Positions 1 through 64,000 of a stretch of 64,000 nt of DNA are shown here, one piece after another. This stretch comes from Massalongia carnosa (lineage: Eukaryota). The DNA lies in contig OZ287068.1 of the NCBI GenBank assembly GCA_965645245.1, positions 3,410,001 to 3,474,000 on the forward strand. The letters are read 5' to 3'. The notes under the pieces are model-generated. The model saw only the letters and a list, made by a program, of their open reading frames with translations, made no database searches and was not told the DNA's origin. The first letter of the stretch is position 1; each line of letters starts with the position of its first letter. Made by a program: the position numbers and the translations under genes.

Positions 1-2476
1 GGAATGGAGTGAGCCAGAGTTGATGGGAAATACGATACAATAGGTTGAAGAGAGGTCTCGGGAATTCCATATCTCTTGTGCGGATTTATATAGTGCATTT
101 CGTACAAGTCCTGAGGAGAATGACCGGTGGTCATGTACTGCACACCATTATTATCCACCCAGCCCATACAAAGCACCTTATCGTCGACCACCATATGGGC
201 CTGAAGACCCCAGTCTTTTCCTTTTGAAGTGACGTCCCGTATGGCCAACAATTCTTCTGGAAAGCCCGAGCCCTTTTTAGCAGTTCCACTGGCAGCTATT
301 CCGATTGATCGAAGTGCCTTGAATAATTTCGTACTAGTAAAGAAATTATCACAGAAAAGATGATAATTCAGTGAGGATGGAAGTTCTTTACATAACTGAA
401 TGTAATGGGCTACGAGACCAGTAAGCTTATCACGAGCGACACTGATCTCGAAAGGGGAAATGCTCAGCGTGAGAGGAGGAAGATAGCTACTACGTGCTAG
501 TCTCCGAGAGTATACGTGATCCAAAGAACTAATGGATGTGGAAGTGCTTAGACCAAGAGATCTCGTCCGAGACCCAAACGTAGGTTGTTCATAGAATAAA
601 GACTAATTGCTAACGAATACTACAAGATTCGTTCTGATATTTATCCTACTCACCCCAAGCCTATAGCCTTGGGAGCCTTGGAACCTTAGGAGCCTTGCAA
701 GCCTTGGGAGTCTTGCGAGCATTACAGCCTTGCAATCCACATCCGACTTTATCGCATTACATCCAACCATCCCTCAGGATCCATCCACGAACTCGGCGTT
801 CGCTGGATCATCTAGTCAGCCTCGAGCAGCCTTCTAGATCTTCCCTTGCAAGGTAGAACAATTCTACCCCCGGCTAGATCCCTCACTACATGCCTCAGGC
901 TATGTAGCTTCATTTCGCCGTCACCACTACCTAGTGATGGAAGGTTACCTCCGACTGAATACCTCGCTACACTGCGGACCTGCCTCTAGACACAAGGTCT
1001 AGACAACGAGGTCATGTAGGTTCATTCAGCCGACATCACTACCAACGTAGTAATAAAGGTTGAAGCTGAAGTTTACACCAGGGAGCCTAGCTCAAGCTGC
1101 GTCCAGCGAGCCGTGCCTCCTGCTACCTCTCTTGATCCATCAAGAGATCCAGTAGCTCCGAGTAGGCCAGTAGATTCCATATAGAGTTCCTCGGCGTCTC
1201 CACAGGAGTCCGCCTTACACTCCATGGCAATCTACCACCACGGCCTCGACAGGTGTTTGATCTGTAAGTAGTCAAGAACGTGATAACAATAACTCCGAAG
1301 TTTCGGGGCAAGATGGCAGTGTGTCAGCCTCGACGGCTTATGCGACTTTGTCCTACGGCATGGTCCACGCTAGTTAATCCCGCAACCGCCATAGGCGAGC
1401 ACGTATCCCTCTAGCGCCATCCGTATTACACTGAATCACTAGCAAAGCACTAGGAGTTAGTTTATCTTTTGGCAAAAATCCCAATTGTCTGACTGTTTTC
1501 AATTCACTTATTCTGCTACTCTTCGAGGCAAACATAAATGACAACAGATAATTATCCTGACAGAGACTGTAGATTTTAAATCCTTTATGGGCACTTTTTG
1601 TAGTAATCTGCAAGGTATGTCGAGAACGGCCCTTGAATAACACCAGCTGTTCATCTATAGATATCATACTTCCTGGTCTGCAATGTTTCAATGAAGTCTT
1701 TCGGAAATCAGTAGCCAACGGTTCCAGTTTCTTCCACCAATCAGGTCCTTGACCAAGTCCGATAGGCTCAGTCTATCCATTATTGATTTTCAAAAATCGT
1801 TTGATTTGTTGAAATCGACCAAGCGACATCGCGGACAGAATAGGCATGATAACTGGTTTGTCAGGACGTTGATTCCAATAATCCTCTGTAGCAGGTAGAT
1901 GATCGAGTCCCATAAGAATTAATATGCCCAAAAAAACCTCAATTTCCGAGTCAGTAGTGTCAGTCCAAACCCGATGATTGTTCTCCTTCTCCTTTTCCAT
2001 GTAGTTATTTGCCTTGATATTGGTATGATTTGCGATGATACGACAATGCTGCCTTGTTATAAATAACCGAAATAATCCCAAAGGATTTCGAGAATCATTT
2101 TCAACGAGCGGAACAAAAGGCCTGTTTTCAACCCGAATGGGGGTATATTTTGAGGAAATAGGGGGAAGGTCGATTAAAATATCCCGAACACTTCTTTTGC
2201 GATTTATTTTATGTTGCTTCGCTGAAATGGGAGATTTGTCTGATACACTCGGGATTTCTTCTTCATTGAGCGTCATACTTATAATATCAATTCCGAAGCT
2301 AGAAGAATAGTAATTTATGTGATTTATTTTGATTGAATGACCGAATAGTATTCTTTGAAAAGTAAACAAACGCGCAAACACTCTAGAGAAAACTAATGTT
2401 CTGATGACTCATCGGTGCGGAAGCTAGTCCAATATAGATTAGCTTGGGGGGGGGTGCTAGAATGATAGCGAGAGGG
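1..2476 (-). mobile_element. piggyBac-like DNA transposon, inactivated; 3' part runs off the window
   Basis: Transposase from ATG 2276 has PGBD motifs (EIEVFLGILILMG, YW, MSLGRFQQIKRFL, SIDEQLVLFKGR, KGFKIYSL). After removing the 401-1430 insertion it continues LLVIQ|LCKELP...HLFCDNFFTS...ASGT. One in-frame TAG at 1773-1775. Putative end ...GCGAGAGGG (CCCT on minus) at 2476. Confidence 0.88.
401..1430. mobile_element. Solo LTR, 1030 bp (family A, copy 1), inserted in the piggyBac transposase
   Basis: TGTAAT...ATTACA termini; 5-bp TSD CTGAA (396-400 / 1431-1435); near-identical copy at 27918-28947. Confidence 0.92.
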
Positions 2477-2479
2477 ATA

Positions 2480-4412
2480 ATCGTGCCAAAACACTAAACC
2501 CCAACCGAGTCAGGGTCTAGTGCCCGACGGTCTACTGACGCATACAGTCTACTGACGCACTTTTCCCATTTTCACTACCATTTTCACCACGTCGTTCATC
2601 TACCACCGCCATGCCTAACTCATATTCTAATAAGGAGGATCCAATTGTCGATGCTATACACGCGTGGAACACGGGTGAATTTCGAAGTATACGCGCAGTA
2701 GCCATTTGATTTCGATGTCGACAGTCGTACGCTTCAAAGACGACTTGCTGGAGGGGGTTCGCGCATCGGTCGATCTGGCCCCAACAAGGCCTTATCTGAT
2801 GAACAAGAATTGGCCCTTTGTGAATATATTGTGATGCTCGATCAAGCCGAACAATCAGCCAGGTTTTCAATGGTTCGGGGGGCTGCTAATTATCTACTAA
2901 GAGAAGCTCATTTAGACGCCTCCATCCCCCCCCCTCACGTCAGCGAGGCCTGGACCAAACGTTTCCTCAATCGTCATCCTCAATTTTTCAAGCGAAAACA
3001 CAAACCTCTGGCCGCTGAGCGAAAACACGCGCACAATGCAAAGGACAGGCTCGAGTATTTTGAAGCATATCGAACTGCGCGAAAGACGCGGGGAATAGCG
3101 GACGAGGACGTTTGGAACATGGATGAAATGGGCTTTCGAATTGGCTGTGACAGGGCTCATTGGGTTATATCAACTCACTCCAGAAAGCCCTTGCTATTGA
3201 CAGATCCAGATAATAGAGAATATGTCACCTCGTGTGAGTGTATTAGTGCTGGGGGGCGAAACATTCCCCCCATGGTGATTATAGCAGGGTTTTTGATTCT
3301 CGAAAAGTGGACACAACAAAACGATCTGAATGACGATGTTTTGTTGACTACTAGTCCTACCGGCTATTCCAATGATGATTTGGCTATTGATTGGTTGAAA
3401 CATTTCGATAAACACAGTCGAAAGGGTCAGGTAGGGGCCTGGCGTATGTTGATCATGGACGGGTATGGATCTCATATGACATATGAGTTTTTTACATATG
3501 CCAAACGAAATCACATTGAATTGTTTCGTTTGCCTCCTCATTCAACACATCTCACTCAGCCATTGGATGTAGGATGTTTTCAGCCGTTCAAACATTATCA
3601 TTCCGAAGGCATTGACGAGATGGTGCGACTCGGAGGGGCAGATTTCGACAAACTGGATTTTTTGTCCATTTTTCAGCGCATGCGAAATCAAACATTCACC
3701 TCATCTACCATATTATCGTCATTCAGAAACACGGGTCTGGTGCCTTATAACCCCAATGTGGTAATTCGAAAGTTGGAGGAAATTCAAACTCGGAGACTTG
3801 CTACCCCCCCACCTTTGTCAGCCCCTCTGCTCGCCAGAACGCCCCGTACGACTAAAGAGGTGGTTGAATATGGCTTACACCTTCGAATGAGTTTGAAGAA
3901 ATACAACGTGCTGGACAATGAATGGGATTGTCATGTGAATCGATTTGTGAAGGGCTCTATTTCCAATGCGCATGCACGTCAGATTATTGAGCGGGACCTT
4001 CGAGCCAGTCAACAACAGTCCATCGCGAAGGCGGCCCGTAGAAAATTGGATGGTAAGGTCGCCCAGAAGGGAGGGGTCATAACTGTAGGAGATATACGGG
4101 CCAAAACCTCGAAACGTTGTCAGAACGAGGTGGAAAAGACCAGACTGGCCTATGAACGTGCCACACTAGCTGCTGAAAAGAAGCAGATTGCCCTGGACAA
4201 AAGGTATAAAAGAATCGCCAGATCGATGCCCAGACAAGCGAAGCTATTTTACCAGCGTCATAATCAATCAGTTTCTGCATAACCGTTGTTGTCCTCGATT
4301 TGTAGCAGAAATGGTAGTGAAAATGGGAAAAGTGCGTCAGTAGACTGTATGCGTCAGTAGACCGTCGGGCACTAGACCCTGACTCGGTTAGGGTTTAGTG
4401 TTTTGGCACGAT
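2480..4412 (+). mobile_element. pogo/Fot1-like DNA transposon with ~104-bp TIRs
   Basis: TIR ATCGTGCCAAAACACTAAACC...CACTACCATTT (2480-2583) is mirrored at ~4309-4412; TA TSD at 2478-2479 and 4413-4414. Confidence 0.95.
2611..4282 (+). pseudogene. pogo/Fot1 DDE_1 transposase; N-terminal HTH broken, 2810-4282 open
   Basis: WTKRFLNRH, WNMDEMGF, LIMDGYGSH, LPPHSTHLTQPLDVGCF. Probable start ATG 2611 (MPNSYSNKED) is followed by a TGA near 2707 and a frameshift. Confidence 0.9.
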
Positions 4413-4481
4413 TAGATAGTTCTTTTCCTTTAGACACAGAGCAAGCATGCTCGCAGAATAGCATCAACACATACAGTTCAC

Positions 4482-4537
4482 AGGCACGAGGCACGAGGCA
4501 CGAGGCACGAGGCACGAGGCACGAGGCGCGAGGCATA
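4482..4537. repeat. 7-bp tandem repeat (AGGCACG)n
   Basis: Six perfect units plus two degenerate units (AGGCGCG, AGGCATA). Confidence 0.9.
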
Positions 4538-6212
4538 CAGTGACCAGTCTAGCTATTGTTCTCATTCTATTGTCTTGTTCTTCTCTTATTTGTTTCTTCT
4601 ATTGCACTCCTAGCAGTAGTGGACCACGCACACCACCCAATTCATCCTTCCACAACGTCTCGCAGGAGCGGGTAGCATCGCGCGGGAATTATCATGTGCA
4701 ATTACAACATGCAGGACACGGAATACTGTTGAGGCAAGCAATAGCAAGAAGAAGGCCAAAACAATAGAAATGGGTGAGTCAATCCTTTAGATAGCAAGTC
4801 TACTAAGATGCTAGAACTCCAGAGTAGCCAGCACCTAGGGGATCACGATGGCGGTGACAAATCTACTCGAGAGGCTTGATAGATCAACGCCATCAGCAGC
4901 TTATTCTATAATACAGCAAGGACTGATCGATCCGAAGGCGGATTAGGTATTAAGCAATAGCTAGCTAGAATTGATTGTTTGTTCATAATCGTAACCGTTC
5001 GCGCCGTCAAGCTTGCGGTTAACAGAATGAACCAGGGCTCTTATTTGCTTGCACGTTAAAGATGTAACTTCAGGGGGCTGCATCAAAGAATGTGATCCGC
5101 CATTCGGTTGGGTGTAATCCATGTGAGGACTAAAATATGATAGTTAGCACTCGAGCTGCTTCCATGGAATGGTCGAGGCAAACTCCGGAGAACGAGAATA
5201 TGAAGATCGCTTAAGTGTTATCGCTTGGCTTTCGCTCGAGGAGGAAGCTATACGGGCAGCAGTCAACTGTGCTCCCTGAAGCGGTCATTAATAATTTCAC
5301 CCGCTTCAATCTTTTACAGAATATCACTCGAACTCAACCCCCACGAAGACACAGGTGGCTTGCATGAGTAATTGCATTGTCTTCAAGGATAAATGCTACC
5401 ATTGCAAATACAAAAGCTAGGGTATAACAAACAATCCCTACTCTTTCTTCCTAAATTCCATCTTTCAAAGTAACGTAACCATCGTTCTCCCCTTCCGCGC
5501 CCTTTCTCACACTCCGATAACAGTTTTCGCTCTGAACCTCCATCTCAAGCCTTGCCTCCAGCCCACTCGACTTCTTTGCCGCATTTCGATAGCACCAACT
5601 TAGGCCCTTCACCCCAGCCATTGCTGACAGCATCAACCGCATGGATGAGAAACCTACGATGTGCCATCTTTTTCGCCGTTTGCAGACCGAACACTTTCAC
5701 CTCTCCAGAGTCCGGTAGCGTCAAATCGTCAGGGCGTTCGATATTGTAACGGTGTCCAAGAGCCTCCTGTAGTTAAGTCTAATTTGGTCCATCTACGATG
5801 CTTTGTTGGTAGAAGTTGAACATTCAACATTTTTTGAAGTGTTTATTAGTTATTTTTTCAAAATAATTTAATCAACTCAAATGCGATTTGTAATATTCTT
5901 AAAGATAGAAATTCTTGTAAAAACTCGCATATTTAACATTTATGTGATTGCATAATTTATATATAAAGGAGAGACTTTCACCTGACCCCCGCCAAGGCCT
6001 CTCCGAAAAATGTGACTCCCGAACCCGCTATCAGTATAGGTTTTAGAGCCCCGTAACGAAACATCTAGAAGATGCTAGAAGCACGCCTCTTTCAATATAA
6101 ATATCTAAGGTCCCCCAAACCTCTCTCTGCAATAGAGATTATAAAGAGAACACTAAGATATATTAACAGATGTATTATTGAATGATATACTTAATAATCG
6201 CTTAGACTAGTT

Positions 6213-9200
6213 CTAACATAGGAGTTCGCCTTCAAAATTAAACTCGAGAAAGGTAAGATGACCGGATGCATGTCCCAAGCAGATAACGTTCCCGTAAATA
6301 GCTGAACATATCGATCGATAGTCGGATGGAAGCCAAAGAAAACGTTGTTCTTTAAAAGCTATCCATTGATCTTCAACAAAGATAGAACATAGCTCTTTTT
6401 TCTGACGGAAAGGAGCACTATGGAGAGATAAAGGAATGGAGATTTGCCCTCTATCCGTCTTTAGTTGTGAACCATCTGGAGAAAAGGATAGAGTGCTAAT
6501 AATTATTTTATCAGTCAAAAGCGTGCTGCGACAAGACCCTGTACCTGCGTCCCAGAGCCGGATCGTGTTGTCGCCCGAGGCAGACGCTATCAGCTGGCCG
6601 TCCGGCGAGAAGGCTACAGCGTTGACCGATTTCGAGTGACCCTCGAGCGTGCTGCGGCAAGACCCTGTACCTGCGTCCCAGAGCCGGATCGTGTTGTCGC
6701 CCGAGGCAGACGCTATCAGCTGGCCGTCCGGCGAGAAGGCTACATCGCTGACCCAGCCCGAGTGACCCTCGAGCGTGCTGCGGCAAGACCCTGTACCTGC
6801 GTCCCAGAGCCGGATCGTGTTGTCGTCCGAGGCAGACGCTATCAGCTGGCCGTCCGGCGAGAAGGCTACACCATAGGTTCTGCCCGAGTGACCCTCGAGC
6901 GTGCTGCGGCAAGACCCTGTACCTGCGTCCCAGAGCCGGATCGTGTTGTCGCCCGAGGCAGACGCTATCAGCTGGCCGTCCGGCGAGAAGGCTACATCGC
7001 TGACCCAGCCCGAGTGACCCTCGAGCGTGCTGCGGCAAGACCCTGTACCTGCGTCCCAGAGCCGGATCGTGTTGTCGTCCGAGGCAGACGCTATCAGCTG
7101 GCCGTCCGGCGAGAAGGCTACAGCGTTGACCGATTTCGAGTGGCCCTCGAGCGTGCTGCGGCAAGACCCTGTACCTGCGTCCCAGAGCCGGATCGTGTTG
7201 TCGCCCGAGGCAGACGCTATCAGCTGGCCGTCCGGCGAGAAGGCTACATCGCTGACCCAGCCCGAGTGACCCTCGAGCGTGCTGCGGCAAGACCCTGTAC
7301 CTGCGTCCCAGAGCCGGAGCGTGTTGTCGTCCGAGGCAGACGCTATCAGCTGGCCGTCCGGCGAGAAGGCTACATCGCTGACCCAGCCCGAGTGGCCCTC
7401 GAGCGTGCTGCGGCAAGACCCTGTACCTGCGTCCCAGAGCCGGATCGTGTTGTCGCCCGAGGCAGACGCTATCAGCTGGCCGTCCGGCGAGAAGGCTACA
7501 TCGCTGACCCAGCCCGAGTGACCCTCGAGCGTGCTGCGGCAAGACCCTGTACCTGCGTCCCAGAGCCGGATCGTGTTGTCGTCCGAGGCAGACGCTATCA
7601 GCTGGCCGTCCGGCGAGAAGGCTACATCGCTGACCCAGCCCGAGTGACCCTCGAGCGTGCTGCGGCAAGACCCTGTACCTGCGTCCCAGAGCCGGATCGT
7701 GTTGTCGCCCGAGGCAGACGCTATCAGCTGGCCGTCCGGCGAGAAGGCTACAGCGCTGATCACGTCCGAGTGACCCTCGAGCGTGCTGCGGCAAGACCCT
7801 GTACCTGCGTCCCAGAGCCGGATCGTGTTGTCGCCCGAGGCAGACGCTATCAGCTGGCCGTCCGGCGAGAAGGCTACATCGCTGACCGATTTCGAGTGAC
7901 CCTCGAGCGTGCTGCGGCAAGACCCTGTACCTGCGTCCCAGAGCCGGATCGTGTTGTCCTCCGAGGTAGACACTATCAGCTGGCCGTCCGGCGAGAAGGC
8001 TACAGCGCTGATCACGTCCGAGTGACCCTCGAGCGTGCTGCGGCAAGACCCTGTACCTGCGTCCCAGAGCCGGATCGTGTTGTCGCCCGAGGCAGACGCT
8101 ATCAGCTGGCCGTCCGGCGAGAAGGCTACAGCATAGGTCCTGCCCGAGTGACCCTCGAGCGTCTGCAGTAAGGCATTCCAATCTTTTTGCACCTTTGGTA
8201 GTCTAGTAATCCATTTAGGAATATGATCGTTGAATGTTTTCCGTGTTATACTCATCTCTGGAGCGAAGATTAAGGCTGAAGAATATAGTTGTAGAGGTGC
8301 CTCTTCTAGTATTGATCTGTTCCGCAGGGCAAAGCGCTTTCCATCGTGAAGAAAAGCCGATATCGCGGCACTTTTATCGGCCTAGATTGACAAGTAAGAA
8401 TAGGAACCAATACAAAGGACCTAATAATACTTTACATCTGTAAGCGGTTGCAGGCTGTTAATTATACGAATGCTATCGGATGTCTCTCCCATAAGACTCA
8501 TAGCTTCTAGCCAGTAAAGGAAGTACTTTTGTAGAAATACATGAACTGGGTCTCCGTCACGGATACAGCCTTCACTCTGCTTTAAGTGGTGCGCCCAATA
8601 GCGGCAGGCGTATCGGACTTCTAGTGACAAAGCATTGTCTATTATCTGATTATTGAGCTCGCTTCTTAGAGTTCCAGGCCTCGTTAAGTTGCACATGTTT
8701 TGCCTTAGACCCTTTGGACTGGACATTAGTTGAAGGCACTTGCTAGCTAACCTCTTATGCGTTTCCCTCTCGTCTACCCAGAACGGGCTCTTCCCACGCT
8801 TTTGAGTATCAAGGAGAAAGTCACGAAAAGATAAATGTAGAAGCCTTATGGGCATATCTTCGTCAACAGGGATGCTGAGCACAGAGTGTAGTAAGTCTAG
8901 CCTGCAGCTAATATCCTCTTTAGGAATATTAAGGAGGTGTGCAAGTGAGACAATCGAGAGGGGACTCTTTAGAACAACAATACTCCCAACTAATTCTCGG
9001 AATTCGCTAGTTCTCCTCTCTTTGTCTACCTCATCTTTATCATCAAATAACTGATTTAGAATGGGAAGATACGTTCTATCCAGCTTGGAGACCTGATTTG
9101 TCGTTTTATTATTCGTTTGATACTGAAGAATGATCTCCAAGCGCTTTTTAGGATTGTCTCGTTTATCTTCAATAAATCGACAGGCCGTGGCAGCGAAGAT

Positions 9201-10551
9201 AAACAGGGGAATGGCCATCTCAACTAGGGCCTGGATTTGATTCTTGCTAGGCCAGTCTTGGGGCAATGAGCGCTGCTTGCCTATCATCCTGAGCTCATAC
9301 TCTAAGAAGAGCGTTATATCATGTTCAATTGTCTCTTTTGGTATATCGTGAAGAATCAGGTCCTGATGCGTTTCGTGTAACATTTGGTTGAAGCCAAGAC
9401 GAATGGGGAGCTCCGGTCTGCTCGTTACAAAAATCCGTAACGAAATTGGCCCAGGACACTTAGTTCGTGCGAGAAGTTGAAGGATTACTTTTATATCTTC
9501 ATCTCGCTCGCACTCGTCTAACGCGTCTATTACGATAAGTAGTCCCAATACATTTGGAGGAGCCTGCCTCAGTTCTGAGAGTGGCTGGAGGATCAACTTC
9601 TCGAACTGTTCTTTTAGAGCTTTATCGGAAATCCCTGGGTCAGCATCGATTGCTTTCGCTATGCCTGATATTAACCCTGGTTCATGAGCCATCAGATCTT
9701 TGGCGATAGTGGTGAAGAATCTGCCTGCAGTTCCCCGGTCACCCTCCCCTTTCTTGAAGAAAAAGCTTGCGCCAAGCTGACGTTCATCGGCAAATAGCCG
9801 GGCAACAGTCCGTGCAATCGTAGACTTTCCAGTGCCAGCCATACCGTTCAACCAGAATATGGGTTTGCCATACCCGTCCTTCGCCCATTCCTTAATTTGA
9901 CGCTGCAGCTCCACTCTAGTATTTGCAAGGCATCTTGCACTGTGCTCCTCCATGTGCGAGTCGAATGACGCTCCATTAGCGACCGGCAGTTTGGCGAAGT
10001 CGATCTTCTGATGAAGGTTGTCGGTCTTCTTGTCAACAAGGTTCATCTTCTGATCAACGTCTAGCATGATGCCCCTACATAGCTTATCAGTAACCCTCGT
10101 CCGCAACAAGACTCAGGAGCTCAGGGACTCACGTTTGGTCCGTTTGGAGTGCTAGATTGTAGGTCTGCTCGTATCTTTCAAGACTAGCGACAAGCTTTTC
10201 CATGTTCTCGCTCGTAAAAGGCCATTGCAAAGATCGAACCCCAAACCTGCTCATGGCCTTGCGAGTCTTCCCGAACTTCAGCTGCGAATTCAGCTCTTCT
10301 AGCTGCTCAAAGCAGTCTTTGAGCGAGCCCGTTAACTTGTGGGTAGTCAAAAGCCGCGTTTTGTCCCGTCCATCCAATAGCTTCTTGACTTCTTCGAGGA
10401 CGTGTTTGATGTCGCTAACCTTCCTTTGAAGGCGTTCGATGTCCTTCTTCGCATTCTTGACGGCGGCTGAATACTGCAAACAGAGCGAGGTGATTTTAGC
10501 GGATATGTCGATGATAGCGATGACACTTGCTGCTCCCGAAAGGCCATCCAT
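6213..10551 (-). CDS. Fungal NLR (HET-E/NWD-like): HeLo-like N-terminal domain + NACHT + WD40 repeats; 3 exons (10551-10133, 10074-8436, 8381-6213), ~1408 aa
   Basis: N-term MDGLSGAASVIAIIDISAKI...; RCLANTR, Walker A GMAGTGKST, ASFFFKKG, Walker B LLIVIDALDEC, IFVTSRPE, LFIFAAT, HLSFRDFL, YACRYWAHH, APLQLYSSALIFAP. Introns GTGAGT..TAG (58 nt) and GTAAAG..TAG (54 nt) join the frames with no stops. Confidence 0.95.
6525..8162 (-). repeat. 13 tandem 126-bp (42-aa) WD40 repeats with high internal conservation
   Basis: Unit TLEGHSxxxxxVAFSPDGQLIASASxDNTIRLWDAGTGSCRS; 1638 bp = 13 x 126. Confidence 0.97.
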
Positions 10552-13070
10552 AATGCGAGGCTTAGCGGAGGTGCTGGGTTTGACGATAAACGTGCAGTAG
10601 CACACTCGTGTACACACACTACTGAGAAGGTAAGCCAGCGCGGCTGACACCTGGAGTTGCTGGCAGCATTTCATTGGGGTGGGGTTCGACTTTACATTCA
10701 TTCGCTCGTTTCTTCTTCGGCGCTGATCACGCGCAGACTTCGGCTAATAACAGTCCGGCGGTTGGCAAATTTTACATCATGTTTCACCATCGCCGTCCGC
10801 TATTCGATTCAATCCTGTATTGGTTTTACAATACGGTTTCTAGATCTGCCAGATCGCTTCGGAGTAAAGGATATATCCTCTTGCCAGGTCGAATTTATCG
10901 GTGAGCCCTTGACCCAGTGCGAACAGGCCGATCAAGTCCCTGTGGTTGGTTGACTTCACCGCTCGGATTCTACCTTTAGTCGCTTCGTGATAGGCCTCTG
11001 GGAAAGCATTCCATATGCTCTGGGCGATTGCGCAGTCGATCCAAATATGTTCAGTGATTTATAGTTCATCATTCAGAAGACATCGCTACTCTTCTTCGAT
11101 TAGTCAAGTTAAAGCTTCATTAGTTTGGACTACATTTGGTAGTCATTTAGTAGAAGTCGATAGAGCAAGTCATTGGCCTTGAATACTCTTTAGGCGCGCC
11201 CAATGGCCTTCCATAGCTCCAAAGCTCATGCTACTCGATTTAATCCTTCCCGACACAACTTTCGCGATGCCGTCTTTCAGCGATAAGTCCCGAACCTTCT
11301 CCGTTATGACCTTATAAGCACATCGATAGGAGACCTGCTGCAGGCCTTTCCACTCTTTCATGCCAGCTCCTGGTTATTCTCTCGTTATTCGCTTCATACT
11401 TCGGTGCTGAAATTGTATCTTGTTGGGCGCTCACGCGGAGACTACGTCGCCGGGAGCGTTGTTCAAGAAATCGATTCAATCCGCCGGTAGCCCCTTCATT
11501 TAAGGTGAGCACTGTCTTTTCCCCGGATCCTCTCTGTGCCGTTGTTGTCAAAAGTCCTTGAAATTTTGGTGATGAGGTCGTAGTTATCACCTATTATTCT
11601 GATTTCTTCGTACTCTTCAGAGGCTAATCGCCCTCATATATCTGAGGATGAGACGCCAATGCCTCGACTTCTCAGACGGCGGGGCCTCTCTCAGACAGTC
11701 GCGGGAAGTACCAAAGATTAATATTCAACATCTCTCTCGCCATTGTCAGCTCTACAAATGTTGAAAGTTCTATTAAGGTGAATTGATCACTTGAATGCAT
11801 GATACGAATATTTAGAAGGAATAGTTCTTCTGTTTATCATCGGCAGAAATTTTACCTAAACTCCTAGGAATGCAAGCTAGCCTAATCGAGATAATCGCAG
11901 TCATCAACTGCCTGACCACAATCTAGTTAGGCTAACATAGACTAACATCAACAGGTTCGTGATTGAAGCTTCCGGGTTGTTCGCCTAGTTGCTGTCATCA
12001 CAATGCTCAAATATGCGTCAGGCTAGGAGTATTCATAACGTTTTGCCCGGCGTGATTAAACTATTGCTTTCCGATATCAGCGTCATTTCCGCCCGCAAGT
12101 GCCGTGTTTGTGTATTTCTCATGAAAATGATAGTGAACTTCACTTACGAAAGATATGAGCGTTTTTCCATCTTCATCATTCAAGGAATGACTGAGACTGC
12201 CTCAACAGAGTCTAAATCTTGAGTTGTCAGCTCCCTCTCGGTCGTTTGATAGACGAAGGTTCTTGATCAAATGGGCGTAGTTTTCTTCACATATCAGTTT
12301 TTACTATAACTCTTCAATGATTTCCAAGTTCTTCTTTAATATCAATAGGTGAGACCAGCGTATCACGAAATGAACATTAAAATCGTTGCCGTCACTCATG
12401 TTCGCGCTCTTTGAGACAATCGAGTCTTGATCCACCCGTTGACCTTTCCTCGCAGTTCTTTAATCATCAGTCCTCAAAACCCAGCTATTGACCCTGTGAT
12501 GTTCACTCCTATCCCATATGCTTAATTCCACTTTAGGTACGGTAGAATATAACTGTTAGGGACTAAATTTACTTAAGCGGCATACATACATGTCATCTGG
12601 GGGGGTACGGTGGAATAATATTCAAGGGTAGGGTGCCATTTCGCGCCCTGGGCCGATTTACTTGCTTCGAGCGGCCAGTAATAGCCCGGATTCGAAATAT
12701 TAACATATGGGAAGGAAAAATATCCGATCATATTGTGATTTTATAAAAATCGCGGCGCAAAGGGTGTTTGAAGAGGTTTTGCCTATTCAAAGAACAGGAA
12801 CATCAAGACCCGAGGCCGAAGAACATCAGCAGATGATGAGTACCGTGAGAAATATTGTATATATAAACTTTACAGTTTCGTGCGGCGATTCCGAATCTGT
12901 AAGAATTAACCTGGTCGCATGAATATCAAGCTGTAAAGCCAATAAAACAATTTAGCTTCATTGAACATAAGATCCCGCTTGCGCGCACTTTGCGGATAAG
13001 CGGGAACCCACAAATTGATCCACGCAACGAAAATTTTTCCCCCGAGTTAGCAGTTGTCATCATCATCATC

Positions 13071-14180
13071 ATGAGCGCATTACCCATTGAGTATTTGAGC
13101 GAGTGGCGAATGATCGTGTGTCGCAAATATCAACATACTATTTGGCCCGCTCAGGTGCAGTCCCATTTTCAAGGCCCACAGCATCGCCTGAAAATCAAAG
13201 AAGCCCCACCCATCGCGGGACGGCGCAATCATGGCCCAATTCAATTCAATATCGTTGAATTACAGATCCCCATTCGAATCGATAGTCCCGTCCGTATTTT
13301 GCCAGTGTATTCCGATGGTTTATTATGTCAAATGAAACCGGAACGATGTCAATACATTTGTCGCAATGAACACGGCATGAGAATGCATAGCAAGCAAAAT
13401 CATGGATGGACGGCGCAAGCGCGAAAGGGAAGACCCAGTAAGATTTCCACCATAAACCCGACTCCCAAGCCATGGCGAACCGTCACATGTCAGCGGTTTT
13501 TCGTTTATGGTCAAGGATCACATTTTATAGAGAGAGTTAATGTAGGATCGGCATGAAGAACGACTGCAAGAGCTGGAGTTAGTTTGCAAAGTCAAGCGCG
13601 ACAGACCATTAGTCAGGCTATGACGGCAGTCAAAGAGAAAGAACGCAGGATGATCCAGGAGGGAGAGCAGACGGAGGTGAACCAATGATTGGAGAGAACT
13701 GGGTTTTTGTGCGCATGGAAGCAGTGCGCAAAGACAACAGCAGCCAGGAATACACGCCGTTGCAACCATAGATGGACAACCAATCAATCCAAGATCACAG
13801 TCGGCCATGGAAGCAGGTGTTGATGTTTTTTGCCTGTGCGCGGCCTCAAGGCAGCAAGAGTAACCCGCCATATCGATTTATCCCAGCCCAGAAACGAGCA
13901 TGGAGACGATTTTGTACCGCCATGAAAGGGCCTAGGAAGAAAATGAGTCAGTCGAGGAAGTCGAATCAAAATCGTCAGCGGTGCAAATCCCAGATGTTGA
14001 AGAGACAGACCGCCCCATACATAAAGACGCCGGACTGAGTCGGGTCGATGAATTTTGTTTGGATTTTTGCGTTGCGTTGTTGGATCAACGAATTAAACGC
14101 ACCGAATGCGACAGCCATTGGTGAACGCTTTGGCAGTGTTGAGAGTGGACGAGGATCGATTGTTAGGACCCGATCGATAC
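13071..14180 (+). pseudogene. Degenerate DUF3505/OrsD-like protein fragment (N-terminus of the large fungal RecQ-linked multicopy proteins)
   Basis: EYLSEWRMIVCRK..IWP..VQSHF...H, GLLC...CQYIC...MRMHSKQNHGW, WRTVTCQRFF, then EVNQ*LERTG and FCLDFCVALLDQ..PLVNALAVL in shifted frames; truncated by the Gypsy LTR. Confidence 0.6.
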
Positions 14181-14188
14181 CCACCCAT

Positions 14189-15845
14189 TGTCACGTTCGG
14201 TAGGCAGAGGTCCTATCCATGTGGTGAACAGTGCTTTATTACGAAGTATACTACATGATAGCTAGACAAGACGAACACGAAGAGAAAAGCATTGCTTGCT
14301 TGCAGAGATTTCCTATATGCCTCCTAAATGACACCTTAAGCTCAATGTGATTAGACTGCAGGAGCGCGGAAGTGGCAACAATCGAGCTAGTCCGTGAAAC
14401 CGAGCTATACCTTAATGGTGCACCTACGGAAACCGTAGATGGAAGTTCAATGAACCTTCAGGTGTTCAGTTCATACCATGACAGTAGCTCCCTCAATCAA
14501 GGCCTGATTCTTCGCAGGCTAATGATGACAGTAGGTGTGAATCACTGGGGCTTACCTGGATAACGTCTGTGAAATTCTTTCAATCTAGCGTTGCGTTGGT
14601 AACGTACTCAGCTTACTCCCAGGTAGGATCGTTCCATCTTATCCACTGCACAAGATACTTCAGACGTTTTCGCACAAGCTTGGAGTCGAGAATTTCCTCC
14701 ACTTCACACTCTTCCTCGCCGTCGACGAGAACTGCTGGAGGAGCCGGAGGGATATGGCCAGGATGAGGATCGCGAGGGACAGGGGTCAGGAGCGAGACAT
14801 GGAACACTGGATGGATTTTCATACCGGGAGGGAGGTCGAGGCGATAGGCGTATTTGCTGACGACTTGGGATACCCTGAAGGGACCGAGCTTCTTCCAGTC
14901 TAGTTTGCGAGTAGGTCTCTGAGTACGTATGTTTTTAGCATTCAGCCATACGCCGTCTCCTACTTCATAAACCGCAGCTGGGACTCGATGTTCATTGGCG
15001 TTTTACTCATATTTGGCTTGCGAGAACTGCGTTTCTTCTTGAAGCCTTCTGCTTATTTCCTGCATTCTGATGATAAAGCTCTCAGCGTTGAGATTGGCGG
15101 GTGACGATACTTGATCTACAGGCTCGAATCACATGCGTGGGTGGAATCCCATTTCTGCAAAGAAGGGGCTGTAGCCAGTGGTTTCCGAAGTCGTGTTATT
15201 GCCCGTGAACTCTGCCAGCGGCAACCAGTCAACCCAATCGTCCTATAAGTAGTCGGAGTACATCCGCAGATAATTTTCAATGGACGAATGAGAAGTGGCG
15301 TCTCTTGGAAAGACGGTCAACTACTACCATGATCGCATCGAAGCCCTAACTCTCGGGTAGACCGGTGACGAAGTCAACTGAAATATCCTGCTAGCGTTGT
15401 TCTGGTACATTGCAGGGGCCTGAGTACTCCCATCTTTCCTTGACGAGAGGCCTTGCTTCGGGTACAAACATGACAGTGCTTCACATAATTAGCTATGAAC
15501 TGATCTAACCGAGGCTAATATCACTGGCGTTGCATAAGATCAAAAGTCTTCGCTCTTCCTTGGTGTCCCGCCACCGGGCTGTCGTGCATTATTTTACAGA
15601 ATTTCATTTTCAGTGCAATGTGAGTCCGGGACGTACATCTTCCCTCGATAATGCAGTCGACTATTGATTTCTTCGCACTCCGCCAATGAGATTTCTTTCG
15701 AGTGGCTTACTTCGTCTCGCAATAGTCCAAGAATCTTCGTTGGAAAGGGGTTGACTTGAAGGCCTTTAGTCTAGAGTTCTTCCAGAGTCCGTTCGGCCTC
15801 TTGCTCCATTTGACGATCGTCAACTTGACTAACATTGTTGTAATT
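14189..15845 (-). mobile_element. Ty3/Gypsy (chromovirus) 3' fragment: integrase remnant, chromodomain, PPT, 3' LTR
   Basis: KLDWKKLGPF, IHPVFHVSLL, chromodomain EVEEILDSK...YLVQW...PTWE; LTR TGTCAC...ATGACA at 14189-14483 adjacent to purine-rich GAGGGAG on the minus strand; many stops. Confidence 0.88.
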
Positions 15846-15849
15846 CGAA

Positions 15850-18800
15850 AGGTAATGCCGGGACCGAGTGGAGGCAGGCCGCAGATAGCCGACGAAGGAC
15901 GGGAAGGGAAGAAAAAAGCATAAATAGGTGGCCTTTTGGCACCATTGATTCGGAGTTCAGCACCAAAAGGTCTTTTGAAAGTCTTTCCCGAATTAAAAAC
16001 ATCTATCAATTACTCACCCCCAATCCCATCATTCCAAATCACCTCCACCTCTCATTCTATATTACCCTCCACACTGAGTCCATCATGCCTTTCCATCGCC
16101 CTCAAAGAATCATCAAGCCCTTCGTCCACTTCGAAAACACCTCCGGGCCCGGTCAACGTTTCAGTCGTTCCACCCGATCCCCTAGAAGAGGGGTCATAGT
16201 TTCAGAAACACAGCCTCCTTGAACACTCAAGGTTCGGAGGGAACACTTCGGGACGATGTGATAGACGTTCATCGAAAATCGAATCAATCCCGGACCTGCT
16301 GTTGGATCTCAGGGCTCAGCAGGAGGCCACAAGGAGACCCGTCACCTTCAAAAAACAAATCGCCGACAACTTGGCGGCCATTCAGCGCATAAGGGAGGGA
16401 AACACAGTCCCCGACGGAGACATCAAGGGACTACCCCACTTGGTTCGCTGCCTCGGGGTGTATTGGCAGGTCTTGCTTCATTTGGCTTCATCCGGAATAA
16501 AAGACAGTCTTTGTAGGGCCTTTCAAATCTATCAGGACCGCTTGTTGTTACATTACACCACCTACACCTGAGAGTCAGTACGAGTGTTTCATATAATCTT
16601 CTACAGGGGTCGAGTGTAGCAGGGAGTGAACGACCCGGCCGGATGGAGGAGAATCGACACCATCATCGAAAACATGTATCTTACTCGACGGACACCTAAC
16701 TTGTTCATGACGGGAGGTATCACCAAACAGCACCCGGGATCACTCCCGGTAGGCGGCTCCACTGAATCAAAGCCCATGTCCTGCAATCGATACAACGCAG
16801 GGCGGGAATACAAGGACTGCAGGTATCCTCACGTCTACAGTCTCTGTTTCGGCCATCACACGAAAAACAACTGCCTCAAGGCACATATCAGCAACCCAAA
16901 TTTCATGTCAACGGGTAGACGAGATTGACTAGCCGGCCCATTTGATCATATCGCCGAAGGGTTCCCCTATCCGCTGATAGATAAATCAGCAATCGTACCC
17001 TCAGGGCCTCTAAGAAAAGAAGGCTGGGAACTTTCACCTCATGGGTCATCCGGAAAAAAAAATTAAAAACAGACCATTCATGATATAATCATACACGTGG
17101 CCAAAATTGAATACACCGGCCCAGATCAGTTCATTCTAAGCAACAACCTGGCCTCGGCCAACGCGGCCCCAGAAATTCTGACCATGGACGTAGAGGACAA
17201 GAGGGCCAAGAACCGATTGATCGAGGTACTCACCCTACCAGCCAGATATATATGCTCCCTCTTAGGCCTGGTCCCCAAAGTAAACGGAGGATGGCGCCGT
17301 ATTCATCACCTCTCCCACCCCGAGGGTAATTCGGTGAACGACTTCATTCCCGAAGAATGGGGCGCTCTGGAATATATCACTTTCGACGAAGTCCTCGCCG
17401 GCGTCAGAAGAATGGGCAAGGACTGCGTACTGATCAAACGAGATCCAGCCGATGCCTTTCGCCACGTTCCAGTGGCGTAAAGCGATTGGTGGTCGCTGGG
17501 TTTTTGTTGAAACGGGGTTTACTGGATGGAACGCTTTCTTCCATTCGGTCTCAGGACGTCTCCCTTCTTGTTTGACATATTCGCGAAAGGTCTGAACTGG
17601 ATGATGATTAATTGTTCAGACCTCGGCCTAAAAATCAACGATAAGAAAAATAAACAAGGCACGGTAGTCGAATTCCTGGGTTTCGAGCTGGAAACACACC
17701 TCATGCAGGCACGACTACCGGCCGAAAAGCTTCAGAAAGCTGAGGATCTCGTCCAAGCAACATTGAATAAATCCACGATAACCAGAAACAAGCTAGACAC
17801 TCTTGCGGACTTCGGAATCGGGGCATACATACTCTTAGGTGGTCAGACCACACACACACTGCCCGCTGAGCAAGTAATGTCTGAACGATACACCACTAGG
17901 CTCAGAGCCAAATATATCAATGAGAAGGAGATGACAGCGATCCTGCACGCCCTACTGCGGTGGCTCCCCCTATGCAAGGGAGCCCATCTTCTTTATTGCG
18001 ACAGCTTTGCTGTAATGTACGGGGTCAAAAAGACCTCCATTCGGGGAGGGGCCATGCACCCTCTTCGGAATATCGCCATGATGGCGGCTGTAAATGACAT
18101 TGAAATCGAGCGACACTGGCTGTCGACCAAAGAAAACTTCTTAGCAGATTGGTTGTCCCGAGGATTATTTGGGAAAATCGCTGACAATTACCCCTAACTG
18201 CAGGGCATTTCATCGGACAAATAACGGCGACACACGCCCGCGACCCTCCAGAAACATGGTACAATGAGGTCCCGCTGGATCGTCGGGCAGGCAAATATCT
18301 ATGGTGGGGCATAGCAATTAGGACTCGAGGACTATACGATGCAGCCCGAAAAAGCTACACGACCCACTGTCAGCTGGCGACGAATTTTCCCCCCTTTCCA
18401 GCAACAATTCGAAGTCTTTCGGCGTGGATAGCCGCTCTAGGCCAACGGGGACTCCGTCCCAAAACTATCGAAAACTATCTAGCTGGGGCGCGATCAAGTC
18501 AATTGGACATGGGCCTAGGGGACCTGGAGGTTTTCCATCATTCAGTCCTAGACAGGATAATAGCAGGAATAAAACGGATGCACGGTGAACCCGAAAACGA
18601 GAAAGACTACCAATCACACGCGACGTTCTGATAAAATTGCTACGAAAATTAGACACTACTAACGAGGTCCAAGCAACACTCCATGCGGCATATAGCATCG
18701 CATTCGCCGCCTTCTTAAGAGCGGGAGAATTTACTTACAAACAAGGAGACATGCAAGACCCCAGCTTCGATTCATGGCATTTAACCAGGAAATCCGTGGA

Positions 18801-19395
18801 CCTACGAGAAGATCGAATGATTCTCTCCTTACCATCATCGAAAATGGACCCTTTTCGAAGAGGTAGAAAAATTTACATCGCAGCAACAAACGACGAAGCA
18901 TGCTCGGTCGCCTCCACCCGGAACTTGTTACCCGGTTCCCGAAATCAGCATCGTCCCCGCTGTTCTAGGTTCAAAACAAGGCCTTCACCCGTGATTATTT
19001 GGTGCAGGCCCTGCGAAACGGTCTCCGAGCGATTGGAGTTCAGGGTAATTATTCGGGTCATTCGTTTCGACGTGGGGCAGCAACAACGGCCAAGGACTCG
19101 GACTTGCTGGAATAAGATATTCAAAGCTTGGGCTGATGGAAATCGGACTCGTATCAGCTATACGTCCAACACCCGGACCAGCTAATAGCGATTTCCCTTC
19201 GTTTTCAACGACCCCCCCCCCGTCACGTTTCGAACAGCACCACCATAGGTGGGCCATTCCCTGCTTTGGGTTTGGGAGTTTTCCCCTCACCGCTGCCATA
19301 TTAAAGCCATTATAGGCGGGGCCCTCAGCAAAACTGAGCGCCAGCATGGCAGCAGCGAGGGGGAGTTGCCCAAACATAGATAGTAATTATATGAT
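15850..19395 (+). mobile_element. Tyrosine-recombinase retrotransposon (Ngaro/DIRS-type), degenerate
   Basis: Order: gag-like with Cys/His finger (16302-16928); RT (LGLVPK..GGWRRIHHLSHP.G.SVND, D.ADAFRH, LPFGLRTSPFLF); RNase H (INEKEMTA, LYCDS, ENFLADWLSR); YR (AFAAFLRAGEF, SKMDPFRRG, SGHSFRRGAAT, W.SDSYQLY). The RT YxDD segment is deleted; stops and frameshifts. Ends approximate. Confidence 0.88.
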
Positions 19396-19427
19396 GTTCT
19401 GACGATACGATGGAGCCCGCGAACTAC

Positions 19428-20861
19428 GCCTAAAACAATCCCCTCGTGTATGGTACCAGATCCTGCAGGATTTTCTGCAAAATATGGGGTTTAAACGAAC
19501 ATATTCGGATCATGGAGTTTATGTATCGGACGATATGTTTATAGCGATTTACGTTGACGACCTCGTCATCTTCGAAAAGGATACTTCAAAATTGCAGCAA
19601 TTGCAACACGAATTGAAGTTCCGTTTCCGCATGACGGACTTGGGAGAAGTCTCTCATTATCTGGGAATCGAAGTCGACGTCAACATCGATAAATCGGTTA
19701 TAACTCTTCGACAAACAACTTACCTGAAGTAGGTGCTGCAGCGATTTAATATGATCGACTGCAGGCCCATTTCCACCCCCATGGACCCCGGTGCCGGAAA
19801 CACACTCATGCCGTCGGAAGACCAGGCCGACAAGAAAACAATTACCTGGTACCAGTCGGTGGTGGGCTTGCTGATGTGGCCAGCCATGCATACACGTCCC
19901 GACATCGCCTATGCAGTGGGAGTCCTGAGCCGATATTGTTTGAACCCAGGCCCACTTCATTGTAAATACCTCCAGCGAATTATGCGCTATATTTCCAGTA
20001 CCTTAAACGAAGGCCTCGTGTTCAGAAGAGACACCGAGGATGACATTTTAGGGTACTCGGACTCCGATTATGCTGGAACAAAAGATGGGAGAAAATCGAC
20101 CGGGGCCTATACGTTTTTGTTAGCAGTCGCCCCAATTTCTCACTGTTCCAAGCTACAACCTACCGTCGCCCTATCCACCTGCGAGGCCGAATATATGGCC
20201 CTGACGGAAGCAGCTAAAGAGGCCATTTGGTGCGCGCGATTTCTGGCCGCGTTAGGATATCGGAAGAAGAACACCCCTGTCCTACTTCGAGGGGACAATC
20301 ATGTTGATTCATACTGTCTTGGCGTTATTTGCTTTTGCCACTATACCAAGGTTAACTGTCTTACCCGATATGACTTCACCTTACAATTGCATGGAACAAT
20401 CTATGGGGAATCTATAATTCCGCTATTATCGCACGACAAGGTCCCTGCGACGAACGCGATGGAAGTTTCTCGAAGACTCCATTACAGCCATATTCGGTGT
20501 ATATATTTGGGCAAATAATCCCACCTTCTTTCTTTCTTAGATAGTTTAGTTATTTAAGTTCAATTTAGTTATAGAGATTCAAGCGCAGCATATCAATCAG
20601 CCTTTTCATTAATTCAGTGCAGCTCCCTCAGCCCCTTTTATATCAACAAATCAAGGTTCAATTGCATTGGCTGAAAACCCCGAATTCCACCGTCGAACCA
20701 AGCACATTGAAACCAAATGGCATTGGATCAGGGAGGTGGTTGAATTGGGAACGGCAAGCATCAAGTTTATCCCTACCACAGAGATGGTGGCAGATGGGCT
20801 TACAAAGCCGCTGGTCGCTAAACCCTTTGAGGACTTTAAGTCAATGCTTGGCATGGGCTAA
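19428..20861 (+). mobile_element. Ty1/Copia RT-RNase H fragment
   Basis: LKQSPRVWY, IYVDDL, DLGEVSHYLG, TRPDIAYAV, GYSDSDYAG, VALSTCEAEY, GDNQ|GSIALAENPEFHRRTKHI, MVADGLTKPL; TAG at 19730. Confidence 0.92.
20302..20648. mobile_element. Solo LTR (347 bp) inserted in the Copia RNase H
   Basis: TGTTGA...TCAACA; TSD AATCA (20297-20301 / 20649-20653); excision restores GDNQGSIAL. Confidence 0.92.
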
Positions 20862-22251
20862 ACCCAAAGAGGCAAAATATACGGATAGCCTCAATCCATC
20901 AATATGGGCATCCATCATGAGCTCCGGGAGGTGCCTGGCAAAGTGCCTAAACAAGCAGATATGGAAGCCAAGGTCTGACCGTCAGGGTGCCTAAACAAGC
21001 AGATATGGGGTGACAAGGTCTGACCGTTTAGGCTCCAAGATGTGACAGTTTTGTGACTGCTATATAAAGCAGACAAATAGCCCACATAGGTCAATGACAA
21101 TCATGCTATTATACCTACAAAGTGAATCTGAAGATGGGTCTGGAATTAGCTTACGTCAATTGCAGTATAATTTCATAGTACGTTCCTATCCACTTCTCTT
21201 AGAAAGGCTGTAATTCTTTTGTTGAGGGATTTACACTGTCGACAAAATAGATTGAAAGCACACCAATATGTTAGGGCGGCTCAAGCACGGAGATAAGGTC
21301 ATCATTTAATCTATAATCATACATTATAAGTATTTTATACTCGTAGGATTTTAAATAAAGCTTGAAAAAAAACCATTTATTTTTTGTAGGCAAGGTCTCT
21401 GTTGCGATATGGCGGCCTTTATTATCAGCAATATCTCGAGAGCGAAGCGTAACTTCTTTGATGATGCTTTAAGGAGCTGCAACGAGTCTCTTGATCTGTG
21501 CAAGATCCTGTAATTGAGCTTCTGGGGAACCAGCCCTGGGGAGAATCGGATTTTGGGGGCTATGCGCGGGCGGCCACTTCCGGGGTCAATTCCAGAAGCA
21601 AGGATAGGGCTGCCGAAGTTTCGATTCGTAAAAATAACATTCTTTCATGGCTGCCCCTCATTTCTTGTACGCCAATCGAGAGATGCCTTATACAAACACG
21701 TTTTTCTTCAGTGAAGTTCCTCTTCATCAACGGACGTTCCTTTTTACTAAATTTGTTCGCTGGACTGTGCAAACAATCGCTAGACTTGCAAAAGCAACAG
21801 CTGAATTCAAAGAACATTTTATTATTTGCTGCGGTCAGTGTCCAGTCTTGAAGAGCTACCTGTTTGTTGAACACGACTAAGTCAGTTTGATTAAAGGCAC
21901 GTCAGTCTCTCACTTTGTCGGATGACACCAATTTGAGCTGGCTGAAAAGGCAGCCACGAGCGATCACGTTTGTAGTTATATTATAATACTGCCTTTCGAG
22001 TTAAGATATTTGGTTGTCTACTCTGGCCACGATCCTACTTTTTATTCTCAACCCTTGTCACTCAAGATGTCAGACGACCACACATCTCAGAGAAGCCATA
22101 CTCCTGACTTGTATTCATTGAGTCAAAGCACGCAAGCCATGGCTAAAAGGATCAAAAAGATTAGGATATAATCTTCTGAAGACGATGAGCTGATTAATGA
22201 GTGCAAGAAAGAGGTATCATAGTTCAAAAGCTCATGATGATAGAATTACTA

Positions 22252-25200
22252 GATGATGATGAGGATTGATTCTTGTACCGATCTGACACTGGCCGAAGGC
22301 CGGCCCATGCGGGCTATCTACTTATTCTTACAGGGAAAACCTTTTAGAGGGATAAAAACCATGCCGACTGCGCCATTATCCCAAACGTGTTCCGTTTCTG
22401 GACTGTATTCTTCGCTCGATGTTCTGTGAAATCCTTGACAAAATGAGAGTTATCACTCGTATAACAGTTGCGATGCTAGTGAAAATTGGGTCAGCAAATT
22501 TGCTTTTATTATCCATGTGGTTAGTTTTTTCAACATTTTCGACGAGCTCATGATTGTTCGATAGTCGTTGGTGCCTATTTGTTTTAGCACTTCGTATCTG
22601 CCGTCGATTAGCCTGCAATGTAGAATGATGTGTTTGGCTATCTGCTTCTGCCATCCACACGAGCAGGCCGGGTTCATAACGCCCGGTACCCGACGATTGA
22701 ACAGGAAGTTTGCTAAGCCTATTTTTTCGGTGCTGATTTGCGTGGTTAGCGCGCTTTCCGCTTTCATCAGGTCGTTGTGAATCTTCAGTCTCGTCCTACT
22801 GAGAGATCCCAACTGTGCCTCTGTCGGGCGGGGAATACGGTTCTGGTACGTCTTCCATTTGGAGTCCCAGCGTTCCTTGATGCGTTCTGTGGTGGCCTTT
22901 GTGTGTTTCTCTATGGTATGGCGTGTCGTGGTGCATTTTTCGAGGTGCGCCGGGTCGGGTGTGGACCAGGGCGGGGGCGATGGGGGCATTGTGACTGGTG
23001 CCTCGTTATTCAACATTTTGCTGGCCCATTCGTATTTCAACTCTCCTGGGGTGAGGTGTTGCGTTCTTTTGCGTCCTGCCTTACCCCGTAGCTTGTTCGC
23101 TATTGTGTTGCAGGCTTTGGAAATCAGTTTCGCTTGCCCTGCGGCCAGTAGACGATACCTTGCTTTTATCTGTAGATTGTCCAGATGCAACTTCATGGGG
23201 GCGATGAACGTTTCCGCTTCAAGAACTTGGACGGGTGTTGCCTTGAACGCACCTGTCACGGTGCGTAAGCATTTGTTCTGTATGACGATGAGTTTGGACG
23301 TCGTGGCCTTGTTTTTCTTGATTTCCCTGGGTGTGTGCCACACGGTGCTTCCATAAGTCATTGCCGGGCGAACGACGGCGGTGTAAACCTGCTGGGCCTT
23401 CGCGAAAGAAGCTCCCCAGGTGGATGTCGAAATTTTGTGAGCGCCAACGACTGCGACGTCATCTTTTCCTGTGTTTTCTGTATGTGGGCTCCCCATTTCA
23501 ATTTGGTGTCGATTTGGAGGCCCAGAACTCGTATGTCCGTTTTCGGTTCTATTAGGTTGTTTTCCATTTGAATAGTAGCCGACATGTCGAATTTCTTTGG
23601 ATTTCTGGACAAATGAGTGAGCTCATACTTATCCGGTGCATATACGGACTCGTGGCGTGCCGCCCATAGTTCGCATTTTCTGTGAATTCTTTCGAGGGTT
23701 GTGCAGTTTTCTTCCGTGCTCTTGCCGTATGCCAACACATTTTACGTCGTCTACAAATCCTAGCGCGCTCGTGTTTGTGCCGGGTCTCTCGCATATCTCT
23801 ACAATGTCCGCATTGTAGAACAGGTAGAGAATAGGGGAAATGGGTGAGCCTTGAGAAATGCCCGTGCGCACCGTGAACTCCTCGGTTACTCGGCGGTTTA
23901 TCGTTAGCGTGGTTCTTCTTTCCTTCAGAAAGCTTGCCGTCCAGTCTGTGATCCATTTCGGGATTTTCCTTTTTCGCAGATTGTGTATCAGCCTGCGATG
24001 AGACACTGTGTCGAATGCGCCTGCTACATCCATGCTGAAGAGAGTTGCCACCCTGTTGTTGCCTTGTCCACATACAGTGTGTACCTGTTCGGTGAGGAGT
24101 TCGAGCGCAGACTCGGTAGATCGGCCACGCCGAGCGCCCATTTGTGTGTCCGGCAGGAGCCGGTGCTGTTCCGCTAAGAGTGATCTTCCTTGCGATGACT
24201 GCTTCTAATACCTTACCCATTGTGTTCAGTAAAGCTATGGGTCTGTATGCCTTTGAACTGGTATTGTATTTCTTTCCCGGTTTTCTGAGCGCGATCGTGT
24301 TTGCTCTTTTGAACTCGCGGGGATGATACGCATGCGTGACGCAAGCCTGAAATAAAGGGGTTAGCAACTCTGCTAGCTTTGTGGAGCATGCCTTGAGAAT
24401 TCGGTTGGTGATCCCGTCAGGGCTTGGAGCCTTGTCGGACTTAAGACGTTGTATGTTTGCGATCACTTCGTCATTTGTGATTGTCATGGGGCAATCCGCG
24501 GCGGCGGAGTAGAACGACCCGGGTATGTCGCTCAAGTCGGCCGGCGGGGGGGGGGGAAGAATTTGGCTTTCAGCATTTCCGCTTTTTCTTCGAACGTCTC
24601 CACTGTTTGCCCTTCGTGCCTCAATGGCGACATTTTTGGTATCTCGCGGGGCTTCTGACTCTTGTCTTTTGCCCATCTTGCTAGCTTCCATATGCCCAAC
24701 GGCGACTCGGTGGCTTTGCTTATCTCTTTGCGAAATTAGAGCGTTTTTACTTTTTGGATTATCTATTGCTTCTTGTCGTTTGACTTCATATATGCCTTCC
24801 AGTCGTCTAAGTGGCGCGATGACGACCAGAAGCGGCGCAATTTCCGAGTCTCGCGGGTGGCGCGGTTGCATTCTTCGTTCCAAAAGGGTTTCGCATATTC
24901 GCTGGGTCTGGCCCAGGGGACGGAGGCGGTTATGATTTTCTGCAGGAATTCTTGAATTGTCTGAGGGTACTGATCTATTTCTGCGATTGAGCGGGGGTGG
25001 GTTACGGGCGGGGCGTTGCTTTCAGCCTCCCTCAATTTCTCCATGTTCAGCAGCTTCCATGCTCTGCGCTTTACTTTCGTTAGCTGTTCACCCCCGAGAA
25101 GAATGCGAATGGATATCGGAATGTGATCAGAGGATTGATTCATTTCCGGTCTTGACATGCAGTGTTCCAGTCTTTCCGCCAGAAATTCCGACATGAATAC

Positions 25201-27420
25201 TAGATCTATAGTGCTAAAAGAGTTCCGGGCCTCCCACGTGACGGTTTATTTGGGCAGCGTCAATGAGAGGTCAAATTCTTCTACTATATTCAATAACTGA
25301 TCTGCGGCTACGTGTTGTGTTGGCCTTGTGATTCCATTCCAAAAGGGGTGGTGAAGATTGAAGTCGCCGAGAAGAACGTGCTGTGCGTCTGCGGCAAGCT
25401 GCTGGCGTACGACGGGGAGTGTGGACGGGCTTTCTGTGGATGAATAAGAGGACGGGGACGGGTTGTACACGTTATAAATGTGCAGCACTTTCGTAACCCC
25501 ATCGGTACACATGTTCAATTTCAACGTGCATAGATCTGCGGTAGGGAATTCTACTTCCCAGCTTTCCGGGTCTATTTTCTCGTTAACGTAAAAACATACG
25601 CGTGTTTCACCGCCGGGACGATACAGGAGGTGAAATTCGCTTTGATGTGAGCTGAGCGTTGTGGGAGCGTTGCGTGCTCCGCCACGGTTCCTGTATTGCT
25701 ATAACATCGTAGTCCTGCGTGTTTAAATCTGCTAAAAGTGGAATCATTGTGCTTACTCGATCATTTCTGACGTTGTACTGTAGTATGTTAATGGAGTTTG
25801 TGTCCTTCATAAATCTCCTTCTTCCATTACGTCCGTTGCCGGGGCGGTGGGGTGGTCCGATTCTGGGTCGGCGGGAGAGGGAGATGATTCAGGGGTCGGC
25901 GGGGGGGGGCGGGATCCGTGCGGGACGGGGCGGGTGTTGCTGCGGTTGGTGTGTTTGGTGGTCTGCCAAGAGTGGGCTTTGCCATCGCTCTTTGCATGTT
26001 CATGGGTTTCATGATCTCCGTGTCCTTCCATGACATGCCCGCTACGCGGCTGGGACCTGCCGAGGTCACTTCTTGGGAACCCGCTGGGGCGGTTTTCCTT
26101 TCTTGCTGGTGACGACCTTCCAGGCACCGTTGACGGGTCTCTCCGTTGCCTCCCCTGGTGTTGCGCTGCATTCCTTGTCCGTTGAGGTTTGAGACGAGAA
26201 GATGAATGACCGTGCTACGATCGGGTCGCCCGTGACGAAGAGCTGGGGTGAGCTTTTCCTGGCCTTCTCTATCTTGCTCATTTCTAGTAATCTGAGTTTG
26301 CATGTTGGGACCCACGCTACGTGGCCTCTCTCCTCGCAGCATGCGCACCTTATGTGTTTACCTGTTGTTTCTGGGTTGCATTCGTTGGTCGAGTGCCCGC
26401 CGGCGCAGAGCCCGCACGCCGTTGGGTTGCGGCAGCGTTTTCCTATGTGTCCATATTTATAGCAGTTGAAGCACTGCGTTAGCTTGCAACTTTTTCCGAA
26501 TTTTTCGCAATTCTTAATCTCATGATCGACGAGGAAGCCCACGGTGATGAGGCGTTTCGCCATCGCGGGAGTCTCTACTTCTACATGCAGCGACGAGTAT
26601 GTCTTCTTTTCTTTGATGGCCCTGAACGGCCAGGCGATTCTCGTGATTTTTAGGCCTGAGTGTAATGGTGCGTTAGCTGCCTGCAGGTACTGAATGGTTT
26701 GATTCTGATTGGTGGCATCGATATGTGCCATCTTTACTCCGCTAGCTCGTACTGCATAGGTGCGGCGTTGGACTGTAGCAGACGCCGCAATCGCGGTGAT
26801 CCATTCAGTGTTTTCATGTAGGGTCTTCTTGACCTCTGCTGATTCTGCGTGAATTCATATGTCTCCGCTTGTAAGTCGCGATATTCCCACTATCCCTTCG
26901 ACGTTTTTCTGCAGCGATTCCACCAACTCCTGAGTGGGCATCTGTCTCACTCTTTCTCGATCGGCCTCGTTCGTGACTCGTAGTGTGATCTCCCGGGCCC
27001 TTTTGGCCTCGCTGGGGGATGGCTTTTTGGTTTTTTGGGGTTTTGGGTGCTTAAGATTGTACGTCGGGCTTTGCCCGGCCTGGTTCTGGGGCGCCAGCGG
27101 GGTGGCCGCGGCGGCGTAGCTTGTGGGGGGATCGTTATTCTTTTTGCTGCCTTCCATGCGATTAAGTGCGTTTCTTATGTCCCGTAGGGACTCTTCTACC
27201 GTGACGGTGTCTTCGTTTTCCGAATTAATGTGAAGCTAGGCTTGCAATGTGGCTTTAACCTCCTTCAACAGAGTTTGCACCACCGGGTCTCCTACGCTGT
27301 TACCAGGCTTTAAGTACTCATCTATCTTTGCTCCCAAGAGCTTTATCTTCTCCTCCTGCTCCTTCTTGCGTTTCTCGCGGTCTTGTGCGAGTGTGTTGAT
27401 CATTTTCGAAGTTTTTTCGA
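22252..27420 (-). mobile_element. Tad1-like LINE, near full length, degenerate (ORF1 ~27403-25810; ORF2 25810-22453)
   Basis: ORF1 zinc knuckles QCFNCYKYGH/CGLCAGGH/CACCEERGH; APE motifs ILQYNV, IAIQEPW, LLGDFNLHHP, SSDH; RT YRPIALLNT, MDVAGAFD, QGSPISP, GFVDD; C-terminal CSCG..HIILHC; (ATC)n tail. Many frameshifts; 5' end approximate. Confidence 0.93.
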
Positions 27421-27917
27421 CTATCTCCCGAGTTTATTCAACAACAACGGGAATTATAAGAAGAACGCGATGCAACAAGTCAGAAGTATATATTTATTAA
27501 ATTTATTAATGCATCGTATAAATCTGAATATAAAATTCATCGTCGATTTTAATCAATCGTTATTAAATCAAAATTTATTTACAAAGAAGAAAAGAATTAT
27601 CGTGCGCGACTCGTTAAAAATATCTTCATTGAATGTCGTGTTAATCTACGCTGTTACGGTGCGAGGGCGTGTAGTAATTCAGATGGTGCAAACGTTGTAG
27701 AGGGGTGGAGTGGAACTCCACCGGGTCGGTGGCAAGTGAGGTGATGAGTCAGGTGATTGGTCATGTGGTCGGGTGCTGGCGTCTTGGCGTTCCGTTTATA
27801 TGAGTCTTTTTCTCAAACTTTCCTTCTCATCTTTCGGGATATCCATCTTCGGATCATACTGCTATCAACACATACAGCTATCATAGACACTTTCATTCAT
27901 ACAGCTAGTCGGCCATT

Positions 27918-28947
27918 TGTAATGGGCTACGAGACCAGTAAGCTTATCACGAGCGACACTGATCTCGAAAAGGGAAATGCTCAGCGTGAGAGGAGGAAGA
28001 TAGCTACTACGTGCTAGTCTCCGAGAGTATATGTGATCCAAAGAACTAATGGATGTGGAAGTGCTTGGACCAAGAGATCTCGTCCGAGACCCAAACGTAG
28101 GTTGTTCATAGAATAAAGACTAATTGCTAACGAATACTACAAGATTCGTTCTGATATTTATCCTACTCACCCCAAGCCTATAGCCTTGGGAGCCTTGGAA
28201 CCTTAGGAGCCTTGCAAGCCTTGGGAGTCTTGCGAGCATTACAGCCTTGCAATCCACATCCGACTTTATCGCATTACATCCAACCATCCCTCAGGATCCA
28301 TCCACGAACTCGGCGTTCGCTGGATCATCTAGTCAGCCTCGAGCAGCCTTCTAGATCTTCCCTTGCAAGGTAGAACAGTTCTACCCCCGGCTAGATCCCT
28401 CACTACATGCTTCAGGCTATGTAGCTTCATTTCGCCGTCACCACTACCTAGTGATGGAAGGTTACCTCCGACTGAATACCTCGCTACACTGCGGACCTGC
28501 CTCTAGACACAAGGTCTAGACAACGAGGTCATGTAGGTTCATTCAGCCGACATCACTACCAACGTAGTAATAAAGGTTGAAGCTGAAGTTTACACCGGGG
28601 AGCCTAGCTCAAGCTGCGTCCAGCGAGCCGTGCCTCCTGCTACCTCTCTTGATCCATCAAGAGATCCAGTAGCTCCGAGTAGGCCAGTAGATCCCATATA
28701 GAGTTCCTTGGCGTCTCCACAGGAGTCCGCCTTACACTCCATGGCAATCTACCACCACGGCCTCGATAGGTGTTTGATCTGTAAGTAGTTAAGAACGTGA
28801 TAACAATAACTCCGAAGTTTCGGGGTAAGATGGCAGTGTGTCAGCCTCGACGGCTTATGCGACTTCGTACTACGGCATGGTCCACGCTAGTTAATCCCGC
28901 AACCGCCATAGGCGATCACGTATCCCTCTAGCGCCATCCGTATTACA
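27918..28947. mobile_element. Solo LTR, 1030 bp (family A, copy 2)
   Basis: TGTAAT...ATTACA; TSD CCATT (27913-27917 / 28948-28952). Confidence 0.93.
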
Positions 28948-29557
28948 CCATTGATAGGCATGACGATTAATTCATTGATGCAGTGAGGCTCTGTTGATTC
29001 GGTCATTTGTTTGTTTGTTTCATCCTTCTATCGTTCGCCACTACCCAGTTTATCCCTTCACAACGTGAGACTTGATTGTCTAACTAAATGGAAAAGACGT
29101 TCGACAAAGAGAAAAGAAATAGTAGAACGAAAAGACATGCCTATTACTCCTGATAACTAAGCTAGTCCACCTTCGGACGTTGCCTGCCCTGATTACCTGT
29201 TGACTTCGTCATGCTTTCGGCATGCACTTCCGCAATGCCATTACCTCATGACTGTTCTTAGCACCTCCGGAAGGCGGCATGTGCTAGCCTCGCGTACTCT
29301 CGTGATTCCTCTTTTCATCTCAGCTGGCACTAAGTAACCCCTATGTCAGGCTAGGATGCTGACATTAATCATGTTAGAAATTGTGATGTAAAACAAAAAA
29401 AAGTCTTTCGATTTAAAGAAAATATTATCAGAAATTATATATGAAAGAATGAGACAGATGAGAGAAATGAAAATATATTTTGACAATTAATGTGAAAACT
29501 TATTCGACGTAGTGAAAGTGAATCAGATTCATAACGTAATGAATATGATAATTCACG

Positions 29558-30395
29558 TATAGATATAATAGCATGACTACCACCACAGAACGCATCAAGG
29601 AACGCTGGGACTCCAAATGGAAGACGTACCAGAACCGCATTCCCCGAGGCACAGTTGGGATCTCTCAGTAGGACGAGACTGAAGATTCACAGCAAATCCG
29701 CACCGAAAAAATAGGCTTGGGAAACTTCCTGTTCGATCATCGGGTACCGGGCGTTATGGACCCCGGCCTGCTCGTGCGGATGGCAGAAGCAGACAGCAAA
29801 ACACATTATTCTACATTGCAGGTTAATCGACGGCAGATACGAAGTGCTAAAAAAAATAGGCACCAACGACTATCGAACGATCATGAACTCGTCGAAAATG
29901 TTGAAAAAACTAACCACATGGATAATAAAAGCAAATTTGCTGACCCAATTTTCACTAGCATCGCAACTGTTATACGAGTGATAACTCTCATTTTGTCAAG
30001 GATTTCACAGAACATCGAGCGAAGAATGCAGTCCAGAAACGGAACACGTTTGGGATAATGGCGCAGTCTGCATGGTTTTTATCCCTTTAAAAGGTTTTCC
30101 CTGTAAGAATAAGTAGATAGCCCGCATGGGCCGGCCTTCGGCCGGTGTCAGATCGGTACAAGAATCAATCATCATCATCATAATAGCATAACTGTCATTG
30201 AATGTATGGATTATATGTGAGCTTTCTACTCATTATATAGCAGTCACATTGAAGACCTTTCGATGACCTTTTTCATAAGAAGTCAGCCGGTTCACTGAAT
30301 TTCGGCCCCCGGAGGTCACTCCGGTCCCCTTGGTAGAGTCGCCGAAGATTAGCACTAGATGAATGCCTATGATGATAGTCCTTTACCATCTAACA
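29558..30395. mobile_element. Solo LTR (~220 bp, family B) split by a truncated LINE
   Basis: 29558-29578 plus 30194-30395 match 48185-48407 (TATAATAGCATGA..TCATTGAA...ACCATCTAACA); terminal TG appears mutated to TA; no TSD found. Confidence 0.65.
29579..30179 (+). mobile_element. 5'-truncated Tad1-like LINE (same family as 22252-27420)
   Basis: Highly similar to the reverse complement of ~22252-22900; (ATC)n tail; TSD ATAATAGCAT(G/A)ACT at 29565-29578 / 30180-30193. Confidence 0.92.
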
Positions 30396-30411
30396 ATGAT
30401 CAAGTTAACAC

Positions 30412-31812
30412 CTAAACCAAAGACCAGCCTGAATGCATGAAGAAGTCGAGGGCTAGTGTATGAGCCCACAAGCCAGCCTCGTCCACTAGTACAAAAAAAC
30501 CCCCAATCCGTCCATCTTCATCCACAATCGGCGCACCACATATGCCTTCCTTGACTTGGGCTCCAATTGTGCCAAACAGAGAAAATGCTGTCTCGATGCG
30601 CCAATCTTTATATGCCACGGGAAGTGAGATCGAGCTTGTAGGCGTTGGGTTATACCAGGATCTGCCGCGCGCACATAAATCAACTCTTCCGGTCGACATG
30701 CCATCTACCTCAAACCAATCACCAGCCCTTATTTCTTCAATGGATATTAGACGTGATGGTACAGGTGCAGCAAAATATCGCCTGTTGGAAAAGGATATCG
30801 ATGGATCTAACTGCACTAACGCTATATCCCATGCTGGAAAGCGCTGAACTATTTGGCCAATTCGTCGTCCAGTTGGCGATGGATGGTATACTTCATCTGA
30901 CGTAGGGAAACCATGGCAAGCTGATGTCATGAGTCTCGCTCCACCGTTTTGGACGAGAACACCGGCTGATGTACTAAGCCACTGCGACGTTATAGAACCG
31001 TTACGGCTTAGATAGGCAGACGATAGGCAGACTCCTGGTGACAACTCGTGTGGGTCGTTGTAGAGGTAATCCGAAACGTCAGCGATCAAATTGGTAGGAG
31101 TAGTGAGTCTCTCGTATGCTTTTTGGGAAGATCCTTTCCAGTAATCTTCAATGCTTTCGTGGTAGAGAATAGGTAGTCCGCCTGCCATGGGCGGAAGTGA
31201 TTGCTTATCGTACGTTCTTCCGCTGGCAACATCCAGTTCCACGATGATTTGCGGGGGCATAAAATGTATTGCTCGAATATCCACTTCGGATGAGAGTAAT
31301 TTGATCACCTCCATCGACTGCTGATGAGTTGGGATTTCGAACTTCGGTAGAGAGTACGATACAATATCATCTCTCTTTTTGGTACCGTAGGGCCGTAATG
31401 AGCCGTAAGGTAAACTGAGGAGGTGAAGATCTTGAGGAATAAAACGAGCAAGTGCGCAAGCTACAGTTAGAGGGATGTGCGAGGGGGGCTGGCTTGTCCT
31501 AATAATAATATCTGGAAAATCGACATGAACAGCGAACGCCTTATATTTCCCAATTATCCATTCAATCTCAACATGAGATGGGTCACGAAACTCTTCAATA
31601 TTACCATCCCATAGGCTGAATGGGGCATCATCCAAGTTGTGTCGACTCCCAAAGCCTGGAGTTTTGATGGTAAAGGGTTTGTGTCGTTGAGACTCTGGCT
31701 GTTCGTGAGGTAGGGTCGGTGGCACGGGAGGGTTTTCTGAAGAGGTTGGATTGGGTGCATATGCTGGCTTAAGAGTAGAAATCTTTACCGGGGATTGTCG
31801 TAATACGATCAT
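30412..31812 (-). CDS. Intronless 466-aa protein, putative chymotrypsin-fold protease with His-Asp-Cys triad
   Basis: Uninterrupted ORF. C-terminal half: LSPGVCLS, SAGVLV...LMTSACHGF (His), WDIALVQL (Asp), VDGMSTG, EGICGAPIVDEDGRIGG (Cys at the GxSG position). Family assignment by motif only. Confidence 0.7.
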   Translation of the reverse strand: MIVLRQSPVKISTLKPAYAPNPTSSENPPVPPTLPHEQPESQRHKPFTIKTPGFGSRHNLDDAPFSLWDGNIEEFRDPSHVEIEWIIGKYKAFAVHVDFPDIIIRTSQPPSHIPLTVACALARFIPQDLHLLSLPYGSLRPYGTKKRDDIVSYSLPKFEIPTHQQSMEVIKLLSSEVDIRAIHFMPPQIIVELDVASGRTYDKQSLPPMAGGLPILYHESIEDYWKGSSQKAYERLTTPTNLIADVSDYLYNDPHELSPGVCLSSAYLSRNGSITSQWLSTSAGVLVQNGGARLMTSACHGFPTSDEVYHPSPTGRRIGQIVQRFPAWDIALVQLDPSISFSNRRYFAAPVPSRLISIEEIRAGDWFEVDGMSTGRVDLCARGRSWYNPTPTSSISLPVAYKDWRIETAFSLFGTIGAQVKEGICGAPIVDEDGRIGGFFVLVDEAGLWAHTLALDFFMHSGWSLV

Positions 31813-31930
31813 GATTCCAGTTCCAAGTAGTAACGGCTGCTACCTGCAGTAGTTCTAATGTTGGTGTACTGCAACAAGATCTCAATTAGTCTAGAATAAA
31901 TGTTGGCGTCGTGTGCTCTAGAGATCAGAG

Positions 31931-32213
31931 GTATTGGAATTTGCCGAGATACCTGAATATTTGCGACCGAGGTTCTTTTGCCTCCTGCTTACTAATTTCC
32001 AGATTAGGCAATCATATGCTATATGCGAAAAGCTTCAGATTTCGGCACGACTTCGGCAACTACGAGGAGGCAAAGGTATGCAGCAAAAATGCTACATTTC
32101 GGAGGCAATTCAGCTGTTCATGATCACTGAGTGTCTCGGTGTCTCCGGTCAGCAATAAGGTGTATTTTGCCCAGCTGAAAAGGTTCAAAGGAAGCAGGTT
32201 CATGCATTTGATA
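31931..32213 (+). repeat. Inverted duplicate, copy 1 (partner 46101-46350); looks like an exon/intron gene fragment
   Basis: GTATTGGAATTTGCCGAGATACCTG...GGTTCATGCATTT matches the reverse complement of 46101-46350 apart from indels; contains CTAAT..CAG and GTATGC..TAAG intron-like signals. Confidence 0.8.
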
Positions 32214-32539
32214 TAGGCCGAGATGGAGGCCCTCAAGCAGTATAAAGAGACGATGCTTCCTCATGTAATTTAGCTATTCAGTCGTTCAGAATTCAGTTCA
32301 GCAGATAGCTAAATTTGGAGTATCTTCACTGGAAATACGGAGTACCTGCATCACGTTTGCCAAGCACTTCTCTTTGCCTATCCTTGAAAGCCCTAGACCC
32401 TCTTCTCCTGCATCCCGCTGCCGTATGCCTGGTTGATTTTTTGTTCAACAAGAGGATTTATTATGTGTTGAATGTTCAAATTCTACCAGCACAACAGATT
32501 AGATTAGATCAGATCCAGTCTAACCGTATCGGTTACTTA

Positions 32540-34195
32540 GTGAAAAAAAAAGGGCAGGGTGAGCCGAAACTCCCACCAAAACTTACCCCTTTTCTTCCCC
32601 TTTTTCTTCCCCATCTTCTTTCCTCATTCAACATTTGTGTTGCGAATGCCAAGCCAGCTAGATCATATCTGACGTAATATGCGAATGCCCTCGCGTATTT
32701 TACTGATATGGGAATGGTTACATCTGAGAATTTCTGGTATCTTCGATGCTTAGAAATTCAGGTCTATAGACGTTCGAGGAGAATCTCGAATGTTCTGTGA
32801 TCATGTGTATATAACATCACTCCTACGCATAGCTTAGAGATCAGTCGCAATAATCTGAATTATTTCATTCATAAAGTTCTGTACTATCCAGAGACTTCTG
32901 GCACTCTGCCACCTATTTTCTTTGCATTGGGTCCATCATTCTCCATCCATCCCTCCTATTTTAAACAATTTGAAACGCCATCCCACTACGATACACCTCA
33001 AAAGGCCAAGGTGCAGGTAGCTTATGAATTTCTTCTTGCAAAAGGGATTTCTATCGATCCTCGAGAGATTTTTCAGCATTTTGGCATTCGAAGCGAGAGA
33101 CAGGGCTATAAGATCATTCGAAACGGAGCATCTTCTAGAAGAAGACATCATTCAACGCTCGTTGAGACACGCGGTCGCAAATCAAAAGTCACGGAAGCAC
33201 AAATACAGGAGGCAGATCACATTCTACAAGATGAGGGGCTACAGTTGGAAGGAAAACGATACACATGGGAACAATTGGCTATGGAGATTGGGGCCGACGT
33301 TGTCGGTCGTAAAATGCACAATGTTATGTCGGCTGCTCTAAACTATGAGAAATGTCTGGCCTGCGTCAAGGGATGGCTGGCCGACCCACCTATGGAAAGA
33401 CGGGTCGAATTTGCTCACATGATGCTGACCAGATATCCCAAACCGGAGCAATGGGATCGCGTACGATTTAGTGATGAGATTCATTTTGGATACGGGCCGG
33501 AAGGACAGTTACGAATCATTCGTCAGCCCGGAACACGATATCGTTGGATTGCATACAGCATCGTGACCCGCCTCCTGAGAAAGATCGAAAACGAAAACAT
33601 TGCTGGGCCGCAATTGGCTACAATTTCAAGTCGGATATTATCTTTTATGACGTGCCGGGCAACAGCAATGGTAAAATGACTCATCAGGTGTATATTGAAT
33701 CCGTTCTTGACCCCGTCGTCAAGCCCTGGCTGGAGCGTGGGGATGACTTCGTACTTGAAGAAGATGGAGACTCTGGTCATGGCACGGGCAAGACAAGAAA
33801 TGCCGAGAAATGGAAGGAAGATCATCATTTAGAGCATTATTTCAATTGTGCCTCATCACCTGATTTGTCCCCTATAGAAAATTGCTGGCAGCCAGCGAAG
33901 CAGCATATTCGAAAGTATCCTCATTGGGACGATGTCAGCTTGAAGCAGCTGATTAGGGATGGATGGGAACGGGTGACGCAGGAATTCATCAATGAAGGAG
34001 TTCGATCAATGCCCAAACGATTGGAAGAGGTAATTAGGGCAGAGGGGGCGATGACTGGCTATTGAATAGAACGTAGAATTTCAATGGTCATACGAATTGA
34101 AATGTTGAATGGGAAGAAGATGGGGAAGAAAAAAGGGAAGAAAAGGGTAAGTTTTGGTGGGGGAATTTCGGCTCACCTTGCCCTTTTTTTTTCAC
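32540..34195 (+). mobile_element. Tc1/mariner-superfamily transposon with ~95-bp TIRs, inserted in the Copia 5' LTR
   Basis: TIR GTGAAAAAAAAAGGGCA.GGTGAGCCGAAA...CATTCAACATTT is mirrored at ~34100-34195. Transposase ~32927-34065 ([23 protein letters not shown]) with a frameshift near 33545; 37 residues between D2 and E as read. Confidence 0.9.
32638..32852. mobile_element. Small solo LTR (215 bp) nested at the inner edge of the Tc1 left TIR
   Basis: TGTTGCGA...TCGCAATA termini; flanks ATTTG / ATCTG (5-bp TSD, one mismatch). Confidence 0.7.
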
Positions 34196-34529
34196 CCGCG
34201 TGGCAGCCTAAGGCTCGGATAAACTATTATCACTTCGCTTTGTAGAGGGTGACCACTTAAAAGGAGAAGACTGCTTCATAGCAACTCTTCATCTTATACA
34301 TCAGGGTCATACACATTGTCATTTACTACATAGCCATATAGTCATAATCATATACCTATTTCAACAGGTTATGAGCCCGGAAGGGCGCTATCGATCACAT
34401 AGGAATCGAAGCAGACCTATCCGCTGCATTCAATGCTAAAACAGCTAAGCATCGATCTCTCTCGTCAAAAGTTCTATGAACGAGACATACTAAATCTTCA
34501 TGTGCACGAGAGAAAGAGACGATTGCCCA

Positions 34530-35170
34530 CAGTGCCCATAGGCAAACTACAAAGTCCTGCTGGCTTACGTGCCCCATAGGTAAACTACAAAGTCCTGCTG
34601 GCCTACGTGCCCCATAGTTAGGCAAACTACAAAGTCCTGCTGGCCTACGTGCCCCATAGGCAAAATACTCAAAAGACCTTTTGCCAGATTACATACATCA
34701 GAGGCACTCTTCAAAGACCTTGAACACTCGACAGGCTTCTTGCCCGAAGGTTCTAAGACAATCCAGATGATGACGTTGACCCAGAGGTAGATTTCAGTCT
34801 GACTTTTGCTGCATCACCATCCATCTTACTTTGACCCAGAGGCAGATTTCAGTCTGACTTTTGCTGCATCATCATTCACCTTACTTTGACCCAAGAACAG
34901 ATCACTTCAAAAACTCTGATTCTTGCTGCATCGTCATTTGACTGACGTTGACCCAGAAGCAGATCTCAGTCTGGCTTTTGCTGCATCACCACTCAACTTA
35001 CTTTGACCCAAAAACAGATCACTTCAAAACTCTGATTCTTGCTGCATCATCATTTGACTGACGTTGACCCAGAGGCAGATCTCAGTCTGACTTTTGTTGC
35101 ATCACCAATCAACTAACTTTGACCCAGAGGCAGACCATCTGAGCTATCTTTCAAGGTCTGATTTCTGCTG
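34530..35170 (+). repeat. Two tandem arrays in the Copia 5' leader (~38-bp x ~3.5 and ~55-60-bp x ~7)
   Basis: GCCCCATAGGCAAACTACAAAGTCCTGCTGGCCTACGT units at 34530-34665; TTGACCCAGAGGCAGAT..CAGTCTGACTTTTGCTGCATCA units at 34775-35170. Confidence 0.88.
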
Positions 35171-38100
35171 TATCACCTATCTTAATCAGACTTTCAATAA
35201 ACAGAACGCCTCAAAAGTCTCGATATTGGTAGTTACAGACCTCGGAAAAATCTTATTCCATTTGACAGGCCCGGCCTGTTAAATAGATCGGTAGAGCCAT
35301 GGTTCAGAACGCCCCTATCTTCATACCACCAAGTGAAAGTTCCACCATTGAGTGAAAGTCTTTCATGAGGGTAAAAGCGTTGTGGCAAATAAGGAACAAC
35401 ACAGTTTGATGTCGCAGAGAGGGATCGTAACTTAGATATTTATCAAAAAATCACAGAAGTTTACTTAGACACCTCTTTTCATCATGTCTCTCCCAGATAC
35501 CATCAGTTCCACAGAGAAGTCCTATCTTCTAGAGAAGGCAGAGCACTATTCGGCATGGGTTAGCTACAACAGAGGAGTTCTGCTGAAGAACAACTGCGAT
35601 ACAGCCACATTGGAGACCCAACCAGATGTTACACTTGATTCCATCCGACAGAGCCTCATCGACTCAGGCATCACTCAAGCCAGTCTTACTACCAGCATCC
35701 TTGTCAAAGAACTTCGGGATGACATGAACAGACAGAAGACTGCGATGACCAAGGCTATTGGAATCATACACGGACTGGTTGCGCCATGCCATTTCAACCT
35801 CATCAACAACAAAACTGCTGCCGAGATGTGGGCAACCCTGAAGACTAGATTCCAGGACGTAGCACCAATGAGCATCATGGATGTCATCTTGAGGGTCAGT
35901 GCAAAAAGGATGAGAGGTTTTGAAACCGTAGGTCAATACTGTGCAGAGTATGACGGTGCTTTCAATCAGATCAAGGGCATGTTGGTCGACGGAGCCAAGG
36001 TGAACATAGCCTCCATAGAGTTTGTGCTACAGGGCATGCTACTTGGTAACACTACAGACATGTATGATCCACTCATTGCACAACTCCGCAGGGACTGGAC
36101 ACATGACACCACAAGTCTCTCAGAAACCACAAAGACCCTCATTGCATATGCAGGCAACAACACAGACGTCAAGGCCCTTCATACTAGCACTAGCACTTCA
36201 TCCAACAGAGGCAGAGCACCTATAGGAAGTTGTACTGTTCCAGAGTGCGTAGCAAGGAATAGAACTCGCCACTGGCCAAATGAGTGCTTTTCAGAAGTTT
36301 CCTCATCTGAAGAGAGCGAGAGACGTAGCTGATTCAGGGAGGGCAAAAAGGGCCAAGTCCTCCAAGCCAGAAACAACGGCTGTTCCAGACTCCTCGGCCA
36401 CAGAACCCCCTACACTGAACAGTTGTCTCACACTGGTCATGACCACAGTAATATAGAAGGTCATGGCCATGACAAACTTAGACCAAGACACGTAGCTCCT
36501 TGACAGCGCCGCAGACATGCACGTATGTAATCACAGATCATCTTTTATTGATTACGTAGTACGTCCAACAGCTCTGGCGGGATCTACTTCGGAAGGAATG
36601 TCTCCAGGAAGGGGAGTTATCGAGAGAACGTTGACACTACAGGACGACTCACCCTCGCCAGTGTTAAATCTTACACAACGTACTGCTCATTCCACAGTGT
36701 CCAGTGAACCTTATCAGCCTGGCACTACTCAATCGTCATGACATCTACTATGACAATCTGAACTGGACCCTATTCCTCCAATCCAGTGGAAGGGTCATAG
36801 GGTATGTCCTAAGAGTCAACACCAAATTCATAGTAAAGATCTTGGATACCCCAGAAGTGGCTGTACGTCTCACACAGATAGATGATTAAACTTTTCAATG
36901 GCTGTTGATCATACATTTAACAGAGCCTTGGTCATCTGAACATAACTGCTTGTCGCACTTATCTAAAGCGACTCGATGTACCTTACTCGGACAATGTCAG
37001 CAAGGATTGGCACTGTCCATCCTGTGAACTCAGAAAGGCTACAAAGATATACAACAGAACACCTCAGGAGAGAGCTACAGGCATCTTTCAAAAGGTTCAT
37101 TCAGACCTGGTCGGACCCATCAAACCGGCGTGACTTCTCGTGGAAATCTACTTCTTCACCTTCACCTGTGACGCCAGCAGATACACACATGTGTATACCG
37201 GCATCAAGAAGAGCGAGTGGTTCGATCATCTGTGAACATATGACAGCCTGGCTCAGAAAAAGACAGGAAAGAGCAAATCAATGAGCATCTTTCGCACCGA
37301 AAATGGCACCGAACTCCGAAGTCTGAAATCGGACGACTGGTTTCTGAAGGAAGGGATAACGTTTGAACCCTCAGCACCACATTCACAGGAACAGAACGGA
37401 ATGTCCGAAAGAACAGGCAGGACCATCATGGACATGACTAGGTGTACCATCATCGAAGGAGGCATTCCGGACTATTTATGGACAGAGGTAGTTCTAGCTA
37501 TGGTTCATACCAAGAACGTCAGACCTACAAACGCTTTATCTAGAAAGAGCCCCTTTGAAATTTATGAGTCAAAGCCATTTTCTTTAAATCATCTGAGAGT
37601 TTTGGGATCTACTGTATGAATTCTCTTTCATAGAGAAGAACGAGTAGGAGCAAATAGCAAATCGGTCAAATTCTCACCTCGGGCCCAGCGTGGCATTCTA
37701 TGTGGATATGACGGATGCACCATTTCTCGAGTTTTCTTGGAAAAGGACTACAGGGTCATCAGGGTCAAAGATCTGCGCATTCATGAAGTCGCCATCTCCA
37801 AAGACCAGACCAACGTTCCTACGTATGATGCCATCATGGCACCCGATACAAACATCCTATCAGAACCAGTTGTCATTTCACCTCCCACTTCAACTCCTAA
37901 ACGTGGACGAGGTAGACCCAGAAATTATATTCATGTGAAGCACATATTGTCTCTGCTCTCCGACAAAGCTTTAGTTAGACCAGACCATGTCCATACATCT
38001 GAAGACAGACATGCAGAGGACCCACTTGTTCTATTAGCCAGAACCCCTATGCAAGAAGGCAGTCTATTCAGAAATGAATCTCAGGCCTCAGAATCAGACA

Positions 38101-39103
38101 TTAAGCAATATCAAGCCATAGTAGGGTCCATCATGTTTGCCATCATAGAGACACGGCCAGATATAGCCTTTGCAACCTCAGTGGTTAGCAGACATGCCAA
38201 AAACCCAGGCAAAACACATATGGAAGCAGCCAAACACATACTTCGATACCTCAGTGCCACCAAAGACAGAGGTATCACCTTTGGTGGAGGAGATATGTCT
38301 GTACAGGGCTATTCCAATTCCTACTGAGCCGGAGACAAGGAAGACAGCAAGTCCACCTCCGGATATGTCTTTATGTTAAACAACGCACCAATCAGTTGGT
38401 GTTCCAGAAGACAACAAACCGTCGCACTCTCATCCACAGAAGCAGAATATATGGCACTCACCTTGGCTGCTAAGGAGACCATATGGATACGCTTATTGAT
38501 GACTAAGCTCGGCCTGATGCAAGATGATGCTTCTCCGACAGTGAATGTACTTGAAAGGGAAGGCGCTATAGCACTGAAGGGTGATAATCAGAGTGCTATA
38601 GCACTGGCCAACAATCCTGTCTTACATTCAAGGACTAAACACATCGATATTCAGCACCACTTCATTCGAAATGAAGTCACAGAGGGCCGGATAGACCTTA
38701 CATATGTCCCAACTTACCTACTCATCACGCAACAGATTCGACCACCTACAGACCTCATCTGACGGACAAGTACTGATAGAACTTGAGGGAGGGTGTTGAG
38801 TTAAATATTCAAATTCTAGCAGCACAACAGATTAGATTAGATCAGATCCAGTCTAACCGTATCGGTTATTTAAGAGCTTTAGCGTAAGCAACCTTAGGCT
38901 CGGATAAACTATTATCACTTTGCTTAGTAGAGGGTGACCACTTAAAAGGAGAAGACTGCTTCATAGCAACTCTTTATCTTATACATCAGGGTCCTAAACA
39001 TTGTCATTTATTACATAGCCATATAGTCATAATTATATTCCTATTTCAACATTATGCAAGATAATAAAAAGTAAAAGTAATATAAGTATTATTAAATCGT
39101 GAT

Positions 39104-39627
39104 GATGATTATGATGATGATGATGTATTTATACTTCGATATGTCACCGGCCGTAGGCCGGCCTATGCGGGCAAAGCTATCTAAGTTATGTTACATGGAA
39201 AACCTTTTTCAGGTGTAAAAACCATATCCCTTGATACCTGTCCGATCTGACACCGGGTCGACGTCGGACAGGAGACGCAGAGCGAAAATCATGTGAGAAC
39301 TGTGACGCCTTCTGAGATAAGAAGGAAAAGAGAAGTGAAACTACTGTTAATTGTACAATAGTGTAGATGCCAGTGAGAATTTTCATTAGCCAAGTAGTTA
39401 ATATCTTTAGAGTTTTTGATGTTTCGGTCAGCTGTTGATAGTTGTTCGTGCCAGCGGCGCAAAACATCTGTTCTCTATTGTCAATAAGTCTACAGAACAT
39501 AATTACGTGTTCTGGAGTTTGTCTGTGCCAGCCACATGGGCAGGCCGGTGAGGTGACGGCGGGGACCCGTCGCTGGTAGAGGAAGTCAGCTAGACCGATC
39601 TTACCGGTGCGGATCTGTGTTGTCAGG
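39104..39627 (-). mobile_element. 5'-truncated Tad1-like LINE (divergent family)
   Basis: TQIRTGKIGLADFLYQRRVP..ACPCGWHRQTPEHVIMFC; (ATC)n tail; 14-bp TSD TATTAAATCGTGAT (39090-39103 / 39628-39641). Confidence 0.92.
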
Positions 39628-39926
39628 TATTAAATCGTGATAATTGAATTAAGATAATAATTTATTTATCTAACATAATTTTTAGAATATTTCACAATTT
39701 CAAATTTGACGTTTACGGAATTTTTCTCTGTAACGGTTCGACCAAGCGTGGTGCGGACGGCAGGACCTACAGCGAACATAGCAGGAGTCCCAGTTATAGT
39801 AGAATAGAGCTTGGTCTGCGGACTAAGTATTGTGCCTTTTGGTCGGGAAGGACAGGTGGCGCAATGGTAGAAATCTATTCACTATCTCGCTTCGTCATAT
39901 TCTCGACGTTAACAGAAGAATTAAAA

Positions 39927-40357
39927 TGTCAGGGGAGGACTGGAGAGATACAAGACTCTATCTTGCAGAACGGATATCTAGATATGCTAAAACTAGAAGT
40001 TGAGAATAATACACAAGACGTTCCGATAAAGAGCTCTAAACACCTAGGAAACAACATAGACATTATAGCCATGGCTTTCAACTCTCCTATTCTCGACTTG
40101 CCCCATCTCTGTACCTATATTAATTTCCTTAACATGATTCCTTTGACCTATCCCGCCTTTATCTGTGCTGAAGCACTCTCAGTCATAAGCCTGGATAGTG
40201 GAGACGTTGAGATTGGGTACGGATTGAAGGAGATTGATAGTGCGCTGAGGGCGGCAGAAGAACGCTGAGCACGATGGGTGAGGTTTCACAGCAATAGGCC
40301 CTGTTAATTACTAACCCGATCAGGACAAGCGGGAGGGTGCGAAGTGATTCCGTGACA
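39927..40357. mobile_element. Solo LTR (431 bp, family C copy 1)
   Basis: TGTCA...TGACA; TSD TAAAA; homologous to 40490-40973. Confidence 0.88.
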
Positions 40358-40489
40358 TAAAATAAATAACTTTAAACCGACTACCGATTGATAAAAAATC
40401 GAAATTCTAATATATTATTCTTTAATAAATCATAAACAAATTCCTTTATAATTACAAATGAATCTATATATTTCTAAGAGCTCTTTTCT

Positions 40490-40973
40490 TGTCACGGACA
40501 AGGTCCAGATAGGGAGATATGCAAGAGTTACTATTAGAAAGCTAGGTCTAGGGATAGTATACAAGACGTCCTACGAAGAGCTCCAAACACAGTAGAAACC
40601 ACATAGGATTTATAGCCATGGCTTCCAACTCCCCTATTCTTGACTTGCCCTCATCTCTATTCCTGTTCTAATTTCCTAACCATGATCGCTTTGACCTGTT
40701 CCGCCTTTCTCCATGCCGAAGCAATCTCTCTCTGCTGGGCAATTCCAGTCGTAGGCTTGGATAGTGGAGACGTTGAGATTCGGGATATAGGAGTTTGGGA
40801 GTGCACTGAAGGCAGCGGAAGAACGTCTGAACACATGGGGTGAGGTTTCAGGATAGTTCGGAATAACGGGCCACGGTTCCATTAAACATGCAGGGCAGGT
40901 TTCACGGCAAGAGAGCCTGTTAAATACTAACCCGATCAGGAAACGTGGGAGGGTGCGAGGTAATTCCATGACA
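40490..40973. mobile_element. Solo LTR (484 bp, family C copy 2)
   Basis: TGTCA...TGACA; TSD TTTCT (40485-40489 / 40974-40978). Confidence 0.9.
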
Positions 40974-41000
40974 TTTCTGTTGATCTATAACTGCTGTTTC

Positions 41001-42259
41001 TTATTTTACAACTCGCCCGCCAAAACCTGCACTAGATTCAGATCCCGACCCTCGCGAAAAGCCAGGTGGTAGGTTCTCCTTTCGTCCCAAGGGCAGGGAT
41101 TCAGTCTTCTCATCAGGTTTTAGAGTTAATAAGTTATTGCCCGATCTGACGTGCGTTACAAACCGAAAGCAGTCATTGTCTGGTAAGCTGAGCCAAACCG
41201 CAATCGGCACTGTCAATAGATATTCAGTGGAATTTGCGTCGAGAACTCCTTCCACGGTGATAGATCCGACATCTGATGGAATGTTTTCCGACAGCTATTT
41301 CACCAAATCTTTATAATCCGGCAGTTTTGCTACGCCGGCCAGCGTCACGGATATCAGGACTTTGCCACTGCTTGCTGCTTGTGTTTTATAAGTCTGAGAG
41401 GCTCGTGTAGAGTGAAAAGCTCTGAGTGTAACTGGAGGTTGAGTAGTAGCTGCGCCGTGCCAAGGCGTGGCTTCGAGTTTGGTCCATAATGCTTTGTCGA
41501 CCATCTGGGCGCACATAGAGCTTACGTTAACAGCAGTTCCATTTGCTTCTTTCAATATATCGATCATATGTTTTGTAAATCTTTTTGGAATCTCAGATGA
41601 TGCGATGGTTTCAAACCTAGACGCCGCTAGAACTTCCAATCTTCCACTGATACCAATACTGGCCGACGCAGCGTTGCAAAAATCTAGCAGAAGTAGCTTG
41701 TGTCCAGGTGCATCCATAAGATTTGCCTGATGAGCCCACCAGTTGATATAAATTTCGCCTTGATCTCCACTATTTCATTTCAGCTAAGAACAAATGAATA
41801 AAAAACCACTACTTACGTCCATTCAAAGCAATCGAACTGGGTTCCTGAATAGCGCTTGGTAGCCTCTCCATGTCCGCTGTAATAAACGATAAGAAGATTA
41901 TCATCTCCCTCGCTTTTGGCGATCTAGGCTTGAAAGATTCGAGTAAATCGAGATCTTACTTCACTAGGAGAGTAGAGAGTGCCAATTGGTGTCGTTGTAG
42001 CGATCTCGTATACATCGGTGGAAAAACTGTAAATGTCGCGAAAGACGTCATTGAGGAGCTCGGAGGTGAGAGGATTGACACCTATATTGTCATTGGACCA
42101 ATGTATGCCCAGAACGCAAACCATTGCATATCTATCAATTTCATCGGGGCGACATGCTTGCACAGCCTGTTGAATCTTATTGCAGATTTCTGAAACCGCT
42201 CTGGGATATGAGTCCCGTACCCAAGAGCGAGTAGGATAGATCCTACTTTGATTCGCCAT
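41001..42259 (-). pseudogene. Caspase-fold (peptidase C14/clan CD-like) protein gene; 2 exons, two premature TAG stops
   Basis: VCVLGIHW, LNDVFRDIYSF, NLLIVYYSGHG (His), LLLLDFCNAAS (Cys), LEVLAAS, FTKHMIDIL, C-terminal VLISV...LLTVPIAVWLSLP. Intron GTAAGT..TAG at 41816-41770; in-frame TAG at 41924-41926 and 41295-41297. Confidence 0.78.
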
Positions 42260-42753
42260 TGTGACAACAGCTAAAGAAATCAAGCAAGAGTAGTAGCTAT
42301 TTCAATGGAGGATCTAAGCTGAAATGGATTAAAGTAGATTCAGAAAATAGTAGAGCAAGAAATATCAATTTGAAAGATATAAGCTAACAAGGTTATATAG
42401 TCAGAAAGGAGCAGTTTATATACTACTATTTATCTGACAGTGAAGAAAAAGTTCCTTTTCCAATCCGTCAGTGATACCAATCTGCATGTGCAACAGTGAA
42501 ATTTTATTCACATGTTATCACCATAGAGGCTACAAGAACAGCAAAAGAGTACTATATTAAAAAATAACTGAAGTATCACACGAACAGCAGATAGGCAGCG
42601 AATAGATCGTTTTAATAGAAATGAAGTAACGTCACAAATAAAGTAGTAGCAGTCCTGATTAACAAACATTGTAAGAACTTTGAATTCATTAGACGACATA
42701 GTAGGCTTAGAGCGATTGGTTCGAAAGAGAAGTTTTGCACATGCAAAAACCTA

Positions 42754-45700
42754 ACGTAATTCACCGCTATTCGGAACACCCGCTTATTCGTAACTAACAA
42801 ATTTGATACCAACCTTCGTAATTTATTATCTCCGCCCATCCACAAAACTTCCAGCACATGTACTCGGGAATTGATGAACAGATTCTAGAGAATATATGTA
42901 GCTAGCATAAGCTTGTAGAGCTACAATTTACGAGTGTTACGAATGACACGACCGCGCGAGCTAACCCGAACCTCTAAAACTTCCTCCTTCTCCCCCTTTC
43001 CGACAATTTCCACATCACCCTGTGCCAACTCAGTGGTATTTTTCATTCTTGATATACATTTTCCTTTATTCAGAGCAGTTTTTTAAAACCCTAGGTCACC
43101 CTCAACTGTCTCCTCAAAAATATGAGGTGTAATCTGAAGAAGGTCGTGAAAAGCGTTTTGAAGGATAGAATCGTCTCGTTTCTTATTTTTAGGTTAAGAT
43201 CGAGATTTTACGGAATCAGGCCCGTATATCAGGTCGGGTCCAAGTCGCATAAGGTTTTTAGATACCTAAGAAAATAGTCGATCGTTCTGTTTTTCTTTCC
43301 TTACCTGTGATCTAGCCTCTTTCTCCTTTTTCTTATTTTCAGCTAGTTGTTGTAATGGGCTACAAGACCAGTAAGCTAATCACGAGCGACACTGATCTCG
43401 AAAGGGGAAATGCTCAGCGTGAGAGGTGGAAGATAGCTACTACGTGCTGGTCTCCGAGAGTATACGTGATCCAAAGAACTAATGGATGTGGAAGTGATTA
43501 GACCAAGAGATCTCGTCCGAGACCCAAACGTAGGTTGTTCATAGAATAAAGACTAATTGCTAACGAGTACTACAGGATTCGTTCTGGTATTTATCCTACT
43601 CACCCTAAGCCTATAGCCTTGGGAGCCTTGGAACCTTAGGAGCCTTGCAACCCACTTCTGACCTTATCGCCTTACATCCAACCATCCCTCAGGATTCATC
43701 TACGAACTCGGCGTTCGCTGGATCATCTAGTCAGCCTCGAGCAGCCTTCTAGATCTTCCCTTGCAAGGTAGAACACTTCTACCTCCGGCTAGATCCCTCG
43801 CTACATTGCTAGCCTGACTCTAAACATAAAGTCTAGACGCCGAGGCTATGTAGCTTCATTTCGCCGTCACCACTACCAACGTAGCGATGGAAGGTTACCT
43901 CTGACTGAATCTCTATCTACACTGCGGACCTGCCTCTAGACACAAGGTCTAGACCACAAGGTCATGTAGGTTGATTCAGCCGACATCACTACCAACGTAG
44001 CAATAAAGGTTGAAGCTGAAGTTTACACCGGGGAGGCCGAGCTCAAGCTGCGTCCAGCTAGCCGTGCCTCCTGCTACAACTCTTGATCCATCAAGAGATC
44101 GAGTAGCTCCGAGTAGGCCAGTAGATTCCATATAGAGTTCACGGCTAGTCTCCACAGGAGTTCGCCTTACTCCATGGCAATCTACCACCACGGCCTCGAC
44201 AGGTGTTTGATCTGTAAGCAGTCTAGAACGTAGTAACAACTAATTCGGAGTTGTGTGGCAAGGTGGCGTCGTGTCAGCCTCGATGGCTATGCGACTAAGT
44301 ACTACGGCCTGGCTCATGCTAGTTAATCCCGCAACCGCCGTAGGCGATCACGTATCCCTCTAGCGCCATGTCTTCTTTTCTCTACATCTTCTAAACTCAA
44401 TAAGCGAGCCCCTTGACCATCGTATTGAGTGCCCGTACGTTGAGCTCGTTGTTTTTTTCGTGTATTGGCTGCTAAAAGCTCCGTATTAGTACGATTCAAG
44501 ACAATACGATCAGCCATAGCAAGTCTAGCTGCTTTAAGGGTTTTTGGTAGAAGAGTAAGCTTAGGGGAATCGAGAGTCTGATGGCGAAATAGTAATATAA
44601 GCTCCTCAACCTCTGAGACTTGTTCTATGTTTCCTGGTGTTGGTGGTATTCGGCCTGAAAGATAACGCGTTTGAATAGGAGTACTAGCGTCAGGTAGAGT
44701 GTCATCGTTCGTATGAGGCTTAGCTGATATTTTGTCAAAGAAAGCGGAAGGATTGTATGGAATAAGTCCAGTAGCTCGCCATGTTGATTGTATATTTCGA
44801 GCAGTGATACCCTGTTGCCTAGCTTTTTGTATTAAAGAAATGAAATCAGCCTTGTCGATATTGTAGGTTGTAAACCGTGTTTTCTCAGCTAGCAACGTTT
44901 TATAGTTTTGTTTTAAAGGGTCAAATACCCCAATATCAAGAGGCTGTAATAAGTGTGTTGAGTGTGCTGATAGACATAGACAAACTATTTTATGTTCCCG
45001 GGTAAATCGGATAAATTCAGTCGACACATGAGATGCATGCCCGTCAACAATTAACATTCGATATTCACCACGGAGGTAAGCTCTTGTTGTTGGCTCAAAA
45101 CAGTCACGCATCCACTTCATACAGAGCTTGTTATCAGTCCAGCCGTTTTCACTTAGTGAAACACGAGCACCCGGTTCCATATTACTAGGATGCCAATCAT
45201 CTTTCCATCTCTTACCCTTTAAAATAACAAATAACGGTAATCGACGACCAGTGGTACCAATAGCTTCAATGAGGGACGCCCATTCCCGATTACCAGCTTG
45301 ATTAATAAATGCCTGTTTCCGTTATTTTGAAAATACCACCTTTGAACTCCACGCAATACCCATCATATAACCGTTTTCATCCATGTTGTGTGCATCCTCG
45401 TCCAATATACCATGTTGGGCCTTAATAGACAGATACAGATCGAACCACTGCTGTATTGAATCCCGATTTTGAGCTAAATACCGTTCTTGATCAAGCGTAC
45501 GGCTATATTTCGACTGTAGTATAGGATGACGGTTGAGGAATTTTTCTGACCAGTTTTTGCCCAGTTCTTTAAAATCCTGTTTGGCTCGTAATATTTCTTC
45601 TGCCATTTCGCGTAACTGCGCTATTCTAGGCGGAAATCCCCAAGACTGAAGTTGTAGCACCCAACTCTGAAGAGATCCTTCCTCCTCGGGCGTTAACCTC

Positions 45701-46098
45701 TGCTTTGAGGTAACGTACGATACCTGGTCCTGGCGACCGTTTATCCTGTGATACAATGTTGTTTTCGGTACCGCATGGAGCCAAGCAGCTTGCGTAATAG
45801 ATAAGGACCCTTCTGCCTCCTCGTAGACCTTAACAGCCTGTTTTAAACGTTCTCTAACCTCGTCTTTCAAGGTAATACGCAATCCCGATTTTGTAACTCG
45901 AAACTGCCGGGAAGAAGCCATTTCAGCGATGTAATTTATCGATAATCAGCTATTATAATAATTATAAATACCCTTTGCCTTATTATATCAGTTTTAGCGT
46001 TTTCTCAATAAGTTGTAGAAGAGATAATGGTTGAAAGTAAGTTTCGTGGTTTTGTTAATTCCGAATAAGCGGGTGTTCCGAATACAGGTGAATTACGT
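42754..46098 (-). mobile_element. pogo/Fot1-like DNA transposon interrupted by a solo LTR
   Basis: 37-bp TIR ACGTAATTCACC..TATTCGGAACACCCGCTTATTCG at both ends; TA TSD (42752-42753 / 46099-46100). Transposase from 45921 (VPKTTLYHR, WSEKFLNRH, NMDENG, SENGWTD, VDGHASH, HSTHLLQPLDIG) with a TAA at 45322. Confidence 0.94.
43351..44369. mobile_element. Solo LTR (family A, copy 3, more diverged; right end deleted)
   Basis: Starts TGTAATGGGCTAC; lacks terminal CCGTATTACA and part of the expected GTTGT TSD; removal restores VEKRR|QLAENKKK of the pogo transposase. Confidence 0.88.
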
Positions 46099-46100
46099 TA

Positions 46101-46350
46101 TATGAAATGCATGAACCTGCTTCCTTTGAACTTTTCAGCTGGGCAAAATACACCTTATTGCTAACCGGAGACACCGAGACACTAAGTGATCATGAACAGC
46201 TGAATTGCCTCCGAAATGTAGCATTTTTGCTGCATACCTTTGCCTTCTCGTACACAGCAGTTGTCGAAGTCGTGCTGATATGAAATTAGTAAGCAGGAGG
46301 CAAAAGAACCTCGGTCGCAAATATTCAGGTATCTCGGCAAATTCCAATAC
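46101..46350 (-). repeat. Inverted duplicate, copy 2 (partner 31931-32213)
   Basis: Reverse-complement match to 31931-32213 with an internal deletion. Confidence 0.8.
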
Positions 46351-46694
46351 CGACAATACGTCAATCCATAGTTCTAGCTCGAAACGTCGCCATTCATGGG
46401 AGACTTGATTCCTGATGGATCCTGGTGTTCTTCTAGATCGCAACGTGATCGCCAGAGAACACGCGCACTAGAAGCATATTCTCCAAGGCCGATAATAAAT
46501 GATCTTCTCTACATGCTGATGACTAAACTAGACTAACTTGATTTTATAGATGATTACACATGATAGGCAGACATCTCGAACAGCATTATCAAAGTGTCCA
46601 GCTGCTGTGTTCCTCCCCATCGAATTTCTCCAATCTCCTGTTTTCAGGATAAATGGACAATATCATCCTTGGACATCTCCATCGTTGTTTTCGC

Positions 46695-47141
46695 CTAGGT
46701 CGTGGGGATATCCTTGCTAGTTGGATACCAACTGTCCCAAACCCTCATACCCATTCGAAAGTGCCGCTCAATGTGATCATGTCTCTCATTCCAAGCATCC
46801 ACACCTCGAGATTCTAATTCGATAAGCTTTCTGCAAAACCCACACCAAAAGCGGTCTTGCCCATTCCGACCCACACGACATGTCAAAGATTTCTCGTCAA
46901 TAATCTTCTCATCTTCGACTTGATGCTTCAGTTGCAGATGACTGACAAAATCCTCGCGACGGTGAAAGATCGCCCTGCATGATTCCATCCTACTCGATAG
47001 GCTGTGTTCTTGACAGTGCCACGTTTCGACTCGATAATGCTTCCGATTCTCGTGGATTTCCCAGTCCTGCCATCTTTGGAAGGTTTCAGAGCAATCAGCG
47101 AAAGTGCAGTCGTACTGACAGGTGCGGATGATATCCTGTGG
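46695..47141 (-). CDS. C2H2 zinc-finger domain protein, last exon; upstream exons uncertain (possible ATG near 47330)
   Basis: YDCTFADCSETF...WEIHENRKH, WHC...CRAIFHRREDFVSHLQLKH, FWCGFC...WNERHDHIERHF; acceptor-like TTCTAG upstream. Confidence 0.6.
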   Translation of the reverse strand, partial: PQDIIRTCQYDCTFADCSETFQRWQDWEIHENRKHYRVETWHCQEHSLSSRMESCRAIFHRREDFVSHLQLKHQVEDEKIIDEKSLTCRVGRNGQDRFWCGFCRKLIELESRGVDAWNERHDHIERHFRMGMRVWDSWYPTSKDIPTT

Positions 47142-47527
47142 TCTAGAATGTCTCAGCTTCGTTGAGTCGAGGATTGCGTGGAATCAATACTCATTAACTT
47201 CAAGAGTTTCCGAAGGTTCTTTCCGTGTATTTTCAGTGCCCTTCACGAACGTTAAATATGACTATCGAGAATGAAGTCTAATATCTACCTCTATCCCCTC
47301 CTTAAGTGGAACCATATCGGAGAACCTCATTTTGAAAATGTACCAGATGTAATAAAAAGGGAAAGGAAAGATCTGCTTTAGGAAGACGCAGAGAAAATTG
47401 AATCGGTGGCTGCGAGAGGCAGATGTTTGGATATCTAACTTACATGGTTGAGAGACTCCCTTTATACATAAGTTTGGTGGACTAGCATGAGCCGCGCCTT
47501 GCTTTACTGTACTGGTGGTGTGGCTTG

Positions 47528-47638
47528 GCCACATTCACCTGGGGCCAAGATTGCCACCTGAGCGCCGCTTTGTGAATGGGCCGCGTTCACCTGGGGCCAA
47601 GATTGCCACCTGAACGCCACTTTATGAATTGGCCGCGT
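47528..47638. repeat. Direct tandem duplication (~52 bp x 2)
   Basis: TTCACCTGGGGCCAAGATTGCCACCTGA occurs twice. Confidence 0.85.
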
Positions 47639-48184
47639 GGGCTAACCGTGCGACCTGACCGTGCAAGTTGGGCTTTGCCGTGACCGCGACTCACGCTACG
47701 GCTATCCTACGCAATCACATCCTTTCAAAGGGTCCGGATTCCTCCAGATTCCAAAGCTTGTGTCATTCATCACAGTGATTATAAAGACTCCCAGTGTTTA
47801 AGAGCTTGCTGATTGAACTGTGAATGACAAATGATGTGGCGGTGAGCGATGATTGAAGAATGGTACGATGAGAAGGTGAGAGGATGACGAATCAGGGTGA
47901 CGCATTTTTTACGACTTATTGGAGCCTACAGCCCCCTCAAAGAATATGCAGTGCGCCTCGTTTGAGGGACCTGAAAAGAACATCCCTTTTTCCAGGGCCG
48001 TGAAGTCTACAAGCTCATTAGGGCCTAATCATGGGTCTTTGGAGTCTACGCCTTCGTCTTGACTTGCAACTCACGTTCTGACTTGGGCTTTGCAAGGCGC
48101 ATCGTTCGAACCTTCAATTAGCTTATGTCGAAGGCTCTTATATCTTCTTTCACTTTCTAATATATGAAACTTATAGATTCACTT

Positions 48185-48500
48185 TGTAGGTATAATAGCA
48201 TGATTTTCATTGAAGGTATAGATTATATTTGAGCTATCTACTCGTTATATAGCAGTCACATTGAAGACTTTTCGGCGACCCCATTTCATAGGGAGTCAGC
48301 TGGTCCACTGATTTTCGGTCCCCGAAGGTCACTTCGGCCCTCGTGGCAGGGTCGCCGAAGATAGGCACTAGATGGATGCCCATGATGGTAGTCCTTACCA
48401 TCTAAGACTTACCATCTAACAGTCCTTACCATCTAACACTTACCATCTAACAGTCCTTACCATCTAACACTTACCATCTAACAGTCCTTACCATCTAACA
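48185..48500. mobile_element. Solo LTR (family B) whose end is expanded into a tandem array
   Basis: TGTAGG... homologous to 29558-30395; ends in seven copies of CTTACCATCTAACA (48394-48500). Confidence 0.75.
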
Positions 48501-50108
48501 CAATAGGCTAGGGATCTTCCATGCATTCATACTTAATTGCTCAACTGAACGCCTTGCGGCGTGGATGAGTTATTATGCGAGCGTGGGACATTCGCCATCT
48601 AACGAGCTTTTTGCCAGGGGATCACCTCTCTGACGTCCCACCGCAGAGACGCTGGCAATGATTGTCAGTCCTGACGATAGGTCGGATGAAGCGGCATTAT
48701 GGGCGATGACTGCTTAAAGTCGATTACTACTTTCCTAACTTTCTTTGAGTCGAGGGCATCGGTAGTGTGCATGTATATAGGAGAGGATTTCCAAGCATGA
48801 CTGAAGGGCAACAAAGCGGACAGTTAAAACGCATGACGGACCGCTTTGCTGTCATCTTATGACTGAGTTGATTGAAATTATAATTTTGATGCTGATATTC
48901 CTAGGCCTCATTCAGGGCTTTGGCTTCGTCGTTATGACTTCGAAAATTGTTGTTGCGATAGAGAATAAACATCGAATTGATGATCGTGCGCTTCTCTCAA
49001 GTCATCAAAGCTTTCGCATACTGAAAAAACTTTGCATCACTGAATAAAGCTGATTCACACTCGAACGATGCTTAAATGTTATTTTCAGTTATCAAGTTGA
49101 AGAGAACCTTCGCATTATCAAAGTGGAACCTGACGCCCTGCTTTCGAGCTCATGTCACTTATTCGACCTGGCTTCTCCTTAATTCTGGGTCTAAGGATGT
49201 AATTCAGAAAAATGTGCTTATCATTCATGATGGGCAGGTTAGGTAAGTGGCCACGATCTTGTGCAGTTAAGTGTGTTGCAAGTAATATTCTGAGAATGAA
49301 AAAGAACATGAAAAAAGAGATTTCTCGAAACGGCTGAGATTTCATGCTTGTAATAAAGTTGATTATCTGTAGTCGATCGTCTTGTCCAAAATAAGAACAT
49401 CATATACCCTCTTGACAGCTGTTCGGAATTTATCTATCTATCGTTCTCGCAAGATATCAATATCATGATGTGTTGCTGCGCCTATCGCCTCTGATAGATC
49501 TATGATCTATCAGAGGATTGTAATCGCATGTCGGAGAGAGTCACTTTATTTCATTGATCCACGGACTCCCTGCTTCAAATTGGCGTCAATTCAATGACAT
49601 ATTCTCGAAGTCCCCGAGTTGGCGCAAGGATTCGTGACTTAGATGACGATAGCATGACTATTGTATTATGCTTATTTTTTTTGTATTTGATATCTAACTG
49701 CTGCAATGAGGATGTTTTTATCGGACTTAACTTTCTTTATTTAACTCGAATCCCAACCAATTTCACAACTGCAATAAGCGATCAGCATTGAAATTTTGAG
49801 TCTCAATCTTCTTTCTTCATGATACCTTAACATCATGATCCTAAGATCTAACTCAGATTCCTGATCGAGTTTTTATTATGTCTACCATCCCGTCCGACAA
49901 TGGTTATTCTGAAAAAATGCTTGGCGGGTTTAGAAAAGTCTCTTCGGGCCGGGAAAGAAAGGGGGGTTATTAATCGGACTTGTTCTCTGTCGAAAAAATA
50001 ATAAAAGAGATATTAATTTATCATTTCTTTTGAAATGATCTTTAAGGACTTTTTTAACCTTTTCTATTTTATTTATCTTTCTTTTATCTTTCTTTCTGTA
50101 ATCTTTGT

Positions 50109-50518
50109 GTGCGGCCGGCCATGACATATGGTTCAATCGTCTGGCACACCCCGAAAGACGTAAATAGAAATAAATCCATAACGTCCAAATTGGCGGTCAT
50201 TCAGAACAGATGCCTACGCACAGTCGCCGGAGCGTTCAAGGCTACCCCGATACCGGTGCTGGAGGCAGAAACACACATAGCCCCAATAGATGTGTATTTG
50301 GATCAACTGCAGGCTAAAGCCAGATATCGACTACGAATCACGGGGCAAAAAGCACTCGCTAACTCCGCATGCAAGATAATAGCTAATAAGCTACGGGAAA
50401 GAGCGGGTCGAAGAAGAAGTCCGCCGCCAACACCCGGAGAACTGAAACACACATGGGGCAAGGCAATGTTAAATGGAGAGGCCGCCGTCAGACTACCGCC
50501 TTCCGCGCCCCCGTGGTA
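50109..50518 (+). mobile_element. Internal ORF2 fragment of a Tad1-like LINE, near-identical to ~55418-55827
   Basis: RPAMTYGSIVWHTPKD...PPSAPPWY is duplicated with only a handful of substitutions. Confidence 0.93.
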
Positions 50519-51220
50519 CTAGGTTCGGGTGAAAAGTATTGACGGATTAAGCGAGAAAATCAAAATCGATATTTCAATCACCTCCACAATCAAAAATACT
50601 AAACCTTCAATTCAACACGATAATTTCTACAATTGATGTCGAAGTCAGATGTGTGTATGAAGTAGTTGATCTGAAACTTTGAAGCATGTTTTACACTCAA
50701 TATTTGGTGGAAAAACCATGATTTTTAATCACAGCCCGACAACGATCTCGCATCGTGTTGATCCATTTCAGATGCTTATTTTCCACCACTAACCCGTTCC
50801 ATTCGTTCGTTCCTGCTATGAATATGTCTTTTGCATTCGTGACTAAACGAGGATATCGTTTGATCTTCTGCTTGCAGCCCCTCCACATGTACTCGATGGG
50901 ATTGAGATCAGGACTCGAAGGGGGCCAGGTCATGACCTCTATCTGATGTTGTCGTAGCCACAAACGAGCCTCTTTGGAATCGTGAATGCTCGCATTGTCT
51001 TGCATGAAGATGGGACGGTGGCCTTGTGCTTTGAGAGCTTCGTACCAAGGAAAAAGGCATGGTTCCAAGATCTGATTGATGTAATCAGTAATTTCATCTT
51101 CTTCAAAGTCTTCTTAAACTCCACCAATTCGCTGGCCTGCTGTCCACATATGCCTCCCCAAAACATGACTGACTGTCGAAACGAATCCTTCCTATCCCGT
51201 AACCAACAAACATCCACAAA
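50519..51220 (-). mobile_element. Tc1-like (DD34E) transposon 3' fragment
   Basis: SVMFWGGI, FMQDNASIH...WPPSSPDLNPIEYMW (34 residues between D and E); abuts a TA at 50517-50518. Confidence 0.88.
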
Positions 51221-54200
51221 TAGATTTCAGGACGACACCATTCCAGGTTTTCGGAATAAAGTACTCCCGAATGACATTGCTTTATACGAGAAGGCGAGCT
51301 TTCACCTGGCGACCATGAACGAAAATCTCGTACCAAGAAGTGCACAGTGCGAAAGTGAGCATAGAAAGGCGAAAGAGTCTCTGGTAATTAAAATCAAAGA
51401 GTATCTTGACCGTGTGGGTAACGTAGGAGACCCGGTAGCGTTGCAAATTTTGCAGGAATCGAAAATTGTGCTGGAGGCACAAAATCAATTAGACAAAAAA
51501 TCGCACGACACCACACACGTGGTATCTGCTCTAAATGATATCAAAAGCACTCTACAGAGAATTGAAAGCAGAAAGGAGATCCCAACAGCAAGAAACTATG
51601 CCGCCGTCGCCGCGGCGGGACACCTCAATGAGGGCGGATCTGTGCCGGTTCGAAGCACTCTAAACAACGTAAAGACGCAGAAAGCGAAGGAACAAACACC
51701 AAGTATGATCAAAAGGGCAAGGGAACTCACCATACGAGTGACGAAGAGCGAGGACCGAGAAAGAATAAAGCAAACGTCCACAAAGGACTTGGTGGAGGCG
51801 CTACAGAAGAGAAATGCAGGAATAATAGGAGTATCGCGTCTCAACAGTGGAGACATTAGGATACACACCGAAACGGCAGCGATTAAGAAGTCACTGTATG
51901 ACAATACGGGCTGGGTGCGTGAAGTAGCCGCATCGGCAGCGGTTCAAAGGCGTACCTTTGCCATACAGGTACGTGGCGTCAGGATGCAACACATCGACGT
52001 CACCAATCAGACGAGAGCCATTGAGTACCTACATGCCGTTAATGCCCGACTGCATGCGGGACTGAAGATCGTAAAAGTCGCTTGGTCCAACAAGGCCATC
52101 AGAGAAGGAAAAGTGCACTCTACGCTGCACATGGAAGTTGAAACTGCACCGATGGCCAACAGGCTCATCAACGAAGGTCTACTCGTAGACTACGAGATCA
52201 AGCACTGTGAAAGATTTCACAAAAATAACATACTAGTGAAATGCTTCAATTGCTATAAGTATGGGCATATCAGCAAATGGTGTAAACACCCCACGGCCTG
52301 TGGGCGCTGTGCCGGCGGACATCCTACGCACGAGTGCAATCCCGAGACGACCGGAGCCCACCCCATGTGTGCCACGTGCGAGAAGCCTGGTCACCCAGCG
52401 TGGTCTCCTGTGTGTGTGGTTCGAACGAAGGAGAAGAAGAAAGTAAACGACGCAAGGAAAAGAAAAGCGCATCTATACGAAGCTGAAGGGCTGGCGGTGG
52501 CGCCAGCATTCAATTTCGGAGCCAGCAACCCCCCAGCAGAGGCAGGGACTACAACGGTAGACCTAGACTTACGGACGGAAGACTTACCTACCACATGGAG
52601 TCTTATTAATGGGAAAAAAAGGAAAATATCGCGCACAATAACCCAATCCGCCACACAGGCAAATCAGCCGAGGAGCCTACCAGGTGCCGAGACCGGAATC
52701 ACATGGAAGGACATCGAGATCATGAACCCGGCAAACAGAATAAGGGCGATGGCGAAGCCCACTCTGGGTAGACCCCCCAACGCTGTCAATAGTGCCCCCT
52801 GCCCCCCTACTACCCTATCTCCTCCTATCCCTCTCCCATCCAAACCAGCAGTCACCCTAACTGCTCCGCCCCCCACCCACAATCCCACCGCGACCGCTCC
52901 GCAAGGGGCCCACTTGGAAGTACAAATCCCTACCCAATCGAAAACGACTCCCTCGAGAGACATGGATGAAGCTTTATGAAGGACAAAAAATCAATTAGCA
53001 TCCTACAGTACAATGTCAGAAATGATCGCGTAAGTACTATGATACCATTGCTAGCGGATTCAAATATACAGGACTACGACATCATAGCAATCCAGGAGCC
53101 GTGGCGCAACCCCCACGCTGCGACCACGCTCAGCCCGCATCAAAGCGGCTTTCATCTACTCTATCGGCCAGGAGGTGACACGAGAGTGTGCTTCTACATC
53201 AACGATAAAATAGATCCGGAAAGCTGGAAAGTAGAATTTCCAACCGCTGACATATGCACATTGATATTGCACCCCCGCAAGAATGACGGAAGCCACAAGG
53301 AAATACACATTCACAACGTCTATAATCCATCACCCACCTCATATTCTTCAAGAGACAGCCCCTCCACCCTCCCAGATGCTCAACGCCAGCTCTCCGCCGA
53401 CGCTCATCACATCTTACTCGGGGATTTTAATCTACATCATCCTTTCTGGAATGGAGCCACCAGACCCACGCAACACGCAGCCGCGGATCAGCTGCTAGAT
53501 ATAGTCGATGAAGCCAATCTGTCGCTAACCCTGCCCAATGGAACCGTCACATGGGAAGCCCGAAACTCATTCAGCACCATCGATTTGGTTTTCATGTCAG
53601 AATTCCTAACAGAGAGGCTAATTCACTGCATGTCAAGACCAGAACTCAATCAGTCATCCGATCACATTCCGATATCCTCCCGCATCTCTTTGGAAAGTGA
53701 GACGCTAACACAGACAAAACGCAGAGCCTGGAAGCTGCTGAACATGGAAAAGTTGAGAACAGCAGAATGCAACGCTCCCCCGATAACACTTCCTCGCACA
53801 GTGGAGGAGATTGATCGACAGACGGATAAAATACAAAAGTTCTTACATGAAATAATATCTGCGGCCGTTCCATGGGCAAGGCCTAGTGCTTATGCAAAAC
53901 CATTCTGGAACGAGGACTGCAACAACGCCATGAGAGAAACACGCAGAATTCGAAAAATTTGGACAGCCTCTCGAAATATCAATGACTGGAAAACGTACAT
54001 GAAATCGAATGACAAAAAGCAAAAGATAATCAAGAAAGCCAAAACATTGTCATTCCGAAACGAGATCAGTAAAGCGTCTGAATCATCTCAGGGCATATGG
54101 CGGCTGGCGAAATGGGCAAAGGACAAGAGTCACAAGGCGCGCGAAACACCAAAAATGCCAACACTGACTTTCAACAATCACAGCGCGAACACCTTCGAAG

Positions 54201-56594
54201 AGAAGGCTGAAATGCTGAAAGGCATCTTCTTTCCTGCTCCACCTCCGGCAGATCTACAGGACATACCCGGGTTGGTCTATCCGGCAGCCTCGGAGTGCCC
54301 AACAGTCATAACGAAGAAAGAGGTGCTCACGAACATTCTACGCCTCAAACCCGACACGGCTCCTGGACCGGATGGCATACCCAATAGAGTTCTCAAAGCG
54401 TGCTCTGAGACGCTGACCGAGTTGTTAACTCCTCTATTTCAGGCGTGCGTAAATCTGGGATATCACCGCGAGCATTCAGAACAGCGCACACGATAACGCT
54501 GAAAAAGGCGGGCAAAGACAATTACGAAACGCCGAAGGCCTATCGCCCGATAGCACTGCTGAATACGCTAGGCAAGGTGATGGAAGCCATCATGGCAAGC
54601 AAGATCACTCACATGGCCGAAAAGCACGAGTTACTACCAGGCACCCAGATGGGAGCCAGACGGGAAAGGTCCACCGAGTCAGCACTAGAGCTGTTAACCG
54701 AACAGATTTACACAGTGTGGGGTCAAGGTAATGATAAAGTTGCCACGCTGCTCAGCATGGACGTGGCCGGCGCGTACGACACGGTTTCGCATCAAAGACT
54801 GATCCACAATCTTCGAAGAAGAAAAATTCCACAGTGGGTCACCAACTGGATAGAATGCTTTTTGAAAAACAGAAGGACCACTCTTACGATCAACCGACGA
54901 ACCACCGACGAGTTTGATGCGAGAACCGGAATTCCGCAAGGCTCACCCATCTCTCCCATTCTGTATTTGTTCTACAATGCGGATTTTACTAGACATATGT
55001 AACAGGCCCGGCACGAAAACGAGCGGACTCGGATTCGTCGATGACATCAATGTACTAGCATATGGGAAAAGCACGCAAGAAAATTGCAGAACGCTAGAAA
55101 GAATTCACAGAGAATGTGAAAGATGGGCTCTACGGCACGGATCCTTATTTGCTCCGACTAAGTACGAGCTTATTCATTTATCTAGAAATCCAAAGAAATT
55201 TGATATGACGGCTACTATTAATATAGAAAACAGCCTAATCAAACCAAAAGCGGATATAAGAATACTCGGTCTTCAACTAGATACCAAACTTAAGTGGGGT
55301 GCTCACATACAGAAAACGCAGGAGAAGATGGTTAAGCAGAGCATGGCCTTAACAAAAATTTCCACGTCTACCTGGGGAGCTTCGTTCGCTAGGGCCAGGC
55401 AAGTATACACGGCGGTGGTGCGGCCGGCCATGACATATGGTTCAATCGTCTGGCACACCCCGAAAGACGTAAATAGAAATAAATCTATAACGTCCAAATT
55501 GGCGGTCATTCAGAATAGATGCCTACGCACAGTCGCCGGAGCGTTCAAGGCTACCCCGATACCGGTGCTGGAGGCAGAAACACACATAGCCCCAATAGAT
55601 GTGTATTTGGATCAACTGCAGGCTAAAGCCAGATATCGACTACGAATCACGGGGCAAAAAGCACTCGCTAACTCCGCATGCAAGATAATAGCTAATAAGC
55701 TACGGGAAAGAGCGGGTCGAAGAAAAACTCCGCTGCCAACACCCGGAGAACTGAAACACACATGGGCCAAGGCAATTTTAAATGGAGAGGCCGCCGTCAG
55801 ATTACCGCCTTCCGCGCCCCCGTGGTACGAGGCCAGTCCAGAATATTTCAAGGAGCTGAGAGAAGCGCGAACGGCCCAACGGGCACATCATACGCGGCTC
55901 ATGGAGCATCATATGAAAATATGGAAGTCAACATGGGCGACTTATCAAAATCGCATTCCACTCCCCACCGAGGCTCAACAAGCTTCGCTTGACAAAAAGA
56001 GATTAAAAATTCACAGCAATTTGGCAAAAGCGGAGAGTTCACTAGCAACGCAAATTCGCACGGAGAAAATCGGGCTAGCCAACTTTCTTTTCAACCGAAG
56101 AGTACCCAATGTAAACTCACCGGCGTGCATATGTGGATGGCCAAGGCAGACGGCCAAACACGTCATCATGCACTGTCAGCTGATAGACGGAAGAAATGAA
56201 TTATTTAATCAAGTGAAAACTAACAATTATCGCACGATAATTGAAAATTCCGCAAAATTGAAAAAGCTGACAGCATGGTTAATGCGGGCAGATATACTAA
56301 AACAGTTTTCAATTGCAACGACCATGCTGTACGGATAGTTCCCGTCGACACAGCATTTGAAATGTTTGACTTCTTCCCCTTTTCTTTCGTTCTTTTCCGT
56401 TTTCTTTCAAGGACCTCACAGATACACGTTATTAGGTACACTGAGGGGTCATGGGGATCCCGCAGGCGATAATTTTGGTTACTAGGTTTTTATTCCTTAA
56501 AAGGTTTTCCTATGTACAATAGTCATATAGAACCACGCCCGCATGGGCCGGCCTTCGGCCGGTGACATATCGGTGTAAGAATTTATCATCATCA
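51221..56594 (+). mobile_element. Near full-length Tad1-like LINE; ORF1 51315-52979 intact, ORF2 52976-56338 with two frameshifts
   Basis: ORF1 knuckles CFNCYKYGH/CGRCAGGH/CATCEKPGH; ATGA overlap with ORF2; APE, RT (GFVDDI) and C-terminal CICG..HVIMHC; frameshifts near 54470 and 54985; (ATC)n tail. 5' end approximate. Confidence 0.95.
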
Positions 56595-57163
56595 TCTGTA
56601 ATCTTTGTTCTGTTTATCTTTTTACTTCTTTCTGCCTCTATCACTCACTGTCGTTTTTTTTCATTACGTGTGTGCAACCTATGGTTATGACTTGTTATTT
56701 AGAGGTTCTAGGGTTTATGTTAAAAGATGAATTGGTTTGTTCAAGAACTCCGTTTTCGATAAAGGGGGATCCATTCCCCGAGTGGTAATATGGGTGCTTT
56801 CTAGGCTGTAGGCAAGATAGTCCACTATCGTTTTCGATGTGATGGAGAGTTGACGCCGCCCCGATTGTAATAAAAGTGGAGGCTATGCTAAAGTCGTGGC
56901 AATAGGCCTTCGTTTAAATCTTTAAAGTTAGTGCTTCGGTGATTGAAGTGATGATTTAGACAAAAGAATAGATGAACATTCAGCGGTTGAACATGGGCAG
57001 GTTATCATTCTGCATCGGTGGCCCCGTTTTGTTTATGTTCAACTCTTTCCCGTCATGTTTTCTCATATCATTCTTTGGTGTCCTCTTTTTTCCCCTCAAG
57101 TTTAGACCGATTTGTAGCTCGGCGGGCAGATAATATAAATAATTTATGAGTGTCGTATAACCC

Positions 57164-60100
57164 TTGTCAGAGGAGACGAAAATGAATACGACAACGAGTG
57201 TCGACGCCCAAGGGCAAGAGATAAGTGAAACTCGCGAGCTAAGCAAAGCAAGAGAATTTCTGGAAAGAGCAGATGTGATTGTAGCCGGCGCGGAGGCGAG
57301 GCGTTGGATTCTCGATCTTGTTGAGTTCATAGAAAAAACTTCATCGGAACGCGACGCGCTCGACGCGTCGACGCAGGAAAGTTTTCAAGATACATTGCAG
57401 GATATTCAGCAAAGATTGAAGAAGATAGAAAAACAGGGCGAGAATAACGGCAAGGCTCTCAGCTACGCGGCGGTCGCAGCAGGAAAGCGTAAAAGCGGAC
57501 AGGAAACCGAAGTGAAGAATCAAGGCCTCAACGAGGAAAACACCCTCAGAGAGAAGAGAAAAATGAAGGAAATCATAGTGAGAATAGAAGACCCCAAGGA
57601 GCAGGAAGCCCTAGGTAAAAAGACCACAAAGGAAATAGTAGACGCCCTACGAGTCTCCAACAAAGAGGTGACGGGCATCCGACGACTACCAAGTGGAGAT
57701 CGAAAAATTCACGTAAAAACACCGGAAGTCAAGGAAACCTTGCAAGCACACTCGGAATGGATAAAGAGAGTTGCTGCATCAGCGACGATACGCAAAGAAG
57801 GCTATGCAATTCTAGCTCACGGAGTGAAAATGAACGAAGTGAGAGGATCAAAGCAAGCGAAAGCATTGGAATACTTGACAAAGGAAAACGCAGGATTGCA
57901 TGAAGGACTGAAAATCAATCGAGTAGCCTGGAGCGCCAGAGCCCGCAAACAAAACAAGTGCTACGCCTCGTTACACATCGAGGTAGAAACTGCAGAAATG
58001 GCCAATCGTTTGATCCTCGTAGGACTGGCGGACGAAGGGGAAATAAAAACATGCGAGCTCTTCGAAGCCGGCTGCAAGCTCACGCAATGCTTCAATTGTC
58101 AGCAATACGGACACATCGCGAAGTTTTGCAAAAATCCCACCGTCTGCGGGTACTGCGTCGGAAGGCACGACAGCAGAAACTGCCCATGCAGCAGAACCGG
58201 AAGGTCCCTACGATGCGCAGTGTGCGGGGACAAGGGACATCCAGCGTGGGCAGCGGAATGCCAAATCAGGAAAGAGAAAAAACACCGCACGGAAATCACA
58301 AGAGAATCACGCCGGCGCTTGTACGCAGTGCCGCCCCCACTCAAAGGAAATAAAGCAATCCTCAGCCAAGCGCAGGGGTGGGGTATGGAAGTCGTAGTCG
58401 AGGACGAAACCGAAGCAGGTCATGGGAATCAACAAGACCAATCAAACAAACCCACCGACGCCTCACAATACGAGTTCCCATCGACACACATCACCAACGA
58501 GGCGGAGCCGCAGGAAGGAGAAGAGGCGGAAAACGAAGTGGAAATGACAGAAATCACGAAGACGATAAGTAAGAGAAAAGAAAGTGCGAGATCAATTAGA
58601 GAACTGAGAGTCACTCGATCGCGCTCGTTATCACCACAAGAAGCACAAGAACGGAGGATTCTACGAGGGAGGGAAGAATGGGGGTCGACGAGGGCAAAAA
58701 TAATGAACCTAGAAAACAGAGAGTCGGTCTTCGCCAAACCGAAAAGAGGACGTCCGATGACTAGAGCAAGAAACACCAACGAGATACAACTCAACGAAAG
58801 AATGCTATGAAGAACACAGAAACCCTTACGATACTGCAGTACAATGTCAGGAAAAGTGCAAAAGGCACACTGATACCCTTGCTGTCAGACAAAAGAACAT
58901 AGGATTTCGACATCATAGCTATTCAAGAACCGTGGAAAACCCCTACGACGTTCCTACTTCTTAACCCCTATCAAAGTGGGTTCCATCTTCTTTATAAACC
59001 AGGGGGCGATACGCGAGTTTGCTTTTATATCAATAACAAAATAGACCCAGAAAGCTGGGAAGTGGAATACCCGTCAAAGGATATGAGCACATTGAAAATA
59101 AAAGTAAAAATCGGAAACGGAACGAAATTGATTCACATACACAACGTATACAATCCATCCCCCTTATCCACTTCCTCGATAACTAGCCCGTCCACCCTAT
59201 CGACCGTATTACACCAACTAGAAGACCCCGGAGAGCATATTCTTCTAGGAGACTTCAATCTCCATCACCCATACTGGGGTGGAGTAGGGGTACGAGGATA
59301 GCACGAGGCGTCCGAACAACTGCTGGACATTATAGAAAACAAAAATCTCTCTCTCACACTTCCAAGAGGAACAATTACATGGGAAGCAAGAAACTCGACC
59401 AGCACCATTGATCTGGTGTTCATGACAGAAGATTTAACGGAGAGATTGGAACACTGCAACACGGTCCCGGAGATGAATCAAGATTCCGATCACATACCGA
59501 TTTCAACGAGACTGCGGCTCTCCTGCGAACCCCTGACAAAGCTCCCACGAAGGGCCTGGAAACTTCTAAACATGGACAAGGTAAAAGAAATCGAGAAAAG
59601 AACCCCCGCACCACGCATGCTGCACAGCATCGAGGAAATCGATCAATATACCAAGGAAATCCAGGATTACCTCAAGGAAATCGTAGATAAAGCAGTACCA
59701 TGGGCCAGACCAAGCCCGGAGGCAAAACCCTTTTGGAATAAGGAATGCGACGACGCAACAAGAGAGACTCGTAGGCTACGAAGAATCTGGACCGCGGAAA
59801 GAAACCTAGCGGATTGAGAAAACTACGTTAAAGCAAACGATAAGAAACAAAAAATTATCGGTAAAGCAAAAAATCTTTGCTTCGAACAGCAAATAACCAC
59901 AATCACAACTTCCCAATCCGGACTCTTCCGTCTAGCAAAGTGGGGTAAAAACAAAAGTGACGCCCCCAGAGAAATCCCAAAAATGCCCCCCCTGGCCACA
60001 ACCCAGGACCCTGATACGATAGCCAATACCTTCGAAGAGAAAGCGATTATGCTTAAGAAATCTTTCTTCCCCCCACCCCCGGACGCAGATCTCAGCGACA

Positions 60101-62746
60101 TCGTAGGATACACGTACCTGCAAACCCTAGACTGCCCCATCCTGATCACGAAAGAAGAAGTGGCGGCAGCGCTTCGTAGGCCGAAACCAGACAAGGCACC
60201 CGGTTCGGACGGGATCATAAATAGAATTCTCAAGGCATGCTCGGAAAATCTGATCAAGTTACTGATACCACTGTTCCAGGCCTGCGCAGAGCAGGGTTAT
60301 CATCCTCGAGCGTTCAAAACCGCCAACACCATCACGCTGAGGAAACCAGGAAAGAGTAATTACGCGGATCCTAAGGCGTGGAGACCCATTGCGCTCCTAA
60401 ACACGCTTGGAAAAATGCTAGAATCCATTATAGCGAGGAAAATAAGCTATTTAACGGAAAAACTCAGATTAATTCCAGACACGAAAATGGGAGCAAGACT
60501 AGGCCGCGCAACGGACACAGCGCTCGAACTGCTCACGGAGCAGATACACACGGTCTGGAATCAAGGGAAAGACAAAGTAGCATCGCTTCTTAGTATCGAC
60601 GTCTCAGGCGCCTTCGATACGGTGTCACATCGTAGGCTCATTCATAATCTGAGAAAGAGAGAAATTCCGGAATGGATCACGAAATGGACAGAAAGCTTCC
60701 TCAAGGAAAGAGAAACCACTCTCACGATCAATCAACGAACAACCAACGCATTCCAGCTGAGTATAGGAATTCCGCAAGGATCTCCTTTGTTTCCCATTCT
60801 ATATCTCTTTTATAATGCAGACTTACTCGATATTTGCAATAGACCAGGTACCAACGCAGGGTGCATGGGTTTCGTAGACGACGTCAATATACTGGCGTAC
60901 GGAAAGTCCACCTAAGAGAATTGGAAAACGCTGGAAAAAATACACGGCGACTGCGAACGATGGGCCGCTCGCCACGGCTCCGTATTCGCGCCACACAAAT
61001 AAGAGCTCAAATACGAGCTGATACACCTGGCAAAGAATCCAAAGAAATTCAACCTGGACACATCCTTCGCGGTAAGAGGCAAGATCCTGAAGACCAAGAC
61101 TTCGATAAGAGTCCTGGGAGTATACAATGACACTAGACTCGATTGGGCAGCGCATTACAAGGAAATTCAGAAGAAAATGACGAGACAAAGAATGGCACTG
61201 ACCAAAATCGCAGCCTCAACCTGGGGGGCGACCCTCCTACGAGCCCGCCACGTGTACACAGCAGTGATACGCCCCGCCATGTCGCACGGCTCGATAGCAT
61301 GGCACATGCCAGCCGAAGCAAGAAAGAAAACCAAAGTCGAATCAAGAAGCAAACTCGAAGTCATACAAAACAAGTGTTTACGAGTCATAGCCGGAGCGTA
61401 CAAGGCTACCCTAATTGAAGTATTACAGGCAGAAACCCACATCCCTCCCTTAACGCAACATCTAGACCGCTTACAAGCAAAAACGAGATCCAGAATCTCG
61501 AACAGCGAACAGGAAAAAATTATAAAGCAGGCGTTGGAACTGTGACTGCAACAGGCGGAATGGTAGCACTGGGTAATTGATATGACTAGTTCGACAAACG
61601 AGTTCTTGCACATGCAAAACAAACTAGGAGAAACGATTGACTTTCCACTACGTAGGGTAAAACTGCTCCTATTTATGCCCGTCCACCAGCGATTCCAGAA
61701 GCTTCCATTTCCATCTCATCGGTTCCCGCTTCCGATGCGATTTCTGACTTCATACAAATTTGCCACTGCCACAAGCCTTTCCATGACGAGGTAGATGCAA
61801 ATTGCTTTGTCAGCTGGTTTCGGTACTTGGCATCGGTTGCCGTTTTAACAGCAGGCGTGCAATAGAATTCAAGTGAAACTCAGAGGTAAAAGAGGTCAAT
61901 CACGAGTCGCAGAGAAAACACCGGGAACTCGTAAACGAGAATGGGTAACAAAGATGACGAAAGACGCACCGAAAACAGTTATACTGGATCAACCCTCTCC
62001 CCCTCCCTGGACAACGATCGACGAGGTACAGAAGAGACAACGCACAGCGCAAGTAACGACGCAGAACCAACGAGACGGGATAATAAAGAAGTACTTTGAG
62101 AATCAGTGGATCAACAAGTGGAAAGCATATCAAGCAAAACACATGTTATATCCCACGATCGCACAACAGGCGCCTATACACAGGAAAAGGCTTAACGCAC
62201 ACAAGTTACTAGACAAAGCGCAAAGCTCACTAGCAACACAGATAAGAACGGAGAAAATCGGACTGGCCAACTTTCTATATCGGCGCAAGGTCCCAGGTGT
62301 GAACTCGGCGGCATGTCCCTGCGGAAGCCTCTTACAAACAGCCAAACATGTAATCATGTTCTGCAGACTGCACGAACACAGAACGCACATGCTACGAACG
62401 GCAGGCTCGTAAGACTACCGCAAGCTAATCACCGAACCCAAAGCTCTCAAAGTAGTAACCGCGTGGCTCATGCGCACAGGTATTTTAACACAGTATTCCA
62501 TTGCCACGCAACTGCTTGAGCAACAGCCGGACAGTCTCTCTTCAGTTTGAAAAACAGGTATCGCAGATTAGATTTTCGAGATACAGGAATCAATTCGCGG
62601 GAGTGGCGAACCCCCGATGAAGCGGATACGCAGGAGTAGATTTCCACCTTTGGGTTTTCTACTTATTACATAGCTTACATAGCATCTCCCGCATGGGCCG
62701 GCCTTCGGCCGGTGACACAACGGCGTAAGAATAATCAAATCAAATT
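57164..62746 (+). mobile_element. Tad1-like LINE of another family; ORF1 57182-58810 intact, ORF2 with many stops
   Basis: QCFNCQQYGH/CGYCVGRH/CAVCGDKGH; ORF2 ILQYNV, IQEPW, LLGDFNLHHP, WRPIALLNT, IDVSGAFD, PQGSP, GFVDDV, CPCG..HVIMFC; 3' motif and AATCAAATCAAAT tail. No TSD found. Confidence 0.93.
61532..61850. mobile_element. ~319-bp insertion in LINE ORF2, probable solo LTR
   Basis: Flanked by GCAGG (61527-61531 / 61851-61855); termini CGTTGGAAC...GTTTTAACA; removal restores IKQACNRIQVKLRG. Confidence 0.7.
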
Positions 62747-64000
62747 TCCCCGCGGTTTCCCTTCCAATGCCAGGGTATCTACCTGCGAGTGACTTTGGAC
62801 ACCTTTGTTGACTTCCAGCGTTCCATACAAACTCTCCCTCTTGTGTTCCTCCCACTGTGCCGACGAGGCGGCAAGGGGCCGTCTCTGCTGCGCGAGTTGA
62901 TCAGACTCTTGCAGTGCCAGAAGGACGGTGCGTAACTCGAGCGGTGGAGCAGTAAAGGCTGAGACCTTCTCTGAAACTTCCTTTGATTGTTCTAGAGAAA
63001 TTCGAGACTCCTTCTCGGATGTCTCCACGAGTTGGAACTCTGTAGGCTTCGAATCGGCCTTTCCCTCGTCCAGTTTAGGTGAAGACTTTCTCTTCTCCTT
63101 AACCCTTCTTACTGCTCCAAGAACCTCGAGAGTTTCATTCTCAGTCCCTTCAGTAGCCAGCAAGGAACGCGCGCTTGGACCATTTTCGGTCTCATCAACG
63201 GAAGAGTCCCCTGATTCATAATCAGTTCCGTTAACATATTCAGGTTCTATGAATCCATGCACAATTGTGCTATCAACAGTGGGCTCCCATTCCATAAAAT
63301 TTCCCCTAGGAGCAGTTACAGGGATACCGGTTATCGACGCAACCACTCACTTCTTCGTCTCGAACTTTTCTTCGAGATTCTCTGTCCCTTGAATGCCCAG
63401 CGACCTCCCTGCCTCTCTGGAAACTACTGCACCGGCTTGATGAGACAAGTTGGGTTCATTTTCAGCATAGTCTAGACGCCTAGAAGGCCCGTCTAGAAGG
63501 CCCGTCCGCAGGATTATAGCGCCCTGGTCGGTATTCAATTACCAAGTTGACTCTCCCACCATCGCCTCTTCGCGATAAATTCTTGGTGGTGAGAAACGTA
63601 CGAAGGTTGCAGTGATTGGTGATCACACGAATGGGATGCATTGCCCCTTCAAGATAGTGTCGCCATTTGCATGCTTCGACGATCGCTAACTTCTCAGTTT
63701 CGCCCACTCCATAATTGAGTTCAGCTGGGGCCATTTTCCTTGACCAAAAGGCGATAGATGCCAGCGTCCAGTTTCTTCGACTAACTGTGATATAATTGCA
63801 GAAATCGCGACTCCTGATGCGTCCGTTTCTAATTGGATTTTCCTCTTCGGGTCGAAGTGCAATAGCATGGGAGCAGTCGTGAAAACTAGTTTTAATTTTT
63901 AGAAGGATTCCTTGGCTTCCTTTGTGAACGAAAACTGGCCGTCGAATTTACTCCTTTTTCCTCCTTTGAGAAGTGTAGTAAGGGCAGTTACTATCCGCGA
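62747..64000 (-). mobile_element. Ty3/Gypsy pol fragment (RT connection, RNase H, long linker), degenerate
   Basis: FTTAPMLLHFD, LETDASGVAISAIISQ, PAELNY..EKLAIVEA..WRHYLEG, IEYRPGRYNPADGPSR; frameshifts. Confidence 0.88.

Follow-up and report, generated by a model that had tools for sequence, protein, structure and literature searches.

A classic example of a single protease fold that operates with either Ser or Cys as the nucleophile is clan PA, and its described cysteine families in MEROPS are, to our knowledge, all viral. The viral PA(C) enzymes (picornavirus 3C, potyvirus NIa/TEV and coronavirus 3CL) combine a His/Asp/Cys triad and a G-x-C-G motif with the chymotrypsin fold. Cellular proteases with this fold include the S1E enzymes (streptogrisin B, alpha-lytic protease and Lysobacter L1/L5), which are disulfide-containing serine proteases secreted by bacteria and made with N-terminal pro-regions that are cleaved. 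Rice NARROW LEAF 1 (NAL1; PDB 8HAU, 8PMG and 7Y77; Pfam Nal1_C) is an intracellular trypsin-like serine protease with the triad H234/D291/S385, in which an N-terminal domain (NTD) and an ATP-binding domain precede the protease domain.

The window analysed here comprises 64,000 nucleotides of Massalongia carnosa contig OZ287068.1 (positions 3,410,001 to 3,474,000 of the forward strand). A single ORF is listed over the coding sequence given in Table 1; it begins with ATG, contains no internal stop codon, and encodes a protein of 466 aa, designated P0001. The start agrees with those of homologues (e.g. MIVTRNSPVKISL in P0011 and L004), and the homologues align colinearly; hence the gene is complete and has no intron, as the first-pass annotation of this DNA had described it. 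The three segments that the annotation had assigned to a trypsin-fold triad were all located in the translation in the expected order, TSACHG at residues 296–301, WDIALVQL at 328–335 and EGICGAPIV at 422–430. The further strings quoted there were also located, IPLTVACALARF at 113–124, LPPMAGGLPILYHE at 206–219 and LSPGVCLS at 257–264, and the TGT codon for Cys at the nucleophile position was read directly from the sequence.

A hydropathy scan of P0001 revealed no signal peptide or transmembrane segment (highest 19-residue Kyte-Doolittle mean 1.17) and no hydrophobic core at the N-terminus, in agreement with the earlier remark that a signal peptide was not obvious. The protein includes five Cys residues with no conserved disulfide pattern, and its location is presumably cytoplasmic. 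Most of residues 1–44 have pLDDT values of 45–65 in the AlphaFold2 model, with values below 50 at residues 25–29 and 32–41. A search of sequencing runs gave matches in five runs from three studies, with no RNA run among the matches listed.

Table 1. Positions of the P0001 gene, its predicted domains and residues, and the flanking repeats in the window.
Feature	Position	Strand	Basis or remark
Complete intronless CDS, protein P0001	30412..31812	minus	466 codons + TAG stop (30412-30414)
Residues 1-44, Pro/Ser-rich low-complexity N-terminal tail, predicted disordered, without signal peptide	31681..31812	minus	pLDDT and hydropathy
N-terminal half, residues 45-250	31063..31680	minus	DSSP, pLDDT >90
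Predicted chymotrypsin-fold (clan PA) peptidase domain, residues 255-466	30415..31050	minus	VIA-align, Foldseek, weak Trypsin_2
His300 codon CAT in LTxAxHGF, predicted general base	30913..30915	minus	His 40/45; 147/169 filled
His310 codon in EVYHP, only invariant His	30883..30885	minus	45/45; 171/179
Asp329 codon GAT in WDIALVQL, predicted triad acid	30826..30828	minus	Asp 42/45; 162/176
G423-I-C425-G-A-P428, predicted nucleophile/oxyanion-hole motif	30529..30546	minus	Cys425 = TGT 30538-30540; Cys 40/45
Arm of ~640-nt inverted repeat, flanking-repeat boundary, ends 231 nt downstream of stop codon	29580..30181	none	92-99% complementary; partner 22253-22895
Repeat fragment, upstream boundary of unique island	32464..32539	none	copy at 38797-38872, 93%

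The window carries fragments of a Tc5/DDE_1 transposase, copia gag and a LINE-type endonuclease/RT, recognised by Pfam, and the upstream repeat fragment adjoins the stretch bearing copia gag. Together with the repeat arms, these fragments confirm that the gene is surrounded by decayed transposable elements, as had been noted. The repeat arms stop at 30181 and resume at 32464; thus, the gene lies in a unique island of ~2.3 kb.

Related loci were obtained from a metagenome collection using an alignment of closer family members, and are flanked by ordinary genes, such as Nup54, an EDC4-like gene, a carboxypeptidase S10 gene and a bZIP gene. All 13 loci examined are intact ORFs of 455–463 aa that belong to two paralogue groups, and all encode the His/Asp/Cys combination with a TGT codon for Cys. 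Values of dN/dS were 0.145–0.438 in seven pairs of these loci and 0.19–0.30 for both halves of the protein; purifying selection therefore acts on these relatives. Between the P0001 gene and the group A loci dS is saturated, and hence no dN/dS is given for the P0001 gene.

Homologues of P0001 number 72 at E ≤ 1e-3, and the family includes 543 cluster representatives at the same threshold, 267 of these at E ≤ 1e-10. Among the members named (the listing covered the best 150 of the 543 representatives), the family is ascomycete and mostly found in lichen-forming fungi. Members occur in Umbilicaria, Psora, Acarospora, Letrouitia, Pseudocyphellaria, Peltigera, Chaenotheca and Candelina, and also in Schaereria, Varicellaria, Icmadophila, Lepraria, Cadophora, Pseudogymnoascus and Aspergillus coremiiformis. 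Every named member is labelled hypothetical or uncharacterised, no Pfam family reached its threshold for P0001, and Pfam matched none of 12 homologues at E ≤ 0.01. An uncharacterised fungal family of putative Cys proteases, as the first-pass annotation had suggested, thus exists. A profile search of a 5.8-billion-protein set added fragments only and gave no distant or Ser-bearing relatives, and a search with P0073, the most distant member, gave four matches. The literature searched, which lay largely outside subscription journals, yielded no account of a cellular cysteine protease with the chymotrypsin fold or of NAL1-like proteins in fungi.

Conservation was assessed in 45 of the first 73 sequences and later in 212 proteins, for which filled positions were counted in each column. 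The order His300, Asp329, Cys425, together with the G-x-[SC]-G-x-P loop, is that of clan PA, with 29 residues from His to Asp and 96 from Asp to Cys. In the AlphaFold2 model, His300 is found in a short helical turn after the strand at 292–297, and by simple offset from the ends of the NAL1 alignment it would correspond to H234 of NAL1. Gly423 is kept in 42/45 and Gly426 in 44/45 sequences, and Phe440 is conserved in at least 90% of the family. His310 is more conserved than the assigned catalytic His300 (45/45 versus 40/45).

The nucleophile column, filled in 163 of the 212 proteins, includes Cys (144), Arg (9), Tyr (4), Leu (3), Gly (1), Ala (1) and His (1), and no Ser. This distribution and the TGT codon of all 13 related loci indicate that the Cys is not a private AGT-to-TGT change. 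The full His/Asp/Cys triad is present in 112 of the 141 proteins that cover all three positions (79%), and one triad residue is missing in the other 29 (~21%). P0002 is near-identical to P0001, while the two closest relatives besides it, P0003 (77% identical) and P0004 (71% identical), have Arg and Gly, respectively, at the Cys position. Part of the family, perhaps including the P0001 clade, may thus be non-catalytic.

The AlphaFold2 model of the whole protein has a pLDDT of 88.6. Comparison of model residues 255/257–466 with S1E proteases by VIA-align gave Z 16.7–17.7 and rmsd 2.3–2.9 Å, with 171–180 residues aligned of 185–199; the values were Z 17.7, 171/185 residues and rmsd 2.5 for streptogrisin B (SGPB), and Z 17.2, 173/198 residues and rmsd 2.5 for alpha-lytic protease. 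Foldseek matched the model to 414 PDB chains at E ≤ 0.001, the top matches being NAL1 and then the L5, L1 and alpha-lytic proteases at E 1e-7 to 1e-6. The sole Pfam match to P0001 was Trypsin_2 (residues 284–436, E 0.0011, 20.1 bits against a cutoff of 27.6), which also matched 10 of the 45 family members weakly. The named language-model neighbours are all clan PA families (Trypsin, Trypsin_2, Nal1_C, S64 and S55). Searches of PDB sequences, by phmmer with the single protein and by profile with the full-length and the C-domain alignment, returned no protease at E < 0.1 (E ≥ 0.14), and alignment of the C-domain profile to that of E. coli DegP/DegQ/DegS by hhalign was not significant (E 0.096, probability 0.6). 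As no sequence method was significant against any characterised protease, the fold assignment rests on the AlphaFold2 model. On that basis, residues 255–466 are predicted to form a chymotrypsin-fold clan PA domain, and the double beta-barrel expected for the C-terminal half was recovered in the predicted model, where these residues superpose on S1E proteases with Z 17.0–17.7 and rmsd 2.3–2.7 Å, 171–174 of 185–198 residues being covered.

NAL1 is the best structural match for the whole protein (Foldseek E 1.4e-8 over 390–419 columns) and also gives the longest alignment (VIA-align Z 18.4, 264 residues, rmsd 4.6), in which model residues 154–466 correspond to NAL1 90–444. The aligned range of NAL1, from ~81–90 to 444, covers its ATP-binding and protease domains. 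Like NAL1, P0001 would be intracellular, has no signal peptide and carries non-protease domains N-terminal to the chymotrypsin fold, and its Asp-to-nucleophile spacing of 96 is close to the 94 residues between Asp291 and Ser385 of NAL1. However, P0001 has Cys425 in place of Ser385, and its His-to-Asp spacing is 29 as compared with 57 in NAL1. There is therefore no room in P0001 for the extra beta-strand 11 of NAL1, which is needed for the NAL1 hexamer. The NAL1 hexamer is a cage of two stacked trimers. The two proteins share 12–14% identity. Nal1_C (PF25819) matched neither P0001 at E ≤ 10 nor the 45 members at E ≤ 1, in a copy of Pfam that may not include PF25819. In language-model neighbour clusters, Nal1_C was assigned to 16–27% of members, which is recorded as a lead only.

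The N-terminal half of P0001 includes the conserved segment PGFGSRHxxDDAPFSLWD at residues 52–69, which has invariant columns, and two helix and three-strand modules at residues 80–125 and 163–218, as defined by DSSP of the model. The model packs this half against the protease domain; folded alone, it has a pLDDT of 82.6. The linker to the protease domain is conserved, with Asp245 and Tyr249 present in 45/45 sequences and Pro259 and Gly260 in at least 90%. Model residues ~145–240 overlap the NAL1 ATP-binding domain in the whole-protein superposition only, and the N-terminal half alone retrieved no NAL1 chain among the matches listed. No known fold was found for this half alone, with 0 of 48,161 representative chains and 0 of 589 matching at Z ≥ 5 and no Foldseek match at E ≤ 0.001 (best E 0.022); hence its likeness to NAL1 derives only from the whole-protein superposition. 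As to the likeness to the N-terminal region of NAL1-like proteases proposed by the first-pass annotation, NAL1 is the best fit to the whole protein, the N-terminal half matches nothing by itself, and Nal1_C gave no match. A generic alpha+beta unit was observed for the N-terminal half alone at Z 4.0–4.7, again as a lead only.

The tightest superposition on the catalytic domain is given by the S1E enzymes, which share with the predicted P0001 domain a compact double barrel of ~200 residues. The His-to-Asp spacing of alpha-lytic protease, about 27, is also near that of P0001. P0001 differs from the S1E enzymes in the Cys nucleophile and in the absence of a signal peptide and of a conserved disulfide pattern, and shares 14–18% identity with them with no HMM-level match. 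In the HtrA/DegP group (Trypsin_2), HtrA2, HtrA1 and Deg9 matched the model with Z 12.8–13.7 (VIA-align). DegP can be aligned with P0001 at the DIAL Asp motif and at the nucleophile loop, such that Asp329 faces the Asp of SDIALIQI and Cys425 the Ser of GNSGGALV (hhalign, non-significant). Unlike HtrA, P0001 has no PDZ domains and has Cys rather than Ser, and Trypsin_2 is below the Pfam threshold.

With the viral PA(C) enzymes P0001 shares the predicted chemistry. In sub-significant alignments, Cys425 of GiCGAPiV faces the Cys of TEV NIa (KDGQCGSPLV) and the Ser of dengue NS3 (GTSGSPIV), and the S1-pocket His of the 3C/NIa enzymes (TEV His167) faces Phe440; a Gln/Glu-type specificity is therefore not expected. 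Unlike the viral enzymes, P0001 is encoded by a stand-alone cellular gene with no polyprotein, and Pfam Peptidase_C3, C4 and C30 matched neither P0001 nor the 45 members. Because the structure of the domain is closer to those of cellular serine proteases than to those of the viral 3C group, the term 3C-like describes its chemistry and not its ancestry.

P0001 is probably a cytoplasmic clan PA cysteine endopeptidase from an unannotated ascomycete family that is related to NAL1 and S1E, rather than a captured viral 3C enzyme. We infer its catalysis, the geometry of its triad and the role of its N-terminal half as follows. His300, Asp329 and Cys425 would occupy the classical triad positions, with Gly423-x-Cys425-Gly426-x-Pro428 in place of the GDSGGP loop. 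In a mechanism of the 3C/TEV type, Asp329 would orient His300, which would deprotonate the thiol of Cys425, and the resulting thiolate would attack the scissile carbonyl. The backbone NH groups of Gly423 and Cys425 would stabilise the oxyanion, and a thioester acyl-enzyme would form and then be hydrolysed. The N-terminal half would most likely control access, folding or assembly, like the N-terminal domains of NAL1. Given an ancestry among cellular serine proteases (NAL1 and compact S1E), the Cys would represent an exchange of nucleophile that took place within a cellular lineage.

Alternatively, P0001 could be a pseudo-protease that retains the fold for binding or scaffolding and whose His/Asp/Cys no longer hydrolyse peptides; repeated losses of triad residues are consistent with this. 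At least 5–7 state changes were counted among 45 sequences, on a tree built by a quick method with SH-aLRT support only and a midpoint root, and P0003 and P0004 retain full-length ORFs despite having no Cys. The invariant His310 is located outside the canonical triad; His, His, Asp and Cys are typical zinc ligands, and such a protein might be a substrate trap, a redox-sensing thiol protein or a metal site that includes His310. Yet the 79% of proteins with the triad also keep Gly423, Gly426 and Pro428, the pattern of an active oxyanion-hole loop, and both paralogue groups examined have a complete triad and dN/dS of 0.15–0.44, which makes a pseudo-protease unlikely. We consider it improbable that P0001 is a single-turnover self-processing protease, after the models of alpha-lytic protease, the streptogrisins and Ssy5, in which the N-terminal half would act as a pro-region (foldase/inhibitor) and be cut in cis near residues 250–257 to release an active domain. 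The closeness of the catalytic domain to S1E in size and rmsd and the strongly conserved linker are consistent with such processing, as are the alpha-lytic pro-region chains at Foldseek ranks 5, 7 and 8 for the N-terminal half and the occurrence of Peptidase_S64 on 15% of members in one language-model neighbour cluster. However, those Foldseek matches are not significant (E 0.07–0.08, TM 0.17–0.26), and pro-region chains are absent among the 50 VIA-align entries listed. Pfam Pro_Al_protease gave no match, nor did the Ssy5 model Peptidase_S64 (PF08192) with P0001 or the 45 members. Moreover, the entire protein is modelled with confidence as a single unit (pTM 0.89), like NAL1, which is an unprocessed protein.

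Capture of a 3C-like protease from an RNA virus, i.e. a domesticated endogenous viral element, would fit the GxCG nucleophile motif, a hallmark of viral 3C/NIa enzymes. The best PDB profile matches at the motif are indeed TEV NIa (E 0.66) and flavivirus NS3 (E 0.8–1.2), both sub-significant, and picornavirus polyproteins were matched at E ~2e-5 in a viral fold library. Nevertheless, this origin is very improbable. No viral cysteine protease is present among the 50 VIA-align entries listed (all Z ≥ 12.8) or the Foldseek PDB matches listed; the structural matches listed are NAL1, S1E and HtrA, and the longest is to plant NAL1 with a non-protease domain included. The residue facing His167 of the TEV S1 pocket, Phe440, is nearly invariant, and no polymerase, helicase or capsid remnant adjoins the gene in the window or at loci L001, L004, L005 and L013. 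The family is, furthermore, widespread among ascomycetes and has diversified vertically in them. A decaying or chance ORF with a private Cys in a transposon graveyard, for which the neighbourhood rich in transposable elements might speak, is ruled out by the homologues, the family-wide Cys and the purifying selection. The ORF is full length and matched end to end by its homologues, no member has Ser (0/163), and the loci of relatives are found among ordinary genes. With 72 homologues, 543 cluster representatives and purifying selection in relatives, the gene is far beyond chance.

Directed evolution of TEV protease has been used to study how an enzyme can exchange its nucleophile with no inactive intermediate (PMC4576821). 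A large cellular family in which Cys is fixed, and to which cellular serine proteases are closest in structure, would exemplify such an exchange in nature, with built-in controls in the paralogues and orthologues that have Arg, Gly or Tyr at the nucleophile site. It is possible, and is proposed here tentatively, that this is the first cellular (non-viral) chymotrypsin-fold peptidase family with a Cys nucleophile, ascomycete-wide, expanded in lichen-forming fungi and with NAL1 and the S1E serine proteases as relatives; the Ser/Cys exchange would have become fixed in it and then been lost repeatedly. If so, its paralogues, some Cys-active and others inactivated, would form a natural series, and subclan PA(C) would gain a new family at the MEROPS level. 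The family merits an entry in Pfam and MEROPS, as its members are at present without any annotation. It would add an unannotated intracellular protease to the ascomycetes, including Pseudogymnoascus and an Aspergillus, and would extend to fungi the NAL1-type architecture that has so far been studied in plants.

The gene is a single intact ORF of 466 codons, identified by listing the ORFs of the window, and the motif strings quoted in the first-pass annotation were all located in its translation (P0001, to which residue numbers refer); the TGT codon reported for Cys425 was read directly from the window sequence. P0001 starts where its homologues start and can be aligned with them over its full length, with no gaps suggestive of introns. 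A hydropathy scan (maximum 19-residue mean 1.17) showed no signal peptide, in agreement with the first reading, and no membrane segment. The protein contains five Cys residues in total.

Table. Positions of the features described. Nucleotide coordinates are those of the window unless a locus is named; residues are those of P0001.
Feature	Position	Strand	Source or remark
Protease-like ORF	30412..31812	-	ORF listing
IPLTVACALARF	residues 113-124
LPPMAGGLPILYHE	residues 206-219
LSPGVCLS	residues 257-264
TSACHG	residues 296-301
WDIALVQL	residues 328-335
EGICGAPIV	residues 422-430
His300 codon, CAT	30915-30913	-	window sequence
Asp329 codon, GAT	30828-30826	-	window sequence
Cys425 codon, TGT	30540-30538	-	window sequence
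Tc5/DDE_1 transposase ORFs	2702-4282; 44323-45321		Pfam
NLR-type gene	6213-10743	-
NACHT/NPHP3_N	ORF 8421-10112	-
Long WD40 region, after NACHT/NPHP3_N	ORF 6213-8381	-
WD40 tandem array	6520-8166
ORF with OrsD domain	12903-13556	+	E 7.5e-15
Inverted repeat arms, ~640 nt	22253-22895; 29580-30181
Long ORFs between the arms	22453-25021; 26066-26854	-	no Pfam matches
Direct repeat, ~1 kb	27917-28937; 43350-44369
copia gag fragment	35469-36332		Pfam
LINE-like retroelement	50958-60915	+
LINE-type endonuclease and reverse transcriptase	52970-60915		Pfam
Exo_endo_phos_2 endonuclease of LINE-like element	52970-54496	+
RVT_1 of LINE-like element	59818-60915	+
TPR_10/TPR_12 protein	L005:1570-4035	+	also in L010, L011

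As first described, the surroundings are rich in mobile-element remnants. Repeat copies flanking the gene stop at 30181 on one side and start at 32464 on the other, and the gene thus lies in a unique island of ~2.3 kb. The transposase ORF at 2702 is Tc5/pogo-like with an HTH_Tnp_Tc5 domain and is the third such ORF in the window. The LINE-like element is split into several ORFs and has a very strongly positive AT skew (up to 0.37). The inverted-repeat arms are 92-99% complementary and enclose ~7 kb with strong negative AT skew, and one of them stops 231 nt from the protease gene stop codon; they either belong to one large element with long terminal inverted repeats or are two copies of an element in opposite orientation. 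The copies of the direct repeat are 83-96% identical and 15.4 kb apart, and the repeat adjoins the second DDE_1 transposase ORF. The WD40 repeats of the NLR-type gene form a 126-nt tandem array (13.1 copies, 94% identity) whose uniformity leaves long ORFs open in a second frame of the coding strand and on the other strand as well; the gene is similar to the hypervariable HET-E/D-type WD repeat NLRs known from filamentous fungi. The ORF with the OrsD domain (orsellinic acid/F9775 biosynthesis cluster protein D) may be part of a polyketide cluster or what is left of one, which would be noteworthy in a lichen-forming fungus.

A word-indexed search gave 72 homologues of P0001, and an exhaustive search of 1.84 billion cluster representatives gave 543 at E<=1e-3 (267 at E<=1e-10, 77 at E<=1e-30). 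Where the source names an organism, it is an ascomycete, in most cases a lichen-forming one: Umbilicaria, Psora, Acarospora, Letrouitia, Pseudocyphellaria, Peltigera, Chaenotheca, Candelina, Schaereria, Varicellaria, Icmadophila and Lepraria, and further Cadophora, Pseudogymnoascus and Aspergillus coremiiformis. Members are named "hypothetical" or "uncharacterized" throughout; no homologue matched carries a precomputed Pfam domain, and a direct Pfam scan of 12 found none. Two longer homologues, P0117 (1373 aa, family match at 828-1270) and P0134 (929 aa, match at 402-849), have no Pfam domain in the rest of their length and could be true fusion proteins or else gene models that were merged.

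Conservation was assessed on 45 of 73 sequences, near-duplicates and truncated models being left out. The predicted triad is His300 (40/45; Gln in 3, Asn and Arg in one each), Asp329 (42/45; Asn in 2, Gly in 1) and Cys425 (40/45; Arg in 3, Gly in 1, one truncated), with Gly426 and Gly423 retained in 44 and 42 sequences, respectively. When 212 proteins were added to the alignment, the nucleophile column held Cys in 144, Arg in 9, Tyr in 4, Leu in 3, Gly, Ala and His in one each, and gaps in 49, with Ser in no sequence. The Cys is therefore family-wide and not a private AGT-to-TGT change, and its codon is TGT in the window gene and in all 13 related metagenome loci.

The protease relationship is barely visible to sequence methods. 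Pfam Trypsin_2 matches residues 284-436 of P0001 at E 0.0011 (20.1 bits, under the 27.6-bit threshold) and responds in 10 of the 45 members (best E 3e-4). Profile searches of the PDB gave local, sub-significant alignments placing the Cys of GiCGAPiV on the nucleophile Cys of TEV NIa and on the Ser of dengue NS3, and hhalign against DegP/DegQ/DegS (E 0.096) paired Asp329 with the DIAL Asp and Cys425 with the GNSGG Ser. Named language-model neighbours were clan-PA families only.

The proposed clan PA fold is supported by the AlphaFold2 model built on the 45-sequence alignment (mean pLDDT 88.6, pTM 0.89; <50 only at residues 25-29 and 32-41), which superposes on S1E serine proteases and on NAL1, the rice NARROW LEAF 1 protease. 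In Foldseek against the PDB, NAL1 ranked top (E 1.4e-8 to 9e-8, 389-419 columns, 12-14% identity), followed by Lysobacter L5/L1, alpha-lytic protease and related S1E enzymes (E 1e-7 to 6e-6; target TM 0.62-0.70) and then HtrA1 (E 6.9e-6, target TM 0.56). Re-alignment of Foldseek's top chains by VIA-align gave NAL1 at Z 18.4 (rmsd 4.6 Å, 264 aligned, model 154-466 on NAL1 90-444), streptogrisin B at Z 17.7 (2.5 Å, 171/185, model 257-466), alpha-lytic protease at Z 17.2 (2.5 Å, 173/198, model 255-466) and HtrA2 at Z 13.7 (3.5 Å, 163/292, model 44-464). In the model, a short helical turn following strand 292-297 carries His300, and Asp329 comes directly ahead of strand 330-335, an arrangement shared with other proteins of this fold. 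According to PMC12012508, the NAL1 triad is H234/D291/S385 and an extra strand, 11, sits between His and Asp; its spacing is thus 57 and 94 residues, whereas that of P0001 is 29 (His-to-Asp) and 96 (Asp-to-Cys).

Model confidence is high for residues 45-250, which are predicted to pack on the protease domain; this half contains two helix-plus-three-strand modules and the strongly conserved segment PGFGSRHxxDDAPFSLWD (residues 52-69). As for the suggested NAL1-like character of the N-terminal segments, residues ~145-240 overlie the ATP-binding domain of NAL1 in the whole-protein superposition; the half alone (pLDDT 82.6 when folded separately) matched nothing convincingly, as none of 48,161 representative chains and none of Foldseek's top 589 reached Z>=5 and the best Foldseek E was 0.022. 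Its proposed role is that of a regulatory or assembly part.

Taken together, P0001 is probably an intracellular clan-PA endopeptidase that shares its ancestry with the cellular NAL1/S1E branch, in which a His300/Asp329/Cys425 triad would work via a thioester intermediate alongside the presumed regulatory or assembly half. The three residues are combined in 112 of the 141 proteins covering all three positions. Roughly one member in five has lost one of them; the triad state changes at least 5-7 times in a quick tree, and the small clade that holds the window protein there (support 99) also contains P0003, in which the Cys is replaced by Arg, and P0004, in which it is replaced by Gly. The sole invariant His is His310 (45/45; 171/179 in the larger set), not His300. 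These repeated losses and the invariance of His310 count against a simple picture, and the losses favour a pseudo-protease, a reading that appears rather unlikely overall. A special case of the endopeptidase reading, a self-processing enzyme with an N-terminal pro-region, is judged quite unlikely; the pro-region of alpha-lytic protease matched the N-terminal half at Foldseek E 0.07-0.08 and was absent among the VIA-align matches listed.

Capture of a viral 3C protease is highly improbable: no viral cysteine protease was among the 50 VIA-align matches listed. The named matches ranking best in a viral structure library were those to a phage S1 peptidase (E 2.9e-6) and to picornavirus polyproteins (~2e-5). 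A chance or decaying ORF has practically no probability and was refuted. The family is real and under selection: of 14 loci found in the metagenome collection, the 13 examined (L014, a partial match, was left out) all hold intact, intronless ORFs of 455-463 aa, and pairwise dN/dS (NG86) was 0.145-0.438 for the seven computable pairs, alike in the N- and C-terminal halves (0.19-0.30), with synonymous sites saturated in the two pairs that include the window gene.

Separately, two unnamed or uncharacterised viral proteins in the viral structure library (BFVD), A0A0N9MU75 (318 aa; 348 columns of the whole model, E 1.3e-9) and A0A7S9XDX3 (449 aa; 430 columns, E 3.4e-6), may be virus-encoded two-domain NAL1-like proteases.

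The 13 loci form two paralogue groups, one sharing 59-60% and the other 47-52% identity with the window protein; one assembly has both (L001 and L006). Neighbours are an EDC4-like gene and Nup54 at L001, a carboxypeptidase S10 and a bZIP gene at L004, and a TPR protein at L005. Being ordinary and different between the groups, they indicate a gene that is not mobile-element cargo and has no conserved partner. In one group (B), the protease homologue is preceded, at a distance of ~1.9 kb and in the same orientation, by the gene for an 822-aa TPR_10/TPR_12 protein; these loci are close relatives, and the neighbourhood counts as one observation. Together with the window NLR 20 kb from the gene, it points weakly to a connection with NLR-type genes.

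To our knowledge, the PA(C) families of MEROPS are all viral. Cys-type PA proteases are treated as viral in PMC9647873 and PMC7674412, and nucleophile switches within clan PA are discussed in PMC4576821. A literature search found no description of a cellular chymotrypsin-fold cysteine protease or of fungal NAL1-like proteins. The fold is known and the chemistry is known; a large cellular family that combines the two appears to be undescribed, both as a combination and as a family.
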